From Patescibacteria group bacterium (GTDB taxonomy: Bacteria > Patescibacteriota > Minisyncoccia > Phycocordibacterales > Zambryskibacteraceae): a stretch of 64,000 bases of DNA. Positions 1-64,000 of the stretch are shown piece after piece. The stretch lies in assembly GCA_004322205.1 (NCBI GenBank), contig SCSN01000005.1, positions 6,642 to 70,641 of the forward strand. The letters run 5' to 3'. How positions within the stretch are numbered: position 1 is the first letter of the stretch; each line of letters begins with the position of its first letter. The notes below the pieces were generated by a model. That model saw only the letters and a program-made list of their open reading frames with translations. It was not told the DNA's origin and made no database searches. Position numbers and translations under genes: made by a program.

Positions 1-256
1 CTCCATGCTTTTCCTTAGAGACAGGAATAATGTGCGAGTCGCGCTTTGCCAATTCCTTTAAAATATCTGGGGTTTTGTCTTTTTGTCCACCATTTTCGTA
101 ATAATTTGCCACTGGGATTAATTCGTATGAGAGACCGCGTTCTTCAATTAATCTCTTCATCTCCAATATAAAACCTACCACCGTTCTGCCTTCTCTATAG
201 CAAAGAATTACAACAGAAATGTCGGGAACTTTTGTTTCATTATTGATTTTCTCCAT
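1..256 (-). CDS. Glycosyltransferase family 2, N-terminal part only; the gene continues beyond the window's left edge
   Basis: Minus-strand translation from the ATG at 254-256 gives [29 protein letters not shown]..., matching the GT2 'ISVVIPCYNE'-type N-terminal signature. Overlaps the stop of the upstream gene by about 17 nt. Confidence 0.6.
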
Positions 257-1679
257 CTCCTTTTTCAATTTCCTCGTGATAGACACGTTCGACATTCACA
301 TTCCAGATGTCATGTCTGGCCCCAAATATATTTTCAACTGAAAGCATTGCGGTTAGCATTGCGTGATCTTGATTATTGTATTTGTGCATACCGTTCCTTC
401 CCACTGGATAGAGGTTTTTGAATTTTTTAATCTCCTCCCGGACTGTCGGCATGACTCGCTCGTAGGAACTGTCGTACACTGGGTATGTCTTTTCCATTCT
501 TGCCACGGCCCCATCAAGAACATCTCTTTTTTTCGCAAGCCCGATCTTCTCGAGCTCCTCGGCTCCCAACCTAATAAGCTCTTTATCGGACATATTCCAA
601 ACGTGATCATTCTTGAAGCAATAATACTCGAGACCAAGGCAGGTGGTGTTTGGGTTAGAAACCATCTCAGGCGACCAGTTCTTGAAATTCTCAATTCGTC
701 CCATTGAAACCCCGGGGTCGTGAACGTAGATCCAGTTATCCGAAAACATATCGCGGTGATTAAGAATAAGCGCCACTAAAATAAAGTCACGGTAATGAAG
801 TCCTTGTGCTGCTTCCCTTAGCTCGGACGAGACGGGGGGGTCCAGAAGAAAGAGAAGCTCACTAATCGGCATACTCGACACAAGTGCATTACATTCTATA
901 ATTTCCTCCTCCCCTTCTTCATTACGAATGCGCACTCCGGTTATTTTTTTATCTGCGCGAAGAACAGAGACCACCTCAATAGCAAAACGGACTTTTCCGT
1001 ATCCCGAGTCTTCAACAAGTTTTTTGGTGCGCTCCCACATCATACCGGGCCCAAACCTTGGATAATAAAACTCTTCAATCAAGGTTTTGATTTTATTCCC
1101 GCGATTGCCAAAAAGAGCGGCGCGCACCAAGCCGCCAAATGATAATCCTTTAATCCGCTGAGCTGCCCATTCCGCACGGATTTCAGTACAAGGGATGCCC
1201 CAGACCTTTTCGGTGTACGATTTAAAAAATGTACGATACAGCCGTTCGCCAAAGTTGTTAATGATGTAATCTTCAAATGACTCCTCGCGAGGACGTTTGT
1301 TCAGTTTTGCATATAAAAAACTGCAGCCAGCAAGAAAGGTTTCCCACAAACCTAATTTATTGAGAACATCAAAAGGTTTGATTGGATAACTAAAAAATTT
1401 TTTCTTATAGTAAATTCTAGAAAGCCGGGGGCGACGTAAAAAATCACCACCAAGAACTTCCCGCCACATATCCATTGCCCGATCAACTTTGGTAAAAAAA
1501 CGGTGCCCACCCATATCAAAACGGTATCCTTTATATTTAACTGTTCGAGAAATACCGCCGACAACCCTGTCTTTCTCAAGAATGACTGACCGCGTCTGCC
1601 GTTTTGCAAGTTCATACGCGGCAGTAAGCCCTGCCGGTCCGGCTCCAATGATAATAACTTCTGTAAAGGATTTCTTCAT
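240..1679 (-). CDS. FAD/NAD(P)-binding oxidoreductase (amine-oxidase / UDP-galactopyranose-mutase-like Rossmann flavoprotein)
   Basis: 479-aa ORF with the N-terminal dinucleotide-binding motif [17 protein letters not shown] followed by a conserved E and GG(I/R) motifs. Sits at the 3' end of the glycan cluster. Confidence 0.7.
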
Positions 1680-2164
1680 TACACTAAGTCGGACATTTTA
1701 TCAGAATGATGAATGCGGTGAAAGACAAGATGTTTATAAACAAAGAAACTGTACAGAGCAATAACACCACTTGCTAAGATTTGCGCCACTAGATAATGGA
1801 ATCGCATGATGTCAACCTGGACATACATAAAAAAAGTATTAAGCACCAAATTCGCGAGAGCAATAATAAGATAAAGTGTGAGCTGTTTGGGAATTCTTTC
1901 TCGAGAATACTCACCGAAAGTCATAAATTTTTGCATTATAAAACTTACGGAAAAGGCGGCAATAAAAGCAATAATCGCTGCAACCAGATACCACATCTGA
2001 AATATCTGGACCAAAACGTACAGAAGCCCCAAATCAACGACTGCCGCCGTGCCGCCGGCAAAAAGAAAACGAAACACCTGATGATTAAAAATTTTTTTGA
2101 ATACTTTTCCCATCAGATGTGCGGTTCTATAAATGCCAAAATATTTTGCGCTCTCTTCCTCCAA
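1679..2164 (-). CDS. GtrA-family membrane protein (polysaccharide synthesis / flippase accessory); true start probably the internal Met at about 2113
   Basis: About 145-160 aa with 4 TM helices, GtrA-like [19 protein letters not shown] motif. The ORF start overlaps the upstream GT4 stop. Confidence 0.55.
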
Positions 2165-3234
2165 GAATATTGCTCTACTCTGGAAAGTGCCATATTGGCT
2201 TTCTGTCTCGCTTCATCGTAGTTTTTGAGAACTAAGTCAACTGTTTCTGCTAAGCTTTTTGGATCATCTGGAGTAAAAAAATATACCATACTTTCATCAA
2301 GCACTTCCCGCAATGACGGCAGATCTGAAGAAATGATTGGTGTGCCGCTGGCCATGTATTCAAAGAGCTTCATTGGAGAAGTGTATAACTGAGAAATTCT
2401 GTCTTTCGAACTGTTAGGAAGAACCAAAACGTCGGCAGCTTTTAAATACAAAGGAACTTCATGGTGGAGTTTTTGGCCCAAAATATGAATATTTTGAATA
2501 TGCCTATACTTTCTCTGAAAGCTCTCAATATCCTCTCTCGTCCCGCCGACAAAAAACACTTCCGCATCGATATTTTTCGCGGCATCTGCCAATATATCCA
2601 CCCCTTTCCAAGAGTACAGATGTCCAGTATACAAAACTATTCTTTTTTCAACAGGTAAACCCAATTTTTTTCTTGCGTCTTGTTTTGGAATCGGAATTGA
2701 AAAAGGCTCCAGATCTACTCCATCAGGAGAGACTAAAATGTTCTTTGCTCTGGCGCCAAATGATATATAAAGACTTTTCAGTGCTTGTGTAATCAGAACA
2801 AGTTTAACTTTTTTTCTCTTAACAACTCTCCTGACTATAAAATTTTTTTCTCCTCTGTGGCTTTCCCAGATTACATTGCGACCTATGTTTGAAAAATAAA
2901 AAGCGGCAACTTCATCGCGAGTGTAAAAAACGGCTTCGGCAGCGGAAAAAAAGCGCCAAAACGCAAATTCAAAAAAAGTAAGCGATTCAATTAAAAAACC
3001 TAACTTTCCCCACCTTACCAAATCAAGACACGGGATTTTTATTATCTTAAATTTTCTTTTGATTCCGTAATACAAGAATGGATCATCTTTAATAAAGTTT
3101 TTCCGCCTGGGAACAACCAGTTTAACTCCCACCCCTTGAGCGGCAAATGCCTCGCACATCTTCATTATCTGAATGCCGTGCGCCTTTTCTGTCGGAAGGC
3201 GTATGTTGGCTATGTATATCAACTTCATACTCAT
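2113..3234 (-). CDS. Glycosyltransferase family 4 (GT-B, group 1)
   Basis: 373 aa with the C-terminal GT4 motif [21 protein letters not shown]. Confidence 0.8.
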
Positions 3235-3914
3235 TTAATCAAAAAAACATTGTATCCGCTTACTTGTTTCGTTCGGATTTTGCCGGACATCATATCAAGA
3301 AAATACCAAAACGGATGGAGAAATCGAATCCTCCCCAAGGGGCTTAATTTTATCCATGTTTCAATTGCTCCTCTCACTGGCATTGTCTCTACGCTTGAGA
3401 ATGGTTTTGATAACCATCGAAGGCTGTCCTCGGTAAATCTCCAAAAATCTCCGTAATATCCTTTTTCTGCATGATAATAGTAAAGAAAAGGTACATAGAC
3501 GAAACAATATCCTCCACTTTTAAGTACTCTATGAATTTCTCTAAATGCTAAAATGGGGTTTTCAACATGCTCCAGGACGGCAATACAGATAATTGCATCT
3601 TGGGAATTATCCGGAAATGGGAGGTTGTGTATATCTCCCACCATATCTGGATGATATGTGTCTACCAAGTCAAGAATTTTATAATCAGCATTTGAAAGAT
3701 GCGGACGAATCCATTCACGAGAAGCATCATACCGGTTATTTTTTCCTTTCATCAAACGCAAACCGCCCCCAATGTCAATAACCGATTTTTTTTCGGTAAA
3801 AATCTTTTTAATCTTCTCTACAAAAAAATGCTCCCAGGGAGTTTCCATAAATCCGAAGACACTATACACGTTTTTTGAACCTTGTAATATTTTGCTCTCG
3901 AGGTATTTTCTCAA
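3231..3914 (-). CDS. Class I SAM-dependent methyltransferase
   Basis: SAM-binding motif I VIDIGGG and motif [17 protein letters not shown]. 4-nt overlap with the downstream GT. Confidence 0.75.
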
Positions 3915-4083
3915 ATACTTAAAAGAAAGCGCGCAGTTTTAACATTCAGCTGTCAGTACAGTAACATAAAAATAAAAAATGGACAAGTTATCTATTAAAT
4001 ATAATCCTCCGTAAGAACTGCTTGCAACAATAGACTGGGTTAACAAAACTACCCAGATGGGAAAGACAATATTAAAGGAATGC

Positions 4084-6306
4084 TCATATGGGGAGTTTCT
4101 TGCCGGTCATTATGGCCTCAATGTAAAAATATGCGTCTTCTTTGACGGCGGGGTGTCTTTTGGCTACATCTTGAAGTACGCTTATTGCCTCGGAGAGAAA
4201 GCCGGCCTTGGCGTAAGCAGCGGCCAGAGAAAAGAAGTTTTGAGAGTTGCCCGGCGCTTCCTCGACCAGCTTTTTCCAAAGCGCAATAACTTTGCCGTAC
4301 TCGCCGACAGCGGCATAAGCGTTAATGACTTCCGGCCTCGCCCAGAGTTCGCCGTCAAATCTGCTCTTTACAAGCTCCTCGGCCTTCTCTGACTGGCCGC
4401 TTAAAATCAAAGCCGCCAAATAGTCCGCCATAGCATTGTCAATATAGAAAGTGTAAGCCGGGTCGCTGACGTCAAAGCGAGACTCCAGCTCATAAAGCGC
4501 TCCGTACTCCTGTGCGGCTTCGGCGAATTTTTTCTCCTCCATGTAAATGTCTCCGAGAGCCTTACGAATATTTTTTCTTGACGGAGAAAGTTCCTTGGCG
4601 TGAGAGAGGAAAACGATTGCCAAGTCCTTCTCACTGTAGGCACGGAAAAGATCGCCGAGAAAAATAAAATTCTTGACAACACGAGGATGTCGCAGAGCTT
4701 CCTTGCTGACTTCCCTAACCCCTAATTCAAACAACGCTCTTTTCTCTTTCTCCTCTACTGTCTGATTTCTGGAAACAGCAACAGCAAATTCCGCAATTTC
4801 CTGTCTGACTCTGCCCTTATCAAACGGTGTCCAAGAGAGAGCACGATTGAAAAAAGCACTTCTGCCTAGAACGGGAGTAATCTCTGGCGGGGTGATGGAG
4901 AGAGTAAGGAGTCTTCCGGCGACGGCCGCCCTGACATGAAAAACCACTCCCGCCGCCACCAGAAAAAGAACGGCAGCTCTCAAAACCCGCTGGCTTCCTC
5001 GCGAGAGTCCCCAACCTAAAACTTCGGGTGAACTTTGAGAAGAAAGATAAGAGAGAAAAAGAAAAAGAGGAATAAGGCCGGCCAGAGTATCAAAAACAAA
5101 AAGGATGTTGATAAAATATGCCGAAAGTAAACCCGTGAAAATTGTCCTCTCTGCAAGAGAAAAGACGTACTCCCCTTCTTTCTTACGCCAGAGAATAAAA
5201 AAAGGAGATAGAAGAAGCAGAAGAAAAGCGAGAGCGCCCAGAAAACCCGCGGAGACAGCCCAGTCCAAAAAAGAGTTGTGGGCTCGGTCAAACCACGATT
5301 CCTGCAATGAGAGCTTGGGATTGTAGAAACGCTCAAAGACAAGAGGAAAACTCTCCTGTCCCCAGCCCAAAATTGGTCGTGCCAACACACCTTGCCAAGC
5401 TGTGCGCCAGACCATAAAACGAGGACTATCAGATATGCGGCCTTGGACAAGCTCTTGAAAGCGCGAGAGAGTCCGCGACTCCACTGGGTCGGCGTGCTTA
5501 AGGAAAATAGCCGAACCAACAGCCAAAGACAAAGCAATTAAGAAAACGGCGCCGACCAAAACGAATTTTCTTTTCCCCGCCCTTCTCATAATCAGCCAGA
5601 TAAAAAATGTAACCAAAGCACCAATCAAGAGTGCCAGAAGCGCCCCGCGGGTAGCTGTTTTATAAAGCACAAAAATCTCCAGAGCCAAAAGCAATAAAAG
5701 AGCGAAAGGGCGGTGCCGCTTGACTAATAACCCTTCTTGCCGAGCCCGCCAGATAAGCAAGGCGATGAAGAAAATATGAAAGAGAAGGTAGGTGGCAAAA
5801 TAGGCGGCATTGCCGAATGGGCCATCCAGCCGCTCTACCACGGCGCCTCCGGCAAAGAGTTTCAAGACCTCGGCGAAAGAAACAAAGGCGCTTACACCGA
5901 CAGAGACCAGAAGCATTCTCTGCCACAACTGCCTGCTGGCGAGAGCGCTTGCGGCAACAACAAATAAGACAAAGAGATGGAGATAAGTGATAAATCCCTC
6001 CATTCTCTCGTAACTTGAGAGAAAACTTGCCGCGCGATCGGGACTCACGATATCGGCAAAGAAAACGACAGTCAAGAACGCGGAGAGGGCGTAAAAGATA
6101 GGCGAAGAAAGACCAGAGAGACTGACTTTCTTTTTCAAGAAAAGGAAAAACCAGACAAGAAATAAAAATTCAACCAGGAGCCGGAAGAATAAACTGCGGC
6201 CTAAAACAAAGGGGAAAAAGAGAGAGTTAGTGACAACCAGAGGAAAAAACAGAAGCAGCAGTAAGCCAGTGGTGAGCACTACAAAAGAAGCAGAATTTCT
6301 TTGCAT
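4084..6306 (-). CDS. O-antigen ligase/polymerase-like (Wzy_C) polytopic membrane protein with C-terminal TPR repeats
   Basis: 740 aa. The N-terminal two-thirds is very hydrophobic (more than 10 TM helices) and resembles Wzy_C. The C-terminal ~250 aa carries TPR-like AxxYxxLG...A repeats. Confidence 0.65.
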   Translation of the reverse strand: MQRNSASFVVLTTGLLLLLFFPLVVTNSLFFPFVLGRSLFFRLLVEFLFLVWFFLFLKKKVSLSGLSSPIFYALSAFLTVVFFADIVSPDRAASFLSSYERMEGFITYLHLFVLFVVAASALASRQLWQRMLLVSVGVSAFVSFAEVLKLFAGGAVVERLDGPFGNAAYFATYLLFHIFFIALLIWRARQEGLLVKRHRPFALLLLLALEIFVLYKTATRGALLALLIGALVTFFIWLIMRRAGKRKFVLVGAVFLIALSLAVGSAIFLKHADPVESRTLSRFQELVQGRISDSPRFMVWRTAWQGVLARPILGWGQESFPLVFERFYNPKLSLQESWFDRAHNSFLDWAVSAGFLGALAFLLLLLSPFFILWRKKEGEYVFSLAERTIFTGLLSAYFINILFVFDTLAGLIPLFLFLSYLSSQSSPEVLGWGLSRGSQRVLRAAVLFLVAAGVVFHVRAAVAGRLLTLSITPPEITPVLGRSAFFNRALSWTPFDKGRVRQEIAEFAVAVSRNQTVEEKEKRALFELGVREVSKEALRHPRVVKNFIFLGDLFRAYSEKDLAIVFLSHAKELSPSRKNIRKALGDIYMEEKKFAEAAQEYGALYELESRFDVSDPAYTFYIDNAMADYLAALILSGQSEKAEELVKSRFDGELWARPEVINAYAAVGEYGKVIALWKKLVEEAPGNSQNFFSLAAAYAKAGFLSEAISVLQDVAKRHPAVKEDAYFYIEAIMTGKKLPI

Positions 6307-6320
6307 AAATGCCGAATTTC

Positions 6321-8156
6321 TCAGCAGGAAACATTATACTTTCTGGCCCAGATTTGGAAAGTCAGAATCGCCCAAATGAGGTTCAGATGATACCCTCGCT
6401 TGGCCATGTGGTCATCAAGAAGAACATTTATCCTCGGCCAGTTAAAGATCTTTCCAGTTTGGCTATTGTACCCTTCACTCAAAATCAAACGAACTACCGA
6501 AAGAACCTTGGGTTCCCGGAGCCACTTTGCACCGGGCGCAAACCACCCTCTTTTTGGCTGGCGGAAGAGAAAATCTGGCAGATCTTTTGCAAAAGCTTCT
6601 CTTATAAGACGCTTGTTTGTCCGAAAGGAAATTTTTCGGCTGGCGGGAATGGAGAGGAGAAACTGTGCCAGCGGGAGATCCAAAAGCGGCACTCTCTGCT
6701 CCAGACTCGCCATCATAGACATGGTGTCGGCCAAAGCAAGAGCTTGGTCTGGAAGCCAACTTTCAAAATCCGCTCTCATAAGCATGTCTGGGCCGCTCTG
6801 CCATAGAAGATTTTCAAAAATATTTTTTTGAAAAAATTTTACAACATCGTCTTCAGATAAAAGTGTCCTTTGCTTGAAAACACCATCAAAATCAGTATCC
6901 TTCTGAAACATGAAAAGCTTGAATTGATCAATGCCGGGCTTGACAAGAAGTTTTTTCGCGCGACCACCGAGAATTGGCGTTATGAGTCCTGCAAACCCTG
7001 CCACTTTCTGGAAACTTTCTGCCAGTTTGGCGTAGCGATAGCGTTCATAGCCGCCGAACAATTCGTCACCCCCGTCGCCGGAAAGCGCCACAGTCACAAA
7101 CTTCTTCGTGAAGTTGGCCAGAAACAGCATCGGGATTGCTGTTGGGTTTGAAATAGGATCATCGCGTCCAGCGACTGCCTCCTCGAGAGAGGAAGCAACA
7201 TCATCCGGCGTAATCTCAACTGCGTGATGATTCGTTCGGTAATGGGCGGCGACCTTTTTCGCAATCAAAAAATCCTGATTGAACTTTTCTTCCTCTGCTT
7301 TGTTCGAAAGGCGAAAGCCGACTGAAAATGTTTCAATGTTCTCTGTGACTTTGGACATCGCATGAAGAACAGTTGTGGAATCGAGTCCGCCGGAGAGGTA
7401 AAGTCCCAATGGCCGGTCAGAAACCAACTGCCTTTTTACAGCCTTAAATATGAGTTTTTTGACTGTATCAAGAGTTTCTTCCCTCGACATTACAGCATTT
7501 CCCGCCCCCCACTGGAAAAACTTTTTGATTGTGATATTGCCGCCGCGCCAGGAGATATAATGTCCGGGCAGAAGTTTTTGTATCTTGGAAAATCCTGTCA
7601 GCGGCGCAGGGGTGTAAAGAATTCGAAAGAAAGCGGCAACTGCTAGAGGGTCAACCTCTCTCAAAACATCTTCGTGTAGAAGAATGGCTTTAATCTCCGA
7701 GGAAAAAATAAATTTCTTTTGATTAAAATAATACAAAAGTGGTTTCACGCCGACTGGATCGCGTGCCAGAACTAGCTCCTTCTCCTTCTTATCCCAAATA
7801 GCGAAGGCGTACATGCCGTTGAGCTTTCTGAAGCTCTCTTTACCCCACTTCTCATACGCCGCAAGAATTACTTCCGTGTCGCTTTTTGTTTTGAATGGGT
7901 AGTCGGAAAGTTCACGCCTTATATCTTCAAAATTGTAAATCTCCCCGTTATAGACAATGACAAAACGTCCGTCTTCGCCAGTCATGGGCTGATTTGCTCG
8001 CGGATCAAGGTCAATGATGCTTAAGCGGTTATTGCCAAGAGAAACAAGATCGTCGCAATAGAAACCAGCCGCGTCAGGACCGCGATGCCGAGTGATCTCA
8101 TTCATCCGCCGAATGAGCTTTTCGTCTTTCCAGTTGAATCCGTTGATGCCGCACAT
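6321..8156 (-). CDS. asnB: Asparagine synthase (glutamine-hydrolysing), AsnB-type amidotransferase
   Basis: 611 aa. MCGI N-terminal Cys nucleophile (class II GATase), SGGLDSTTV PP-loop, and the overall AsnB domain order. Confidence 0.85.
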   Translation of the reverse strand: MCGINGFNWKDEKLIRRMNEITRHRGPDAAGFYCDDLVSLGNNRLSIIDLDPRANQPMTGEDGRFVIVYNGEIYNFEDIRRELSDYPFKTKSDTEVILAAYEKWGKESFRKLNGMYAFAIWDKKEKELVLARDPVGVKPLLYYFNQKKFIFSSEIKAILLHEDVLREVDPLAVAAFFRILYTPAPLTGFSKIQKLLPGHYISWRGGNITIKKFFQWGAGNAVMSREETLDTVKKLIFKAVKRQLVSDRPLGLYLSGGLDSTTVLHAMSKVTENIETFSVGFRLSNKAEEEKFNQDFLIAKKVAAHYRTNHHAVEITPDDVASSLEEAVAGRDDPISNPTAIPMLFLANFTKKFVTVALSGDGGDELFGGYERYRYAKLAESFQKVAGFAGLITPILGGRAKKLLVKPGIDQFKLFMFQKDTDFDGVFKQRTLLSEDDVVKFFQKNIFENLLWQSGPDMLMRADFESWLPDQALALADTMSMMASLEQRVPLLDLPLAQFLLSIPASRKISFRTNKRLIREAFAKDLPDFLFRQPKRGWFAPGAKWLREPKVLSVVRLILSEGYNSQTGKIFNWPRINVLLDDHMAKRGYHLNLIWAILTFQIWARKYNVSC

Positions 8157-8159
8157 ATA

Positions 8160-8984
8160 TCATTCACTCTTCAGTGCCCTGATGCCCCTAACGCGCTTCA
8201 CTGTCAAAAATTCAGAAACGTGTTCAAAGTGTTGCCGGGCTTTTTTTCTAAAGACCTCATCCAATGTTTGGTCGTAAAGATTATAGGAGCTCCAGTACGC
8301 ATACAAACTCTCCGGTGAATTAAATCTCAACGGATTTTCAAAATCTGTTAGTAGAACTTCATCAAAGTATCTATAGGCCAGTTTCCGTCCTGTCTCTTCC
8401 ATAAATTCTACTCCTCCAGCTTCTGTTAATCTTACATTGTCTGCCAAAGTTCTCTGGAAGTCCTTAATCTCCCTGTTATTGTCTCCGGAAGGACCGCAGA
8501 AAAAAAAGATCCCGCCGCCTTTTAGAGCCCTGTAGATTGATGGGAAGAGTCTGTCCGGGGCTTCCGAATAATACAGCGCATAACTTGAAACCACGCGGTC
8601 AAAAATTCTCTCGAAATGATGCGTCGGAAAGTCGTCCAAACCCTCCCACACAGGTTCGACAATATTTGCAACCCCCGCCTGCTCCGCTGTCTCTCTCAAT
8701 ACCCGCAGCGACTCTTCGGATATATCTACCGCCCTAATATGGCCAGCCGGGCCTACAATACGCGCTAAATCAATACTCTGCTTGCCCCTGCCGGCCCCAA
8801 GATCAAGAATCTCCATGCCCGGCTTCGGCTCGAGGTGTGAAAATATCCAAGCGTTCAGCTCCTTTTCTCCGAACTTCTCATGCGCCTCAATCCGCTTCGA
8901 AAGCGCTTCTGAATTAGTGTTGAAGCGAGGAGTGTTTCTCATACAATACTTCAATAAAACCCCTCCGAATGACATTGGGCACAT
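8160..8984 (-). CDS. Class I SAM-dependent methyltransferase
   Basis: ILDLGAGRGKQSIDLA motif I and ALKGGGIFFFCGP motif post II. Confidence 0.75.
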   Translation of the reverse strand: MCPMSFGGVLLKYCMRNTPRFNTNSEALSKRIEAHEKFGEKELNAWIFSHLEPKPGMEILDLGAGRGKQSIDLARIVGPAGHIRAVDISEESLRVLRETAEQAGVANIVEPVWEGLDDFPTHHFERIFDRVVSSYALYYSEAPDRLFPSIYRALKGGGIFFFCGPSGDNNREIKDFQRTLADNVRLTEAGGVEFMEETGRKLAYRYFDEVLLTDFENPLRFNSPESLYAYWSSYNLYDQTLDEVFRKKARQHFEHVSEFLTVKRVRGIRALKSE

Positions 8985-9744
8985 GGCTTCTCATTTCCTT
9001 ATCAAATCTTAATTTTTCCATTGGAGAAAAGTTTTTAGTCTTCTCAAGAAAATACTCCTCAAGTGCGTCTTCCGGTTCTTTAGATTCGTCCGCCCACCAG
9101 ATAGGATGTGTGAGAAATTGGATCGGTCTGCCATCGGGAGCTTCCCTAAATTTGTCTAGAGGGTGACCCCAGCGGAACATCCCTCTTGAATCTGAACAAT
9201 ACTCTTCAGATAACTCTTGGGCATGAGCATTGATTCTGCCTTCGATTAAAAGCTCTTTGCCAAGACCTGACCACGGGCGATGAAACGAAAAAGAATGGAC
9301 TGGAATATCAGTGGCCGCTTCGAGATCTCTGCAGGCATCATCAATCTCATTAGAGAGAAGTGAAACTTGGACTCCGGAGTCTCGGGCGGTTTTACTGTCG
9401 AAATGCAAGCCAATCTCATGTCCAAGGTCATGAATTTTTCCTATACGTTCAAGATTACCTTGATCCTGGAGAGAATATACCGGGGCATTACTCATAACAA
9501 AGTACGTTGCCCGAACACCTTGGGAGTTTTCAATTTCCGCCATCTGTAGGGCTTTTCCCAGGTCAAAATCTACATCATGCCTAAAAAAAATACTCTTCGG
9601 CGAGTTGCGAAGAACAGACTCCGCTTCAGACATGAGTGCGGGGTAACGAGAGCGGCACGCCTCTTTAAGAAGATGCTCGTAGTACCTGTAGCTAAAATCC
9701 CGATTCATTGCTCCATATACTAGCCTACCGACGGGCTTTTTCAA
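8914..9744 (-). CDS. Polysaccharide deacetylase-like (divergent CE4-type) protein
   Basis: 276 aa with FRHDVD, a HDLGHEIGLH (HxxxH) motif and FHRPWSG, similar to CE4 motifs 1-3. Embedded among glycosyltransferases. Confidence 0.45.
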   Translation of the reverse strand: MKKPVGRLVYGAMNRDFSYRYYEHLLKEACRSRYPALMSEAESVLRNSPKSIFFRHDVDFDLGKALQMAEIENSQGVRATYFVMSNAPVYSLQDQGNLERIGKIHDLGHEIGLHFDSKTARDSGVQVSLLSNEIDDACRDLEAATDIPVHSFSFHRPWSGLGKELLIEGRINAHAQELSEEYCSDSRGMFRWGHPLDKFREAPDGRPIQFLTHPIWWADESKEPEDALEEYFLEKTKNFSPMEKLRFDKEMRSHVPNVIRRGFIEVLYEKHSSLQH

Positions 9745-10786
9745 GCAAACGAGCTATTTCAGAAGCAACATGGCGAACGTCATGTTTGTTTTTAACAATT
9801 TCACGGGAAAGCTTGGAATATTCTGCTCTTCGAGCCGAGCCCCATGAAAGCACTCGAGTAATACAGTAAGCAAGCCCCCGTGCGTCATCTTCAGGAAAGA
9901 AAAGATCATCGGCAAACTTTCCAAGATCGTTTTTATACACAGGGGTTGGTGTAATTGCAGGAATACCCGTACTCATCGCCTCAAGTTCAGTTTTTCCAAA
10001 CCCGCCGCCGCCCTGCATGCGAATAAAAATCTGGTGGGATCGATATACAGTCGGAGCGTCTTTGTTCGCAACCGGCCCCTCCCACGTAATAAACTCCCTC
10101 AGGTGATTTGCCACGACAAGAGCACGCAGTATTTTTTCATATTCCATATCATCACGACGCAGAGGGGTGCCGAAGATGTGCAGGCGAACGTCGGTTCTCT
10201 TTCGGTCTTTCACAAGTATTTTCATAGCCCGAATTGCTACTTCAATGCGCTTTTCTTTTGATATGCGAGAAATAGTCATAATTGAACTTGAAGTTGGAGC
10301 CGAGAGTCCGGGCGAGAACTGTTCTGTATCAATACCATGTCCGGTCGCGATAACCTTTGGAGAATCAAACTCAAAACTATCTTTTGACGGAGACAGAACA
10401 AAATCTGCGTGCTTTATTGCCCACCGCGCGGTCGGACTTACTTTTAAGTGCGCATACCACATAATAACTGGGCGGCGGAAGAAAACGTTTAGAGGATAGA
10501 GGGCTCTGACATATTCCGGTGCCATGTGTGCGAAAACTCCATCAACTTTGGGCAGGATTCTGAAAAGATACCAATAAAATCTAAACGCCTGCAATAACTT
10601 TGGCGCATTTTTTTCTTTACCGAGAGAGAAAAGCTCGACATTATCAGGTAAATCAGACGCCCCCACTGAAAGAGCAATGATCTTTATTGTGTCAAAATGT
10701 TCTGCCAAATGAGAAATCCAATAGTGAAAAAAACCGAGTACTGAATCTTCCCGATCAACTTTTTGCGTTATGATTAGAAGCCTCAC
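9725..10786 (-). CDS. Glycosyltransferase family 4
   Basis: 353 aa. EAMSTGIPAITPTPV GT4 C-terminal motif and an N-terminal GT-B fold. Confidence 0.8.
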   Translation of the reverse strand: MRLLIITQKVDREDSVLGFFHYWISHLAEHFDTIKIIALSVGASDLPDNVELFSLGKEKNAPKLLQAFRFYWYLFRILPKVDGVFAHMAPEYVRALYPLNVFFRRPVIMWYAHLKVSPTARWAIKHADFVLSPSKDSFEFDSPKVIATGHGIDTEQFSPGLSAPTSSSIMTISRISKEKRIEVAIRAMKILVKDRKRTDVRLHIFGTPLRRDDMEYEKILRALVVANHLREFITWEGPVANKDAPTVYRSHQIFIRMQGGGGFGKTELEAMSTGIPAITPTPVYKNDLGKFADDLFFPEDDARGLAYCITRVLSWGSARRAEYSKLSREIVKNKHDVRHVASEIARLLEKARR

Positions 10787-10836
10787 GATTGTAGTATTCT
10801 GACGGATGTCCGATACCCGTCAAGACTTTCATAGAG

Positions 10837-11697
10837 TTATTTGCATGCCACTATATCAAAATGCACAGCAAAATATCCCTTCCATTTTGCCGGACAAATT
10901 CTCTCGAAAAGTCTATTGATTCGGTAAAGTCCAAAACTAATATTCCATTTCGAGAGAAAAATCGATTTCGGAACAACTTCGAATCCTATTTCATAAATTC
11001 CTACCCCCCTAAAGCCTCTGAATAAATTATTCACCTCTTTTCTAGAGAAATATCGAACCGGCCCGTTCCTTAACCCCTGTCCCAGAAGAATGAGAAAACT
11101 AAGATATAGACCATCTCTCAAGCCTCTTAAGCTCCACTTATTAAAAAAAGAGCTCATTACAAAAACCTTACCGCCAGGTTTCAAAACTCTATATATTTCT
11201 CCAATGGAAAGACTGGTTACCTTTTTGGGATTATGAAGAAAAACGGCGGACACGACCGCATTGCTAACACTGTCACTTTTCAAAGGAATATTATCTATAC
11301 CACTCAGTATCAATAGCAGCGGTGTTCGATTCTCCAGATTGCTATTTTGATAGCGTTCATAAAAGAGGCGAAGCATTTCAGAAGAGCCGTCAAGACCGAT
11401 ATAGCCCTCAAAAACTCGCCTCTGCAGTAAATATTTTGCTATCCTTCCATAGCCACATCCAATATCAAGAATAACTCCCTCTATCAGTCTCGAGTTCAGA
11501 AAATTGACCGCTTCTCGACTTCTCTTTTGCTCCCAAGATTCACCGTCGGCGGCGATTGCAGCCGCAACCGGATTACGCCTGGCAAGATCACTCCAAATCT
11601 GTGATTCATTAAAATAATCCCTAGAACGAAAGAAGAAGGTTCCCTTTACGGCTTTTTCTAAAAGAACTCTCTTTAAAGTTGAAGCGGCGTGCATCAT
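10837..11697 (-). CDS. Class I SAM-dependent methyltransferase
   Basis: ILDIGCGYGRIAKYL motif I and VLKPGGKVFV. Confidence 0.7.
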   Translation of the reverse strand: MMHAASTLKRVLLEKAVKGTFFFRSRDYFNESQIWSDLARRNPVAAAIAADGESWEQKRSREAVNFLNSRLIEGVILDIGCGYGRIAKYLLQRRVFEGYIGLDGSSEMLRLFYERYQNSNLENRTPLLLILSGIDNIPLKSDSVSNAVVSAVFLHNPKKVTSLSIGEIYRVLKPGGKVFVMSSFFNKWSLRGLRDGLYLSFLILLGQGLRNGPVRYFSRKEVNNLFRGFRGVGIYEIGFEVVPKSIFLSKWNISFGLYRINRLFERICPAKWKGYFAVHFDIVACK

Positions 11698-11698
11698 T

Positions 11699-13030
11699 TT
11701 AGGTGTTGTTCTCGCGACTGGTTGTGCGCTTCAAAACGTTTTTGTTTCGCAATAATCGATCGACCAAAGCCGAAGCGAAGACAACAAGTATCGGCAAAAG
11801 CGGAAACAAAAAGCTACTGAGGTGAGAAGCTCTCTGAAATGTTCTAAGTGCCGTAAAGCCGATGGCCGCGGCAGTCACATATCCGAGGTAGAGAAGAATC
11901 AAAATACCCCATCCGCCCAAGGAAAGTGAAAAGAGAGCGTATATTCCCAGCATTAAAAGCGCCCAATGAAGAAAAGTGAACGTTCCCTTGAGACTCATAA
12001 CCGTCAACAACTCTTGGGGTAAACGCCGTTCCTTAATGCTCTTTAGGGCTACTTCCCGGTAAGAAAAGTCGGCATCCCGATCAACCAGCCAGAGATTGTA
12101 CGGGAACAAATACATTCTTTTTAGGCCGGAGAGAAGTGTTGAGGACTTTGAAAGAACTTTTGCTAGAGAGCTCAACTGATTAGGCGAGATGAGCCCTAAC
12201 TCGCCCTTCGCGACAATCTGCACTTTGTGTATCTCGTCGGATACTTGAAAGTTACGGTAAGTCCATGGGGCTAATACGGCAAAGTAGGCTAAAATTAAAA
12301 GAAAAGTAAGGAGTCCGGTCTTTTTAAACCTCGTTAGAAATCCGCGCCCCTTCGGAGCGGCGGCAGCCATTTGGGAGTGGTTTATTTCTAACGAGGTAAG
12401 AAAGGGAGAGGTAAACTTCATCACAATAGAGCGGCCAACTAGCCAAATAAAAAAAACTAAAGGAACGTAAAATCCAATCGATTTAGTCAGAGTGGCAAAT
12501 CCCAAGAAAGCTCCCGAAGCAAGCGCCGACCTCAAACTCCCTCTCTCAACCAACCTAATAAAAAAGAACAGCCCGAAAATAGAAAGAGTAGTGTAGAGTA
12601 ACACACTACTTCCATAATCAAGCGTTTGCAGTAAAAACGGCGGCCAGAGAGCGGTAACTACTCCTGCCGCAAGCGCCGTGCGTTTTACAAAAAGTTCTCG
12701 CCCGATAAGATAGCTGGCCACTGCAAGAAGAGCGCCCAAGATTACCTGCGCGCCGACAACAACGACAGGCGAGGTTCCGAAGATAAAATAGAGCGCAGCA
12801 AGAAATATAGCGAAGCCGGGATTAATATTCGGCGAACCGTAAGTTTTTGCCGGCTCGCCGGCAAAGTCGCCCTGCACCAACAACGATTTTGCCATGCGAT
12901 CAAAAAGCGGAAAATCGCCGCCAGAAGGATCAACCGGACTAAAAAGTAGTACCGTGGCAATCCGGACAACAATCGCAAGAAGTACAATTAATACAATCGG
13001 TCGAGAAAATATTATTCTGATTTTATACAT
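11699..13030 (-). CDS. GT39/GT83-like (ArnT / PMT_2 family) polyprenyl-phosphate-sugar dependent glycosyltransferase, membrane protein
   Basis: 443 aa with about 10 TM helices and an N-terminal region typical of the PMT_2/ArnT family (signal-anchor followed by a DPSGGDFPLFD loop). Confidence 0.6.
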   Translation of the reverse strand: MYKIRIIFSRPIVLIVLLAIVVRIATVLLFSPVDPSGGDFPLFDRMAKSLLVQGDFAGEPAKTYGSPNINPGFAIFLAALYFIFGTSPVVVVGAQVILGALLAVASYLIGRELFVKRTALAAGVVTALWPPFLLQTLDYGSSVLLYTTLSIFGLFFFIRLVERGSLRSALASGAFLGFATLTKSIGFYVPLVFFIWLVGRSIVMKFTSPFLTSLEINHSQMAAAAPKGRGFLTRFKKTGLLTFLLILAYFAVLAPWTYRNFQVSDEIHKVQIVAKGELGLISPNQLSSLAKVLSKSSTLLSGLKRMYLFPYNLWLVDRDADFSYREVALKSIKERRLPQELLTVMSLKGTFTFLHWALLMLGIYALFSLSLGGWGILILLYLGYVTAAAIGFTALRTFQRASHLSSFLFPLLPILVVFASALVDRLLRNKNVLKRTTSRENNT

Positions 13031-14100
13031 GACCGAAAGCTAGCCTCGTATAACTTTAAATACTTTTCTTTGTATCTCAACTCAAGATTAACTATTGTCT
13101 GGTATGCTGACTTGCTAAGCATCTCTCTTTTTTTTGGGTTTCGGTAAAGATCTTCAATTGCGGCAACAACAGCCGCCTCGTCTCCTACCGGCACTACAAT
13201 ACCGTTCTTACCATTTTCAACTATTTCCCCAGCCAAGCCAACGTCGCTCATTATTATAGGTGTTCCGGACGCCATGGCCTCAATCACTGTTCGGGCCCAC
13301 CCCTCGTATACTGAGGTCAGAAGAAACAGATCGGCGGTCTTGTAGTAGGAAACTAGATCGTCGCTCCAAGATTCAAACGCGACGTTGACGCGAATATCCT
13401 CGCTTTCTTTCTTAAGCCGCCCCTCAAGAGGGCCGGAGCCGACAATCAAAAGTCCGAGCCGGGGATACTTTTTGCTTAGTTGACGTACCGCCCGAATCGC
13501 AAGAGAAATATTTTTTTGCCCAAAAAGGCGACAGGCCATCAGAATTATAAAATCGAAATGGGGATATTTTTTGTGTAAATTAACCTTCGCCTTCCCGTTC
13601 AAATAACGATCGAGGTCTACGTATACAGGAAGAACCGAGACCTGTGGAGCAGACAGTTTCATGGTTTCCATGATGTATCTTTTTATGCCCTCGGAAACCA
13701 CGCGTATGCAGTCGGCGCGCGAGATGAGAAACTTTGCCATCAGCACAAAGAGCTTGTTTTTCAGCGACTCCGACCAAAAGTATGGAGTGAATACGCCGGT
13801 ATGTATCTGGAGTTGTAGCGGAAGATTAAATTCTTTAGCAAGCAAATAAGCAACAATTCCGCAGACAAAAGGATCTTGTGCGGTGATAATGTTAAACGAT
13901 TCGCGTTTAATTCTTCTTCTTCCCTCAAACCAAGCTTTGAGTACGTTTTGTAATTTACGGGCCGGTGATTTTTTATACGTATTTAAAGAAATAATCGAAA
14001 GTTTCTCTAAAACCCTCACATAGAGAGCCATGCGTTGATTAACCTCGCTGTCCGGATCCACCAAGTTTGGATCCATACTAATCATTAGGACTCTCATCAT
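13012..14100 (-). CDS. Glycosyltransferase family 4
   Basis: [21 protein letters not shown] motif. Confidence 0.8.
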   Translation of the reverse strand: MMRVLMISMDPNLVDPDSEVNQRMALYVRVLEKLSIISLNTYKKSPARKLQNVLKAWFEGRRRIKRESFNIITAQDPFVCGIVAYLLAKEFNLPLQLQIHTGVFTPYFWSESLKNKLFVLMAKFLISRADCIRVVSEGIKRYIMETMKLSAPQVSVLPVYVDLDRYLNGKAKVNLHKKYPHFDFIILMACRLFGQKNISLAIRAVRQLSKKYPRLGLLIVGSGPLEGRLKKESEDIRVNVAFESWSDDLVSYYKTADLFLLTSVYEGWARTVIEAMASGTPIIMSDVGLAGEIVENGKNGIVVPVGDEAAVVAAIEDLYRNPKKREMLSKSAYQTIVNLELRYKEKYLKLYEASFRSCIKSE

Positions 14101-14298
14101 GTACGAAATAAAAATTTATAATCTTTGTTTCGACTTCGCTCGGATGCACTGTAAACAAGTTTCCACGCATCTCTCGCTCGTCGAAATAGGAAATATCCAG
14201 ATTCCCGTAGGTTATTGTTAAGACTTTGTCCTGTCATTGTACTCCATTACTGAATCCATCGCTTCTCAACTTCATAACCGAGCAATTTTGTACGAGAC

Positions 14299-15444
14299 TC
14301 ATGAAAAAAGAAGTTTTGTTATGGCATCTAGCATGCGCTCCCCACCAAACTCCTTGGCTCGCTCCTTCCCGCACCGTGAGAGCTTTGCCGAGAGCCTCCT
14401 ATTTTCAAGAACCTTGAGAATAGCCTCAAGCAAGGGCCCGCTTTCGCCCGGCGGCACCAAGAGCCCACTCTTCCCGTCTTCAACAATCTCCGCATTACCT
14501 CCGGCATCAGTCGCAACTGTCGGCACGCTGAGAGATAACACCTCAAGCAACTGGTGCGAGAAACCTTCATAGGAACTATTCAAAACAAAAACGTCAGAAG
14601 CCTGAATATGCTCCAGCGCTTCTTTTCTCGGAAGTCTCCCGGTGAAAAACACTTTCCCGCTGATGCCTAAGCGCGCGGCAAGACTCTCGAGGCGCGCGCG
14701 GTCAGGCCCGTCGCCAATTAAAACCAGCCGCGCCTCGCGATAACTCTCGAGGAGACGGGGGAAAACGCGCAGCAGACCGTCAAACCCCTTCCAAGGCACG
14801 AAACGGCCGGCACTTGCAAGAATTGGACCGCTCCAACTAAATCTCTTTCTCAATGATTCCTTTGAATCTAAAACTTTGACTTGTTCCGCGGCATTATAAA
14901 TGACGACAATTCGCTCCTCTGCTATACCCCAATTTGAAACAATGTTTTTGAGATAGCGGCTCGGCACAACAACCCTCTCGGCTCTCGAAGCTACAAAACA
15001 CTGGACTCGTTTGAGCACTGCTACAAGAAGCGGATAGCCTTCACTTCTTTTTGAAAAAACGTCGAGCGAGTCGGTAATACCGGCGCGCTGAACACCCTGC
15101 TCCCAAGCATAATCGCCGACAATTTTTAAAAAGAATCTCTTGCCAAGAATTCTGGCGGCAAGAAGGGATGGGAGTCCAACAGAAACCGGATCCTGGGCAT
15201 AGACAATGTCCGCCCCAATACTTTTCAGCACCACAAGTAGAAAATAAGCAAGGTGACTTAAAAGTTTGGGTAAGAAAGAGATCGAGCTGAATTTCGCCAG
15301 AGAAACTTCAAACCCGCGGCCGGGAAGATACTCAAAGAGGATCTTACTGTAAGTTGCCGGACCACCCGCTTGAGGCGGAAAAAGCGGGGTGGAAATAAGA
15401 ATTTTTGGCTTTTCCACCTTTATTTTCCGTGCTAAAATTGCCAT
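14299..15444 (-). CDS. Glycosyltransferase family 4
   Basis: EVLSLSVPTVATDAGGNAEIV motif. Confidence 0.8.
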   Translation of the reverse strand: MAILARKIKVEKPKILISTPLFPPQAGGPATYSKILFEYLPGRGFEVSLAKFSSISFLPKLLSHLAYFLLVVLKSIGADIVYAQDPVSVGLPSLLAARILGKRFFLKIVGDYAWEQGVQRAGITDSLDVFSKRSEGYPLLVAVLKRVQCFVASRAERVVVPSRYLKNIVSNWGIAEERIVVIYNAAEQVKVLDSKESLRKRFSWSGPILASAGRFVPWKGFDGLLRVFPRLLESYREARLVLIGDGPDRARLESLAARLGISGKVFFTGRLPRKEALEHIQASDVFVLNSSYEGFSHQLLEVLSLSVPTVATDAGGNAEIVEDGKSGLLVPPGESGPLLEAILKVLENRRLSAKLSRCGKERAKEFGGERMLDAITKLLFS

Positions 15445-15473
15445 TCATTACAGTTAACCACACCAATTCATTC

Positions 15474-16291
15474 ATGGAAACCCCCCAAATAACAATTTAT
15501 GGCTTCGGCTACGTCGGGAAGACACTCTGGCAGTTTCTCAAAGAGCACTACGCTCTTCAGGTTTTTGACCCTGGAGTCAAAAACCTTGCAGTAAAGAACA
15601 ACCGCGAAGAACTAGTGGACACACCTTACGCAGTCATCTGCGTACCTACCCCGCCGCAAAAAGACGGCTCGTGTGACATTTCTATCGTCGAAGAGACAGT
15701 GAAAAAATCAAATCATGAGTTTTACCTCATTAAATCAACCGTCGCTCCTGGCACCACGGCGCGTCTCGTCAAAGAGACAGGTAAAAAAATTGCCTTCAGC
15801 CCGGAATATCTCGGAGAGGGGAAATACGAAATCCCTTTTTGGAAAGACCTGCCCCATCCAACAAACATGAAACTGCATCAATTTCACATTTTCGGAGGCG
15901 AAAGAGAAACAACCAGAAAATGGCTGGAAATCTGGCAAAAAGTTTCTGGTTGGGGACCAACATACGCCCAAAAACTGACAGTACCACTGCCGAACTGGCA
16001 AAATACATGGAAAACGCCTTCCTAGCGACCAAAAAAATTTTCTGTGACGAATTTTACGATATCGCCCGGTCATTCGACGTCGACTATAACGAACTCAAAG
16101 AGCTCTGGCTGCTTGACGGCCGGATGGGAAGAGCGATGACTCTAATTTACCCTGAAGCGCGCGGTTTTGGCGGTAGATGCCTCCCAAAGGACGTGAGTGC
16201 CATAATTAAACACTCGGAAAAATGGGGACACACTCCAAAGTTACTGAAACAAGTCTTGTCTCTGAACAAAGAACTTAAAAAAGAAAACTGA
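15474..16291 (+). pseudogene. Nucleotide-sugar dehydrogenase (UDP-glucose/GDP-mannose dehydrogenase family) remnant, frameshifted near 15950-15990 and lacking the C-terminal UDP-binding domain
   Basis: Frame 1 carries ITIYGFGYVGKTLW (NAD Rossmann), ARLVKETGKKIAFSPEYLGEG and IFGGERETT. Frame 2 continues with TAELAKYMENAFLATKKIFCDEFYDIA and GGRCLPKD (catalytic Cys motif), then stops about 30 aa later. A normal family member has a further ~130-aa domain. Confidence 0.6.
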
Positions 16292-16308
16292 GACTACCGT
16301 AGTAAAAG

Positions 16309-17514
16309 CTATTCGGCAAGCGAACGAAACACCTTCGTCATGGCATCGGCAATCACAGACCAATCGTATTGCCGGCGCACCATTTCTTTTGCATTTTTAA
16401 CGATCTGTTCTGTAAGTTCTGTATTTTGTAAATACTCCTGCACTTTTTCCGCAATGCTTTTAGGATTACCCACCTCGCAAAAAAGTCCCGTCTCACCGTC
16501 ATGCAGGAAATCAACTATACCGCCAACAGGAGTGGCGATGACAGGGATTCCTGCCGCCATAGCTTCAACAAAGGAACTGCCCATGCCTTCGGAGCGCGAC
16601 GGTCGGACAAAAATATCAGAGATTTGAAGGTAGAGAGGGACATCAGTTTGTTTAACATAGCCGAGGAAAACCACCCGCTCGGCAACCCGGAGACGGCGGG
16701 CCAGCTCTTTGAGCTTCAACTCTTCCTGCCCCTGCCCTAGGATAAGCAGCTTGAAAGTCGAGGGTAAGAAAGTGATGGCACTAATGATGTCACCAACAGC
16801 ATTCTTCTCTTCTAGACGCGAAGTGGTAATAAGAAAAATATCGCCGGTTTTTTTGTTGAGCTTATGTTTCAGAGCACGTATCTCTTCTTCGCGGCGAGGC
16901 TGCGAAAAACGTCTTACATCAACACCATTGGGCACAACCTCCAACGACCCGTGATAGCCCATCTCCCGCGCGATTTGCGCCAGGTAGTTCGAGATTGCTT
17001 GTATGGCATCAGCCGAGAGAAAAATTTTCCGGTACAAGAACAAGAGCGGACCAACCCGTCGCTTATAGTGCTCGATCGGATCACCTTCTTGGAGAGTTAA
17101 AAGAAACGGAACCGAGGAGTGCCAAATTTTAAAAAAAAGAGCGGCGAAGCCGGCGTAGTTCGCTTGAATGCTCCAGATTGCATCGTAGCGATGCCTAGCA
17201 TAAAGCTTCCGGGCAAAAAGCGCCCCGAGAAAAGGGAATAAATACTTGTTGTAGTGGAGGGGGAAGCGTCTCACATCCCCGACGACAGGATTGCGCCCGG
17301 TAAAGCCGAGGCGGTGCACTAGAACATTGCCGACACGCTCGAGGCGTGGCAGAGACGAGTCAAACCGAAGTGTCACCATATGAAACTCAATCTCGTCGGG
17401 CGCTATGCGATCTGTAATTTCTTTGACGGCAAGCTCTGCTCCGCCCATGAAACGGTTATCGTAGATTGAAGAAAAGATAAGAATTCTCCTCATGAAATGA
17501 GTATATGGAGTCAC
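16309..17514 (-). CDS. Glycosyltransferase family 4
   Basis: EAMAAGIPVIATPVGGIVDFL motif. Confidence 0.8.
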   Translation of the reverse strand: MTPYTHFMRRILIFSSIYDNRFMGGAELAVKEITDRIAPDEIEFHMVTLRFDSSLPRLERVGNVLVHRLGFTGRNPVVGDVRRFPLHYNKYLFPFLGALFARKLYARHRYDAIWSIQANYAGFAALFFKIWHSSVPFLLTLQEGDPIEHYKRRVGPLLFLYRKIFLSADAIQAISNYLAQIAREMGYHGSLEVVPNGVDVRRFSQPRREEEIRALKHKLNKKTGDIFLITTSRLEEKNAVGDIISAITFLPSTFKLLILGQGQEELKLKELARRLRVAERVVFLGYVKQTDVPLYLQISDIFVRPSRSEGMGSSFVEAMAAGIPVIATPVGGIVDFLHDGETGLFCEVGNPKSIAEKVQEYLQNTELTEQIVKNAKEMVRRQYDWSVIADAMTKVFRSLAE

Positions 17515-17552
17515 TGTGCCTAGTCAACCCCGTAGTGAAAAATGACGCTGTG

Positions 17553-19310
17553 CTATTCACGCGCCTCTGGCGAGGCGTCATTTTCTATTACAGGGTCAAC
17601 ATGAAGGAGCTTTTTGAGTTCTTCTTCCGAAACTCCGTGTGGTCGGGGCCGTGTCCCGGAGGCAGCCGCTGATGAGTCCTCTTTTTGACTGTCGGCGGTC
17701 TCCGAAACGTTTTTAATTTCCTGATCTCTGACTTCCGCTTGTTGTTGTTTATTGGTTGGTGGTTGCTGGTTGGTTATAGCGGCAAGGGCGACGCGCAGCT
17801 CAGAGAGATGCTCCGGGCTAGGCTCTTTTTTCTTCTTCGGCTGGCGCAGCGCTCCAAGCGGAATCGGCGCTCTCTCACCCCCTTTCTTCTCTTTCTGTCC
17901 TTCTTCCTGTACTCTCTCGGCGCTCATGAGATCTTCAAAAACCTTTCTTTTCTCCCTCTTGAAATCTGTGAAGTCTGTCCTGCGAGGTTCTTTCCGTTTA
18001 TTCAGCTCGGGAGTGAGATGCTCCTCCTCGTGCCACTTTAGAATCTCCGCCTCCACCAGAGCGCGCGGGCGGGCAAAGTTTACTCGAGAATGGTCGATGA
18101 TTTGCTCCTTGAGACTCGCTGGCGGCTTGTCCATGGGCGGCAAGGTCGTCGCAGAAAATGGCGAGGAGGAAACGCCGTCAATCATGAGTTTAAGATAAAT
18201 CTGGGCGAAACCGAGGTTGACTAAATCCTCGGCCGTAAAAGTAGGGGCAAATTCTTTCTCCAGTACTTCGGCGTCGTAGGCACCCACCCGGAAGGTAACC
18301 ATTGTCCCGACGTTACCGAAGACTGCTGCTCTCACCTCTTCTGACATTTGTTCAATATACTGGTGAGCGATAGTCAGATTGAGTTTATATTTGCGCGCCT
18401 CGGAGAGAATATCGGCAAATGATTCATTGGCAAATGACTGAAACTCATCAACAAAAAGGTTGAAACTAGGCAAGCCGGCAAGCAGGGACTCGCTGGCATC
18501 AGCTCGGGAGAGTGCCGCCAGATAAATTTTAGTGATAAGCATGCTGCCGAGGAGATTGGCGTTGGTCTCTCCCACTCGCCCCTTGGAGAGATTGATGATA
18601 AAAACTTTGCCCTCGTCCATGACCTTGCGGAAATCAAAGGTGGAGCGGGGCTGGCCGATGATATTGCGCACCAGCGGGTTCGAAATGAACTGACCGACTT
18701 TATTCTGGATAGCGGGTGTGGCTTCTTGAGTATAGCGATCGGTGTATTTGGCAAATTCATCCACCCAGAAAGCTCTGACTGCCGGGTCGGTAATATGCGC
18801 TACCACCTTGCTCCGATAGCCCTTATCGGCAAGCATTCGGTTAATGCTAATGAGCGTCGAGTCGGGGTATTCAAGAAGGGCCAGGATAGTGTTTGAGAGA
18901 ATGTATTCCATGCGGGCGCTCCAGGCATCCACCCAAATTTTCTTAAAGGCGGAGAGAAGACCGCTCGAGACAAGATGGCGCTTGTCGGCACCGACGTCCT
19001 CCATGACATTAAAAGAAATTGGATAGTCAGTGTCAAAGGGAGCAAAGTAGATAACATCTCGAAGACGATGCTCGGGCACATAATCGAGCAGAAACTCGGC
19101 GGTCTTGCCGTGCGGATCGACAAATGCCAGCCCTTCGCCGTTCTGGATATCCTGAACGGCCATGTTTTCAAGGAGCGTGGATTTACCCATCCCTGTTTTT
19201 CCGATGACGTAAACGTGGCGCGTCCGGTCTTTGGCTTTAATGCCAAATTTGACCCTCTTATTGCGGGCATCGGTCTCGCCAACATATGTCACTCGTTCTG
19301 GGTCGTACAT
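17553..19310 (-). CDS. TraD/TrwB/VirD4-like (type IV coupling protein family) P-loop ATPase with a low-complexity K/E-rich C-terminal tail
   Basis: 585 aa. Walker A VIGKTGMGKST, Walker B NLFVDEFQSF, and an arrangement typical of 'T4SS coupling protein DNA-binding domain' proteins. The C-terminal ~150 aa is charged low complexity. Confidence 0.6.
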   Translation of the reverse strand: MYDPERVTYVGETDARNKRVKFGIKAKDRTRHVYVIGKTGMGKSTLLENMAVQDIQNGEGLAFVDPHGKTAEFLLDYVPEHRLRDVIYFAPFDTDYPISFNVMEDVGADKRHLVSSGLLSAFKKIWVDAWSARMEYILSNTILALLEYPDSTLISINRMLADKGYRSKVVAHITDPAVRAFWVDEFAKYTDRYTQEATPAIQNKVGQFISNPLVRNIIGQPRSTFDFRKVMDEGKVFIINLSKGRVGETNANLLGSMLITKIYLAALSRADASESLLAGLPSFNLFVDEFQSFANESFADILSEARKYKLNLTIAHQYIEQMSEEVRAAVFGNVGTMVTFRVGAYDAEVLEKEFAPTFTAEDLVNLGFAQIYLKLMIDGVSSSPFSATTLPPMDKPPASLKEQIIDHSRVNFARPRALVEAEILKWHEEEHLTPELNKRKEPRRTDFTDFKREKRKVFEDLMSAERVQEEGQKEKKGGERAPIPLGALRQPKKKKEPSPEHLSELRVALAAITNQQPPTNKQQQAEVRDQEIKNVSETADSQKEDSSAAASGTRPRPHGVSEEELKKLLHVDPVIENDASPEARE

Positions 19311-19399
19311 AGAAAAGTTTCCCTAATTATACAACAGTTTATTGACAAAGCGCCTTAAACCTTTAGGATACTTGGCAGAACCTGCACGGGAGATGCGAC

Positions 19400-19864
19400 G
19401 TGGAGCAAAGAAATATTGCCGGCGTCGTCATTTTTCTGGTGTGGCGACATCGGTTCCTTATGATCCTCCGGGATAACAAGCCAGACATTCTCTTCCCCGG
19501 TACCTGGTGCCCTGTCACCGGAGGAAGAAACGATGAAGAGGACCTCGAACAGGCAGCGCTTCGTGAGCTTCGAGAGGAAATCGGCTTTGTCCCTCTCGAT
19601 CTCGCAACCCTCGGAATATCAATCAAGGGAAACGGCTTCTTCTTCGGAAGACTCACCGACAAAGAGCGCGGGGCCATCGTGCTTGGAGAAGGTCAGAAGT
19701 ATGACTTCTTCTCGTACGACGATCTTTTGACTCTAGACATTGGCGGGGCGATGAAGCCGTACCTTGAGAGACGCTCTCGAGTCTTCCGCAGGATGGCAGA
19801 GACAGGATTGCCACCGTTCGGCCGTGAACTCGGTCTTGCAACCTGGAACGGACGTCGTTCCTAG
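19400..19864 (+). CDS. NUDIX hydrolase
   Basis: Nudix box GGRNDEEDLEQAALRELREEIGF (Gx5Ex7REUxEExGU). Confidence 0.75.
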   Translation: MEQRNIAGVVIFLVWRHRFLMILRDNKPDILFPGTWCPVTGGRNDEEDLEQAALRELREEIGFVPLDLATLGISIKGNGFFFGRLTDKERGAIVLGEGQKYDFFSYDDLLTLDIGGAMKPYLERRSRVFRRMAETGLPPFGRELGLATWNGRRS

Positions 19865-19928
19865 AGAGAGCTTCTTGGGGCTCTCTCTTCTTTTTCATAT
19901 TCTTTAATATCGTGATACGCTAGCTTTC

Positions 19929-20594
19929 ATGCAAGCGGTTATTTTAGCGGCAGGTAAAGGTATTCGAATGGGAGAAGCGACAAAAAATTTCCCGAAAGTC
20001 CTGCTTTTATACAAAAACAAAACCCTGCTTCGTTGGAAATTGGACGCCCTACCAGATAACATTGACGAAGTTACAATAGTTGTCGGTCATGGCGGGGATC
20101 TCATCAAAAACGCAGTGAGCGGTGCTCATAACGGCAAAAGAATAACTTTTGTCGAAGAAAATGAAGCGAGGGGGACCGGGTTTGCTCTTTGGAAGACAAA
20201 AGAAGTCCTCGGGGAAAGATTTTTAGTTTTAATGGGAGACGACATCTATAGTCCGGAATCAATAAGAGAGGCGACCAAATACCCCTGGTCCATTACCGTG
20301 AAAAAAGTTAACAGGGATGATAATTCAAGCCGCGTGCTTCTTGACGATAACGCTAAATTTATTGATTTTGTTACTGCAGATAAATACAGAGAATTGAAAA
20401 GTGGTGGGGGGTTTGCCTTTACCGGGCTTTATAGTCTGGAAAAAGCAATATTTAAACACCCTCTTGCAAAAATGAAAACTAAAGATGAGTGGGGACTGCC
20501 GCAGACCCTTGTTCAAATCGCCCCCGACATTAATTTAAGAATATTAGAGACGAATTTTTGGATCCCGATCTCAACTCCTAGTGACTTAATTTAA
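19929..20594 (+). CDS. Sugar-phosphate nucleotidyltransferase (NTP_transferase domain)
   Basis: MQAVILAAGKGIRMG N-terminal signature of G1P nucleotidyltransferases. 221 aa. Confidence 0.75.
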   Translation: MQAVILAAGKGIRMGEATKNFPKVLLLYKNKTLLRWKLDALPDNIDEVTIVVGHGGDLIKNAVSGAHNGKRITFVEENEARGTGFALWKTKEVLGERFLVLMGDDIYSPESIREATKYPWSITVKKVNRDDNSSRVLLDDNAKFIDFVTADKYRELKSGGGFAFTGLYSLEKAIFKHPLAKMKTKDEWGLPQTLVQIAPDINLRILETNFWIPISTPSDLI

Positions 20595-20754
20595 CGATAT
20601 AATCCCCGATAAACAACGGTCAGACAAAAACTGTCCCCTGCGGTCGAGCAAAAGTTCTATGACGATAGTTTTTTCCACGCGAAATATTCCCCGCGTGTAG
20701 TGTATAGCAGCTACCGCAGCACAAAATCGATTCCGCAAACGAAAAGGGCGGCGC

Positions 20755-21126
20755 TCACCTGCCGCCCCACGAGCTCCGTCGCCAGAGGATTGTCGGTGCT
20801 GTCCAGCCCTGTTGAAACCGGCGGGTTTCTTGCCGCACATCCCGCTCCGGCGGAGAATAATCCCCTCGCGATTCGGCAACCTCAAGGTAGGTAATAAGAG
20901 CACCCAGCGTCTTCTGACTTCTGACTTGGAGAAAGAGCTGTTCCCCTGCTGCCGCTAGCTCCTCAGTCGAAGCATCATCAAAGTGCCACTGTGCTGCAAC
21001 TTCCTGGTGAACTTTTCTCATCAGGAAATCCCAAATTTCCATCTCATCGGTGATGAGACTTCTGGGGATTTTAGAGAGCGACGCCATCAGTTCGTAGACG
21101 TGCTCTCGAACCGTAAGCGCGCCCAT
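20755..21126 (-). CDS. Hypothetical protein (start taken at the internal Met to avoid overlap with the upstream gene)
   Basis: ORF only. No recognisable motif. Confidence 0.3.
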   Translation of the reverse strand: MGALTVREHVYELMASLSKIPRSLITDEMEIWDFLMRKVHQEVAAQWHFDDASTEELAAAGEQLFLQVRSQKTLGALITYLEVAESRGDYSPPERDVRQETRRFQQGWTAPTILWRRSSWGGR

Positions 21127-21166
21127 ACACTCTCCTAGTAAGAACTTCTCTCGCCACTCTACACGC

Positions 21167-22327
21167 TTACTGTACACTCTGCAATGCCGCCCTGGTGTAG
21201 AGATTCCCAGCATCCCAGAGCATCCAGGAAGTCAGGCCCGCATCGTAAGTTGCCTGAATCTGGGCGCGGACCATCTCCGGCGTATAAGGCACAGGATAGT
21301 CGTTGTCCTGCAGCCATGGCCTAATCTGAATGCTGGTGCTAGCCACCGTATCGTTATAAGTTTTGAGGCGCATCAGGGCACTGTCGAGAGAGATTTTAAC
21401 AATCTGATACGGAACTGCGTTGACGTCGGCAAAACCCTTAAAACCGCTCGGGTAATGAGAGGGATAAACCATGGGGGAAAGATAATCAAAATACGGAAAG
21501 GCACTCTCCAGCACTTGCCCAATATTGAGATCGTCGGGATTTGTCGTTGTCATGCCAAAAAGATCGACGGAGAGAAGAATGGTAAGTGGCTTCAGCTGCC
21601 CGCTGATATAGACAAAAAAACTCTTGATGACATCGTTTTTAACCTGACCGTTGCTGTAGGGATAAGTGATATCAACCATGTTGCCGTCGGAAGGAAAGCG
21701 AATGTAGTCAAACTGAATTTCGTCAAAACCGGCGTTGTATGACTCTTTGGCAAGCGCCGCCAGATATTCCCACTGTTTTTTGGCGCCGGGATCAATCCAG
21801 GAAAGACCTTTGCGGTCACGCCAAATGCCGCCGTCGCTTAAGCGCTTGACGGCAAATTCCGGATGGAGTTTCACCATGTGGGGGTCCTGAAAGGCAGCGA
21901 TGCGCCCGATGACATAGACTCCCTTATCGTGGAGCGAGCCGATAAACTCGCGAAGGTCTTTGATTCGCCCGTCAGACGAACCGACCTTCCGAAGCTCCGG
22001 GTCTTCGACTTCAAAAGAGATCCTGCCGGTGTCGTCTTTAATATCAATGACAACTGTGTTTAGCTCTGTTTCGTCAAGAAGCAAAACGATATGATTGCGC
22101 AGCGACGGCGTGCCCGCTACCCAGCTTGTCATATACACACCTCTCACCGACTCGGGAGTGGCAAGATGGGTAACCACAAACTTCATTTCTTTCCCTCCTG
22201 CCGAGGCGTCTTGGGGGAGACTGTTGTCATACGAAACACTAAAGACCCTGGGCATGTAGAGCACCGCAAATAAAACAGCTAGCCCTACGGCCGCCCAACA
22301 CCACAGATGAAGATTTTTTCTTATCAT
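21167..22327 (-). CDS. Putative glycoside-hydrolase-like TIM-barrel protein (GHL / DUF4015-like) with an N-terminal signal-anchor
   Basis: 386 aa. N-terminal TM helix, then VRGVYMTSWVAGTP...ELNTVVIDIKDDTGRISF, typical of the GHL10/DUF4015 family. Confidence 0.45.
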   Translation of the reverse strand: MIRKNLHLWCWAAVGLAVLFAVLYMPRVFSVSYDNSLPQDASAGGKEMKFVVTHLATPESVRGVYMTSWVAGTPSLRNHIVLLLDETELNTVVIDIKDDTGRISFEVEDPELRKVGSSDGRIKDLREFIGSLHDKGVYVIGRIAAFQDPHMVKLHPEFAVKRLSDGGIWRDRKGLSWIDPGAKKQWEYLAALAKESYNAGFDEIQFDYIRFPSDGNMVDITYPYSNGQVKNDVIKSFFVYISGQLKPLTILLSVDLFGMTTTNPDDLNIGQVLESAFPYFDYLSPMVYPSHYPSGFKGFADVNAVPYQIVKISLDSALMRLKTYNDTVASTSIQIRPWLQDNDYPVPYTPEMVRAQIQATYDAGLTSWMLWDAGNLYTRAALQSVQ

Positions 22328-22611
22328 TGGGCCTCTCTAACATTTGCTCCATCAGCAGTCTCTGTTATTGACGGAGGAGCGGCGGATTGAGAGCCGTCAT
22401 GTTCAACAAAAGAAGTTTCCTCTCGAGAGGAAGCGCCAAGTCTTCTCCTTCGAGTCGAGAGGCGGCGTCGAACAGAAGTATGAATCGAGATTGCGATGAG
22501 TCCCGCCCCAGAGAGAAATACGAAAAACCACTTCCACGAAGACGGGAAGCCGGTAAAAGGCAGGAACATAAGCACTACGCCGATGCCGAAGACCAGACGG
22601 TGTTTAGCCAT
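22324..22611 (-). CDS. Small membrane protein (2 TM helices)
   Basis: 95-aa ORF whose stop overlaps the downstream gene start (ATGA). Hydrophobic N-terminal half. Confidence 0.4.
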   Translation of the reverse strand: MAKHRLVFGIGVVLMFLPFTGFPSSWKWFFVFLSGAGLIAISIHTSVRRRLSTRRRRLGASSREETSFVEHDGSQSAAPPSITETADGANVREAQ

Positions 22612-22651
22612 AGAAAATCATTATACGCGAGAGATACCCATGGGCAAAGAC

Positions 22652-23308
22652 CTAGAGAGCTGTGTCCAGAAAGGAATATTTCTGTGGAACAGAGAGGCTA
22701 TGTGAATTCATCCCGTCCCAGGCAATTTCACCGTTTACCACCAGACTTGTAGTTTTTGGCTGCCACTGCCGCTCGACGGCATTGATTCGCCTTGCAAGAC
22801 TCTCAAGGGTATCGTCTGGCTCAATAGGAACAGGGTAGCGGAAAAAGACAGGACCCTCATCATAGACGGGAGTAACAAAATGCATTGTAACTTCCGTGTG
22901 GGCCAGCTCTCCTTTTCGAAATGCTTCCAGCACCGCTTCATGAACATGAATCCCATACATCCCCTTGCCGCCAAAGCGCGGCAAGGGTCCCGGATGAATG
23001 TTAAATGTTTTCGATGGATCCAAACCAAGAACCAGCTTCAGCCACCCCGAAAGCGAAACCCATTGTGCACCGCTGGCACGAATAATTTTCTGATATTCGC
23101 CCGCCTCAAACGGTCCGGGGAAATAAACAAATGGAATGCCGAGCCGCTCTGCTCGCTCTCTCACGCCCCCATGCTCATGATTCGAGACAACTGCCACGAT
23201 TTCAAAATTCAAATCAGAATTATTCCGCGACTGAATTACTAAATTCTCAAAACCCGAACCACCTCCTGTTTTCGATCCAGAAGCAAAAACAATAATTTTC
23301 GGTTTCAT
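22652..23308 (-). CDS. purN: Phosphoribosylglycinamide formyltransferase (PurN-like formyl transferase)
   Basis: 218 aa. MKPKIIVFASG N-terminus and NIHPGPLPRFGG, matching the PurN NIHPSLLPxFxG motif. Confidence 0.7.
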   Translation of the reverse strand: MKPKIIVFASGSKTGGGSGFENLVIQSRNNSDLNFEIVAVVSNHEHGGVRERAERLGIPFVYFPGPFEAGEYQKIIRASGAQWVSLSGWLKLVLGLDPSKTFNIHPGPLPRFGGKGMYGIHVHEAVLEAFRKGELAHTEVTMHFVTPVYDEGPVFFRYPVPIEPDDTLESLARRINAVERQWQPKTTSLVVNGEIAWDGMNSHSLSVPQKYSFLDTAL

Positions 23309-23318
23309 GATAGAAAAG

Positions 23319-23390
23319 TGCGCGCGGAAAGGATCGAACTTTCGGCCTTCCCCTTATCAGAGGGATGCTCTACCACTGAGCTACGCGCGC
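23319..23390 (-). tRNA. tRNA-Ile (anticodon GAU)
   Basis: Minus-strand sequence GCGCGCGTAGCTCAGTGGTAGAGCATCCCTCTGATAAGGGGAAGGCCGAAAGTTCGATCCTTTCCGCGCGCA folds as a cloverleaf: 7-bp acceptor stem, D-arm GCTC/GAGC, anticodon loop CUGAUAA (U33, GAU, A37), T-loop TTCGATC. CCA is not encoded. Confidence 0.8.
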
Positions 23391-23483
23391 AAACGATCAA
23401 GCAAAACCAAGATAACAAAAACTCACACAAAATGAAAGAGCCCGATTCCCCCGCTATGGGAATCGGGCCCGCTTCGCTCGCCC

Positions 23484-23615
23484 TCAGAAGAACCAGGTGA
23501 CGTCAAGAGCGATGAGAGTGAAGAGTGCGATGACGATGAGCCATGGCAACCACTTGGGCCACCTTCGCTCATCTTGCTGCGAAAGCGGCGTTCCGTCTGC
23601 CTGCCAATGTAGCAT
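23484..23615 (-). CDS. Possible small single-TM protein (43 aa)
   Basis: MLHWQADGTPLSQQDERRWPKWLPWLIVIALFTLIALDVTWFF, found by eye. Below the 60-aa cutoff of the ORF track. Weak support. Confidence 0.2.
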   Translation of the reverse strand: MLHWQADGTPLSQQDERRWPKWLPWLIVIALFTLIALDVTWFF

Positions 23616-24094
23616 GCGAAGCTCCTGTTTAGGTCCGCCTGTAATTATATCACATCTCAGTATAAAAAGTCAAACACTAAAATACGCCTAAAAATGAAGC
23701 TCTTTTGACAGGTAAAAATAACAAGCGACATTTTCACTTCTCCCCCATAGACTGCCAAAAGAGCGAAATCCCGCCCCTCACATGCACGCATGTGAGGGGC
23801 ATGGATAAGGATAAAACGAAAAGGGACAGCCGAAGCTGTCCCTACCACCGGTTCACAAAATTCGTCACCCACGGGACGAGAATCCTTCTTACCACCTCTG
23901 TCCCGAGAGTGATGCTGGTGATAACCACCGCGATCACCACAAACACCCCCGGCAAGAGATCAAACCCACTGATCTCACCGTCATCGTCATTGCCCAGACG
24001 AACCAGATCTTGACTCATGGTTCCCCCCCGGTGAAAAGTGAAAGTGCAAATCTTCTATCTTTATATCACGATTTATTTTTTAGTCAAGAAAATT

Positions 24095-24135
24095 AAACCC
24101 CGTCCCGCAAAATGCGGGACGGGGTTTACTATCCT
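24095..24135 (-). terminator. Rho-independent terminator-like hairpin downstream of the 16S rRNA
   Basis: Minus strand reads AAACCCCGTCCCGCA-TTTT-GCGGGACGGGGTTT followed by AATTTTCTTG: a perfect 12-bp GC-rich stem plus a U-rich tail. Confidence 0.5.
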
Positions 24136-24442
24136 CTTTTTTGTTCCGTTCTGCCAATTCGATTTATCGAATTGAGCATCCGCCATAGCTTAAGCGAACT
24201 TAAGCGAAGGCGGACTTTCGTTACCGATTTTATGATTCGGCAATCACTCCGATCTTACATGGACCGGGGATCGACACTGTAAGCCCCGCCTGCGCGGAGC
24301 GTTTTTCACTTGAATTACTCCACGAGCAGCTTCCGCTACCCGTGCCTTGTTACGACTTGGTCCTTGTCATTGAGCTTACCTTAGCCCCCGCGGACGCGGG
24401 GGTTTCGGGTACTCCCAACTCCCCTGACCTGACGGGCGGTAT

Positions 24443-25434
24443 TGAGATCGAATACTCGTTTCCGAGTGGGTCGTCTCACACCACTGGGCGAGCGGTTTTC
24501 CCGCACCCTAGCGGTTTCCATAGGTTTTTGCTTTCTTTCCATTAGCACGAATGTGGTCTCGTAATCGAACGATTCTTTCAAATCCCTTATCGCTCAAATG
24601 TTCTTTATTGCAGACCATTAGAACAACGGATTTGAATAACTTGTACGACTTCGCTTTCTTCGCCTGTAACGGATAGCGATCAAGGAATGGGAAGAGATAC
24701 TCCTTCATGTCCCAAATGCTTGTAATTTTGTACTTAGCATGAGGGAACCATCCATATCTCTCATATGAGAGATCGTATATCCTTCCCGCTCCAATGGTTA
24801 TTAGGATTCTCTCAAGGATTTCTTGATCATCCTTCCGAACTTCTATTTCAAACTCTGGACGGACTTCAAAACCTCTTTTTAAGGTTTTGTGTTTCCCAAT
24901 ACTTATCGAGAACGAGCCTTCGCCGTCGATGAATCCGACAACATGGTGCGGATTTAGCTTTTCCCTACGAATTTGTTCCTTTCCATACGGCTTCTGCAAC
25001 TTCAGGTTGCGTCTTCGATCTTTTGGAGACCAAAGACGCTGCCGTCTGGTACTACGAACTCTGCTGACTTCTTGCATAACGTTTACAGCAATCGCTTGCC
25101 GCATACTCTCGATGTTAGTTTACATTGAGATTATACAAGATCTCCCATGGTAACCCTGTGGACAATTTCTTCTCATCTCGATGCCACGATACGCTTATCG
25201 AATTTTTCACAGAAGGTTTCTCCATGTACTCGCAGGATAACCTCCGATAAGCGCCATTACTGGCATCCAAGCTAAGAAATGCTACTTTACCCCTTCAATC
25301 TAAATCCTCGCGGAAATAAATCTGGTATTTCGCTTCAAAACACTGTGAATTGTTTTGGTTGGACTTCCTCGCCCTCCGTAGCTTTAACGAAGGACGGGTC
25401 ACCAACTTGCACACAAGATCGCATGGCGACCCGA
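24443..25434 (-). mobile_element. About 1.0-kb group-I-type intron in 16S between CTTGTAC and A(C/T)ACCGCCCGTCA (about E. coli position 1391), carrying a LAGLIDADG ORF
   Basis: Conserved 16S blocks are interrupted. The 198-aa LAGLIDADG ORF lies in the 3' part and a ~330-nt non-coding core lies 5' of it. Confidence 0.65.
24508..25104 (-). CDS. LAGLIDADG-family homing endonuclease (single-motif) encoded within the 16S rRNA intron
   Basis: Contains HHVVGFIDGEGSFSISI (LAGLIDADG variant GFIDGEGSF) and the typical downstream KILPFLDRYPL...K architecture. Confidence 0.8.
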   Translation of the reverse strand: MRQAIAVNVMQEVSRVRSTRRQRLWSPKDRRRNLKLQKPYGKEQIRREKLNPHHVVGFIDGEGSFSISIGKHKTLKRGFEVRPEFEIEVRKDDQEILERILITIGAGRIYDLSYERYGWFPHAKYKITSIWDMKEYLFPFLDRYPLQAKKAKSYKLFKSVVLMVCNKEHLSDKGFERIVRLRDHIRANGKKAKTYGNR

Positions 25435-25897
25435 GTACAAGACTTGAGAACGTATTCACCGCGGTATAGCTGACCCGCGATTACTAGCAATTCCGGCTTC
25501 ATGAGGTCGAGTTGCAGCCCTCAATCCGAACTGGCGCCGCTTTTCTTAGGATTGGCTCAGGGTTACCCCGTCGCGACCCGTTGTAGCGGCGATTGTATTA
25601 TGTGTGTGGCCCAGGGCATCAGAGGGCCATGCGGACTTGGCGTCATCCTCACCTTCCTCCCCCGTGAAGGGGCAGTCTCGCCTGACAAATATAACAGGCA
25701 ACGAGGGTTGCGTTCGTTACCCCACTGAAGGGAACAACTCAGATCACGAACTGACGACAGCCATGCAGCACCTGCCCCGCCGTCCTTGCGGACTGCCCGC
25801 TTTCGCGGACATTCGTCGGGGTTTCAAGCCCTGGTAAGGTTTTTCGTTTACCATCGAATTGAACCACATAATCCACTGCTTGTGCAAGTCCCCGTCT

Positions 25898-25929
<32 letters not shown>

Positions 25930-26030
25930 ACCCAGGCGGATCGCTTAACGCGTTAGCTTCGCCTCTCAGAGGGTCGATACTCCGAAAAGCCAGCGATCAT
26001 CGTTTAGGGCGTAGACTACTGGGGTATCTA

Positions 26031-26826
26031 CAATATGTTACTGCCTGACAAACAGCTTTTAGGTTTTAGCTATAAGCCGTTAGTAAATGCAGATGCGGAT
26101 ATTTCTACCGCATTCTCATAGTCGCCTATGAGTTCGGACTATATCTTCTCCCCACCAGTTTTACTTCCGTAAAACTAGTGGGGGGCTTGGCGTTTAGTCT
26201 CTGAGGGGAACACAAGGTTTACTTTCTTCAAACAGTACAATTTCATCGCCTCTGCTCAGGATCTTGACGAGTTTCACTGGAACATCTCTTACATGAGGGC
26301 TTCGAGATAGGCGGCAATCTGCCTTCTCTTTAGCCTCCCAATCCGAAGACGCTTCAAAGTCCTCGAACTGCATCGTTATCTGAGTCTCAGGGCCTAACCC
26401 GCATTGTAACGGTCGGCGAAGAGTCGCAATCCTTCGATGCTCGAAGTGGTATTTCATACTACCTCCTTTATGTTCTTCCCTGCTGATTGTCCGCACCGGA
26501 TGGATTTTCACTTTCTGCCAATTTGATCAGAGAGTACCACCGGATACTATTCGGATTTTCCAGCATATAGCTCACGCCGTCGCCTCGCGGCCATGGCGGA
26601 TTCGCGTTCCGATAAATCGGAACGGAACAAGTTTATATTCCGACATTGCTGCCGGACGGAACTAACACTCAACGTACCCCTACGCTTCGTCTGATTTTGA
26701 TTTGCATCTCCACCAGAACGAGCATACTTTTTTGAAAAGACTTCGCGCAGGCCGATGAGGCCGAGCGAGAAGAAAAATTTCACCAGAAATTTATTCTGGT
26801 CTTTTCAAAAAATGTATGCGAGTGAT
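26031..26826 (-). other. About 0.8-kb intron-like insertion in 16S between GGATTAGA and TACCC (about E. coli position 788-789), with no recognisable homing-endonuclease ORF
   Basis: Exon sequence is broken exactly inside the conserved AGGATTAGATACCCTGGTAGTCC block. The ORFs inside (105 aa, 78 aa) have no LAGLIDADG, GIY-YIG or HNH motif. Confidence 0.6.
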
Positions 26827-27504
26827 TCTAATCCCATTCGCTACCTACGCTTTCGTGTTTCAGCGTTAGGAATGCGCCAGTGCACTGCCTTCGCTTTCGG
26901 TGTTCCCCATGATATCAACGGATTTCACCCCTACACCATGAGTTCCGTGCACCCCTCACACCCTCGAGCTGTGCCGTTTCTCCCGCGCGCCCCCGGTTAG
27001 GCCGGGGGATTTTACAGGAGACTAACACAACCGCCTACACACGCTTTACGCCCAGTGATTCCGGATAACGCTTGGGGCACTCGTATTACCGCTGCTGCTG
27101 GCACGAGTTTAGCAACCCCTTATTCGCCGGGTACTGTCAATAAACTTCATCCCCGGCAAAAGGTGTTTACGTCCCAGAGGGACTTCATCCACCACGCGGC
27201 GTCGCTCGATCAGGCTTTCGCCCATTGTCGAATATTCTCGGCTGCAGCCACCCGTAGGTGTATGGACCGTGTCTCAGTTCCATCGGTGGGGAACAGGCTC
27301 TCACCCCCCCTAGCCGTCATTGCCTTGGTAGGCCATTGCCCTACCAACAAGCTGATAGCCCGCAGGCCGCTCCCAAAGCGTCCGAAGACTTTGGTGTTGC
27401 CACCGCATCGGGAATTACCCCGCCTTTCGGCGAGCTATGCCCGACTTTGGGGTGCGTTCCTACGTGTTACTACCTCGTCTGCCGGTGATGCACCTCGCAA
27501 AACC

Positions 27505-27600
27505 TCGGTGCGAGTCTTAAAGTCGAAAGTCTGTAAAGTCCATAAAGTAAGAATTTTACTTTATGGACTTTATGACTTTATAAACTTTTGACTTGCATCG
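27505..27600. repeat. Palindromic AAAGTC/GACTTTATG-repeat hairpin insertion in the 16S 5' domain (V1 region); member of a 3-copy family shared with the 23S
   Basis: AAAGTCGAAAGTCTGTAAAGTCCATAAAGTAA-gaatt-TTACTTTATGGACTTTATGACTTTATAAACTTTTGACTT. The arms are mutually complementary and built from 8-9-nt units. Confidence 0.6.
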
Positions 27601-28108
27601 AACCTTCGTGAGATGCACCCCCTTGACTTGCATGCCTTATCCACGCCGCCAGCGTTCATCCTGAGCTAGGATCAAACTCTCAATAAAAGTCCAGAATTTT
27701 CGAGTCTCGCAAACGCGAGGCGAAGAAAATTATGATGACTTTTTTGACCCCGCCCTCTGACAGAGGGCGGGGTTCTCAAAACAGCATGCCAAAATTTTTT
27801 GCCGAAGCTCAAATTTTGGGCTGTTTTGGAACGGAACAAAAGAGAGAATAGTATCTTGTATCTTTTGAGTCGCAATTCAGGGTCTGTCCTCGCTCATCAC
27901 TTTATTTTTGGGGACTTGCCCCGTGAGATGGCGCCCCGCGTATGCGGGGCTATCTCATTGGGTTTCAAGTCACTTGCCTCACCCGTCGTGAAGCAAGATT
28001 TTTTCTTGCACTGAATTGTCAAAGAACTTGTCACCTCGCCTAGAGGGGACGCGGGATAATTATATGCGAGAAAAACATTGAGTCAAGTAGTCCAATACCC
28101 TAAAACCC

Positions 28109-29020
28109 CTATCTCTTTTTCTGAATTCGTTCAAACAAAACCAGTAACGGAGAGGCAAGAAAAATTGAGGAATAGGTGCCAGCAACAATACCGACGAGGA
28201 GTGTGAAAGCGAAAGCGCTGGTTGATTCGCTGCCGATAAAATAGAGTGCCACAAGAACAAGAAAGATAGTCAAAGAGGTGTTTATCGAACGAGTGAAAGT
28301 TTGTGCTACGCTCCGCCCGACCGTATCGGAGAATTCCTCATGGCGGCGCTCTTCTTCACTGACTCGCAGGTTCTCGCGGACACGGTCAAAAACAACGATA
28401 GTGTCATGCACCGAGTATCCGAGGATAGCTAGAAGAGCGGTGACAAACAGCAAATCTATTTCTGCTCCCGTCGCTTTGGCATAGATTGCATAAGCCCCGG
28501 CTGGCACCGCCACGTCGTGCGCCAGAGCAATAATCGTTGCCAGTCCATACTTCCACGACGGCACCGGGCGAGAGATTTTGCGAAAAGCAAAGGTGATAAA
28601 GAGAACAATGCCGACTATAACCACGGTGATTGCAATGATAGATTTTCTCTTGAGATTCTCTCCCACCACCGGGCCGACGGAACTGAAGCGTTCCTCGAAA
28701 AGTTTTTTTGCTCCTTCAAGCGAGAGCGCCTCAATGGCTTTTGTCTTTTCCTCTGGAGTCAGTTCTCTAGCGCGCAAGACGAAATTGTTCCCTCCCGAAG
28801 GACGCAGAGAAAAGTTTCCGATTGGAAGAGTACTAAAACGCAGACGAGCTTCAGAGAGCGAGGGACGGACATTCTCATAGCGGACCTCTAAGATAGAGCC
28901 GCCGACAAAATCCGTGCCGAAGGCCGGACGAACAAAAACCCAAGCGGTCAGAGAGCCAAGAACAAAAACAAGCGAGAGAGCGAAGAATATTTTTTTGTTT
29001 CTGACGATGAACATAATCAA
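28109..29020 (-). CDS. secF: Protein translocase subunit SecF
   Basis: 303 aa. Signal-anchor followed by FGTDFVGGSILEVRY and a 6-TM SecDF C-terminal domain. Confidence 0.85.
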   Translation of the reverse strand: MIMFIVRNKKIFFALSLVFVLGSLTAWVFVRPAFGTDFVGGSILEVRYENVRPSLSEARLRFSTLPIGNFSLRPSGGNNFVLRARELTPEEKTKAIEALSLEGAKKLFEERFSSVGPVVGENLKRKSIIAITVVIVGIVLFITFAFRKISRPVPSWKYGLATIIALAHDVAVPAGAYAIYAKATGAEIDLLFVTALLAILGYSVHDTIVVFDRVRENLRVSEEERRHEEFSDTVGRSVAQTFTRSINTSLTIFLVLVALYFIGSESTSAFAFTLLVGIVAGTYSSIFLASPLLVLFERIQKKR

Positions 29021-30351
29021 CGCAACCCACTGCCAAACAAAAACCTAATAAGACTACTCTCGCTTTTGAAACTCAAAGCGAAAAGGAATGTTCGCGAGGC
29101 GGTGATGGCTGTAAACATTGAAACCAGAACTCCGATACCAAGCGTCAGAGCAAATCCTTTGACCGCCGAGGTGCCGAGCCAGAAGAGAACAACAGCAGTA
29201 ATGATACTTGAGATATTGGAGTCTCGAATAGAGAGCCAGGCTCGGTGGAACCCCTCGCGCATAGCATCGGCAAGCTTCTTGCCGCCGCGGAGTTCTTCTT
29301 TTGTCCGCTCGAAGATGAGAATGTTGGCGTCAACCGCCATGCCGATGGAGAGAATAAATCCGGCGACACCGGCGGCGGTCAGAGTCACCGGAATCAGCCG
29401 AAAGAGCGAAAGAGAAATGAGAACGTAGAGTGTCAGAGCTACAACTGAAACAATGCCCGGCAAGCGGTACCAGAGAATAAGAAAAGCGGCGACCAGAAGA
29501 AAACCAATGACACCAGCGCTCAATCCGGCGCGAAGAGCCGCTTCACCGAGAGTCGCCCCAATACTTTGAGTGCTCGAGAGTTCAATTGGCACCGGAAGAG
29601 CACCGAAGTTAAGCTGGCGGACAATTTCCCTGCCCGTTTTGGCATCGTAACCGGTAATCACTGCCGACCCATCGCGAATTTCCTCTTTGATGACCGGCGT
29701 CTGAAGCAGAACATGGTCGAGGAAAATACCGAGAACTTTGCCAACGTTGTCTCGCGTCACCCGAGCCAGAATCTCTTTGCCTTCCGAGTTAAACTCCAGA
29801 GCAACCAGAGGTTTGCCCGTGTTCTGATCAAATTGGAGCGAGGAGCGCCGTAGCAGGCGGCCGGTAATGCCGCTCGGAGCAAAAAGTGTCTCGAGAGAAG
29901 TAGTTGCAATTTCCTCATTCTCTAGCCGCTCGAAGGTTTCTGGCTTTTCCAAGCGAAACTCAAGAAGTGGGGTTTCGCCAAGCGCCCTCTTTGCTTCTTC
30001 AACATCCTTGTAGCCGGGAAGTTCGACAATCAAACGATGGTCAGGGTTACCGGAGAGAAGCCCTGCTTTTTCGACTTGGACAATTGGCTCGGAGACGCCG
30101 AAAATATTAACCCTTCGTTCAATGACATCTCGTAGTGTATCCATCGAAGAACCGATATCCTGCGAGGCAATTTCGGAGACCTCCGCCCGATAGACAAGCT
30201 CGGTGCCGCCGACCAAATCAAGCCCGAAGCGGAAAGGGAGTTTCTCTTTGGCGTAGAAGATAAAATAGCCAAGCAGGGCGAGAGAGAGGATAAGAACAGC
30301 ACTTCCGATTCGGTATTTGAGCATGGTGATAGTATAGATTATTACATTCAA
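29017..30351 (-). CDS. secD: Protein translocase subunit SecD
   Basis: 444 aa. GLDLVGGTELVYRAEV periplasmic domain start and a C-terminal 6-TM bundle. 4-nt overlap with secF. Confidence 0.85.
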   Translation of the reverse strand: MNVIIYTITMLKYRIGSAVLILSLALLGYFIFYAKEKLPFRFGLDLVGGTELVYRAEVSEIASQDIGSSMDTLRDVIERRVNIFGVSEPIVQVEKAGLLSGNPDHRLIVELPGYKDVEEAKRALGETPLLEFRLEKPETFERLENEEIATTSLETLFAPSGITGRLLRRSSLQFDQNTGKPLVALEFNSEGKEILARVTRDNVGKVLGIFLDHVLLQTPVIKEEIRDGSAVITGYDAKTGREIVRQLNFGALPVPIELSSTQSIGATLGEAALRAGLSAGVIGFLLVAAFLILWYRLPGIVSVVALTLYVLISLSLFRLIPVTLTAAGVAGFILSIGMAVDANILIFERTKEELRGGKKLADAMREGFHRAWLSIRDSNISSIITAVVLFWLGTSAVKGFALTLGIGVLVSMFTAITASRTFLFALSFKSESSLIRFLFGSGLR

Positions 30352-30499
30352 AAATCAACAAAGGTTGGGTGAAATTTTTTATATAACTGACTTAACATAA
30401 AAATCCTTTTTATTCTGTTTTATTCTGTTTCTAGTTTTCTAATTTTTCTAATTTAAATTTAAAATTTAACTTAATTTAATTCCTCACATCATGCTATCG

Positions 30500-30628
30500 T
30501 GCTATTTTTAAGCTATAGCTTAAAAATAGCATATTATGTATTTTGAAACATTCCCTATTCGACATCTCAAAAAATATATCGAGGTTAAACCTTGATATTA
30601 GTAATTTTCTAATTCGCGCGAATTAGAA
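30500..30628. promoter_or_regulatory. AT-rich intergenic region with two perfect palindromes (32 nt and 26 nt) upstream of secD and downstream of the sugar transferase
   Basis: TGCTATTTTTAAGCTATAGCTTAAAAATAGCA at 30500-30531 and TTTTCTAATTCGCGCGAATTAGAAAA at 30603-30628. Candidate operator or bidirectional terminator sites. Confidence 0.35.
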
Positions 30629-30657
30629 AATAGCAAGCTAATCAGCTAGGGTTGAAC

Positions 30658-32046
30658 TCATATTCCCTCCCTCGATAACAAAATCTTTATTGTCCTTAAA
30701 GCAACTTTCAAGTCCAAGGTCAGAGAGCGGTTCTTGATGTAGTAGAGATCGTAAGAAAGTTTATTTTTGGTTTGGCTGACATTAGTTGCGTGATGGGCAT
30801 GCTCGCCATAGAGTTGAGCCCAGCCGGAAAGACCGGGTTTAATGAGATGCCGAACATTGTAATAAGGAATCTCTTTTTCGTAGTGCTTGACGAGTGACGG
30901 AATCTCCGGACGCGGACCGATCATGGAAAGGTTGCCCTTAAGTACATTCCAGACTTGAGGCAGTTCGTCTATACGAGTTCTTCGCAAAAACTTTCCAACT
31001 TTAGTCGGCTGCGGCGATTTGGCAATGCCTTCTGGGTCATTGTGCGACTTCAGACTTCTAAACTTCACAACTTTAAAAATTTTATTATTCTGCCCAACTC
31101 TCTCCTGCCAAAAAAGAATTGGACCGCCGTCATCCAGCTTAATGGCAATCACTACCAATGGATATAGCAGCAAAGAAATTATCCCTAGAATAAGAGCGAG
31201 CATAATGTCCATAGCGCGTTTCAAAATATCGTAGCTCTTCTGCGCTGCGCCTGAAATATTTTCGAGAAACCAGCTGTATTTCACAAGTGAGAGAGGAACC
31301 CGATCAAAAATGTCCTCGTAGATTTTGTGCATGTCAATAAAACGCACCTGCGAAAAGATGAGATTGTAGAGCGACGGCAGAAGCGGCTCAACCTTCTCGC
31401 TTCGGAAATCAGCCGCAATAATATGCACATTTTCAGCGTATATTCGTTTGAGAATCTCCTCTTGAAAGTCAAAACCACCAATTTCGTCTAGCTCCAGAGA
31501 AGAAATAAAGTAGAGGTTGTAGCGCGTATTGTTGTTAACTTCTTCTTCGAGCTCTTTCATCTCTTCTCCAGTGCCGATGAGAATAGCATTTTGCTTCTCG
31601 GTTACTTCCAACGACGGAAAAAGATAAACTCGCCAGGCGAAAAGCAGCAAAAAAGAGAAAACAAGATAGATAAACAGATTGGTCTTAGGGGTAATGCCGA
31701 AATACGGAATTAGATAAAAGAAGAGAACGGCAATGAAACTATTGACAAGTTGAGTGTTGAGAATAAGACTCCCGATTCTTCCCTTGAGAAGCGAAGTGTG
31801 TTTTTCATAAAGGCCGGCAATAAAAAAAACGCCAATCCAGACTGCAAACAGAAAGGTGAAAGGAAGGAGGTGGGCTTGAAGTTTTGCTTCATCCGGGATA
31901 TTCCAGTAGCGAGCCGCTAGCATCGCCCAAAGCGAAAAATACAAGACGATAACATCGCCCAGAAGAAGCAGGAGCGGCTCACGTCTATGAGAAAACGTCA
32001 TAGGGTTTCGTGCAGGTAATACTATACGAAAGTTGGCTCTTTGCAA
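30658..32046 (-). CDS. Polyprenyl-phosphate glycosyl-1-phosphate transferase (bacterial sugar transferase, WbaP/WcaJ-like initiating enzyme)
   Basis: 462 aa with N-terminal TM helices and the C-terminal 'bacterial sugar transferase' domain KRAMDIMLALILGIISLLLYPLVVIAIKLDDGGPILFWQERVGQN...KFRSL. Confidence 0.8.
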   Translation of the reverse strand: MQRANFRIVLPARNPMTFSHRREPLLLLLGDVIVLYFSLWAMLAARYWNIPDEAKLQAHLLPFTFLFAVWIGVFFIAGLYEKHTSLLKGRIGSLILNTQLVNSFIAVLFFYLIPYFGITPKTNLFIYLVFSFLLLFAWRVYLFPSLEVTEKQNAILIGTGEEMKELEEEVNNNTRYNLYFISSLELDEIGGFDFQEEILKRIYAENVHIIAADFRSEKVEPLLPSLYNLIFSQVRFIDMHKIYEDIFDRVPLSLVKYSWFLENISGAAQKSYDILKRAMDIMLALILGIISLLLYPLVVIAIKLDDGGPILFWQERVGQNNKIFKVVKFRSLKSHNDPEGIAKSPQPTKVGKFLRRTRIDELPQVWNVLKGNLSMIGPRPEIPSLVKHYEKEIPYYNVRHLIKPGLSGWAQLYGEHAHHATNVSQTKNKLSYDLYYIKNRSLTLDLKVALRTIKILLSREGI

Positions 32047-32127
32047 CTCGCTTTTCTGCCTTTTTTCTGCCTTGTTGTGCTCATCCGAAACGCGCTAAAA
32101 TCAAAATATAGATAAAAAGCTTGCACC

Positions 32128-32574
32128 TTGAGGCAAGCATCTTCTAAAACAAATATGACTTGGATCCTTTTCGCCCTCCTCTCTGCCCTTTTTGCGGCGC
32201 TGGTCGCCATCTTCGGAAAAATTGGGCTTAAAAATATTGACAGCACTCTGGCAACAACTATTCGCTCCGTTGTGATGGCTGGTTTTCTCATCATTATCTC
32301 CCTCCTTCTCCAAAAGCAGAAAGGTCTCGCCTCACTTGACGAGCGAACGCTCCTCTTCATTGTTCTCTCCGGTATTGCCGGGGCGCTCTCCTGGCTCGCC
32401 TATTTCTTCGCTCTGAAGTATGGAACGGCAATAGGTGTAGCGGCTCTCGACCGATTGAGTGTTGTTTTTGTTGTAATCCTTGCCGCACTTTTTTTGAGCG
32501 AGAGCCTCACTTGGAAAACAGGTCTCGCCTCGCTTTTTGTCGCCCTCGGCGCTATACTCATGGTTCTAAAATAG
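32128..32574 (+). CDS. EamA/DMT-superfamily small membrane transporter (single EamA domain; ArnE/F-like flippase-subunit candidate)
   Basis: About 140 aa with 4 TM helices, FGKIGLKNIDSTLATTIRSVVMAGFL. The start is probably at MTWILF (32158). Confidence 0.55.
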   Translation: MRQASSKTNMTWILFALLSALFAALVAIFGKIGLKNIDSTLATTIRSVVMAGFLIIISLLLQKQKGLASLDERTLLFIVLSGIAGALSWLAYFFALKYGTAIGVAALDRLSVVFVVILAALFLSESLTWKTGLASLFVALGAILMVLK

Positions 32575-32619
32575 CCAGCTAGCTATTAGCTGATTAGCTT
32601 TTTAGACAAGTAAATAGAT

Positions 32620-33771
32620 ATGGCCAGAAGAAAAATTCTATATATGATCACAAAGGGCAACTTCGGCGGAGCGCAACGATATGTTTTTGATTTGGCGACT
32701 CACCTCCCCAAAGACCGATTCGATGTGACAGTAGCCTGCGGTGAAGGGCAGACGCTTAAAGAAAAATTGCGAGAAGCTCATGTCCGAGTAATTGAAATTC
32801 CTTCACTTCAGCGAGATGTAAATATTTGGAAGGACATTTCCTCCTTTTTCGAAATTACCTCTATTATCAGGAGAGAAAGACCGGATGTTCTGCATCTGAA
32901 CAGCTCAAAAATGGGCGGCCTCGGCGCTCTAGTAGGAAGATTGCTGGGGATCCCCAAAATTATTTTCACCGGCCACGGCTGGGCATTTAACGAAGAGAGG
33001 AACATTTTTTCAAAAGCAGTAATTGCCTCACTTCACTGGCTGACCATTCTTCTCTGTCACATCACCATTGCAGTTTCAAGACGCGTTGAAGATCAAATTA
33101 CGCGTTTTCCTTTTGTTAGAGATGGGGTGGTACAAATCTACAACGGCATCGACACCATCAAATTCGCAGGCACAGAGGAAGCAAGAAAGAAATTGGCTCC
33201 GCGGATTTCCAAAAATTTCTGGATCGGAACTATTTCAGAACTTCACAAAAACAAAGGATTGGATTTTCTGATTGAAGCGTTTGTGCGCCTTGCACCAAAT
33301 TACCCAAACGCCGTATGTGTAGTTGTCGGTGAAGGAGAAGAGCGAAGGCGCCTTGAGAAACTTATTGAAAAACATCACCTCTCAAACAGAGTTTTTCTTC
33401 TCGGTTCTGTGGCGGACGCCGCTCAGTATCTCAAGGCTTTTGATATCTTCACTCTGACCTCTCGTACCGAAGCCTTCCCCTACGCACCCATGGAAGCCGG
33501 CCTCGCAGAACTCCCCGTTGTCGCAAGCTGGGCAGGAGGAATTCCTGAAATCATAACGAACGGCGAATCAGGGGTTCTTGTTGACCCGACGGATACCGAA
33601 ATGCTCTCAAGAGCCTTTCAAGAACTTATTCAAAATGAGAAAGCAAGAAATGAACTTGGCAAAAACCTCAAGGAAAAAATAGAAAGAGAATTTTCTCTTT
33701 CAAAAATACTCGAGAAAACAATTCGTTTATACGAAAATAATTTCCACCCCACTCATCAAAAAATGGCTTAA
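32620..33771 (+). CDS. Glycosyltransferase family 4
   Basis: 383 aa. The N-terminal GT-B fold starts MARRKILYMITKGNFGGAQRYVFDLA. The C-terminal half has a PMEAGLAELPVVASWAGGIPE motif. Confidence 0.8.
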   Translation: MARRKILYMITKGNFGGAQRYVFDLATHLPKDRFDVTVACGEGQTLKEKLREAHVRVIEIPSLQRDVNIWKDISSFFEITSIIRRERPDVLHLNSSKMGGLGALVGRLLGIPKIIFTGHGWAFNEERNIFSKAVIASLHWLTILLCHITIAVSRRVEDQITRFPFVRDGVVQIYNGIDTIKFAGTEEARKKLAPRISKNFWIGTISELHKNKGLDFLIEAFVRLAPNYPNAVCVVVGEGEERRRLEKLIEKHHLSNRVFLLGSVADAAQYLKAFDIFTLTSRTEAFPYAPMEAGLAELPVVASWAGGIPEIITNGESGVLVDPTDTEMLSRAFQELIQNEKARNELGKNLKEKIEREFSLSKILEKTIRLYENNFHPTHQKMA

Positions 33772-33828
33772 ATAAGCCACTTTTTGGTAATCGCCATTCG
33801 TAATTCGATATTCGTTATTCGCTGACAA

Positions 33829-34995
33829 CTATTGAATTCCCGGTATTTCGCTTTCTCTAACGTCGTCGCGGTGTGTGGCGCGGCTGTACACCCGCTGTCC
33901 CATAAGAATCCCTAGCCCCAAGAATTCAGTTACCAAGTGACTGCCCCCGTAGCTCATAAACGGAATGGTAACACCGGTTATGGGTAGTAAACCAATGTTC
34001 ATTCCTACGTGAACAATAATGTGCGCCATGAAGAAAATGGCAAGACCTAAGCCGAAAAACATTTCAAAGTTGCCGGCGCCAAGCATCGCCGCCCGGAGAA
34101 TCCTCCAAATTATCACGCCGTAGAGTGAGAGGAGGAGAAGCGAACCGACAAACCCCCACTCCTCCGCAAAAGCCGCGAAAATAAAATCGGTTTCATACTC
34201 GGGGAGAAATCGGAGTTTCGATTGGGTGCCATACCCCACACCCTTGCCAAAAAGTTCTCCCGACCCAACAGCAATAGTGGACTGACGGGCGTTATAGCCC
34301 GTCCCGCGCACGTCAGCTAGCGGATCTAGGAAAGTGATAATCCGTTGTTTCTGATAAGGCGCCAGTGCGAAAGACCACAAGAGCATTGAAGCAACTGCAA
34401 CAGAGGCGATAACCGCAAGGAGGTGCTTCTTAGATATTCCCGAAACCAGAACCATCCCAAACCAGATGAGAAAAATAATAATGGCTGACCCGAAATCAGG
34501 TTGAAGGAGAACTAAAAGAAAAAAGATTAGAGCATACGTCCCCGAAACAAGAATGTGCCGGATGTGAGCGATCTCGACATGCCGACGGCTGAAATACTTG
34601 GACAGTAGAAGCACTAAAGTGAGCTTCGCCGGGTCAGACGGCTGGAATGAAAAACCACCCAAATCAAACCAGCTGCGAGCCCCCTGAAAAACAGAGCCGG
34701 CGGCAAAGAGAAAAAGAAGAAACAGCGCCGAAACCACAAAAAGAACAACAATTACTCCAGTGCGCCGTAAAAATCTCCAGTCAACGAGGCTCGCAGCAAA
34801 AAAGACGACGAGGGAAAGCGAGAGCCAAACGCTCTGCCGCTCGAAAAAATAGCTCTCCCCCACAAACGAATTCATAGTCGCGAGCCCGGCGAGAGCAACA
34901 AGAAGAACTGGGGCAAGAAGCACCCAGTCGACGCGAAGAATAGAGATCTTCTTTGAGACAAGAATCTCTCGAACGCCGGCAAAAAGTTCGGTCAC
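33829..34995 (-). CDS. SEDS-family peptidoglycan glycosyltransferase (FtsW/RodA)
   Basis: 388 aa with about 10 TM helices and the conserved C-terminal ...PFMSYGGSHLVTEFLGLGIL block. Confidence 0.8.
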   Translation of the reverse strand: MTELFAGVREILVSKKISILRVDWVLLAPVLLVALAGLATMNSFVGESYFFERQSVWLSLSLVVFFAASLVDWRFLRRTGVIVVLFVVSALFLLFLFAAGSVFQGARSWFDLGGFSFQPSDPAKLTLVLLLSKYFSRRHVEIAHIRHILVSGTYALIFFLLVLLQPDFGSAIIIFLIWFGMVLVSGISKKHLLAVIASVAVASMLLWSFALAPYQKQRIITFLDPLADVRGTGYNARQSTIAVGSGELFGKGVGYGTQSKLRFLPEYETDFIFAAFAEEWGFVGSLLLLSLYGVIIWRILRAAMLGAGNFEMFFGLGLAIFFMAHIIVHVGMNIGLLPITGVTIPFMSYGGSHLVTEFLGLGILMGQRVYSRATHRDDVRESEIPGIQ

Positions 34996-35001
34996 GATAA
35001 T

Positions 35002-36372
35002 TTAGCGAGGATAGATGCGAGGGATAATTTCAATCACTGCCGCGCGGGTGGTGCAGATTTTCTCTGCGATTTTCTTATAAACTCCCCGCAGCTCCTTTGC
35101 CGTTGGAGTAAGGAAGAACTCCTCCGAACTCGAGGCAATCGACCGCAAGAATGATTCATTTACATTTTTCCCAAGGCCGATAGTAAAGAGAGCAATCCGA
35201 CTCTGTCTCATGTCGTTGGCAACCTGCTGCGCGTATGTCTCCGGGTAGCCGGGATCACCGCCCTTCTCCGGACGTGTGGCCACCCCGTCAGTGAGAAGAA
35301 TTGCTACCTGCGAGGCAGCGGAAGCGTGCCGAGATGAAACAAGCTCTTCCTTGGCTTTGAGCAAACCGTCAGCGATGTTTGTGTGCTGAATGTCGGTCTC
35401 CCGAATCGCAATCCTCTCGATTGCCCGTTTGACCGCCTCGAAGTTTCTGCCTAAGACACTTTCTATAGGACTCGCCGCCTCTGTCGCAAATGAAACGACC
35501 GCTGCTTGATCCTTCTCATGCAGAAGATTCACAAAATAGACAGCGGCGTTCTTCACGTCAGTAAGCGGTTGGGGAGGGTTTGCACCTAAATCGTCCATGC
35601 TGCCGGAGCGGTCGAGCACCAGAGTAACGTCAACGGGCGCGGCGCAGACCTCGGCACGAGTCGGGAAAGGTTGGGGCCAGGTAAACACCACCTCGGCTTC
35701 CCCTCCTTTATCCAGATATTCAAGAAAAGTGCGCGAGGAGGCGATGGCATTGCCGTCGCTGTCAAAGATAAGAGCAGTAAGTTCAAGGTCCCTGATCGGC
35801 TCAAGAGATTTGTTTTCAACCGTTGCCTCGACGCGTGGGGTGGTCTCTTCACGCATGAGCGCCTTATTAGTAATGGAGATCTCCGGCCCGGAGACGGTCG
35901 TTCTGCTCCAAACAAGCTCTCCCCACTCAAATGTCGCCTTGGCGGGTATGCGCTCTTCCAGGGAAAAATTTCCGTCAAAAACCGCGAAAGTTTTGCCCCT
36001 GGGAATAAAAGTCGAGCCGCGACGCTCAAGAATAAGGAGTCCCTCTTTGTCATAGATCCGAAAGATATAAGGAGCAGAGCGAACTCCCGCAGACACATTG
36101 GGGTTCTCAACGTAAGCGAGTAAACTGTAAACGCCAAGTGAGACACGGAAAATCCGCGGATCCCACTTGAGAATGGGATCGAGGGCCTCCGCCCGGCAGA
36201 GCAGCCGACAGGAGCCGCCGCAATCAACGCCAGTTTCGTCACTGTTCTTTTTCCCGTCAAAACAAGTGGGTGGTTTGTAGATAAAAATAAAAAACGGCAA
36301 CACCACAAAGAGAAGAATGGCGGCAACCAGAATGCCGAAATACTCAAGTTTACGCTTGGTAGACCAATCCAT
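35002..36372 (-). CDS. von Willebrand factor type A (vWA) domain protein with N-terminal signal-anchor
   Basis: 456 aa. MIDAS motif VDVTLVLDRSGSMDD with downstream T and D residues. N-terminal TM helix. Confidence 0.7.
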   Translation of the reverse strand: MDWSTKRKLEYFGILVAAILLFVVLPFFIFIYKPPTCFDGKKNSDETGVDCGGSCRLLCRAEALDPILKWDPRIFRVSLGVYSLLAYVENPNVSAGVRSAPYIFRIYDKEGLLILERRGSTFIPRGKTFAVFDGNFSLEERIPAKATFEWGELVWSRTTVSGPEISITNKALMREETTPRVEATVENKSLEPIRDLELTALIFDSDGNAIASSRTFLEYLDKGGEAEVVFTWPQPFPTRAEVCAAPVDVTLVLDRSGSMDDLGANPPQPLTDVKNAAVYFVNLLHEKDQAAVVSFATEAASPIESVLGRNFEAVKRAIERIAIRETDIQHTNIADGLLKAKEELVSSRHASAASQVAILLTDGVATRPEKGGDPGYPETYAQQVANDMRQSRIALFTIGLGKNVNESFLRSIASSSEEFFLTPTAKELRGVYKKIAEKICTTRAAVIEIIPRIYPR

Positions 36373-36443
36373 GCAAGAATTCTAGCAGAATCCATGCAAA
36401 CAAAAAGCCCCGTGTACAAGCAGGCTTTCTGCTGTAGACAGGG

Positions 36444-36671
36444 CTAGGTGGTGATCCCCAACTTCCTGGCAATCTTATCCCTTCTGACGGAAAGAGATCT
36501 GATTACCTCGATGTTGTCGCGGATACCATCCACCAGGGAAGCGGCGCCGCCCACGCGGTAAGGATCATTAAGATCCTTACGCATGTCTCGATTTTCGAGC
36601 AGACACTGCTCGATCGTGCACTGCAGAGCTCGGTATTCTTCCTCCAGCCTTTCCTGACGATGCCGCTTCAT
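36444..36671 (-). CDS. Hypothetical small protein; the annotated longer start at 36752 lies inside a predicted promoter
   Basis: ORF only (MKRHRQERLEEEYRALQ...). No motif. Confidence 0.25.
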   Translation of the reverse strand: MKRHRQERLEEEYRALQCTIEQCLLENRDMRKDLNDPYRVGGAASLVDGIRDNIEVIRSLSVRRDKIARKLGITT

Positions 36672-36738
36672 CCCACGAGAGGTTCTGAGCAACTTACCCC
36701 CCTGGCCTTTGGCCGGAACAGGTTTGTTTTCTATTGCT

Positions 36739-36768
36739 ATTATAGCATACAAGATGCTAAGGCGTCAA
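36739..36768 (-). promoter_or_regulatory. Near-consensus sigma70-type promoter on the minus strand
   Basis: TTGACG (36768-36763), 18-nt spacer, TATAAT (36744-36739). Lies immediately downstream of the rRNA terminator. Confidence 0.4.
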
Positions 36769-36784
36769 GTATATTTTGACACAG

Positions 36785-36812
36785 AAAAAACCCTTAAAAT
36801 AAGGGTTTTTTC
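36785..36812 (-). terminator. Bidirectional rho-independent terminator ending the 23S-5S transcript
   Basis: AAAAAACCCTTAAAATAAGGGTTTTTTCTG: an 8-bp stem flanked by A and T tracts. Confidence 0.55.
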
Positions 36813-36825
36813 TGATTGAACACTT

Positions 36826-36965
36826 GGTTCTGGCGGCTAGCTATTTCCCCCGCGAGGAGTATCACCCGCCCGACTGAATGATTTCAGTCATTCGGACAGG
36901 TCGCCACGGGCTTTCAGCCCGAGGCTGATCCGCCTAGGGTGGAAACTTCCGTGTCCTCGTAGGAG
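36826..36965 (-). ncRNA. Divergent 5S-rRNA-like paralog carrying an internal insertion of about 60 nt (second, possibly degenerate 5S copy)
   Basis: Shares ACACGGAAGTT..., GGTGATACTC..CGC..GGGGAAA.TAGCTAGCCGCCAG with the adjacent 5S. The middle is replaced by CCTAGGCGGATCAGCCTCGGGCTGAAAGCCCGTGGCGACCTGTCCGAATGACTGAAATCATTCAGTCGG. Confidence 0.4.
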
Positions 36966-36988
36966 AAATTTGAAAAGTTAAGTACTTT

Positions 36989-37098
36989 GTGCTGGCGGCT
37001 AGCTACTTTCCCCTTGCGAGTATCATCGCCACTACCGGGCTTAACTTCCGTGTTCGGAATGAGAACGGGTGTGACCCCGGCGTTAAGCCACCAACACA
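36989..37098 (-). rRNA. rrf: 5S rRNA
   Basis: Minus-strand GTGTTGGTGGCTTAACGCCGGGGTCACACCCGTTCTCATTCCGAACACGGAAGTTAAGCCCGGTAGTGGCGATGATACTCGCAAGGGGAAAGTAGCTAGCCGCCAGCAC aligns with bacterial 5S (CCGAACACGGAAGTTAAGC core). Confidence 0.8.
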
Positions 37099-37216
37099 AA
37101 GAACTCAACACCGCACTCTTAACCCAAACTGAAAAAGAAATTCAATCAAATGCTTTGAAGTGAGTGCGATTCGCGTCCGAATCGCACTGTGGAAAGAACA
37201 ACGTGAGACTTCGGCA

Positions 37217-37357
37217 TGGCCGTGGCAGGATTTGAACCTGCGACCCCTCCATGCACTGGAGCGCTCTGCCCTGACCTTCGAGTCCGTGCCAGAACTGCAG
37301 GTATTGCGTATTGCACGGAAAGCTCATGACTACGGTCAGTTTCTGAGCTACACGGCC
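37217..37357 (-). tRNA. Oversized (141-nt) tRNA-like element between 23S and 5S; canonical acceptor stem, D-stem and T-arm but about 65 extra nt
   Basis: GGCCGTG-TA-GCTC-AG...[long insert]...GAGC-G-CTCC-AGTGCAT-GGAG-GGGTC-GCAGG-TTCAAAT-CCTGC-CACGGCC-A. The 7-bp acceptor pairs perfectly and the T-loop is TTCAAAT. One fold places the anticodon loop as AGUGCAU (UGC, Ala) with a non-canonical G33. The extra sequence sits in the D-loop region. Confidence 0.45.
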
Positions 37358-37919
37358 AAACACAGATAACCCACTTCAAAGCATTTGATATCCTGCACAC
37401 TTGACCCCGTAGTAGTCCCGCTTTGCGGGATCACTACGGGTTGATTTCATGAAACAGGGTGAAGTTTATGTCTAGCACATTGGTTCGCACATTTCCCCAT
37501 AAGAATCGACGCGTTAGTACGCCTCGGCTCAACCCATTACTGGGCTTACACCTGGCGCCTATCAACGTGGTCATCTCCCACGGGTCTCAACGATTCCTAA
37601 TCTTGGGGCTGGCTTCCCTCTTAGATGCTTTCAGAGGTTATCCAAACCGAACTTAGCTACTCTGCGGTGCCCTTGGCAGGAACAGCAGATACACCAGAGG
37701 TTCGTTCTCTTCGGTCCTCTCGTACTAGAAGAGACCCCCCTCAAGAATCAACGCCTGCAGTAGATAGGAGACCAACCTGTCTCACGACGGTCTGAACCCA
37801 GCTCACGTAACTTTTTAATTGGCGAACAGCCAAACCCTTGGGAGCTTCTTCACCCCCAGGATAAGTTGAGCCGACATCGAGGTGCCGAACTCCGCCGTCG
37901 CTGTGGACGCTTGGGCGGA

Positions 37920-37953
<34 letters not shown>

Positions 37954-38438
37954 ATAATCTCCGGCCGCCTCTAACGCGGACCGTCGGTTCACTTGGCTCT
38001 GCTTTCGCATCTGCTCGGCACGTACGCCTCACAGTTAAGCCGGCTTGTGCCCATACACTATCGGCACGGTTTCCATTCGCGCCTAGCCGACCTTAATAGA
38101 CTCCTCCGTTACTCTTTAGGAGGATAGCGCCCCACTAAAACTGCCCACCAGATACTGTCTCTCGCCGTTTTTGCCGGCGAGGTTCAGAGCGCACATTTCA
38201 CAAGAATGGTATTTCACTGACGACTCCGGGTCGCCCGAGAGCGACCTTTCAAAGTCTCCCATCTATGCTACGCATGCAAAACATACACTCAATATCAAGT
38301 TGCAGTAAAGCTCCCGGGGTCTTTTCGTCTAACTGCAGGTAACCGGCATCTTCACCGGTATTGTATTTTCACCGAGCGGATCCCCGAGACAGTTCTCCAG
38401 TCATTACGCCATTCGTGCGCGTCGGAACTTCATGTTCC

Positions 38439-39183
<745 letters not shown>

Positions 39184-39901
39184 CATGCTTTCAGCTCCTC
39201 ATGGTTGCCCATGAGATTGGACTATGTCTTCACCATTTTCTGGTGTCTTGCGTATAGTCTCTGAGGATTCTTCCTTGTACACATCTGATAAAGAGTATGT
39301 ACGTTTTCTACCTCGATCATCGTTGAGCTTTTCACGAAGCTGTAGAATTTCCTTTCTTCCAATGTGATTTAAGTGGTCACCTCGGTACATTTTTTCTACA
39401 ATTTCCTTGAAGATCGAGAAGTTTTTTTTCTTTCGAGCGGAAAGAAAACCAAACCGCTGAAAAAATGGAACGATAATCTCTTGAAGTGATTTTATATTTG
39501 TCACTTCATAATAGATCACCCCATCTTTCCTCTCTCTAAGGGTTCCGCATCCGAGCGTATCTTTTATTTTCGCCAGGATTACACGATCTCTTTGAGATAT
39601 ATTGAACGAAGCGCAAAGTTTCCATTCATCTCGATAATCAAGCCTATGCTTGATTGAGACATTGAAGCTTCCTTCGCCATCAGTGAAGCCCGCAATGTAA
39701 TTGCCAAGAGCTACACCTATATTTTGTATTCCTTTGCTCATAATTTTAAGCAAGGAAGTTTCCTGCTAGTTGTCTGCAATACAGCGTTGTTACTGTGCTT
39801 CGACAGCGCGAGTAGTTGTATTTCTTCACCGCTTCAATTCTAGCGGACAGAGTTTCTAGCATACAGCAAGATTTTTTAACGTAACTACAACGGTCATTCT
39901 C
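39184..39901 (-). mobile_element. Group-I-type intron in 23S after CCGTAACTATA (about E. coli position 1917) carrying a LAGLIDADG homing endonuclease
   Basis: The conserved block CCGTAACTATAACGGTCCTAAGG is split by about 716 nt. The ORF lies inside. Confidence 0.7.
39199..39753 (-). CDS. LAGLIDADG-family homing endonuclease (intact motif)
   Basis: 184 aa. IAGFTDGEGSFNVSIKH LAGLIDADG motif. Homologous to the ORF at 38471-38896. Confidence 0.8.
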   Translation of the reverse strand: MLKIMSKGIQNIGVALGNYIAGFTDGEGSFNVSIKHRLDYRDEWKLCASFNISQRDRVILAKIKDTLGCGTLRERKDGVIYYEVTNIKSLQEIIVPFFQRFGFLSARKKKNFSIFKEIVEKMYRGDHLNHIGRKEILQLREKLNDDRGRKRTYSLSDVYKEESSETIRKTPENGEDIVQSHGQP

Positions 39902-40216
39902 TATAGTTACGGCCGACATTCACCAGGGCTTACAACGGTCAGCCCGCAATCTTGCGATCGCGAACCGCCATCGTTTGACCTTCTGGCATTGGTCAGGCGT
40001 CACCCCCTATACATCCTCTTGCGAGTTCGCAGGGAGCTGTGTTTTTGATAAACAGTTGCCAGAGATACTTTTGTTGCAGCCTCCCACACTCAACCCTCTT
40101 TCAAAAAGAGGGGGCGGTGGAGAAACCAGAGAATGGGCCGCGGCCCAGCATTGTTTCGCTGGTAGCCGATTAACGTGCTTCCCAGTTCACGACTGAATCC
40201 AACATCACATATTTCG

Positions 40217-40248
40217 CATGCGCATGCGAAATATGTGAGAGATCTTCA
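40217..40248. repeat. 32-nt perfect palindrome inside the 23S (another expansion-type insertion)
   Basis: CACATATTTCGCATGCGCATGCGAAATATGTG. Confidence 0.4.
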
Positions 40249-40884
40249 TCAGAATTCATTTCCTGTTTTTTCTCTGGCTCCTCCACTCTTGTGTACATTC
40301 ACTTCCCTAACAAAAGGGCTGAATGTGGGAGGCAAGCCTTATTCCGAGGTTACGGCTGCTTTTTTGCCGAGTTCCTTGGGGATTTCTCACTCGTTCGCCT
40401 TACTCTACTCGAGCAGACCACCTGTGTCGGTTTGCGGTACGGGCTTAATACGTTTAACCTTAGAAGTTTTTCTCGGAAGGCGGCTTGCGCAAATCGACTG
40501 GTCCGAAGACCAACCTTCTTCCCAACTCCTCCGGGCAATACTCTCCGGATTTTCCTAGAGAGCACCCTCGAGCCAGGAACGATAATCCAATAAATCGCTC
40601 GCGTTACTCACCTTCGTCACTCCATCGAAACGCATCAAGGTCACGGAATATTAACCGTGTGTCCATCGGCTGCGGCTTTCGCCATTGCCTTAGGCCCGAC
40701 TAACCCTTGGTTGATTGACATTGCCAAGGAAACCTTGGTCTTGCGGCGGGCCGCGTTCTCAGCGGCCTTGCGGTTACTTGTGCCAACATTCTTCCTTCGC
40801 AACGCTCCACCCCGACTTACGTCGTGGGCTTCACGGCAGATGCGAATACTCTCCTACCACGCTCGCGCGCAGCGCGAGCAAGTC

Positions 40885-40975
40885 AAAAGTTGAAAGTCTA
40901 TAAAGTCTCTAAAGCAAATTTTTTGAATTCACTTTCAGACTTTATGGACTTTATGGAACTTTAAACTTGCTTGTG
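40885..40975. repeat. Palindromic AAAGTC/GACTTTATG-repeat hairpin insertion in 23S (copy B)
   Basis: AAGTCAAAAGTTGAAAGTCTATAAAGTCTCTAAAG...CACTTTCAGACTTTATGGACTTTATGGAACTTTAAACTTGCTT. Confidence 0.55.
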
Positions 40976-41056
40976 CTACGCACAAGCATCCTCAATTTCG
41001 GTACCACGCTTAAGCCCCGATTATCTTCGGCGCAGAGTCTCTATCTGAGTGAGCTG

Positions 41057-41099
<43 letters not shown>

Positions 41100-41644
41100 C
41101 AGTGTCAGAGAAACTCCACCACCTTACGTGCACTGAGCATGGATTTAGGGACCTTAAGTTGAGATGCGGGCTGTTTCCCTTTTGACCAATGGAGCTTAGC
41201 CCCCACGGTCTAACTGCCGCGCTTTTACCCGGAGTATTCGGAGTTTGATAGGTCTGGCGAGCTTTCGCCCTGTCCAGACCTTCCAGTGCTCTACCCCTCC
41301 GGGGAACACGCGACGCAAGCCCAAAAGCTTTTTCGGAGAGAACCAGCTATTACCAAGTTCGATTAGCTTTTCACTTCTTATCACAAGTCATCCGAGAGTT
41401 TTGCACAGCTCACCGGTTCGGGCCTCCTCCCCGCTTTCGCGGGGATTCACCCTGCTCATGACAAGCTCACTTGGCTTCGGGTCTGATGCTATACCTCATC
41501 CGCCGATTGGCGGATCGCCCTGTTCAGACTCGCTTTCGCTATGCCTCCAGGGACAAACCCCTTAGACAAAGGTGTAGCATCAACTCGTTGGCTCATTCTT
41601 CAATAGGCACGCCGTTGCGGACATCACGCAAAGTATGATGTCCG

Positions 41645-41735
41645 CAAGTCTGTAAAGTCAAAAGTCAAAAGTCAAAAGTTAGGAACAAGTGCTCCGACTT
41701 TATGGACTTTATGACTTTATGGACTTTTAACTTGC
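41645..41735. repeat. Palindromic AAAGTC/GACTTTATG-repeat hairpin insertion in 23S (copy C)
   Basis: CCGCAAGTCTGTAAAGTCAAAAGTCAAAAGTCAAAAGTTAGG...CCGACTTTATGGACTTTATGACTTTATGGACTTTTAACTTGCGG. Confidence 0.55.
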
Positions 41736-41817
41736 GGCATCACACACTGTGTGATGCCCGCTTCGACTCCTTGTAGACATATGGTTTCAGGTCTATTTCA
41801 CCGCCCTCACCGGGCTG

Positions 41818-41857
<40 letters not shown>

Positions 41858-43176
41858 TCTAAAAGTATTTAGCCTTGCCGGTTAGTTCCGGCAGATTCCC
41901 CCGAGCCACTCGTGTCTCGAGGTACTCAAGAACAGTAACAGAAGAGATGTTTCATTTTCACGTACGGGACTGTTACCCTCTTGGGTCGAGCGTTCCAGCT
42001 CGTTTTGTTAATGAAACACTTTGTAACTCTTTTCCCTCACTAACTCTGCTACCAAGAGTGCCTGGGCACTGCTTCGGAACAAAGTTAGTGAGGGGTGTTA
42101 CCGCCTTACTACCCCCACCTACGCTCCTTGCTTCCCAGCAAGAAGCTTCGGTGGGCACAGCCCAGCAACTGGTGCTGAGCTTGCCCGGCCGAAGTTCTTT
42201 GCGAAGCAAAGAACGGAGGCGGGTTTGGGCTTCTTCCTTTTCGCTCGCCGCTACTAAGGAAATTCTAGTTGGTTTCTTTTCCTCCAGGTACTGAAATGTT
42301 TTACTTCCCTGGGTTTACACGTAGGCATCTAAGTCCTACATTCCCGACGCGAAGTCAGGAGGGTTTCCCCATTCGGAGATCTCCGGATCAAAGGTTGCTA
42401 GGCACCTCCCCGAAGCGTATCGCCGCCACGCCGCGTCCTTCATCGCCTTTTAGAGCCAAGGCATCCACCATACGCCCTTACATTTCCTATGAGGAAATGT
42501 ACGAACCGCTTACCCGAATCATTTTTGCTACGCAAAAATGATTCGGGCTTTTACTTCATCCCGTACCAACTTTGCAACTGAACTACGGCGCGAAGTGCGA
42601 GTGGCAAGTAGCCACATTCTTCTTCACGGCGCAGCGCTTCGCCCATCGAGGGAGGCACTATTCGTGCACGCACTGCGCAAAATAACTTCAGAAGCAAAAT
42701 TGGTACGGGGCTTCACCCTGTTTCATGAAATCAATTCATACAACAGGATTTTTCCCGTACGAAATCGGTTATCCTTGATAACCGTAGTTTTTTGTACGGG
42801 ACCTGCGTCCCGCCCATATTCATGGGCGGGACAAGCTTGCCTTCAAACGAAGACCCCCTTACCCGCAATCCGCCGGCTGGCGGAGCGGGAGAGAAACGTT
42901 TGCGACAAGCATTTAGTTGTCAAAGAGCCGACCCATTGACGTTCAGAAACGAAAATCGCCGCTCTCAAAGCGGCGACAGGTAACACACTTAGACACGGTG
43001 CTACCATTTCCGCTTTGAGAAAAGATTGCGAAGATACGTCATACAGGTGCACACTTAGTATAGTCAAGCCAAAAAAGCTGTCAAATTAGCTGGGGAAAAC
43101 AAACAGCCCCCCGTGAGATGTCGCGCTCTACGCGCTATCTCACGGGAGGCTGTCTTATCCCAAATTACAGCGTATC

Positions 43177-43875
43177 CTAGTGCCGGTCTGCCATTTCGCT
43201 TCGCATCTTCCTAATGAAGTCGGCAGCTGCCTCCTGACCACCGAGGCCAAAGGCAAGCCCCAAAGCAAGCGCCAGGGCGATAACAAAGCCGGTAAAGAGA
43301 GTTTGGCTGAAAGCTGCAGCAACTCCGAGTTGAACAAGAGCGGCAAGGAAAGCGAAAATCCAAATTGCCCATCGAGTGATCGCTCCGAGCATCGCTGAAG
43401 CTCGAATTTCCGCCGCTCGTGCCGAGGACACCACCACTCGCTGCATGACTTCGCCCAAAACTCCTCCGACCAAAAGCACTAGCACCGCCACGATGACGCG
43501 CGGCAGATAGGCAAGGACAACTTCGCGAAGGAAGGTGTTTACTTGCGACAGCCCCAAGACATCAAAGGCGGCAATGAGGAAGACGATGATGATAAACCAC
43601 TTCACCAGTCCTCCGACAAATCCTCCGGAGTTGAGAGAGAGCCCACCTCGGTGCAAAATCTCATCTGCCCCCGTTTTCTTGAGCGCTTCATCAATGCGGA
43701 TGGAGCGGAACAATTGCTGGATGACTCGCCCGACAATTGTCCCGACTACCCAGCCGAGAACGAAGATGATAATTGCAACCACGAGGTTGGGAACTATCTG
43801 CGCAATCCCTCCCCAGAGGTCTTGAAAAGACGCCGTCAGGACATCTCTCCAGGTAGTGATAATCATGGTGCACAC
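43177..43875 (-). CDS. Membrane protein with two 'conserved TM helix' repeats (MscS-like TM_helix family)
   Basis: 232 aa. Two internal repeats, IAQIVPNLVVAIIIFVLGWVVGTIVGRVIQQLF and LREVVLAYLPRVIVAVLVLLVGGVLGEVMQRVV, plus a third hydrophobic segment. Confidence 0.5.
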   Translation of the reverse strand: MCTMIITTWRDVLTASFQDLWGGIAQIVPNLVVAIIIFVLGWVVGTIVGRVIQQLFRSIRIDEALKKTGADEILHRGGLSLNSGGFVGGLVKWFIIIVFLIAAFDVLGLSQVNTFLREVVLAYLPRVIVAVLVLLVGGVLGEVMQRVVVSSARAAEIRASAMLGAITRWAIWIFAFLAALVQLGVAAAFSQTLFTGFVIALALALGLAFGLGGQEAAADFIRKMRSEMADRH

Positions 43876-44162
43876 CGTGCGGCATCTCGCAAACAGGGCC
43901 GCACTCCTGGTTTACTATTGATAAACGTGACCTTTTGGAAATTCCAAAATCGCCACTTTCTATTATACCACCACCTTTTGCCTGTGTTTTAGCATCAAAA
44001 CGTGTTGTGGATAACAGCTCACTCGGATATTACTAAAAAAGAGTACGAATATACCGCTGCTGCGGGGTTGTTCTGCTCGTCTAACCGACTGTGCAAGGCT
44101 TTTTCAGAAGCAACCTTCGCTCGCTTGTGGAAAAAGCCGCCGCGCTCCAGAGTTTCCCATTT

Positions 44163-44801
44163 TTAGAGAATGCCGATCTTGTTTAGGATTTTCTCGTGCG
44201 GGTAGTCGAGAATATCGCGCACTAGCTTGTCGTACATAGCCAGCCGATAGCGGAATTCCGAGGTGTCAAAGATGGTATAGCGCAATTCGCGCCCCATTTC
44301 CGCTTCGATTGACTTAATTGCCGACTCGATTACCCCGCGGCGGATATGGTCTCCCACCACCAGAAGATCGACTCTGGACTCCGGGTCCTGGATAAAAGTC
44401 CCGGCAATAATGATGAGTTTCACGGCGCCGCCGCGCTGAAGTTTTCTGGCGATCTCTTTCGGCTCTAGGTGGCTCATGGTAATGAGAAACGTTTGGAGCG
44501 GGACGCGCGGCTTGAAGTGGTCATTGAATATCCAGCCGGGAGTTCGAACTTTCTTTGAGAGGCGTCTGCGTCGCCGTTTGACCAGAACGGTTTTGTAGAA
44601 AGATTTGCGCTTGATAAGACCAACTCTTCGGAGGGCGGGTAACTCTCTTCGAACTGACCGCGGGTTCTCCTTCGTCCGCCGAGCAAGATCTGATATGTCG
44701 TAGATTGCTCCTGGATTGAAGACGAAAAGCTTCAGGAGCTTTACTTTTGCCGTGCCACCGAAAAGTTTGGAGAGTGTATCCATAGTTCCATATTGTATCA
44801 A
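44163..44801 (-). CDS. Hypothetical protein with N-terminal winged-helix-like region and a C-terminal minimal-nucleotidyltransferase-like segment
   Basis: 212 aa. GAIYDISDLARRTKENPRSVRRELPALRRVGLIKRK (wHTH-like) and VKLIIIAGTF...DLLVVGDH. Confidence 0.4.
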   Translation of the reverse strand: MIQYGTMDTLSKLFGGTAKVKLLKLFVFNPGAIYDISDLARRTKENPRSVRRELPALRRVGLIKRKSFYKTVLVKRRRRRLSKKVRTPGWIFNDHFKPRVPLQTFLITMSHLEPKEIARKLQRGGAVKLIIIAGTFIQDPESRVDLLVVGDHIRRGVIESAIKSIEAEMGRELRYTIFDTSEFRYRLAMYDKLVRDILDYPHEKILNKIGIL

Positions 44802-44899
44802 TCGAGCTCATTGCGCAAGATATCTTGACAGTAGTCGTAAAGCATATTATTCTACACACGGAAAGCACCTAACACGGACCTCATAACAGAGGAGGAACG

Positions 44900-45496
44900 T
44901 TGAGATCCAGTCACATCTTTCTCGTTCCTTACGCCTACGACCGTCTCAACAAGAACAAGCAGGAAGGCAAAGGAACAAGAGCGCGGTGCGATGCGCTTAT
45001 TGAAGTCATCCGGAGGATTCCGGAAGAGGAGATTGTTGGTGTCATTCTCACGGCAGGGTTCACGAAGGAGAATCCCCGAGCTCCCAGCAACAAACACCGA
45101 ATCAGCCTTGCCGAGCAGATGTCCGCTTACCTTCAGCTTTGCGAATGGAAGCTTGAAGGCAAAACCACGGTGGAGCCGTGTACCTGGGGCACTCTCGGCG
45201 AGACAGTGGAAGCAATTCGCATCGCAGAGGCATTGTGCCGACGAAGGCAGATGCCGCCGAAGTCTGTCGAGATATTCGTCTCGTCGAACCCGCTCCATCT
45301 CTATGGGCGTATAGCTCTCTGCTGGTTTGCCCTAAAGCCAAGGGGCTGGAGAGTGAGACTTGTTCCCGCCCGACACCGCTTCACCTGGCGTGAGTGCTTG
45401 AGGGAACTGTTTGTAAAGATTCCTTACTGCGCTTTCACTCTGCTAGGTATGGGGTTTTTGGGATCGGTCCGAAGCAAAACGGCGCTTGTGTGCTAG
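44900..45496 (+). CDS. Hypothetical protein, possibly DUF218/YdcF-like
   Basis: 198 aa. IVGVILTAGF and VSSNPLHLYGRIA resemble the DUF218 core. Weak. Confidence 0.35.
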   Translation: MRSSHIFLVPYAYDRLNKNKQEGKGTRARCDALIEVIRRIPEEEIVGVILTAGFTKENPRAPSNKHRISLAEQMSAYLQLCEWKLEGKTTVEPCTWGTLGETVEAIRIAEALCRRRQMPPKSVEIFVSSNPLHLYGRIALCWFALKPRGWRVRLVPARHRFTWRECLRELFVKIPYCAFTLLGMGFLGSVRSKTALVC

Positions 45497-45606
45497 CACA
45501 CAAGCGCCGTTTTCACTTTCCACAAACTGAAAGCTACATGAACATAACTTTACCCTCTAAATCACCCCCGCGTGCGCAGGATGCTTGAGCAGTCATTTGA
45601 AGTTTT

Positions 45607-45652
45607 ACCCCGTTAGAAGCCGCGATCGCGGATCGCGATCTGTTTCTAACGG
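45607..45652 (-). terminator. Extended hairpin downstream of rplL (terminator)
   Basis: CCCCGTTAGAAGCCGCGATCGCGGATCGCGATCTGTTTCTAACGGG inverted repeat. The TTTCTAACGGGG motif repeats at 45700. Confidence 0.45.
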
Positions 45653-45716
45653 GATGAATGCAGTTTGGTTTTAGCGAACACGGGGTTTAATGCTCCGCGT
45701 GAGTTTCTAACGGGGT

Positions 45717-46196
45717 TTACTTCAATGCTACCTTGCCTCCGGCTTCCTCAACTTTCTTCTTGAGTTCTGCCGCCTCCTCTTTCTTCATATCAGTCTTGAG
45801 CATGGAGGGCACTCCGTCAACTAAGTCCTTTGCCTCTTTGAGCCCCAAAACAAGTACTTCCTTCACTACTTTAATGACAGCAATTTTGTTGGCGCCGCCA
45901 TCAGTAAGTTCAACGCTGACAGTGCTTTTCTCTTCACTTTCGCCGACTTGTCCACCCGCAACTGGGGCAACGGCCACAGCGGAGGCGGAGACGCCGAATT
46001 TTTTCTCAAAGACTTTAACCAGTTCATTGAGTTCGAGCACCGACATCTCCCTGATTTCCTCAACAATTTTCTTGAATTTTGCAGGAACCTCGGTCTCACT
46101 TTTTTCTTTCCCGACGCTTTCAGGTCGGGACTCCGACTCGGCTTCAGCCGACGTCGGAGCTGTCTTGATTTCCTTCTTCTTATCTTCTTCTGCCAT
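45717..46196 (-). CDS. rplL: 50S ribosomal protein L7/L12 with an N-terminal extension of about 30 aa (charged, low complexity)
   Basis: The C-terminal domain KIAVIKVVKEVLVLGLKEAKDLVDGVPSMLKTDMKKEEAAELKKKVEEAGGKVALK and the N-terminal dimerisation helix IVEEIREMSVLELNELVKVFEKKFGV are canonical. They are preceded by MAEEDKKKEIKTAPTSAEAESESRPESVGKEKSETEVPA. Confidence 0.85.
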   Translation of the reverse strand: MAEEDKKKEIKTAPTSAEAESESRPESVGKEKSETEVPAKFKKIVEEIREMSVLELNELVKVFEKKFGVSASAVAVAPVAGGQVGESEEKSTVSVELTDGGANKIAVIKVVKEVLVLGLKEAKDLVDGVPSMLKTDMKKEEAAELKKKVEEAGGKVALK

Positions 46197-46218
46197 ATTT
46201 TTTCGTTATTCCTTATTC

Positions 46219-46713
46219 CTAATTCGTCATTCGCGTTTTGGCAATTTCGCCTAGTGAAATAACAAAACGCTGTATTGGTGAATTGATAATGTTCACAAAC
46301 TTACCGTGCAGGATTGGCAACGGCGGAATAGTAGCAATGTCCATCATTTCCGCCTGATTCAGGTACCGCCCCTCAAAGATTCCTCCCAAGATTTTGAGAT
46401 TTTCGGGATTTTTCTTCTGAAACTCATATACCCCTCGCGCAGGCGCGACCAAATCATCGCCCCAAGCCAGCGCCAGTTCTCCGGCGAATTCCGGCATCGA
46501 ACCGGAAACTTTTGTATCTTCGAGCGCCCGGCGCACTAAGTTTTTCTTGGCGACATAGTAAGCAACGCCCGCCGCCCGAAGCGCACGGCGCAGTTCACTG
46601 GCCGCCGCCACAGTAAGCCCGTGAAAATTCACAAAGACCAGCGACTTAGTGTCCTTAAGCGCTTCTTTAATCCTTGCAACAATCTCTTTTTTCTTTTCCT
46701 TTGTAACTGCCAT
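46219..46713 (-). CDS. rplJ: 50S ribosomal protein L10
   Basis: 164 aa. MAVTKEKKKEIVARIKEALKDTKSLVFVNFHGLTVAAASELRRALRAAGVAYYVAKKNL is a typical L10 N-terminus. Confidence 0.85.
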   Translation of the reverse strand: MAVTKEKKKEIVARIKEALKDTKSLVFVNFHGLTVAAASELRRALRAAGVAYYVAKKNLVRRALEDTKVSGSMPEFAGELALAWGDDLVAPARGVYEFQKKNPENLKILGGIFEGRYLNQAEMMDIATIPPLPILHGKFVNIINSPIQRFVISLGEIAKTRMTN

Positions 46714-46990
46714 CGAGAATTTACTTAGTGAACGCTAGTGAACTTAGGAAATCCTCGACCCCGCCAAGGCGGGGTTTAAGAAAATATAGTCACTCTGTTC
46801 CTTATTTTCTAAAACAAAACGACCTAAAGGCCGCATGGAGTCCGCCCTTCACGTGCGCGCACGTGAAGGGCCGCCTCGACCGGCTGACCCTTTGGGATTA
46901 CGCCCCGCCTTGGCGGGGCACCGGCTGTCTTTGGCCCTTGCCAACTAGATTACACCAGCAAAATTTCTTGTCAAACGAAAAAGGAGTTAC
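46714..46990 (-). promoter_or_regulatory. Structured rplJ leader (candidate L10 autoregulatory leader) with a possible promoter
   Basis: 26-nt perfect palindrome CCCTTCACGTGCGCGCACGTGAAGGG (46846-46871). Hairpin CCCCGCCAAGGCGGGG occurs in both orientations (46756 and 46899). Minus-strand TTGACA-16nt-TAATCT at about 46975-46948. Confidence 0.35.
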
Positions 46991-47127
46991 CCTCACCTCC
47001 AACCATACTCTCTGATGTATATTTGTTAAATTCTTCTTCAGAACAAATTATTTCTTGACTTTACTTGAGCACATGCCAATATCTTGTCCAGAAACAGGTC
47101 TTTCAACAGACCGCGAGGGAGGCAGAG

Positions 47128-48040
47128 ATGTCCCCACGAATCAAGGATATAGGGCTAGAGATTCTGGTTGACCCAGAGAGAGTGCACCCCTTTCAAGACC
47201 AACCGCGGAAGCACTTCAGCAAGAGAGGCTTGGAGGAGCTGGCAGATAGCATAGAGACAAGCGGCCAGTTACAGCCGGCGACAGTCAGAATCCTTTGCGG
47301 AGATGGAGACGACACGGAATTCGAGCTCATCGACGGCGAAAGACGCTGGAGAGCCTGCCTCATTAAGAGGGTGGCCGCTTCGTGCGGTCATTCGGCACGT
47401 CGAGAACGAGAATTTGCAGCACCTCCAATCCGCAGTGTCAAATTTCGGGAGGGAAGGCCATACCCCTCTCGAAATTGCCCATGCTCTGGCGAGAATTCGA
47501 GCCGATTTTCACTTGACCCTAGAGCAGTTGGCCAAGCATTTCGGTAAGACTGTCGGCTGGGCTTGGCAACACTTGAGCTTGCTTCGTCTCCACCCAGACG
47601 TCCAGAAACTGATGTCGCCCGAGCTCCCAAGATCAAAGCAACTCCGGTTCTCAATCGCCATCATGCTAGTGAAGTGGTCTGTCGACGAGCAGACTGCAAT
47701 AGCAGCTAGGATCGTTGAGGGTCGCTGGAAGTTGCGGCGGGCTCGCCACGAAATCCGCAAGCGAGCACAACAACTGGGACTCGAGACAGGTGGGGCAAAG
47801 CGACCAAGGCAACCCCACGACGACTACCGAATCCTAGCCAGCTTTCTGCGGCGAATCAGCGAGGACGCCGAACTTCTCTTGGGTCTCAAGGCCAAGAGGT
47901 TCGACGAGATGTTTGCGGCTCGAAGCCAAATCGAGCGAGTTCGGATGCTCAAGAGTGTCGAAGAGTGTATTGAGTCGCTTACGCTCATAAGGCAGCATGT
48001 CGAACGACCAGCCGAGGCTCAAAGGATTTTGTCCTCATAG
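47128..48040 (+). pseudogene. ParB/Srx-family (ParB-like partition / nuclease-domain) gene disrupted by a frameshift near 47385-47395
   Basis: Frame A: LVDPERVHPFQDQPRKHF...LQPATVRIL...EFELIDGERRWRACLIKRV (ParB N-terminal domain). Frame B continues LRAVIRHVENENLQHL...HTPLEIAHALARIRADFHLTLEQLAKHFGKTVGWAWQHLSLLRLHPDVQKLM (ParB HTH region). A GGGAGG SD lies 5 nt upstream of the ATG at 47128. Confidence 0.6.
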
Positions 48041-48048
48041 GTCTGTAG

Positions 48049-48092
48049 CTCGCGACGCAGCAATTTGTGCTGCGTCGCGATTTATTTATTTA
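48049..48092 (+). terminator. Rho-independent terminator after the parB-like gene
   Basis: TCGCGACGCAGCAATTTGTGCTGCGTCGCGA followed by TTTATTTATTT. Confidence 0.55.
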
Positions 48093-48100
48093 TGAATCTC

Positions 48101-48140
48101 CTTGTCAAACAAAAGCCGCCGTCTGCGACGCAGACGGCGG
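48101..48140 (-). terminator. Terminator of the minus-strand 391-aa gene (hairpin plus TTTTGTTTGACAA tail)
   Basis: Minus strand: CCGCCGTCTGCGTCGCAGACGGCGG-CTTTTGTTTGACAAGG. Same tail motif as the units at 49.45 and 50.65 kb. Confidence 0.5.
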
Positions 48141-48156
48141 TAACTTCGTGTTGCGG

Positions 48157-49332
48157 CTACTTCTCGGTCAGTTCCGGCTTGGGCGGCAGCCCGCGGATAT
48201 CCTTGGGTAACCTCACCCCGTATTTCCACCTAATCTGATCATCCGGCTCCCATCCGTCCCGCTCCTTCTCCACAACCTCGAGCCTGACTGTTACCTCCGG
48301 GTGATGAGGATTGACCCAGCTCTCGGCTTTCTTCACAAGCACTCCGAACTCTCTGGTTACATACTCCTCCGGAGACATGCGCCGGAGATAGTCGGGGCGC
48401 GTCACGTAAAACGAAACGGTTGCCCTCATAATACCCACCGATGTCACTTCTCCGCCTGTCCCGTAGGGCGGCGACAGATGAGTGAGAAGTGAGCGGGCTG
48501 ACTTATCTGCTTTGGCGAGCTCTCTTGCCGTAAGAATGGTCGCATCCCAAGCAACAACTGACGCCCCCTTGCCCAACTCCCTCACTACCCCGAGAAGGCC
48601 GGTTGCCGTCGGCTCACGGAAGGAATCAAGACCGACTCTCTTCGCCCAACCGGAAAAAAGAACAGGAAAGAGACCTGATAAATCAAAGCTGGATTTCGCT
48701 ATCTGCCTGTCCCCGATTGTACGGAGGTGTCTCTCCACCCTCGCGATTGGAGTCAGCGCATCACGGTCCCTGACTGCCTTCTGCACAACTCCGCGAAACT
48801 CCGTCGGAGAAATTGCCACCTCAAGGAGGTAATTGAAGAGCTCATCGGCCTCGGTCTCGTCCTTGGTCTGCTCCCACTGGCGAGCGATTTCACCGAGAAT
48901 CCTCGCCAGCGTTTTGGGGAACACCGGAACCTGCCTTTCACCTTTTCTCGTTTCATCTTCGGCAATCCATTCGCGAGTTACACCCTTGCCAGTGTGAGGA
49001 ATCGCCTTGAACAAATCCTTGGCGAAAACTGCTTTGCGCCGATCGGCCGCCTCAAGCGCTCCTCGAACTCTTGAGGCCTCTTCTGTGTCTCCCGCAGAGG
49101 AGACTGCCTCGTCTTCAATTGCACAGAAGAGATACTCAAGGTACTTCAGGAGCTCCCCGTCAGCCCACTCATGCTCCTTCGGCATAGACGGTCGGTCAGC
49201 AACCGTTCGAGCAAAAACCACCACCATCTCATTGAGGAAAGTTATTCGCTCGCTTTGACCTCGTGGTTCGAGTGAAAACCACAAACTCCAGTTGCCTCCG
49301 ACCTTCTCGAGCACATTATTGCGCGCAGGCAT
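48157..49332 (-). CDS. Hypothetical 391-aa soluble protein with no recognisable family (orphan in the GC-rich segment)
   Basis: Long ORF with biased (GC-rich) codon usage, bracketed by strong terminators. No P-loop, nuclease or HTH motif seen by eye. Confidence 0.5.
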   Translation of the reverse strand: MPARNNVLEKVGGNWSLWFSLEPRGQSERITFLNEMVVVFARTVADRPSMPKEHEWADGELLKYLEYLFCAIEDEAVSSAGDTEEASRVRGALEAADRRKAVFAKDLFKAIPHTGKGVTREWIAEDETRKGERQVPVFPKTLARILGEIARQWEQTKDETEADELFNYLLEVAISPTEFRGVVQKAVRDRDALTPIARVERHLRTIGDRQIAKSSFDLSGLFPVLFSGWAKRVGLDSFREPTATGLLGVVRELGKGASVVAWDATILTARELAKADKSARSLLTHLSPPYGTGGEVTSVGIMRATVSFYVTRPDYLRRMSPEEYVTREFGVLVKKAESWVNPHHPEVTVRLEVVEKERDGWEPDDQIRWKYGVRLPKDIRGLPPKPELTEK

Positions 49333-49446
49333 TTCTCACCTCTGTGGCCTCGGCCACGTTTGACCCTTCTCACAGGAAGAGTGGTTTCTGGTGCCGCAGC
49401 ACCAATCAAAGAACATGAGGGTTCACCCTCACTTCTCACACTAACC

Positions 49447-49490
49447 TTGGGCACAATTTTGTCAAACGAAAACGGGCTCCCTAGGGAGCC
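49447..49490 (-). terminator. Conserved terminator unit, copy 1: 18-nt perfect palindrome GGGCTCCCTAGGGAGCCC plus TTTTCGTTTGACAA
   Basis: 34 of 34 nt identical to the unit at 50648-50690. The stop codon (TAG) of the upstream gene sits in the hairpin loop. Confidence 0.55.
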
Positions 49491-50137
49491 CGCTGCGGCG
49501 TGGGGCGCAACCGCCGATACCTAAACCAGAGCAGGATAATCGCGGTGAGCACCACCAACGTCGGCGGATTGATGATCTGGAGAGGCACGTTGCCGGCAGC
49601 ATAAGCGTAGATCGTCCAGAACAAAGTCGAGACGAAGAATACGCTAACGTAGTTGATGTCAACCGCCCCAGGGTCACGAGCCTGCCAGAGTTCATACAAC
49701 TGGTGGGCCACAGCCAGCAGTCCTCCGGCAAAGGCCGCGGTCATTAACGTATCCTTCCAAGGCAGAATGATCATGCCCAGCGGAATGAGAGGAAGAATCT
49801 TCACCAATCTCCTCTCATTTTTCGAAAACCCCTTGTGCCTCCAGAGACCAAAGAGTACCTGGAGATAGAGGATTCCGAGCAGACCGTTAATGACGGGTGC
49901 AATGCTGTTAGTCACGATCCCATAGTAGAGAAACGTGAAGAACAGACTGCACAGGTAGGAGAACAGTGGAACCGACACTGCCTTGCCGGACTCCATCTGC
50001 TGAATTGTGTTCTTCTGCTTGACGAGGCTCCAGCCAGACAGAATGGTGAAGAAGACTGTTGCGATGAAGCTGATGGTTACAACATTCAAGTCCCAGTTTC
50101 TCCACTCTACGCTTTCCCGCAGCCACTGTTCGATCAA
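49481..50137 (-). CDS. Polytopic membrane protein (6-7 TM helices), possibly PnuC/PQ-loop/SWEET-superfamily-like
   Basis: 218 aa. Hydrophobic pattern and W/Y-rich loops (LQVLFGLWRHKG, NVPLQIINPP) give a weak resemblance to PnuC-type transporters. Confidence 0.5.
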   Translation of the reverse strand: MIEQWLRESVEWRNWDLNVVTISFIATVFFTILSGWSLVKQKNTIQQMESGKAVSVPLFSYLCSLFFTFLYYGIVTNSIAPVINGLLGILYLQVLFGLWRHKGFSKNERRLVKILPLIPLGMIILPWKDTLMTAAFAGGLLAVAHQLYELWQARDPGAVDINYVSVFFVSTLFWTIYAYAAGNVPLQIINPPTLVVLTAIILLWFRYRRLRPTPQRAP

Positions 50138-50281
50138 GGGACACCCCCATGGTCAAAGAATTCTGCTAGAATGATAACATGACTACAAACCCGCGTCAAA
50201 CCCCAGACTAAACGAAGACGCCCCGTGAGATGTATCGCCATCGGCGAATCGTCTCACGGGGCGCGGGGGTTTTCGACACCC

Positions 50282-50638
50282 CTAAAACGGCAAATTGTCG
50301 TCATCCTCGTCATTTCCTGTAGGCAACAGATGCCTAGGGAGAGACTCGGCGTTCCGTGGAATTTCGGGAAGTGAGACATGCGCTGGAAACGCTCCGGCTT
50401 GCACTCCTCGCGGGAACCAGTGGAGGTTGTCTTCTGTGGGAATGGTCTCCTCCCAAACCCCGCCCTTCATCTCAACCGACACATGAAAGACGGAAGTTCT
50501 TGGAATAAGCGGGATTTCGTATCTCCTGATGACGATGTTGATAGAATCCAGGACTACTCCTGCTCCTCCTCCGCCGCCCATATAAACCTCGCAGCTTGGG
50601 TTGACGTTGACGAGAACACTCCAAAACCAACCTATCAC
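50282..50638 (-). CDS. Hypothetical 118-aa protein ending in an SSB-like acidic tail (NDEDDDNLPF)
   Basis: The C-terminus ...DEDDDNLPF* mimics the conserved SSB C-terminal tip DDDIPF. The rest of the sequence is not OB-fold-like by eye. Confidence 0.4.
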   Translation of the reverse strand: MIGWFWSVLVNVNPSCEVYMGGGGGAGVVLDSINIVIRRYEIPLIPRTSVFHVSVEMKGGVWEETIPTEDNLHWFPRGVQAGAFPAHVSLPEIPRNAESLPRHLLPTGNDEDDDNLPF

Positions 50639-50647
50639 CCGTCAGAA

Positions 50648-50690
50648 GTTTGTCAAACGAAAACGGGCTCCCTAGGGAGCCCGTTGCGCA
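50648..50690 (-). terminator. Conserved terminator unit, copy 2 (identical hairpin plus TTTTCGTTTGACAA)
   Basis: TTTGTCAAACGAAAACGGGCTCCCTAGGGAGCCCGTTGCG on the plus strand. Confidence 0.55.
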
Positions 50691-50697
50691 ATCAAGC

Positions 50698-51072
50698 CTA
50701 ATGAATTCTCCGCCGAGGGTCAGGCAGTTCCTCATTGTCGAGCTTGATAGCCAGAGCAAGAACGAGAAGAGCATTTCTCACTCTGGGGCTTCTGCCGCCG
50801 CCAATGAGAGGTACTCTAAAGCGGTGAGTGAAGTGTCGGTCGCCGGATTCCGGGTCAATGTCCGAAATGATGTCAATCCAGCCATCACTGTCCTGGCTGA
50901 AGCTGACTCCAAGAGTGCTGTCGAGGCCGTCGGTGTCGTCGCTCCTGCGCCTGTAGATAATGTTCGGCTGGAGCGCCGAGAGCCAGAAGTGGCCCTCGAG
51001 CAAGAGCTTCGCAAGCTCGTCCGGATATCGCTTCACCAACTTCCGCAGTCGATTCAGGGTTCTCTTGTCTGC
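50698..51072 (-). CDS. Hypothetical protein of about 125 aa (start taken at the internal Met MPADKRTLNRL)
   Basis: ORF only. A charged N-terminal helix (RLRKLVKRYPDELAKLLLEGH). No family assigned. Confidence 0.35.
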   Translation of the reverse strand, partial: ADKRTLNRLRKLVKRYPDELAKLLLEGHFWLSALQPNIIYRRRSDDTDGLDSTLGVSFSQDSDGWIDIISDIDPESGDRHFTHRFRVPLIGGGRSPRVRNALLVLALAIKLDNEELPDPRRRIH

Positions 51073-51261
51073 GGGCATCTCACACGCTCCTACGAAAATG
51101 AAGAAGCGGGTCTTCCGACAGACTATCACCGTAAACAGAACTTGCAAACTACTCCTTTATTCTAATGTTCTCAAGAACATTAGAATAAGACAACAAAATG
51201 GTGAAAATAGAGATGTTCAGTAAAACACCTTGCGTTTCTTGTACAGTTTTCATAAAGAACC

Positions 51262-51305
51262 TCGCCCCAAGGGGGACTAGGCATTAGGAGCCCCCTTGGG
51301 GCGAA
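51262..51305. terminator. Long GC-rich inverted repeat / terminator-like hairpin at the boundary between the GC-rich segment and the AT-rich island
   Basis: AAAGAACCTCGCCCCAAGGGGG-ACTAGGCATTAGGAG-CCCCCTTGGGGCGAACCGGGGTGTTCTTT. Confidence 0.4.
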
Positions 51306-51911
51306 CCGGGGTGTTCTTTGTTGTGGAAGCGCGAAACTCCGCTCGCAACGGATTATTATGCGGCCATCCATCCCCGGCCGCCCAGCCTTCGCAGCCGAAG
51401 CGGCTGCTTCGGCAGAGTAGGCCAAGCAGACGGGGTATTCTGGCCGCTTACAATAAAAACCAACGCCCACTCGGAGAGTGGGCGTGCGTTGCGCGCAGTT
51501 ATGCCAAACCACAGGAGGAGCAATGGGCGAGGATGATGGACAGTATCATGAGTATGACCATGATAATGTTCAGCACCAACCCTCCCCACTTCAGGAACCG
51601 ATTAGCAGAACGACTGCTTCCAATCACGAGAACAATCTCCTCACTGGGAGATATCTTAACGATAGCTCGACGACATGAGCCGACGATATGCATAATCAAC
51701 CTGTTCTCGCGAAAGCTACAATCCGTCCTGCGGTGGTGCATGTGCCCTCCTTCGGGCAGTTGAAAGGTACACGCTGTCTTCTGCCCACACCAAACAGTGG
51801 GACCGGACAGCACAAGGAATCATACCAGAACTTTGAGAAGATACTGTGAATAACAAATTTCTTAGAAAAGACGTTATAGTGTCATGAAGGTGTTTTGCTG
51901 ATTAGGAAAGA

Positions 51912-52247
51912 TCACCAAAACAATTTTTCTAACTCGCTTGAAGCAAGTAAAAACGACCTGTAGGTAAAGTAACCCAAAATAAAATCACCAATTATCACAA
52001 AGAGAAAAACTCTCGTTCTTTTTCTCACAACCTGATCTCGGTTACCCAAGAACCCGATTAAAGCAAGTGTTAAATCTACTGCAACAAAATAGATACCTGC
52101 CTTCCAAAGAACATACGACGGCAAATACGAATTAAACAACGAAGAGACGCCTAGAATTGCAACGAATCCTAACAACAAAAAAACAGATAAATGAAAAATG
52201 GTGGTTCGAGGTCTCATTGAATATTTATAAATTATCCAACAACCCAT
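51912..52247 (-). CDS. Small multi-TM membrane protein (array member 4)
   Basis: About 100 aa with 3 TM helices. Preceded by a cassette-repeat remnant (...VEMLNGLLDNL*). Confidence 0.45.
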   Translation of the reverse strand: MGCWIIYKYSMRPRTTIFHLSVFLLLGFVAILGVSSLFNSYLPSYVLWKAGIYFVAVDLTLALIGFLGNRDQVVRKRTRVFLFVIIGDFILGYFTYRSFLLASSELEKLFW

Positions 52248-52290
52248 TCAACATTTCAACTAAGAGCATCTTAGCGGCCAGATCAAAAAA
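52215..52290. repeat. Cassette repeat, copy 1 (shortest remnant)
   Basis: TTTATAAATTATCCAACAACCCATTCAACATTTCAACTAA... matches the 3' ~45 nt of the copies at 52912 and 53342. Confidence 0.5.
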
Positions 52291-52460
52291 CATTGTGCTT
52301 CGGGTACGGCAATGTCTCCTCACTAAAACAACATTCTCACGCTCCTAGGAACGTGAGAATGTTGTCAGATGCGCAAAGAGCAACACTCTGCTCTCCGATC
52401 CAGAGCGAGCGATTATTTACAGCAATAGTGTAGTCTTAATGCATTCTCTACTTTAAACAC

Positions 52461-52907
52461 TTATCTATCATCCTCAAAGTTTCGAGACTTAAGAGACCTG
52501 AACCTCCAAATTTGAGCAACGTATAGAACCACGGTAGATATAACAGATAAGATAAATAAGCCCTTGGCAAGTAGTTGAGTGTTGGCGATTCGATCACACG
52601 GAATTGCCCAAGCACTACAATAAACAGGTGATTGAAATATCAGAAACACAGAAACAGCAACAGCCGCAGATAGTATTGTTATCCATATTTTAAAAAACAT
52701 CCCTCGCAGAAAGAACCCTACGACTATGGAAATGGCCAAAAAACGCAAGTAAATCTCCAGAGGCTCTAACACTGTTGGTCCCAACAAGTACAAAGTCAGA
52801 TTATAACCACCCACATGAGAGTAAGTAAGTAATATATAGAATAACAGAGCTATTATGAAAAATGTTAGTACAAATTTTTTTTCTTTCGTCTTAGGCATAT
52901 TAACCAT
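52461..52907 (-). CDS. Small multi-TM membrane protein (array member 3)
   Basis: 148 aa with 4 TM helices. Preceded by a cassette-repeat remnant with no start codon. Confidence 0.45.
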   Translation of the reverse strand: MVNMPKTKEKKFVLTFFIIALLFYILLTYSHVGGYNLTLYLLGPTVLEPLEIYLRFLAISIVVGFFLRGMFFKIWITILSAAVAVSVFLIFQSPVYCSAWAIPCDRIANTQLLAKGLFILSVISTVVLYVAQIWRFRSLKSRNFEDDR

Positions 52908-52911
52908 TATT

Positions 52912-53045
52912 TAAATTATCCAACAATCTATTTAACATTTCAACTAAAACCGCTTTATCCGCATCACCAATTTGAGATGGCTTTTTCTCCCGAATGGAGG
53001 AGATAAGTTTGCTGATTAGAGATTTAGCGTCTTCTCTTGCTTTTC
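52912..53045. repeat. Cassette repeat, copy 2 (about 130 nt, about 90% identical to copy 3, lacks a start codon)
   Basis: TATTTAAATTATCCAACAATCTATTTAACATTTCAACTAAAACCGCTTTATCCGCATCACCAATTTGAGATGGCTTTTTCTCCCGAATGGAGGAGATAAGTTTGCTGATTAGAGATTTAGCGTCTTC. Confidence 0.55.
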
Positions 53046-53050
53046 GTGGC

Positions 53051-53350
53051 TTACCAAATCTGAAAATCTTGCAAGCTTTTATACGTTACAGCGACCAAAA
53101 CAACGCCTGATAAAACCAGGAAAACAGATAGGAAAAGCAAATGATATAACTCATTGGAAAGTATTTGATATTTAACGTTTAACTTCAGAATGCGAATGAC
53201 CAGTAGAAAAATCAACACAAGAAGACCAAGGGGGAGTAAGAAAAGTATCGGACCATACAACCAAGACGCTGGCTCAACGAAACCAAGCAAGATGACAAAA
53301 AAAGCTGAAGCCAATTCAAAAAAGAATAGTGCCTTGAGTATCTTATGCAT
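53051..53350 (-). CDS. Small multi-TM membrane protein (array member 2)
   Basis: 99 aa with 3 TM helices. Follows the intact 67-aa partner gene. Confidence 0.45.
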   Translation of the reverse strand: MHKILKALFFFELASAFFVILLGFVEPASWLYGPILFLLPLGLLVLIFLLVIRILKLNVKYQILSNELYHLLFLSVFLVLSGVVLVAVTYKSLQDFQIW

Positions 53351-53480
53351 TTATTGATTTCTATAAATTATCTAACAATTTATAGAACATTTCAACTAAA
53401 ACTGTTTTATCCGCATCGCTAATTTGGGATGGTTTTTTCTCCCGAATGGATGAGATAAGCCGACTGATTAGAGATTTAGC
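53342..53480. repeat. Cassette repeat, copy 3 (intact; 3' part of the 67-aa gene plus downstream flank)
   Basis: TTTATTGATTTCTATAAATTATCTAACAATTTATAGAACATTTCAACTAAAACTGTTTTATCCGCATCGCTAATTTGGGATGGTTTTTTCTCCCGAATGGATGAGATAAGCCGACTGATTAGAGATTTAGCATCCTC. Confidence 0.55.
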
Positions 53481-53564
53481 ATCCTCGTTTTTACCTTGCG
53501 TACAAAACGTACACAGATTGGAGTCAGGTAGACTTTGTTTTTGCAATAATTTGCCTGAGAACAA
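53361..53564 (-). CDS. Small soluble 67-aa protein whose C-terminal ~40 codons and 3'-flank form the repeated cassette
   Basis: MFSGKLLQKQSLPDSNLCTFCTQGKNEDAKSLISRLISSIREKKPSQISDADKTVLVEMFYKLLDNL. The remnants at 52912-53045 and 52215-52290 encode ...DAKSLISKLISSIREKKPSQIGDADKAVLVEMLNRLLDNL and ...KMLLVEMLNGLLDNL. Confidence 0.45.
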   Translation of the reverse strand: MFSGKLLQKQSLPDSNLCTFCTQGKNEDAKSLISRLISSIREKKPSQISDADKTVLVEMFYKLLDNL

Positions 53565-53910
53565 TACCTAGGGTAAGAGCAACGATTAGCACCAATACAT
53601 AGAACCAAAGATGCTTAATAAAATAGGGGTCGAAGCTGATTAAATAAATGAGCGGCAGAATAAGTAAAATTCCAAGAATTACATAATCCGTCTTTTTTGC
53701 TAAATAGGAAAGAAACAACGTGCTGAAAAAAATAAACGCGGGAGCTATGCCGGAAAAATATTCAGAAGCGTCTGGTCCAATCCAACCGCCCCCACACTCA
53801 AAGTTAAGACAGAACAATTTTCCAAAAATAAGAGACGTATAATGTGAAAAGATTAATATTAAAATAACTCCTATAATTCTAATAAACGCTTCCATATTAA
53901 TGATTATCAA
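53524..53910 (-). CDS. Small multi-TM membrane protein (array member 1), start overlapping the lipase gene stop
   Basis: 128 aa with 4 TM helices. Confidence 0.45.
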   Translation of the reverse strand: MIIINMEAFIRIIGVILILIFSHYTSLIFGKLFCLNFECGGGWIGPDASEYFSGIAPAFIFFSTLFLSYLAKKTDYVILGILLILPLIYLISFDPYFIKHLWFYVLVLIVALTLGIVLRQIIAKTKST

Positions 53911-56561
53911 TTATTAATTAACCATTCAATGTCTTCTTTGATTAAATTATACGCCCGCTCATTAATTTTGTCCTTTTCATAGAGTTTTAAATCCAAAATA
54001 AGGGCTTTGAGTAATTTTTTATCAATCTTTTTTCCTGATTTTGCCGAATTAACCTTTTTAATCAGGGCATCTCTGCTCTTTTTGTCTTTTATCCAGCCCA
54101 AATGATAAGACCTGTTTATATCAGATATTGTGCTATCAATCGTTGCAATAATATTAAAGTTTACCGATGATCTTGACATATTGAAGAACATATCAAAAGC
54201 CGAAGCGGAAACAAAATGTTCCCCCAATTCTTCAAAAAACAAATCAATTGAGATATTACTACTAGTCGGCTTATCATCAAAAAGTATCGTTGATGAAGCA
54301 ATCCCTGAATTATCATCAGAAATGTTTACATCAATTGATAATGTTTCTGATCTCAAGTAATCTTTGTGGGTTGGCGAATTAATAGAAACTAAAGGAGAAG
54401 TGGTGTCTTCCGGAATTGCTTTAAGAGGAACCTCCTTGTCTGAATCTATGCCTAATAAAATGTTTTGAATTAGCTGCGGCTCTGTTATTCCTAGAATATC
54501 TTCTTCAGCGGATTTCTCCCCATCAAAATATCCCATTGCTAATGTGTACTCTCCACTTCCTGTTCCCTGAACTTGAACCATATATTCGCCATCAAGCGGA
54601 TTTGGTATTGAAACAAATTCACTGTCGGTGAGAAAGCCAGAATAAAAGGCGCCTAGAACTTCATTAATTTCCTGCCCTGTTGTGAAGTCTTTGCCGACTT
54701 TTTTGCCGTCCGGTGCAATTACCAAAATATCTGCCGGGGAGAGAACCTTTATAATAATTGATTTGAAGTTCGGCACGTTTGGATTGTCAATAATAATTGT
54801 GGCATTTCGACCGGTGAGTCTATTGAATACTAAATCACTGAACTGTTCTGGCAATCTCGAATGTTTTACATCTCTTAGTACAACATCTAATACTGGCATG
54901 CTGTCGGAACTTACTATTGGTACAGTTTTATCACCTTGGACTCTCTCCAACCCATTGTCAGAAGAATTAGAGTCTTTAAATCCATCGGGGTACCCGTCTT
55001 CCCACATTGGAGAAGTGCTAGCCGCAACAACTCTTATTGTGCCAATTGTATCTGCTCCCGTATTTCCGATAAAATTGGAAATTTTTACACCAGAATTTAG
55101 CAAAGAATTGGTATTTGCCGAAAGCGCTTCGAGGAAATTATTTATTGGATATCCAAGAGGATAATTCCTTAACTGATTTGAACTCTTATCCTTCAAATAA
55201 TCGTAAATTGGTAATAATTCTTGGATAGATACGACTGGCTTATTTCTTACATAATCAAAAATAGATTGATAATTACTTTTCTGCGCTTCCCTAAGAAAAA
55301 AGAACTTTTTTACACTATCAAAAACATCTCTTATATCAATTTCTCCCCCTTCCCATGTTAAGTAGGCCTCGGGGGCCCCTAAGTGCGGGGTGCCGAGAAA
55401 TATCAATTGGCCAACATCTCCTTGATACTTGCTTGACTGAATATACTCGCGCGCGATCAGACCACCCATTGAATGCGCAACTAAGTCAACCTTTGCGCAC
55501 TGGCAGGTATTTTTTACTTCGTCAATTTTAAAACGAAGATTAATGGCATTAACCACATTAGACAATCTCCAGTCGTAGGGAAACGTAAAGAGATTTTGAT
55601 CATTGGCATAACCATTTGCCTTCAAAGTGTCGAGAAGGTCGTCGTATGTATGTAAAACAGGATCGATGACCCACGCCCCGCTCTTTAGCTGTGAACCAAG
55701 AAGGCCGGGGATGATAATCACAGGATCTAATTTAGTTTGTTGCCCCGGGGGTGCGCCGAGCCAAGGGATAAAATCTATTCTTTCCGAAATTGGTTGTCCG
55801 AGACCGTTAGGATTAACAATGGGATTACTTGGACCCGTAGGATCACCCCACCAACTGAACCTTGCATCGGCTTGAGTGGCGCCGGAGTTATTGTAGGCAA
55901 CAACGTTCCGCTCAAAAGAAGAATGGGTCGCGCTTGAACTACCCACCTCAATAAAAATCCCTGCGTCGTTGTCAGTAAAAGTAGAACCAGTGATATCTAT
56001 ACTCCCGGTGTTCTCTCTCACGGCAGCAAAACCGTTAAAGGAAAACGTGCTTGTACTCACAGTCACTAAACCGCCTTCATTGAAAAGGGCGCCCAATTCG
56101 CTGACAAAGATATTTGGAGTGATACCTCCTCCATATTCGAACACGAGATTATTCAGAACACCTTGAGAGCCTGAATAAAATCGAACTCCATGAAAATCGT
56201 TTTTCTGTGGGAAAGTCGCGCTTCCGTCCCCGTTCGAATCCCCTCCAACCGAGTCATCCCTTACAGAAGTAAAGTGAACTGGTTCCGCCGCCGTGCCATT
56301 AACAACAAGTTGGCCGAAAACATGTATTCTGCCATTGTCTGTAACACCGCGCCCAAATTTCACAACTGTGCCCGGATCAATAGTTAGAGTTGCACCGGGA
56401 AAAATCGAAAAAAATATATCACCCAGAATCAAATACGGGTCATTTGTCTTTGTCCAGGTCGTATCAACTGTTATATCTTGCTGAACTAGAGTGGCGGCTA
56501 GAGTGTTTCTAGCTGCGAGAAGTGCCAACAACACAAAGCCGACAAGAAAAACTCTTTTCAC
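53907..56561 (-). CDS. Secreted 884-aa protein with an N-terminal right-handed beta-helix-like region and a central LCAT/PGAP1-like alpha/beta-hydrolase (lipase/acyltransferase) domain; GTG start
   Basis: Signal peptide MKRVFLVGFVLLALLAARNTLA. G/N/T/S-rich beta-helix-like repeats at residues 60-260. Lipase core: PVIIIPGLLGS...YDWRLS...VDLVAHSMGGLIAREYI (GxSxG)...FLGTPHLGA. Long C-terminal region with a K-rich tail. Confidence 0.7.
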   Translation of the reverse strand: MKRVFLVGFVLLALLAARNTLAATLVQQDITVDTTWTKTNDPYLILGDIFFSIFPGATLTIDPGTVVKFGRGVTDNGRIHVFGQLVVNGTAAEPVHFTSVRDDSVGGDSNGDGSATFPQKNDFHGVRFYSGSQGVLNNLVFEYGGGITPNIFVSELGALFNEGGLVTVSTSTFSFNGFAAVRENTGSIDITGSTFTDNDAGIFIEVGSSSATHSSFERNVVAYNNSGATQADARFSWWGDPTGPSNPIVNPNGLGQPISERIDFIPWLGAPPGQQTKLDPVIIIPGLLGSQLKSGAWVIDPVLHTYDDLLDTLKANGYANDQNLFTFPYDWRLSNVVNAINLRFKIDEVKNTCQCAKVDLVAHSMGGLIAREYIQSSKYQGDVGQLIFLGTPHLGAPEAYLTWEGGEIDIRDVFDSVKKFFFLREAQKSNYQSIFDYVRNKPVVSIQELLPIYDYLKDKSSNQLRNYPLGYPINNFLEALSANTNSLLNSGVKISNFIGNTGADTIGTIRVVAASTSPMWEDGYPDGFKDSNSSDNGLERVQGDKTVPIVSSDSMPVLDVVLRDVKHSRLPEQFSDLVFNRLTGRNATIIIDNPNVPNFKSIIIKVLSPADILVIAPDGKKVGKDFTTGQEINEVLGAFYSGFLTDSEFVSIPNPLDGEYMVQVQGTGSGEYTLAMGYFDGEKSAEEDILGITEPQLIQNILLGIDSDKEVPLKAIPEDTTSPLVSINSPTHKDYLRSETLSIDVNISDDNSGIASSTILFDDKPTSSNISIDLFFEELGEHFVSASAFDMFFNMSRSSVNFNIIATIDSTISDINRSYHLGWIKDKKSRDALIKKVNSAKSGKKIDKKLLKALILDLKLYEKDKINERAYNLIKEDIEWLINN

Positions 56562-56563
56562 GA

Positions 56564-57916
56564 TTAGCGAAAAATACTTTTAAAGAATGCAATGATTTTG
56601 CTCCAAAATCCTTTCGGCCGCTCAACCACATAGACATTCGCCGCCGCCGCGGTTTGGTCTTCTTGCGGCTCGACTTCAGACAGCTGGGGAGCTTGGCTTA
56701 CAAGTTCCGCATTGTCGCTATCCTTCTTCGCAGTCTTCTGCTTGCTGTCCGCTGCCAGCTCTTGCCGAACACTGTCTTCTTCTTTCACCTTGGGTTCTGC
56801 CGCTTGCGTCACACGGTATGCGTATTCTGCTCCAAGGGGGTAAAAAATTTTAACAACCGACCCCGGGACGAGCGCAAAACCAGTCACTTCAGAGCCGAGA
56901 GTGAGTTTTCCTTTCCCAACAAGAATAGTATCTCGCGGAAAAACAAACGTTTTACCATCTGCCAAAAGTTTCCACTCCTGCAAGTTGATTTCGTGGCTGG
57001 AGAGATTGCGAATTTCAAGCAACCCGCTGGACAGAACCGAAACAGCAAGTTCCGGCTCTACCACTTTAATATTCACCCGATCGGTTGCTCGTTCATCGCC
57101 GTTTGAGACATTCAAGACCGCCACATAATCGCCCGGGTAGCGATAGTTGTAGCTGACTTCCTGACCGTATTTTATTGACCCGTCACCGAGCGACCAGGTA
57201 AATACACCGCCGCGGGTTCTCTGCGAACTTTTAATTTCCCCCCGAAGAATGACGACACTGCCCACCGCTGTTAGCCGATCCTTGCCGGCATCGACAACAA
57301 AGGAATCTGTCTGCTCTGATTCAGACGTGGCGGCCTGCGAAGTTTGAGTTTGAGATGAAGAGTCAGATGAACTCGACGAGGTCTGCGTCTGGCCTGAACC
57401 GGAAGAGCTCTGTGTGCCGCCAGCCGATGCACCTGCGCTGGCGCCCTGCCCCGGGGTTGGAGTTCCTGCTGTCAAATTTCCTCCCGAGCGGTGAAGCGAG
57501 TTGCCGTCTCCGGCCGCTCCGAGCGATGAAGAATACGAAATTGTATCCCGATCTGTGCCCGCCTCATCCCGAAGGACAAGTGTCTCGCCGGTATTTCCGA
57601 GGCTAAAAGAGCTGTCAAACAAAATCCCGGAGAAGTTTGGCCAATCGAGGAGAAACTTGGCGCTGTTATCAGCTATCACCGCATACTCACCGGCGCCAAG
57701 TGTTGCATTCCCCTGAACAATATTAAGAGTATGATTGGTATTTCCCTCAAAAAATCTCCATTGCGAGAGATCGACAGCGGAAGAGCCTTGGTTTTGAACT
57801 TCAACCCATTCGCGGTCGGTGTCGGTGCCGGAGAGATCGTACATAATCTCGGAAATGACAACCTGCGCAGAGAGGGGGAGCGGAAGAAGAAAGAGAACGG
57901 GCAGAAGTTTTTTCAT
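56564..57916 (-). CDS. Secreted lamin-tail-domain (LTD) protein with an S/T/Q-rich linker and C-terminal beta-rich domains
   Basis: Signal peptide MKKLLPVLFLLPLPLSAQ. LTD signature VVISEIMYDLSGTDTDREWVEVQNQGSSAVDLSQWRF...GEYAVIADN. Linker GGTQSSSGSGQTQTSSSSSDSSSQTQTSQ. Confidence 0.7.
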   Translation of the reverse strand: MKKLLPVLFLLPLPLSAQVVISEIMYDLSGTDTDREWVEVQNQGSSAVDLSQWRFFEGNTNHTLNIVQGNATLGAGEYAVIADNSAKFLLDWPNFSGILFDSSFSLGNTGETLVLRDEAGTDRDTISYSSSLGAAGDGNSLHRSGGNLTAGTPTPGQGASAGASAGGTQSSSGSGQTQTSSSSSDSSSQTQTSQAATSESEQTDSFVVDAGKDRLTAVGSVVILRGEIKSSQRTRGGVFTWSLGDGSIKYGQEVSYNYRYPGDYVAVLNVSNGDERATDRVNIKVVEPELAVSVLSSGLLEIRNLSSHEINLQEWKLLADGKTFVFPRDTILVGKGKLTLGSEVTGFALVPGSVVKIFYPLGAEYAYRVTQAAEPKVKEEDSVRQELAADSKQKTAKKDSDNAELVSQAPQLSEVEPQEDQTAAAANVYVVERPKGFWSKIIAFFKSIFR

Positions 57917-57922
57917 ATCCGG

Positions 57923-58093
57923 CTATTGATTCGTTGTGCCTTGACGAGCCTCAACGTATGAGCTTTCAGGCGGAAGGATTTGATTCTTCTGGCCGGCATA
58001 TTTGGTTAGGAGAAGAATAATGAGACTGACGGCGAGAATGGCAAGAAAACCAAAGAGGAACTTGAAAAATGTCTTGTCAAAATAGCGAAGCAT
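57923..58093 (-). CDS. Possible 56-aa single-TM protein upstream of the LTD gene
   Basis: MLRYFDKTFFKFLFGFLAILAVSLIILLLTKYAGQKNQILPPESSYVEARQGTTNQ, found by eye; under the 60-aa ORF-track cutoff. Confidence 0.25.
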   Translation of the reverse strand: MLRYFDKTFFKFLFGFLAILAVSLIILLLTKYAGQKNQILPPESSYVEARQGTTNQ

Positions 58094-58123
58094 AAAGCCA
58101 TCCTAGCATTTTTTGCGCAAAAC

Positions 58124-58150
58124 GAAAACCCCCGCAATGCGGGGGTTTTC
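58124..58150 (-). terminator. Bidirectional rho-independent terminator
   Basis: AAAACCCCCGCAATGCGGGGGTTTT. Confidence 0.6.
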
Positions 58151-58190
58151 GCAACCAGCTAGCTTACGCTAGCTCGAGAGTCTGCTTGCT

Positions 58191-60155
58191 TTACGGCAAG
58201 GTAACTCCTGCTGTTCTCCAGCTTGACTTACCCGCCATGAAGTTCGATGTTGACGAACCTGCCGGGCCAACCCATCGGATTGATTCAAGACCAACCGTAT
58301 AGGATCCCGTCGGGAAGAGAGCACCGGAAACATGACGGCCTTCAACTGTGAAGGATACCGGCAAGTCAATCGAGTTGCCTTCTGACAGAGTCCATGATTC
58401 GGTCAGACCGGCTGTCACCACACCTGAAGCAGGTGTCGTGTAGTCAGTCGAGGAAGCAGCAAGCGATGATGTCGCAACGCTGTTTTGGTAGAGATCAAAG
58501 CGTCCGCTGCCGCCATTGGCACTAATGGTTGTAGTACCAACCAATGGGCTTGTAGAAGCCACCGTACCGAACATAACATCTGCACCGACTGCCTTAATGC
58601 GAAGCGTAAATGTCGCTTTGGCAGTTGAGGTTGAGACATTATTCTGCGATGCAGTTGCACTCTTCTCAATTGTCTTAGAAAGAAGAGTGAATTCAGCGCC
58701 AGTATTTCTGACAGTAACTCGCTCTCCCGTCGTTGATCCCGTTTTGGTGATCGTGCCACCGGTTGAGCTCTCGGCGGTAATACCAGTACTTGATGCCCAG
58801 ATTTCAAAGATAGCCGGGTTGCCTTGAGCATCGCGGATATCTAGTTTGACTGTCAGTGGCTTTGTCGTGTCTTTAGGAACGACGTAGTCAATGTCATCGA
58901 AGAGAGCATCCATTCCTCCGGCAACTGCCGAGGAAGAAATAGCTGCGCTTCCGACAAGAGTGCTACCATCGTAGAGATAGGCAGTGGTGGCTGTTGCTGT
59001 CGAGGCCCCGACTGTCACGCTCTTAAGCACTTGGACATGCATATCTACAATCTTGATGCTGTCCTTTTCCGCCTTGAGGTCGAAAATGGCAGCGTCCATT
59101 TTGTCATACTCGTCTTCAGTAGTACCCTGGCTTGCAACTACTTCACGAATCACTGGACTTGCGCTGTTCAGAGAAATAATCAGGTTTGCGCTGTCCGTAA
59201 GTGAAGCGGCGGTCGTCACGTCATTGCTGAATGCTGTGCTTGGGCTCTTCTGGTCAATGTTGGCGCCGTCAAGAGCTCGAACGCCGTCAACGGGCAGAGT
59301 CAGAGTCCAGGTGTGCTGATCAGCGGCCTTGATTGTAGCCATCATATCCATAGCAACAGTCAGGATCCTCTTCGTGTTCTTAGGTACTATCCAGCTGAAG
59401 CCGGTAATCTGAACGAAGTAATTTGAGCCCTCTTTGAAGACGGTGCTCGAATTAAGGTCAGATTGGGCTACAACTGTTGAACCATCCATAAGATAAACTC
59501 TTGAGAATATCTTAGTGTAGGTAGTCGTGGTAGTACCAATGTTGAGCTTGACTCTCTGGACCGCAAGGTCTGAGTTCTTAGCTTCAATCTCTAGACCCAA
59601 GACTGCTACCTTTGTTTCACCCTCGCGAATGGTTATGCCAGAGCTTGGAGAAGGATTCTTACTTACGGTAAGAGTACCTTCAATTCCAGGCGTGGTGATT
59701 CCCGCTGGCGGAGTGGTCGGAGTCGTGGGTGTCGTTGGGGTCGGACCTGCCATCGAGCTGTATTTTGCTCGAGAGATGGAACCGAAGTACCCCGCGGCCG
59801 GAGAAACTCCATTTGCCGCCTGCCAAGCTGCAACTGCTGCCTTGGTTATGCTTCCAAAGTAACCAGTTGCTCCGCCGGAAAAGGTGAAGTGCCCAGTACC
59901 CGTCAGATAATTCTGAAGGCAGGTTACGTCAGCCCCGCGTGAACCCATGGTGAGGTCACCCGTGAATGAACATGAACCAGCACTCCCACCGCCCGTAACA
60001 AGTCCTTGAAGGAGGGTGGCTTGTGAGCCAGTCAACCCAAGAACTTGGATGATGGCATTTACTTCGGCTTGAGTAAGTGCCTTTGCTGGGGTAGCGCCAC
60101 CGACGAGAGCCAAAGCTAACGCCAGTGCCGCAAAACCCATAATAAATCTACTCAT
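58191..60155 (-). CDS. Secreted cell-surface protein: signal peptide, peptidoglycan-binding (PG_binding_1-like) domain, TP-rich linker and a large Ig/beta-sandwich-like T/S-rich region
   Basis: MSRFIMGFAALALALALVGGATPAKA. GSRGADVTCLQNYL...GYFGSITKAAVAAWQAANGV (PG_binding_1 pattern). PTPTTPTTPTTPP linker. Confidence 0.6.
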   Translation of the reverse strand: MSRFIMGFAALALALALVGGATPAKALTQAEVNAIIQVLGLTGSQATLLQGLVTGGGSAGSCSFTGDLTMGSRGADVTCLQNYLTGTGHFTFSGGATGYFGSITKAAVAAWQAANGVSPAAGYFGSISRAKYSSMAGPTPTTPTTPTTPPAGITTPGIEGTLTVSKNPSPSSGITIREGETKVAVLGLEIEAKNSDLAVQRVKLNIGTTTTTYTKIFSRVYLMDGSTVVAQSDLNSSTVFKEGSNYFVQITGFSWIVPKNTKRILTVAMDMMATIKAADQHTWTLTLPVDGVRALDGANIDQKSPSTAFSNDVTTAASLTDSANLIISLNSASPVIREVVASQGTTEDEYDKMDAAIFDLKAEKDSIKIVDMHVQVLKSVTVGASTATATTAYLYDGSTLVGSAAISSSAVAGGMDALFDDIDYVVPKDTTKPLTVKLDIRDAQGNPAIFEIWASSTGITAESSTGGTITKTGSTTGERVTVRNTGAEFTLLSKTIEKSATASQNNVSTSTAKATFTLRIKAVGADVMFGTVASTSPLVGTTTISANGGSGRFDLYQNSVATSSLAASSTDYTTPASGVVTAGLTESWTLSEGNSIDLPVSFTVEGRHVSGALFPTGSYTVGLESIRWVGPAGSSTSNFMAGKSSWRTAGVTLP

Positions 60156-60602
60156 AATTAATTCTAATTTGATGCGATCTTCTCCACCTTACTAATAAAG
60201 ATTGTGGAGAAGATCGCCCCGCGCTTTTCCGCGCGGTTGTGTTTTTCTTCTAATAACTACTGCTAATCTCAACTCTCCGTCTCATTTCCCGCACCGCAGA
60301 CACGGGGCAGGCTTTCGACACTCGACGAAGAGAGTTGGCAATGTTGGTCTGAATGCTTTCGTGCAGTCGAGGCGGTACAAAGACATCAGTAACATACCTT
60401 TCTGTACTCATAAGAGACGAAGGGCAGGAAACTTTCTTACGCCATGCGGGCACATTCGGCGTGTCATTATTATAGTATGCCGCAAATGGCCTGCAAAATA
60501 AGGCTATGTGGATAACTCTCTACTAAAAGAGGAGTTTGTGTCATTTCTCTATTTATAGAGAGTTGAAATGCTACCAAAAAGAATAAAAAAGTCAAAAAAG
60601 GC

Positions 60603-61487
60603 TCAAGAAAGGCTATATCGAGTCCAACGGCGCTCTCCCCTTTTTTTAATAATTCCCTCCGAAACCAAGGAAAGAAGCTCTCTCTGAAGAGTTTTTTCAC
60701 TGCAGTTTTTTACGAGCTCGCTCACATCTTTAACCGTAACCTCCTTTTTTCTCTTAAGAAGGCTGACAATGGCGCTTCTGCGCGCATTTCTCTTTATTGT
60801 TATGGCGCCCAAATTTGTGAGTGCCTGTCCCCGCGCGGCTATTTTAGCCTGCGACTCGCGGTCGCTAGCCTCTGGCACCGCAGGTCGTTCTAAAGGACTT
60901 TTTAAAAATGTCCTTGAAGATCCGTCTGTAAATTGACTTGCGGTTTCCTCTCTTTCTAATGTAGCGCTTGCCGCCTCAAGTTGAGGTGACAGGCGAAAGA
61001 AATCATCTCGGATCAAAGAACGCGAGAACTCGGGCTTCCGAGACGAGCTTGCCAGCCGGAATCGCTCCTCCAAATGGCTTAAGAGAGCCAGTAATTCACG
61101 AGTTAAAATCTCTGCGCTCTCGACAGAGAACAAACCAGAAGTTTTGCCGACTTCCAGAAGCGAGATGAGTTCAGAAACCGTCGGCTGGATACCTTCTTCA
61201 TAGGCGGAGCTTCCGCCCGGCAGACTGTGAAGAAACCCGATACAAAAGGACAAAAGCCGAGAGGAAAGCGAGCGGAAAATCCATTTCATGGGCTCACTGT
61301 CGGCAAAAAAATTTGTCAGGAGATAGAACGCTTCAGTTATTCTCTCCGTCTTTTTCAAAATGAAAAAGACGTTTTTGTCTTTTAGATATGGGAATGAAAT
61401 CAAGTGATTCTCTTGTGTAGCAACAGATTTCTTGTCGTTCTGTCTCTGACCAGATTGGTCTTTGTCCTTTTTAACTTCATCCCCCAT
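60603..61487 (-). CDS. Hypothetical protein with a C-terminal winged-helix (DeoR/MarR-like) DNA-binding domain
   Basis: 294 aa. The C-terminus SAIVSLLKRKKEVTVKDVSELVKNCSEKTLQRELLSLVSEGIIKKRGERRWTRYSL is a wHTH pattern. Divergent from ftsK. Confidence 0.45.
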   Translation of the reverse strand: MGDEVKKDKDQSGQRQNDKKSVATQENHLISFPYLKDKNVFFILKKTERITEAFYLLTNFFADSEPMKWIFRSLSSRLLSFCIGFLHSLPGGSSAYEEGIQPTVSELISLLEVGKTSGLFSVESAEILTRELLALLSHLEERFRLASSSRKPEFSRSLIRDDFFRLSPQLEAASATLEREETASQFTDGSSRTFLKSPLERPAVPEASDRESQAKIAARGQALTNLGAITIKRNARRSAIVSLLKRKKEVTVKDVSELVKNCSEKTLQRELLSLVSEGIIKKRGERRWTRYSLS

Positions 61488-61668
61488 AATTTTGTCCTTT
61501 TAAAGGACGAATAGATTTTTGTCTTTTATGGTCTGTGTGTAGGTCATACTAGCACTGTCCTTTATTGTCTGCAACTAACAAATCGGGAGCGAGATATACT
61601 CTCAAATGAAGGTAAGGGACAAATGCAAAAGGACAATGATCAGTCGGCATAAACCTCATATGATATGA

Positions 61669-63870
61669 TTGATGAGCAAAGCAATGTCACGAAAAAATCG
61701 CAGCAATCAGCGGGGCTTTGGTGACAAAATCAAGGTGCGGATACGGGAAGAGACCTCACGGGGGGTGTTTGGTGTGGCTTTTGCTGTCCTAGCGATTTTC
61801 TTTATTCTCTCCGCCCTCTCCAAAGCCGGCGTGGTCGGGGAGGTCAGCTATCGCCTACTCGGAAGACTCTTTGGCTACGGCTACTTTCTCCTGCCTCTTC
61901 TCTGCGCTCTGCTTGCCTATTCCGCTTTCCAAAACCTCAAGCGCAAAATATCCGGAACGCAGATCGGCGCAAGTCTTCTTTTTTTTCTCACCGGATTGGG
62001 AACTATCAATCTCTTTGAGAGCGGGGCGGGCGGGATAATCGGTCGCCTCATTGGTGTACCGCTCGTGTCACTCTTCGATGTCTACGCGGCGGGGATTATT
62101 CTGGCTGGGTTTCTAGTAATCTCCTTCCTCATTGCCTTCGATACTTCCTTACGGCTGGACTTCCTCTTTGCCCTGAAGCGGCTCTTCCGACGCAAGGAAA
62201 AGGGGCCGGTTATTATTCAGAGCATCACGGAAGAAGAAAAATACCAAGAGAGAATCATGAGAGAGGCACAGGAACGAGCAGAAAGAGAAAAAACTGATGA
62301 GTTTGCGGTGATGCCGGCAATCAAAAAACTCGACAAGGAAGAAGCTTTCATCTCACTCAAACCAAAAACATTTTCCCTCTCTCCTTTCACTCCCCCGCCG
62401 CTCTCCCTCCTTGAGAGAGACCGCGGCCGCCCCGACGTCGGTGACATCAAAGCCAATGCAAATATCATCAAGCGCACGCTCCAGAACTTCGGCATTCCCG
62501 TCGAGATGGATGAAGTTTCCATTGGCCCCTCGGTTACCCGCTACGCTCTCAAACCGGCAGAAGGAGTAAAGCTCTCCCGCATCATGGGTCTTCAAAACAA
62601 CCTCGAGCTCGCTCTGGCGGCGCATCCTGTTCGTATTGAAGCACCCATCCCGGGCAAATCGCTTGTTGGCATTGAGATCCCTAACCAAGTAAAAACACTT
62701 GTCGGACTCGGCTCGCTTCTCTCCGAAGAAGAGTTTCAAACCTCAGACAAACCGCTCCTTATCGCCATTGGAAGAGGAATATCGGGCAAATCGCACTTTG
62801 GTAGCATGGCGAAAATGCCTCATCTGCTGGTTGCTGGTGCGACGGGCTCCGGAAAATCAGTCTCCATTCACGCCATTATCGCCTCCCTGCTCTACCGCAA
62901 CCCCCCAGAAAACCTCAAGTTCATCATGATTGATCCCAAGCGCGTTGAGCTCACTCTCTACAACGGCATCCCCCATCTCCTCACCCCGGTACTGACCGAC
63001 CCCAAGAAGGCGATTCTTGCTCTTAAGTGGATTGCCAAGGAAATGGATCGCCGCTACGACATTCTGGAGGAATGCTCGGTGCGTGACATCGAGTCGTACC
63101 ACAAAAACATTCTCGAGCCGGAGGTGAAAAAATTCCGCGAGAAGGGTCTTGCCGAGGCGCCGGAATCGCTTCCCGAAACCATGCCCTACATTGTCATCAT
63201 CCTTGATGAGCTTGCTGATATCATGCAGACATATCCTCGCGAGCTCGAGAGCGCAGTGGTGCGGCTGGCGCAGATGAGCAGGGCCGTGGGAATCCATCTT
63301 ATCCTCTCCACCCAGCGACCTTCGGTAAACGTCATCACCGGGCTCATCAAGGCAAACATCCCCGCCCGCATCGCTCTGCAAGTCATCTCCCAAGTCGACT
63401 CGCGCACTATTCTCGACTCTGCCGGGGCAGAAAAACTGCTCGGCGCCGGCGACATGCTCTATCTCTCCGGAGAAATGTCAAAGCCCCAGCGCCTGCAGTC
63501 TGCTTTTATTTCCGAAGGAGAAGTGAAAAAACTTGTCAAATACGTGAGAGACCACTCTCCAGAGGAAGCTACTCCCGAAATTAGCTTTGCTTCCGAGACA
63601 GCGGGCGGTTCTCTCTTCGGAGGTGCATTTACCAAGGAAGGAGAAGATGATCTCTACGAAGAAGCGCGTCAGACTGTGGTTCGCGCAGGCAAAGCCTCGA
63701 CCTCATACCTTCAAAGAAAACTCGGCGTAGGATATGCGCGGGCGGCGCGGCTGATGGATATGCTCGAAGAGCGAGGAGTGGTCGGAGCAGGTTCCGGAGC
63801 AAAGCCTCGCGAGGTCCTCGTGAAATCAGACACCGCGCCAACCATTGAAAACAGCAATGACGGAATATAA
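61669..63870 (+). CDS. ftsK: DNA translocase FtsK
   Basis: 733 aa. N-terminal 4 TM helices, Walker A GATGSGKS, Walker B IVIILDELAD, and C-terminal gamma (wHTH) domain TSYLQRKLGVGYARAARLMDMLEERGVV. Confidence 0.85.
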   Translation: MMSKAMSRKNRSNQRGFGDKIKVRIREETSRGVFGVAFAVLAIFFILSALSKAGVVGEVSYRLLGRLFGYGYFLLPLLCALLAYSAFQNLKRKISGTQIGASLLFFLTGLGTINLFESGAGGIIGRLIGVPLVSLFDVYAAGIILAGFLVISFLIAFDTSLRLDFLFALKRLFRRKEKGPVIIQSITEEEKYQERIMREAQERAEREKTDEFAVMPAIKKLDKEEAFISLKPKTFSLSPFTPPPLSLLERDRGRPDVGDIKANANIIKRTLQNFGIPVEMDEVSIGPSVTRYALKPAEGVKLSRIMGLQNNLELALAAHPVRIEAPIPGKSLVGIEIPNQVKTLVGLGSLLSEEEFQTSDKPLLIAIGRGISGKSHFGSMAKMPHLLVAGATGSGKSVSIHAIIASLLYRNPPENLKFIMIDPKRVELTLYNGIPHLLTPVLTDPKKAILALKWIAKEMDRRYDILEECSVRDIESYHKNILEPEVKKFREKGLAEAPESLPETMPYIVIILDELADIMQTYPRELESAVVRLAQMSRAVGIHLILSTQRPSVNVITGLIKANIPARIALQVISQVDSRTILDSAGAEKLLGAGDMLYLSGEMSKPQRLQSAFISEGEVKKLVKYVRDHSPEEATPEISFASETAGGSLFGGAFTKEGEDDLYEEARQTVVRAGKASTSYLQRKLGVGYARAARLMDMLEERGVVGAGSGAKPREVLVKSDTAPTIENSNDGI

Positions 63871-64000
63871 GTCAAAAAGGCGAATCTACCTCGTCGTCGG
63901 GCTGGTCGGGGCGGCTCTGGCCGGCTATGTGCTCTTTCAGTCGCGCAATCTCATCCTCGGACCTTCGCTTACTGTGAGCGAGCCGCGCGACGGGGCGCGG
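63857..64000 (+). CDS. Partial ORF (N-terminus of a membrane-anchored protein) running off the window end
   Basis: MTEYKSKRRIYLVVGLVGAALAGYVLFQSRNLILGPSLTVSEPRDGAR. The ATG overlaps the ftsK stop in another frame. Confidence 0.3.
   Translation, partial: MTEYKSKRRIYLVVGLVGAALAGYVLFQSRNLILGPSLTVSEPRDGAR

Follow-up and report, generated by a model that had tools for sequence, protein, structure and literature searches.

On the minus strand of the 64-kb window (the whole stretch of DNA analysed here), a 23S rRNA gene (42494 to 37493) and a 5S rRNA gene (37095 to 36990) enclose a 141-nt element resembling a tRNA, at the place where the earlier note had located it. The features of the locus are listed below in the order of transcription:

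37493..42494 (-): 23S rRNA gene, 5002 nt, upstream of the element
37369..37389 (-): left (5') arm of a 21-bp bracketing helix, AUCAAAUGCUUUGAAGUGGGU (pair I1, 95 % complementary)
37217..37357 (-), read 37357 to 37217: the whole 141-nt tRNA-like element (fold z-score, partial Rfam tRNA match, match to a custom covariance model)
37351..37357 (-): acceptor stem 5' strand GGCCGUG, 7/7 Watson-Crick pairs with 37218-37224 (CACGGCC)
37343..37350 (-): U8-A9, D-stem 5' strand GCUC (37348-37345) and A14-G15 (parsed fold)
37271..37342 (-), read 37342 to 37271: 72-nt insert in the alpha region of the D-loop, between A14-G15 and G18G19
37262..37270 (-): G18-G19-C-A21, D-stem 3' strand GAGC (37266-37263) and G26 (parsed fold)
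37247..37261 (-): equivalent of the anticodon arm, a perfect 5-bp stem CUCCA/UGGAG with the 5-nt loop GUGCA (parsed fold)
37225..37246 (-): variable loop GGGUC and T-arm GCAGG-UUCAAAU-CCUGC (parsed fold, Rfam tRNA match)
37163..37188 (-): local hairpin with an 11-bp stem, between the element and the right arm (pair I3; whole-module fold)
37145..37165 (-): right (3') arm of the 21-bp bracketing helix, ACUCACUUCAAAGCAUUUGAU, pairing with 37369..37389 (forms in the whole-module fold)
36990..37095 (-): 5S rRNA gene, 121 nt downstream of the element

The 23S rRNA gene contains about 2 kb of insertions, among them a LAGLIDADG ORF at 39199-39753. The host is an uncultured Patescibacteria (CPR) bacterium of Parcubacteria type. 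We recovered about 60 syntenic relatives (loci labelled L0xx), in which the gene order MS-channel-23S-spacer-5S-VWA-RodA is kept. Their longer 23S-5S spacers contain tRNA or tRNA-like genes, some of these cargos being canonical tRNAs, and the identity of the cargo varies widely among close relatives. Short spacers (49-142 nt) devoid of any tRNA-like element are found in roughly 20 of 58 relatives, and the element is thus unnecessary for separating 23S from 5S across the lineage as a whole.

The element begins with GGCCGUG-UA-GCUC-AG and ends with GGGUC-GCAGG-UUCAAAU-CCUGC-CACGGCC-A (minus strand); its A73 lies at 37217, no CCA is encoded, and the trailer reads UGCC. Its minimum free energy (MFE) is -61.7 kcal/mol (z = -3.96), and none of 200 shuffled sequences folds as well: the fold is beyond chance. 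The perfect acceptor stem, D-stem and T-arm announced by the earlier note are indeed there, with 7/7, 4/4 and 5/5 pairs, and they are accompanied by a canonical T-loop of the UUCRANY type, by G18G19-C-A21, and by U8 and A14, both invariant across the family alignment. The size departs from the canon, with 141 nt versus about 70-95 nt. The surplus, which had been put at about 65 nt, is real and slightly larger, the element being composed of a 69-nt core and 72 additional nucleotides.

As the earlier note had suspected for one possible fold, these additional nucleotides are best placed in the D-loop. When constrained, the cloverleaf with a D-loop insert has an energy of -59.5 kcal/mol, only 2.2 above the MFE. 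The MFE architecture, in which the D-arm is closed by a GAGC within the insert and three hairpins are added, was rejected in favour of this cloverleaf because the 3' 54 nt of the element are colinear with the uninterrupted ortholog L022 and because G18G19-A21 then fall in place. The 3' segment of the D-arm (GGCA-GAGC) is identical in L020 and reads GGUA-GAGC in L022.

The usual detectors do not accept the element. ARAGORN misses it at default settings and, with the intron and pseudogene options that had been recommended as a check, returns only a forced and implausible 'Thr(agt)' in which the D-arm is broken, the intron measures 55 nt and the variable region 25 nt. The Rfam tRNA model (RF00005) covers only the 3' 69 nt, and its 27.9 bits fall short of the gathering score of 29. 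A custom covariance model was built from the family and used to detect tRNA and tRNA-like genes in the loci of the relatives. The tmRNA and mitochondrial-tRNA modes of ARAGORN gave no match, and a tmRNA identity, which calls for a tRNA-like domain with G3:U70 and for a reading frame encoding a tag, was rejected on the empty tmRNA mode and on pair 3:70, which is C-G. The tRNA-Ile(GAU) of the window is fully canonical (73 bits), so odd tRNA shapes are not the norm of this genome.

The earlier note had proposed a tRNA-Ala(UGC), reading the anticodon from AGUGCAU, the 7-nt loop with G33, UGC and A37 that appears only when the closing A-U pair of the stem is opened. A working decoder of this kind would carry its 72-nt insert either as an intron removed after transcription or as a tolerated fifth arm. 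UGC with A37 and the presence of A73 fit alanine, tRNA-Ala(UGC) is classic in rRNA operons, and ARAGORN finds no other tRNA-Ala within the 64-kb window; moreover, CPR tRNAs carry introns which hide them from detectors (PMC8172020). We nevertheless regard such a decoder as very improbable. A 7-nt anticodon loop combining U33 with a purine at position 37 is not found in either register, the loop being of 5 nt or containing G33. The pair 3:70 is C-G in the window and in L022, A-U in L013 and G-C in L020, instead of the universal alanine determinant G3:U70, which is an established identity determinant for AlaRS. Among the orthologs, the anticodon reads AGC (with A34) or the GCA motif sits in a loop whose size is wrong: L013 and L020 have 7-nt loops with AGC, and L021/L022, which occupies the same place, has an acceptor stem identical to that of the window, no insert and a 6-nt anticodon loop. 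Because the loops of the orthologs and of the window (UUAGCAA, CUAGCAC, UCGCAG and GUGCA, of 7, 7, 6 and 5 nt) have only GCA in common and G3:U70 occurs in none of them, the element is, judged by its sequence, neither a tRNA-Ala nor a decoder. What survives of the proposal is a plausible ancestry, with an anticodon loop of the alanine type (NGC and A37).

An intron would not rescue decoding, as removal of the insert leaves the anticodon loop defective. Group I introns possess a P3-P8 catalytic core and usually have at least 200 nt, and the bacterial tRNA cases lie in the anticodon loop; a 2025 preprint by Nakagawa reportedly describes group I introns of Patescibacteria tRNAs that occupy a novel site. 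Here the insert has 72 nt, far below group I size, it sits in the D-loop rather than in the anticodon loop, and the Rfam model Intron_gpI has no match at E<=10 over 36900-37600. Archaeal bulge-helix-bulge tRNA introns include D-loop positions, and we know of no bacterial endonuclease for this motif. On inspection of the constrained fold, the D-stem leads into an asymmetric internal loop (AGAAA/GGCA) and then into a helix of 6 bp, and no pair of 3-nt bulges 4 bp apart can be traced. The resemblance to intron-containing tRNAs is therefore limited to extra sequence interrupting the gene and to the blindness of default tRNA finders, while neither a ribozyme core nor a bulge-helix-bulge is present. 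A permuted or split tRNA, the former also suggested in the earlier note, is contradicted by the order of the parts, which is normal on one strand (5' acceptor and D-arm, then T-arm and 3' acceptor).

Folded alone, the insert reaches -24.6 kcal/mol as an extended hairpin with imperfect pairing (CUGACC/GGUCAG, GAG(C)/(A)CUC and CCGUGCC/GGCACGG). At its 3' end, 15 nt repeat in diverged form the first 15 nt of the element, with 10 of 15 positions identical in register (p about 8e-4), and the insert was probably created through internal duplication. A simple tandem duplication was rejected on inspection, as the 57 nt upstream of the element bear no visible likeness to the first 57 nt of the insert and only the 15-nt copy is detectable. 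BLAST against the window and about 90 loci revealed no significant repeat of the insert, only chance matches of 11-13 nt, two of them to conserved 23S segments, and we rejected an origin from a mobile element. The insert is absent from all orthologs examined, so its structure has no covariation support. The same D-loop site has received other sequences: L020 carries there an unrelated hairpin of 51 nt and L017 another, and both fold so unconstrained. Located at the solvent-exposed variable positions 16-17 of the D-loop, the 72-nt hairpin need not disturb the L-shape.

These observations raise the question of whether the element is a neutral relic, that is, a spacer tRNA pseudogene with a D-loop duplication or insertion and an indel in the anticodon loop, discarded with its spacer and owing its good stems to a recent origin. 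The defective anticodon loop and the absence of G3:U70 agree with such a relic, as do an insert that resembles a duplication accident and is unique to the window, and the many relatives which do without the element. The comparison with the orthologs makes us consider it quite unlikely. The RodA of L022 is 71 % identical to that of the window; L022 shares the acceptor stem, and its five anticodon-stem pairs have been replaced with compensation, which indicates an old divergence during which pairing was preserved. The anticodon stems of the orthologs (UGAGC/GCUCA, CCCUC/GAGGG and CCGCA/UGCGG) differ in all five pairs and yet are perfect. The core is 67-71 % identical to that of the orthologs, well above the 35-46 % of the flanks. 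Among 19 non-canonical spacer elements of independent lineages, 131/133 acceptor pairs, 93/95 T-stem pairs and 74/76 D-stem pairs are intact (97-98 %), and the loops vary freely. Across the family, 95.6 % of the cells are paired versus 35-49 % for slid controls; as the alignment was fitted to the model and brings together paralogous tRNAs, its pair statistics lean towards the cloverleaf. One further candidate, found by a loose scanner in L085 (1943-2080, 138 nt), is left out of the counts: it falls within an insertion of 23S, and the covariance model did not confirm it. The description as a pseudogene with an insertion thus suits the origin of the element but not its present state.

The element does not stand alone in the spacer. 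It is enclosed by a helix of 21 bp with 95 % complementarity, which covaries in at least 12 relatives or lineages, and the whole bracketed module folds with z = -6.5. These are the structural traits of an RNase III-type intervening sequence (IVS) or processing stem. At the helix-45 insertion site of 23S, L042, L049 and L063 have a comparable tRNA module, enclosed by a helix whose arm sequence differs, and among the relatives the combination of helix and tRNA is found at three different sites of the rRNA operon. A 2024 survey of CPR ascribed short non-intron insertions at known 23S IVS sites to IVSs cleaved by RNase III (PMC11270868), and CPR bacteria retain RNase III (rnc), RNase J and PNPase (PMC12641178). 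The tRNA-like body mimics an acceptor/T-arm and is devoid of decoding features, and it lies within a longer transcript beside an RNA that needs maturation of its ends.

We therefore favour, with a probability of about one half, the reading that the element is a relic of a tRNA kept in this Parcubacteria-type CPR bacterium as a folded module through which RNases P and Z, together with RNase III, would process the rRNA precursor. Of the options listed in the earlier note, a tRNA-like processing signal is the best fit. The proposed scenario starts from an ancestral spacer tRNA with an alanine-type anticodon loop (NGC-A37), which would have lost what a decoder needs: the 7-nt loop, U33 and G3:U70. 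It would have kept what the end-processing enzymes read, namely the stacked 7-bp acceptor and 5-bp T-arm, the T-loop, and U8, A14 and G18G19 for the elbow. The resulting non-decoding look-alike would be co-transcribed with 23S and 5S rRNA, the tRNA block being presented at the tip of the 21-bp helix formed by spacer sequence on both sides. RNase III would cut this bracketing helix, RNase P would cut at G1, after the U at -1, and RNase Z is expected to cut after A73, because no CCA is encoded. These cuts would part the 23S and 5S precursors and give entry points to the exonucleases RNase J and PNPase, and dependence of rRNA maturation on them would hold the tRNA fold under selection despite the loss of decoding. 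The element ends 121 nt before 5S and thus does not set the mature end of 5S directly. RNase III acting on the bracketing helix could suffice by itself, which would leave the tRNA fold without a necessary role.

Several known systems resemble parts of this arrangement. The mitochondrial tRNA punctuation, the t-elements of plant mitochondria and mascRNA are tRNA folds used as cleavage marks for RNase P and RNase Z. Like the element, for which cleavage by these enzymes is predicted, they are non-decoding folds of tRNA shape in long transcripts; they are, however, organellar or nuclear, and have neither a bracketing helix nor a D-loop expansion. In bacteria, spacer tRNA genes classically encode tRNA-Ile and tRNA-Ala between 16S and 23S, distal tRNAs also exist, and excision relies on RNase P and RNase Z. 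In some CPR genomes tRNAs are found between 23S and 5S (PMC8172020). The element shares with the spacer tRNAs its rRNA co-transcription, the predicted excision by RNases P and Z and an ancestry with an alanine-type loop, and canonical tRNAs occupy the same spacer in relatives; the classical spacer tRNAs are fully functional decoders, whereas the element lacks G3:U70, has a loop of 5 nt (or one with G33) and carries 72 inserted nt.

IVSs excised from 23S by RNase III are described at helix 25 and helix 45 in Salmonella, Coxiella and others (PMC4990558, PMC11270868). In both cases a long, near-perfect helix closes an expendable insert in the rRNA precursor, and in relatives the module type is found in the helix-45 hairpin itself. 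The known IVSs are empty or contain a small ORF, whereas here the cargo is a tRNA or look-alike and the module of the window lies in the 23S-5S spacer. A precedent comes from Haloferax volcanii, where tRNase Z cleaves a structure resembling a tRNA that precedes the 5S rRNA (Hoelzle et al. 2008, RNA 14:928, as cited by PMC3296008 and PMC7714728); 'tRNA-like elements' of Haloferax are also reported (Hoelzle 2012). This mimic, too, lies between 23S and 5S in the pre-rRNA, does not decode and has an acceptor/T-arm readable by a tRNA end-processing nuclease; its host is an archaeon and tRNase Z directly makes the mature 5' end of 5S. The present element belongs to a bacterium and stops 121 nt short of 5S. 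It is a near-complete cloverleaf whose descent from a genuine tRNA is clear, it has an arm of 72 nt in the D-loop and sits inside a 21-bp helix, and its cleavage is a prediction.

A last alternative treats the rRNA operon as an expression platform for a free-standing tRNA-like small RNA, released by RNases III, P and Z. Such an RNA might be, for example, a chargeable aminoacyl donor for non-ribosomal use or a protein-binding scaffold similar to Y RNA/YrlA, with the D-loop arm and the GCA loop as functional surfaces. The maintenance of the stems, although about 20 of 58 relatives do without a spacer element, the retention of GCA in loops of 5-7 nt and the recurrence of the module at three rRNA-operon sites are in keeping with such an RNA. 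G3:U70 and A73 are present in L058, L063 and L042, CCA is also encoded in L063 and L042, and in L063 and L058 a hairpin replaces the anticodon loop. The CCA encoded by some of the non-canonical relatives and the G3:U70 of three of them hint that at least part of the class can be charged and may work as free RNA. The element of the window, with its C3-G70 and unencoded CCA, speaks against this, and so does the discriminator base, which differs among orthologs (A, U, G, A) and argues against one charging identity. The wide differences in cargo identity between close relatives and the absence of a linked partner protein gene also weigh against it.

YrlA offers a bacterial precedent for tRNA-like domains in non-coding RNAs. 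An exact scan for the T-arm and acceptor 3' strand in 185,579 species genomes gave 11 matches and no canonical tRNA: 8 are coding coincidences (GAF-domain 'RQWFKSCHGL' and SEC-C 'FKSCHG' motifs), 1 lies in a Thorarchaeota contig, and the other 2 are acidobacterial YrlA RNAs, with 35 nt identical to the element. YrlA and the element are both non-decoding and have a tRNA-like T-arm, an acceptor-like stem and a D-arm. YrlA, however, is circularly permuted (T-arm, closed acceptor hairpin, D-arm), replaces the anticodon arm by a Ro-binding stem and adjoins rsr; in the element the order is normal and the acceptor ends are open. The Rfam YrlA model (RF02553) has no match in the window at E<=10 (for comparison, L004 scores 50 bits with it), no rsr is nearby, and a TROVE/Ro gene is absent among the ten scanned ORFs nearest the rRNA genes; we rejected an identity with YrlA. 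Overall, a free small RNA seems an unlikely account of the element.

Returning to the processing module, we tentatively extend it, at a confidence lower than for the element itself, to a previously undescribed class of rRNA-operon modules in Parcubacteria-type CPR. In its members a covarying helix of ~20 bp would surround one to three tRNAs or look-alikes, at the 23S-5S spacer, in a 23S helix-45 IVS or in an intron-type insertion of 23S. Selection would act on the elbow core made of the acceptor, the T-arm and the D-arm, leaving the anticodon arm and the variable region of the D-loop free to turn into loops (5-16 nt) or hairpins (20-80 nt). Those cargos that retain G3:U70, A73 and CCA may be charged, non-decoding and made in step with ribosomes. 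The element of the window would then be the member with the largest D-loop expansion among those examined.

For annotation, such elements either go undetected or are entered as tRNAs whose anticodons are impossible (AGC, AAA, AUU, AAU, '???'), and this distorts the tRNA counts from which the completeness of MAGs and their codon capacity are judged. As natural experiments, the D-loop hairpins show where the tRNA fold tolerates a fifth arm, and are of use to tRNA engineering. CPR bacteria make their ribosomes with about half of the usual assembly factors and few RNases, and their rRNAs are intron-laden and unlinked. The cutting of rRNA precursors by tRNA enzymes is, to our knowledge, known in mitochondria and haloarchaea but not in bacteria. 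If our reading is true, the module in the spacer and, in relatives, inside 23S would show that CPR recruit the universal tRNA-processing enzymes to cut their rRNA precursors.

Between the 23S and 5S rRNA genes of the window lies a tRNA-like gene (the element), as the earlier note had proposed, and its parts agree with that reading: the acceptor stem is entirely Watson–Crick (7/7), the D-stem (4/4) and the T-stem (5/5) are complete, the T-loop is textbook, U8, A14, G18G19 and A21 stand at the expected places, and the minimum free energy (MFE) is −61.7 kcal/mol (z = −3.96 versus shuffles).

42494→37493, minus strand: 23S rRNA gene
37389→37369, minus strand: left arm of a bracket helix, AUCAAAUGCUUUGAAGUGGGU, 11 nt upstream of the element
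37357→37217, minus strand: tRNA-like element, 141 nt
37342→37271, minus strand: insert within the element, 72 nt
37165→37145, minus strand: right arm of the bracket helix, ACUCACUUCAAAGCAUUUGAU, 51 nt downstream of the element
37095→36990, minus strand: 5S rRNA gene

The element reads GGCCGUG-UA-GCUC-AG-[72 nt]-GGCA-GAGC-G in its 5′ part and CUCCA-GUGCA-UGGAG-GGGUC-GCAGG-UUCAAAU-CCUGC-CACGGCC-A in its 3′ part, and its trailer is UGCC. The surplus, first put at about 65 nt, is real and measures 72 nt. Folded alone, it forms a long imperfect hairpin of −24.6 kcal/mol, with helices CUGACC/GGUCAG, GAG(C)/(A)CUC and CCGUGCC/GGCACGG. Neither the window nor about 90 related loci contain another copy of it, and it is known from the window sequence alone because no relative with a RodA identity above 74 % was found. 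Aligned in exact register, its last 15 nt (GGACUCGAAGGUCAG) and the 15 nt that open the element (GGCCGUGUAGCUCAG) agree at 10 of 15 positions; no other non-self match in the spacer is better (shuffle p about 8×10⁻⁴). We read the insert as the putative product of an internal duplication. In this view the 3′ acceptor strand would have remained paired to the outer copy, and the inner one would have degenerated to become one side of the new hairpin. This duplication would explain why tRNA models detect a near-complete tRNA in the 3′ 69 nt only, with 27.9 bits for the Rfam model and 39.1 bits for a custom covariance model, both of which take GGACUCG as a mismatched acceptor strand. ARAGORN did not detect the element with default settings, and with the suggested intron options it forced only an implausible 'Thr(agt)'.

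The insert occupies the naturally length-variable region of the D-loop (positions 16-17a), which faces solvent in the tRNA L-shape, and hairpins at the same region are carried independently by L020 and L017, two of the loci recovered for comparison (L0xx, mostly relatives of the window host). A 2025 preprint reportedly deals with group I introns at a new position in Patescibacteria tRNAs. Group I introns conceal CPR tRNAs (Lui et al. 2021, PMC8172020), and we considered the intron proposed by the earlier note in several forms. A group I intron was rejected since the insert has no Rfam match and is too short; a bulge-helix-bulge intron was rejected since, by inspection, none can be drawn at the junctions; and removal of the insert leaves the anticodon loop defective, so that no decoder would be restored.

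The relatives were collected by retrieving RodA homologs plus flanking DNA, all from metagenome assemblies. The window has the usual bacterial envelope and division genes, and its RodA is 100 % identical to an NCBI protein labelled 'Patescibacteria group bacterium'; Zambryskibacteria, Kaiserbacteria and other Parcubacteria come next, with at most 74 % identity. The window element was compared with its orthologs.

The window element and its orthologs: length; acceptor stem; 3:70 pair; anticodon stem; anticodon loop; D-loop insert
Window: 141 nt; GGCCGUG/CACGGCC; C-G; CUCCA/UGGAG; GUGCA (5 nt); 72 nt
L021/L022: 72 nt; GGCCGUG/CACGGCC; C-G; UGAGC/GCUCA; UCGCAG (6 nt); none
L013: 73 nt; GGACUUG/CAGGUCC; A-U; CCCUC/GAGGG; UUAGCAA (7 nt); none
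L020: 122 nt; GUGCCUG/CAGGCCC; G-C; CCGCA/UGCGG; CUAGCAC (7 nt); 51 nt

The L021/L022 ortholog, a 5S-proximal element, has exactly the acceptor stem of the window and shares with it the framework GUAGCUCA…GAGCG. The window core is 67-71 % identical to its orthologs, and the flanking spacer 35-46 %, the level of unrelated sequence; a U at −1 ends the leader in the window, L022 and L020. The L020 insert is palindromic, unrelated in sequence to that of the window and lies where the window insert does, between A14-A15 and GGCA-GAGC. On this comparison, the cloverleaf in which the D-loop takes up the surplus, as the earlier note had drawn it, is the predicted homologous fold; it lies 2.2 kcal/mol above the unconstrained MFE of the window element, and in L020 and L017 it forms in unconstrained folding. 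Each of the four anticodon stems is perfect and no two are alike, GCA is the sole motif common to the loops, and the discriminator bases read A, U, G and A. G3:U70 is the universal AlaRS determinant. Since it is missing and loop length is not conserved, the group, judged by sequence, cannot be a set of alanine decoders, and the proposed tRNA-Ala(UGC) identity falls away. A functional tRNA-Ala that carries an intron or a fifth arm is thus contradicted by the 3:70 pair, the anticodon loop and the orthologs, and we consider it very improbable.

The order MS-channel gene, 23S, spacer, 5S, VWA, RodA … SecDF, 16S is kept in about 60 relatives, with 23S–5S spacers of 49 to 1067 nt. Nothing occupies the short ones, and many of the longer ones contain between one and three tRNA-shaped genes that differ in identity between lineages. 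Some resemble ordinary decoders (Lys-CUU, Val-UAC, Thr-CGU, Pro-CGG, Phe-GAA). Many do not: they show anticodons unused by bacteria (AGC, AAA, AUU, AAU), anticodon loops of 5, 6, 8 or 11-16 nt or with A33/G33, anticodon stems of 7 bp or bulged, inserts of 20-80 nt within the anticodon loop or, in three elements, a D-loop hairpin. Some spacers were found unchanged in independent samples (L013/L014/L025, and likewise L017/L018). The 457-nt spacer of L026 (3705-4161) has no tRNA-like element and contains repeated copies of an apparent 5S 5′ region (UUCUGGUGAUUUAUCGCAGAGGUUACAC…). Over-long or rearranged tRNA genes also occur outside the rRNA spacer in the lineage, as seen from a tRNA gene with tandem partial duplicates (L067 2122-2329) and a 101-nt tRNA-like gene in a locus where neither 23S nor 5S was detected (L091 4368-4468).

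Nineteen spacer elements, that of the window among them, have a non-canonical anticodon arm or D-loop; in these, intact pairs number 131/133 in the acceptor stem, 93/95 in the T-stem and 74/76 in the D-stem. A 39-member family alignment has 95.6 % of cells paired, versus 35-49 % when partners are slid by one to three columns, and double changes at 20 of 21 pairs; as it mixes paralogs and is fitted to a model, it speaks chiefly for the cloverleaf as such and not for selection on any one element. A sharper argument against free decay comes from the window and L022, in which all five anticodon-stem pairs were exchanged with compensation and the enclosed loop shrank. The element thus does not appear to be a pseudogene in free decay. 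A neutral relic would be consistent with its origin and is contradicted by the maintained stems, which makes it unlikely.

The two bracket arms, 95 % complementary, form a 21-bp helix around the tRNA cargo, and at least 12 relatives have an equivalent helix of 15-24 bp around the tRNA block, with different sequences and the pairing kept. Folded as a whole, the window module reaches −107.4 kcal/mol (z = −6.5), and this structure contains the bracket helix as well as the acceptor stem. The T-arm (37225-37236) and the outer edge of the left arm (37385-37396) share a 12-nt inverted repeat (83 % complementary), which could provide an alternative pairing.

Genes for tRNAs or tRNA-like RNAs, enclosed by a covarying helix of 21 bp (GUUUGUAGACUUCAUCAAGGA/UCCUUGAUGAAGUCUACAAGC, for instance), are also found within the 23S of L042 (1097-1192), L049 (1557-1743) and L063 (87-180), at a terminal hairpin (Rfam LSU model ~1207-1226, between …CCGAA… and GGUAGGAGAG…) which we take to be helix 45. 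Helix 45 is the classical site of intervening sequences excised by RNase III (PMC4990558; PMC11270868 for CPR). The 23S of these relatives would by implication be fragmented, with tRNA-bearing intervening sequences. L084 has such a module (2973-3046) inside an insertion at window-23S coordinate 4708/4709; its arms are similar to the others and occupy another site, a hint that the module may be mobile. The window's own helix-45 hairpin (40858-40990, minus) has an A/U-rich extended-helix insertion of ~110 nt with no tRNA within.

The look-alikes of L063, L042 and L058 (131-274) have the alanine identity set, G3:U70 with A73, and those of L063 and L042 also encode CCA. A hairpin domain of 28-82 nt replaces the anticodon loop in L063 and L058, and L042 has a structured insert of comparably large size; by these features they could be chargeable yet non-decoding. 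These module-mates, together with the conserved GCA motif, speak for a free functional tRNA-like sRNA released from pre-rRNA; the window element, however, has C3-G70, no CCA and a variable discriminator, so we regard this alternative as doubtful.

The window rRNA genes are themselves unusual. The 23S (37493-42494) has 5002 nt versus a model of 2925 positions, and a stretch of ~1.47 kb in it lacks homology to relatives and includes a LAGLIDADG ORF (39199-39753); the 16S (25389-27687) has 2299 nt versus 1533. A second LAGLIDADG ORF (24508-25104) and a group-II-intron D1-D4 Rfam match (25018-25106, 36.4 bits) lie just downstream of the annotated 16S 3′ end, both upstream of tRNA-Ile(GAU) (23318-23390). 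Protein genes lie in the 9 kb between the 5S and the 16S, which follows it downstream on the same strand, so that the rRNA genes are unlinked, as described for CPR by Lui et al. 2021 (PMC8172020), who also report occasional tRNAs between 23S and 5S. Elsewhere, window 52000-56000 has a GC of 36-40 % versus about 50 %, covers an 884-aa lipase/LCAT-like ORF (53907-56561) and may be horizontally acquired.

The tRNA-like processing signal is a known concept in archaea and organelles. Closest to the present case is a tRNA-like structure in Haloferax, which lies 5′ of the 5S rRNA and is cleaved by tRNase Z (Hoelzle 2008, as cited in PMC3296008). A 2024 survey of CPR rRNA insertions never mentions tRNA (PMC11270868), and our literature search found no account of non-decoding spacer tRNA look-alikes, D-loop hairpin expansions or helix-bracketed tRNA cargo at the helix-45 site. 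Two acidobacterial YrlA (Y RNA-like) genes (L004 5088-5208 and L012), adjoining a Ro/Rsr-like ORF, share 35 identical nt with the element over the T-loop, T-stem 3′ strand, acceptor stem and UAGCUCAG; coincidence, convergence and common descent are all entertained. The element's 3′ half was found in no canonical tRNA among 185,579 species genomes.

The element is very likely a tRNA-derived, structurally maintained non-decoder. The fuller reading, a maintained tRNA-like RNase III/P/Z processing module of pre-rRNA, we put at a probability of about 0.5, because about 20 of 58 relatives have no spacer element, the bracket helix alone might be enough for 23S/5S separation, and 121 nt separate the element from the 5S. 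In this processing module, RNase III would open the bracket helix, RNase P would cut 5′ of G1 and RNase Z after A73, since no CCA is encoded, and the resulting ends would feed exonucleases kept by CPR bacteria, whose conserved RNases are RNase III, RNase J and PNPase (PMC12641178). Decoding would have moved to another gene, and the tRNA fold would still be selected because rRNA maturation would depend on the cuts.

Follow-up and report, generated by a model that had tools for sequence, protein, structure and literature searches.

The window analysed here, a 64,000-nucleotide stretch of DNA from a Patescibacteria (CPR) bacterium, contains a minus-strand cluster that encodes, in gene order, a 56-aa peptide with a single transmembrane (TM) segment (TM56), a secreted lamin-tail-domain (LTD) protein (LTD450), a secreted lipase, a small polytopic membrane protein (M128) and the further small membrane proteins M99, M148 and M111, with repeats (R1, R2 and R3) among the latter. 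ORF calling recovered every minus-strand ORF named by an earlier sequence-only reading, whose features were largely real, but its GC value, its single operon, its 67-aa gene and its four equivalent membrane proteins did not hold up, as described below. Genes and repeats are given by their minus-strand positions in the window.

TM56 (57923-58093), recognised by ORF call and family comparison, belongs to a family with the N-terminal motif MRYFDKxFFKFxLGF, 18 members of which lie in lipase loci; in loci L121, L122 and L148 it is fused to the LTD/PKD protein as an N-terminal anchor. The adjacent LTD450 (56564-57916) is a 450-aa secreted protein with two LTD stretches (Pfam LTD, 1.1e-23), which bears out the earlier lamin-tail assignment, and it contains a PKD domain besides (PKD_4, 1.7e-10). 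Homologues of LTD450 adjoin lipase-partner pairs in L109, L121-123, L129, L130, L148, L149, L163 and L164, and TM56 and LTD/PKD genes together stand beside such a pair in ~16 loci, in either order. By sequence comparison, TM56, the LTD/PKD protein, the lipase and its ~120-aa 4-TM partner form a four-gene module common to many CPR genomes.

The lipase (884 aa, 53907-56561) was delineated by ORF call, Pfam, homologues and a structure model, and comprises a predicted signal peptide (residues 1-23), a beta-helix (~25-260), an LCAT/PGAP1-type alpha/beta hydrolase (~278-590), beta-sandwich domains (~600-805) and a four-helix C-terminal domain (808-884; 53910-54140). Its assignment as an LCAT/PGAP1-type secreted lipase stands, with a Sec-type signal and with both Pfam models matching above their gathering thresholds (LCAT, PF02450, 65.4 bits, 7e-18, cut-off 21; PGAP1, PF07819, 39.7 bits, 6e-10, cut-off 24.3). 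The nucleophile motif AHSMGG occupies residues 362-367 (nt 55461-55478) in a small-x-Ser-x-Gly elbow, with the verified Ser364 codon at 55470-55472, and the candidate triad is completed by Asp544 (54930-54932) and His567 (54861-54863). All three residues are invariant in 26 of 26 aligned homologues, and in the AF2 model each comes directly behind a predicted strand, in the sequence of elements typical of alpha/beta hydrolases; the Ser364-Asp544-His567 triad thus appears intact on both alignment and model.

Structural neighbours of the lipase include BlEst2, LCAT, LPLA2 and family I lipases (1ex9, 2es4 and 9g8u), although identity to solved structures is 12-18%. It shares with the LCAT/LPLA2/PGAP1 lipases the Pfam matches, an AxSxG-type motif, the Ser-Asp-His order and the neighbourhood of LCAT and LPLA2, but differs from them in being bacterial, Sec-secreted and encoded with a dedicated 4-TM partner, and in carrying the N-terminal beta-helix, two or three beta-sandwich domains and the C-terminal four-helix domain. 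The best solved-structure sequence match of its profile is 4r1d_A (33.9 bits, around the nucleophile elbow), which we take to be the T6SS lipase effector Tle4, likewise a PGAP1-like lipase. Unlike Tle4, however, the window lipase has a Sec signal, and no T6SS component was matched among the scanned locus genes by Pfam, NCBIfam or PADLOC; Tli4 is moreover a soluble periplasmic protein, whereas the window partner is polytopic.

The lipase family is CPR-wide, with 625 matches, the best relatives of the window protein having 40-57% identity. Against P0002, identity is ~30% in residues 1-275 and rises to ~68-70% in residues 276-884, and the family consensus is kept to the last residue (...INxQAYxLLKEDINWLLNN). 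As judged by these comparisons, conservation is concentrated in the catalytic core and the C-terminus of the lipase, and variation in its N-terminal beta-helix.

Directly downstream, M128 (53524-53910) has a TTG start that overlaps the lipase stop codon, with an alternative ATG at 53895. ORF call, HMM and HHalign place it in a 4-TM lipase-partner family, for which we built a profile from 65 sequences and which M128 matches with 67.6 bits and an HHalign probability of 98.9%. Family members have 115-135 aa and ~4 TM segments joined by very short loops, no charged position is invariant among them, and none of the known immunity or defence families in Pfam or PADLOC matched the partner. In 73 loci the lipase gene has a member of this family as its neighbour, and in more than 70 of ~80 related loci such a gene follows it directly, its start abutting or overlapping the lipase stop codon; most genomes have a single partner gene. 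The tight coupling proposed between the lipase and a small polytopic membrane-protein gene is therefore well founded, and the pair is conserved across ultra-small CPR bacteria. Among lipases with the canonical C-terminal domain, 60 of 61 have an adjacent partner (Fisher p 3.5e-5, without phylogeny correction). The L005 and L008 lipases lack both this domain and the partner, and end in a hydrophobic helix of their own and a basic tail, but six lipases with other C-termini are still adjoined by a partner, and a mirror-tree analysis gave no sign that the partner and the lipase C-terminal domain have specifically co-evolved (partial r 0.08, p 0.08).

A secreted lipase gene followed in the same operon by a dedicated membrane-protein gene is also the arrangement of family I.1/I.2 LipA-Lif/LipB, whose lipases are among the structural neighbours named above. 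Lif, of ~300 aa, is held by a single TM anchor and wraps a large helical domain in the periplasm around its lipase, whereas the window partner belongs to a family of 115-135-aa proteins that span the membrane four times and expose hardly any loop. A Lif-type foldase identity for the partner was rejected because a protein with ~4 TM segments and short loops has no large extracytoplasmic domain.

Beyond M128 lie M99 (53051-53350; 99 aa, ~3 TM), M148 (52461-52907; ~4 TM) and M111 (51912-52247; ~3 TM), of which M148 and M111 probably start at ATG codons at 52898 and 52217, giving 145 and 101 aa, respectively. M99 matched only itself among 1.84 billion representatives, and the sole match of M148 was an identical protein on a 1-kb contig, with no homologue among billions of proteins, so that both are ORFans by database search; M111 had no relative among the lipase loci fetched. 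None of the three resembled the partner profile (HMM at most 1.3 bits, HHalign probability below 2%), and pairwise similarity among the membrane proteins was not significant (z at most 2.5, the maximum being M99 against M148). The proposed set of four interchangeable membrane or immunity genes thus dissolves into one conserved single-copy partner, two ORFans and M111.

Repeats do precede the downstream membrane genes, as the sequence-only reading had noticed: R1 (53341-53486) and R2 (52889-53034) are 146 nt long and 82% identical, and the truncated R3 (52221-52278) retains 58 nt at 74% identity. The window contains three copies of a 36-nt repeat core, where chance alone would give 0. The stretch R2-M148-R3 has a 100% identical counterpart in an independent assembly, L166, so the repeats are no assembly artefact. 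In all three repeats the core is a promoter-like TTGAAA-N17-GATAAT (53367-53395 in R1, 52915-52943 in R2 and 52231-52259 in R3), although such matches are common in AT-rich DNA, with 19 found against 14 expected. The three repeat and membrane-gene cassettes fall exactly where synteny with relatives stops, and appear to be the sole lineage-specific part of the locus.

The claim that the repeat encodes the C-terminus of a 67-aa soluble protein fared less well. The ORF in question (S67, 53361-53564), whose 3' part lies in R1, has only a TTG start located inside M128; the frame is kept in R2 but has no start codon before codon 49, R3 retains the frame ...LLVEMLNGLLDNL*, and the repeat peptide has no homologue among billions of proteins. 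The 67-aa protein is therefore probably no gene. Similarity of the repeat peptide to the lipase C-terminus gave shuffle p values from <0.0005 to 0.14, varying with the profile used, and points at most to a weak kinship. A helical tail of ~45 aa is the most that the window repeats could encode, and orphan toxin cassettes were ruled out, since the repeat fragments are without a catalytic domain.

The cluster had been described as ~6.3 kb at ~37% GC, forming an AT-rich island. The GC content of 51850-58160 is 41.8%; ~37% applies only to 51850-55500, the LTD gene having 52% and the 5' half of the lipase gene 44-50%. A GC gradient in the lipase and partner genes is also seen in 42 relatives; low GC is intrinsic to the 3' half of the lipase gene and to the partner gene, and is therefore no evidence of acquisition. 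The upstream genes for a peptidoglycan (PG)-binding protein and an HTH-like protein are syntenic with the cluster in seven loci of a sub-clade, which likewise argues against a horizontally acquired island.

Both boundary hairpins of the earlier reading are present. The upstream one (58123-58151, minus strand; perfect 14-bp arms followed by a U-run, -28.3 kcal/mol, z -5.0) probably terminates the gene for the PG-binding surface protein that lies upstream, and it marks the upstream boundary of the module. Hairpin search and folding placed a terminator-like hairpin with a U-run 3' of M111 (51463-51485, minus strand) and a second hairpin beyond it (51262-51304). In addition, a stem-loop with 19-nt arms followed by UUUU lies 3' of M148 (52328-52365, minus strand; -37.6 kcal/mol, z -7.4) and looks like an internal terminator. 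Because this very strong hairpin follows M148 and each repeat contains a promoter-like site, the proposed single minus-strand operon is doubtful.

Variable copy number of the downstream membrane genes, expected by the earlier reading, exists among relatives. L117 has three partner-family genes, and L008 has four paralogous membrane genes whose 5' 98 nt are conserved. The junction is duplicated in L127 (252 nt at 77%, beside an IS200-like transposase) and in L145 (293 nt at 84%), where the orphan 3' fragments span only the lipase C-terminal helical domain.

These arrays bear on whether the locus is an effector-immunity system, in which the lipase would be an antibacterial or anti-host membrane toxin, M128 its cognate immunity protein, and M99, M148 and M111 orphan immunity genes that recombination at the repeats had brought in and that guard against the lipases of neighbour strains. 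We consider this unlikely, although the toxin-then-small-membrane-protein order with overlapping stop and start codons, the similarity to the presumed Tle4, and the downstream membrane genes, whose number varies and whose sequences change quickly after a conserved junction (L117, L127, L145, L008 and the window), speak for it. Orphan modules of a 3' end plus a partner also resemble displaced toxin-immunity cassettes, and the CDI/Rhs-type polymorphic toxin loci likewise have gene 3'-end fragments and a small gene arrayed after a full-length gene (PMC3482391), an arrangement that is clear in L127 and L145 and possible in the window. However, the duplicated fragments here are a conserved helical tail rather than alternative toxin domains. 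Polymorphic toxins are marked by a constant body to which C-terminal toxin domains of varying type are attached (PMC3482391). The lipase shows the opposite arrangement, since its catalytic domain and C-terminus are best conserved across CPR classes and its N-terminus varies, and this hallmark therefore fails. Pfam and NCBIfam found no T5SS, T6SS, T7SS, RHS or filamentous trafficking modules in the lipase, which has only the Sec-type signal peptide and the beta-helix.

A precedent in favour of effector-immunity is TslA/TilA of the Staphylococcus aureus T7SS, in which a toxic lipase goes with immunity genes of variable copy number and with a conserved stretch of ~130 nt that promotes recombination (PMC10730906). 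Both systems combine an N-terminal or central catalytic part with a C-terminal helical domain, and both have neighbouring small-protein genes of variable copy number. By contrast, TslA is without a Sec signal, depends on the T7SS and on two small helical proteins, TlaA1 and TlaA2, and is polymorphic in its lipase domain, and the TilA proteins are paralogous DUF576 lipoproteins encoded upstream (PMC10730906), whereas the window lipase is of Sec type with a conserved catalytic domain, is followed by the gene for a polytopic membrane partner, and has extra genes that are non-paralogous. Neither a DUF576 match in Pfam nor genes for small helical partners were found at the locus. Further points weigh against effector-immunity: there is exactly one partner in most genomes, the cluster lies among syntenic envelope genes, the window repeat fragments contain no toxin domain, and the partner is nearly loop-less with 4 TM segments, whereas the immunity proteins known for lipases bind them as soluble proteins or as lipoproteins. 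The locus genes, small proteins included, matched no known immunity or defence family in Pfam, NCBIfam or PADLOC. None of M99, M148 and M111 is related to M128, and no relative turned up for M99 and M148 in the databases or for M111 in the fetched loci, so that they cannot be paired with any foreign lipase. What stands of the earlier interpretation is a secreted lipase, a coupled membrane gene and extra genes separated by recombinogenic repeats; the acquired island, the polymorphic-toxin layout and the four immunity genes find no support.

It is improbable that the region 51900-53520 merely represents old tandem duplications eroding 3' of the partner gene, with the repeats as pseudo-3' ends and M99, M148 and M111 as fortuitous or degenerating, functionless hydrophobic ORFs. 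The lack of homologues for M99, M148 and the repeat peptide, the startless R2 and truncated R3, and the position exactly at the end of synteny fit such decay, and the cassette strand is T-rich (46-57% T at second codon positions), which alone gives hydrophobic translations. However, open frames of 99-148 codons in ~36% GC DNA are expected at only ~1e-3 to 1e-4 each by a base-composition estimate, and three of them tile one strand with minimal gaps, each starting 14-17 nt after the conserved -10-like hexamer. The strong terminator exactly between M148 and R3, and the R1/R2 differences, which fall mainly at third codon positions (4/2/11 at positions 1/2/3), also argue against decay. It is very improbable that each repeat codes for a tail of the membrane protein encoded before it, joined by a +1 frameshift to give a membrane protein with a conserved cytoplasmic tail: the R1 frame runs on uninterrupted past the stop of M128, and the R2 frame past that of M99, and arithmetic on the stop-codon coordinates gives both the same +1 offset, but two cases share one offset ~50% of the time by chance, 117 nt including the terminator hairpin separate M148 from R3, and other partner-family members do without such a tail.

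We favour, at about an even chance for the reading as a whole, a vertically inherited cell-envelope gene cluster that encodes a surface lipase and a membrane docking or protection partner, followed by locally duplicated cassettes. A conserved CPR pair followed by three one-off cassettes is, therefore, no classic toxin-immunity island. We infer that the lipase is exported via Sec and acts on membrane lipids at the cell surface in the manner of its relatives LCAT and LPLA2, with phospholipase A or transacylase activity, and with the variable N-terminal beta-helix providing target contact. The co-translated partner would tether the lipase to the producer's membrane via the conserved C-terminal four-helix domain and possibly shield that membrane. 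The cassettes most likely arose from repeated duplication or recombination where the 3' end of a gene meets a small membrane gene, a junction that is also duplicated in L127 and L145, and the TTGAAA-N17-GATAAT core would drive each of them as a near-leaderless transcript. An immunity role for the partner or the cassettes is possible, and the fast divergence of the duplicated membrane genes fits conflict-driven immunity and docking equally.

CPR bacteria have incomplete lipid synthesis and are enriched in lysolipids (PMC7242380). A surface lipase and its membrane partner, conserved together across these bacteria, may bear on membrane handling in lipid-dependent CPR bacteria.

The window derives from a metagenome-assembled genome of a Patescibacteria (CPR) bacterium. 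The 884-aa protein encoded third in the minus-strand cluster is identical to the NCBI entry 'hypothetical protein EPN83_00850 [Patescibacteria group bacterium]' and has more than 625 relatives, nearly all from CPR bacteria and the best at 40-57% identity. The LCAT/PGAP1-type lipase core proposed for it by the sequence-only reading and the integrity of its putative catalytic triad are supported by two Pfam matches (7e-18 and 6e-10, both over curated cut-offs), by the invariance of S364 (within AHSMGG), D544 and H567 in an alignment of 26 homologues, by the position of each of the three residues after a strand in the canonical alpha/beta-hydrolase order in an AlphaFold2 model (mean pLDDT 81.5), and by the structural neighbours of that model, namely the Bacillus lipase BlEst2, LCAT, LPLA2 and family I lipases. 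Among solved structures, the closest in sequence is 4r1d_A, which we take to be the T6SS effector Tle4. The modelled chain begins with a signal peptide and a beta-rich domain, for which Beta_helix/NosD Pfam matches were found in homologues, and continues after the hydrolase domain with beta-sandwich domains and a four-helix C-terminal domain (residues 808-884).

To place the lipase in its genomic setting, we fetched about 90 related loci, in which one small gene without a Pfam match lies directly 3' of the lipase gene, a few bases apart or overlapping. A profile built from these small genes identified a partner family adjoining the lipase in 73 loci; the pair is carried by Saccharibacteria MAGs (L003). 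M128, the 128-aa four-TM protein encoded directly 3' of the lipase in the window, is a clear member of this family (67.6 bits, HHalign probability 98.9% with a 65-sequence profile), whereas the same profile did not identify the three membrane proteins encoded further downstream, M99, M148 and M111, as members; a curated family for the partner was sought and none was found. The canonical C-terminal helical domain is present in 61 lipases, 60 of which have an adjacent partner, and missing from 12, six of which lack one (Fisher p 3.5e-5, uncorrected for phylogeny). Two of these six partnerless lipases, from loci L005 and L008, terminate in a hydrophobic helix of their own with a basic tail, a membrane anchor in cis. 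The partner itself consists of four TM segments with very short loops and zero invariant charged residues, its best-conserved positions being Gly, Phe, Trp and one Pro. The co-occurrence of partner and C-terminal domain, the putative cis anchors and the near absence of loops favour a role of the partner in docking or retention of the lipase, possibly plus self-protection, rather than in steric inhibition of the active site. When the partner was compared with the lipase C-terminal domain by the mirror-tree method, no specific co-evolution emerged (partial r 0.08, p 0.08). In three other loci (L135, L147 and L149) the lipase keeps its partner and ends in a different helix, ...LQIKLIxCLKxLISLYMLLLNK, in place of the canonical tail ...LLKEDINWLINN.

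A secreted lipase followed by a series of small membrane proteins had been read as the layout of a polymorphic toxin locus with an immunity-gene array. Polymorphic toxins are typified by alternative toxin domains at the C-terminus of an otherwise constant body and by toxin-immunity cassettes downstream (PMC3482391), whereas this lipase is conserved in its catalytic core and at its extreme C-terminus and varies in the beta-helix. Relative to P0002, its closest relative, the lipase is ~68-70% identical from residue 276 on and only ~30% identical in the beta-helix. The polymorphic-toxin layout fails on the conserved C-terminus, on the lack of any dedicated trafficking module at the locus in Pfam and NCBIfam searches, and on the lack of a catalytic domain in the repeat fragments downstream. 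Immunity and defence families gave no match in the defence library, and searches of the defence, NCBIfam and Rfam libraries and of phage genomes returned no informative matches. An effector-immunity function of the locus, with the partner protecting the cell from its own lipase, seems to us a less likely but plausible alternative; if the partner were an immunity protein, a Sec-dependent lipase toxin system would be widespread in CPR bacteria.

The genes upstream of the lipase extend the conserved unit. The 450-aa protein, for which a lamin-tail domain had been predicted, carries LTD and PKD domains by Pfam, and relatives of this protein and of the 56-aa peptide TM56 adjoin the lipase-partner pair in ~16 loci, some in the order of the window and others in the order lipase-partner-TM56-LTD. 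Three loci encode a fusion in which TM56 is the N-terminal anchor of the LTD/PKD protein. TM56 family members share the motif MRYFDKxFFKFxLGF at the N-terminus, ahead of a TM helix, and are encoded by tiny genes of their own or form the N-terminus of an LTD/PKD protein (examples at 57923-58093 in the window, 702-854 and 6079-6222 in L123, 9612-10961 in L121/L122 and 2065-2871 in L148), and the family may serve as a signal anchor or a sorting signal specific to the lineage. Upstream of the module lie genes for a secreted 654-aa protein with an N-terminal PG_binding_1 domain (58191-60155) and for an HTH-like 294-aa protein (60603-61487), which occur in the same order in seven related loci (L109, L121, L122, L130, L149, L163 and L164) at ~42% identity; this conserved order points to a larger envelope gene cluster.

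The partner family, the TM56 and LTD neighbours and the seven-locus upstream synteny together argue that the first four genes (TM56, LTD/PKD, lipase and M128) are a conserved, vertically inherited CPR module rather than an island. The AT-rich island had been taken as a 6.3-kb block of roughly 37% GC; this value holds for ~51850-55500 only, as the whole span averages 41.8% and the LTD gene 52%. Its interpretation as acquired DNA falls with the finding of the same GC gradient in 42 relatives, where, measured against flanking DNA, the 5' half of the lipase gene stands at +1.5 points, the 3' half at -3 and the partner at -7. A chimeric lipase was likewise rejected, as identity to P0002 switches at about residue 275, the beta-helix boundary, rather than near codon 400, where GC falls.

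Elsewhere in the window, the minus-strand rRNA genes (25389-27687, 36990-37095 and 37493-42494) contain large insertions: the 16S gene measures 2,299 nt where its model has 1,533, and the 23S gene 5,002 nt where its model has 2,925. About 10 kb separates these two genes, with ORFs in the interval. There is a match to D1-D4 of a group II intron at 25018-25106, and tRNA-Ile(GAT) lies at 23318-23390.

All the ORFs claimed earlier were found on the minus strand, and the repeats that precede the membrane genes behind M128 proved real. R1 (53341-53486, ahead of M99) and R2 (52889-53034, ahead of M148) are each 146 nt long and 82% identical, R3 (52221-52278, ahead of M111) is a 58-nt remnant at 74% identity, and the window contains three copies of a 36-nt repeat core where zero would be expected by chance. 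R2-M148-R3 is matched at 100% identity by an independent assembly of 1,073 nt, so the repeats are not an assembly artefact. Two other proposals did not survive. The supposed 67-aa soluble protein has as its sole start a TTG within M128, and its R2 counterpart has no start before codon 49; a very strong hairpin with a U-tract after M148 (-37.6 kcal/mol, z -7.4) and the promoter-like sites in every repeat argue against the supposed single operon. The reading frame is retained between R1 and R2, and most of their differences fall on the third base of a codon (4/2/11 differences at positions 1/2/3), which suggests a coding past. The segment common to all three repeats coincides with a promoter-like TTGAAA-N17-GATAAT, whose -10 hexamer ends 14-17 nt ahead of the likely start codons, suggesting that each cassette of repeat plus membrane gene carries its own promoter and yields a near-leaderless mRNA.

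M99 was the sole match to itself among 1.84 billion representative proteins, and an exact look-up returned no record; the sole database match of M148 was an identical copy; the repeat peptide had zero relatives among 5.8 billion proteins; and no copies of the repeat core were found in metagenome or viral collections, nor in the window beyond R1-R3. Hidden paralogy of M99, M148 and M111 with M128 or with one another was rejected or the similarity was insignificant. The repeat might be a relic of the lipase's own 3' end: its peptide aligns in register end to end with the lipase C-terminal profile, but at a score of <=9.7 bits, a weak and profile-dependent likeness (shuffle p from <0.0005 to 0.14), and a segment-database search at E<10 did not return it. 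No remnants of related genes were found in 50600-51900, and for now the cassette array of the window has been observed in one genome. A 55% GC stretch (51300-51850), flanked by two terminator-like hairpins, separates M111 from the next genes; in it there is no convincing ORF, no Rfam match and no similarity to related loci. Beyond it, a 46-nt repeat containing a 22-24-nt palindrome (50662-50685) occurs at 50643-50688 and 49452-49497 with 93% identity, flanking an ORF for a 218-aa membrane protein (49481-50137).

Related loci contain comparable duplications. In L127, a second module of lipase 3' end plus partner (252 nt at 77%) stands behind an IS200-like transposase, and in L145 another (293 nt at 84%) runs from the lipase 3' end through ~90 nt at the start of the partner gene, beyond which the duplicated partner has diverged. 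Three partner-family genes occur in L117, and in L008 four tandem paralogous membrane genes (13184-14732; 146, 119, 115 and 119 aa) follow a distant beta-helix lipase, sharing the N-terminus MKFISKIQKFFHTDKWWGKT and 66-80% identity over their first 98 nt, with diverged bodies. From these four loci, a conserved junction joined to a fast-diverging membrane-gene body is a recurrent theme, of which the window is the most extreme form. Recurrent duplication of a gene 3' end with a small membrane gene would be an unusual route to membrane-protein diversity. In L127 the intact lipase-partner pair is separated from the orphan module by the IS200-like (Y1_Tnp) transposase gene (8379-9053), at whose 3' side (9016-9152) 60 nt are directly repeated without a mismatch (9016-9075 and 9093-9152). 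Restriction-modification genes (N6_N4_Mtase, MvaI_BcnI, Eco57I and DpnII) occur just downstream of the pair in L081 (9805-11362) and L082 (10101-13642), and an ORF in L001 (12738-13883) looks, by appearance only, like a type I S subunit; the DNA 3' of the pair is a possible hot spot of variable genes.

Taken as a whole, the sequence-only reading was largely right in what it observed and partly right in what it made of it. Best supported, at about even odds, is the reading that a CPR-conserved module of surface lipase and coupled membrane partner has been extended in the window by three locally generated, promoter-bearing ORFan cassettes (M111 being an ORFan within the fetched loci).

To our knowledge, no enzyme has so far been tied to CPR lipid uptake from hosts, and no description of the lipase-partner module was found in the literature searched. 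CPR/Patescibacteria do not synthesise their own membrane lipids, are thought to take up host lipids and are enriched in lysolipids (PMC7242380); on these grounds the undescribed pair is a worthwhile candidate for host-lipid acquisition. In the boldest version of this idea, a surface-tethered LCAT-like phospholipase or transacylase would engage the host envelope through its variable beta-helix and generate lysolipids or acyl chains, which would enter the symbiont membrane at the four-TM partner, and the cassettes of the window, L008, L117, L127 and L145 would be tuned to different hosts or lipids. That the pair, TM56 and the LTD/PKD protein together form a CPR apparatus for host-membrane lipids, with the diverging cassettes as adaptive docking or protection variants, is a long shot to which we give little credence. 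The module offers a concrete enzyme candidate for CPR lipid uptake, a secreted LCAT/LPLA2-like lipase conserved in many CPR lineages with a small four-TM partner. Saccharibacteria include cultivated, genetically tractable members, and if cultivated strains carry the pair, the host-lipid idea would be directly testable.
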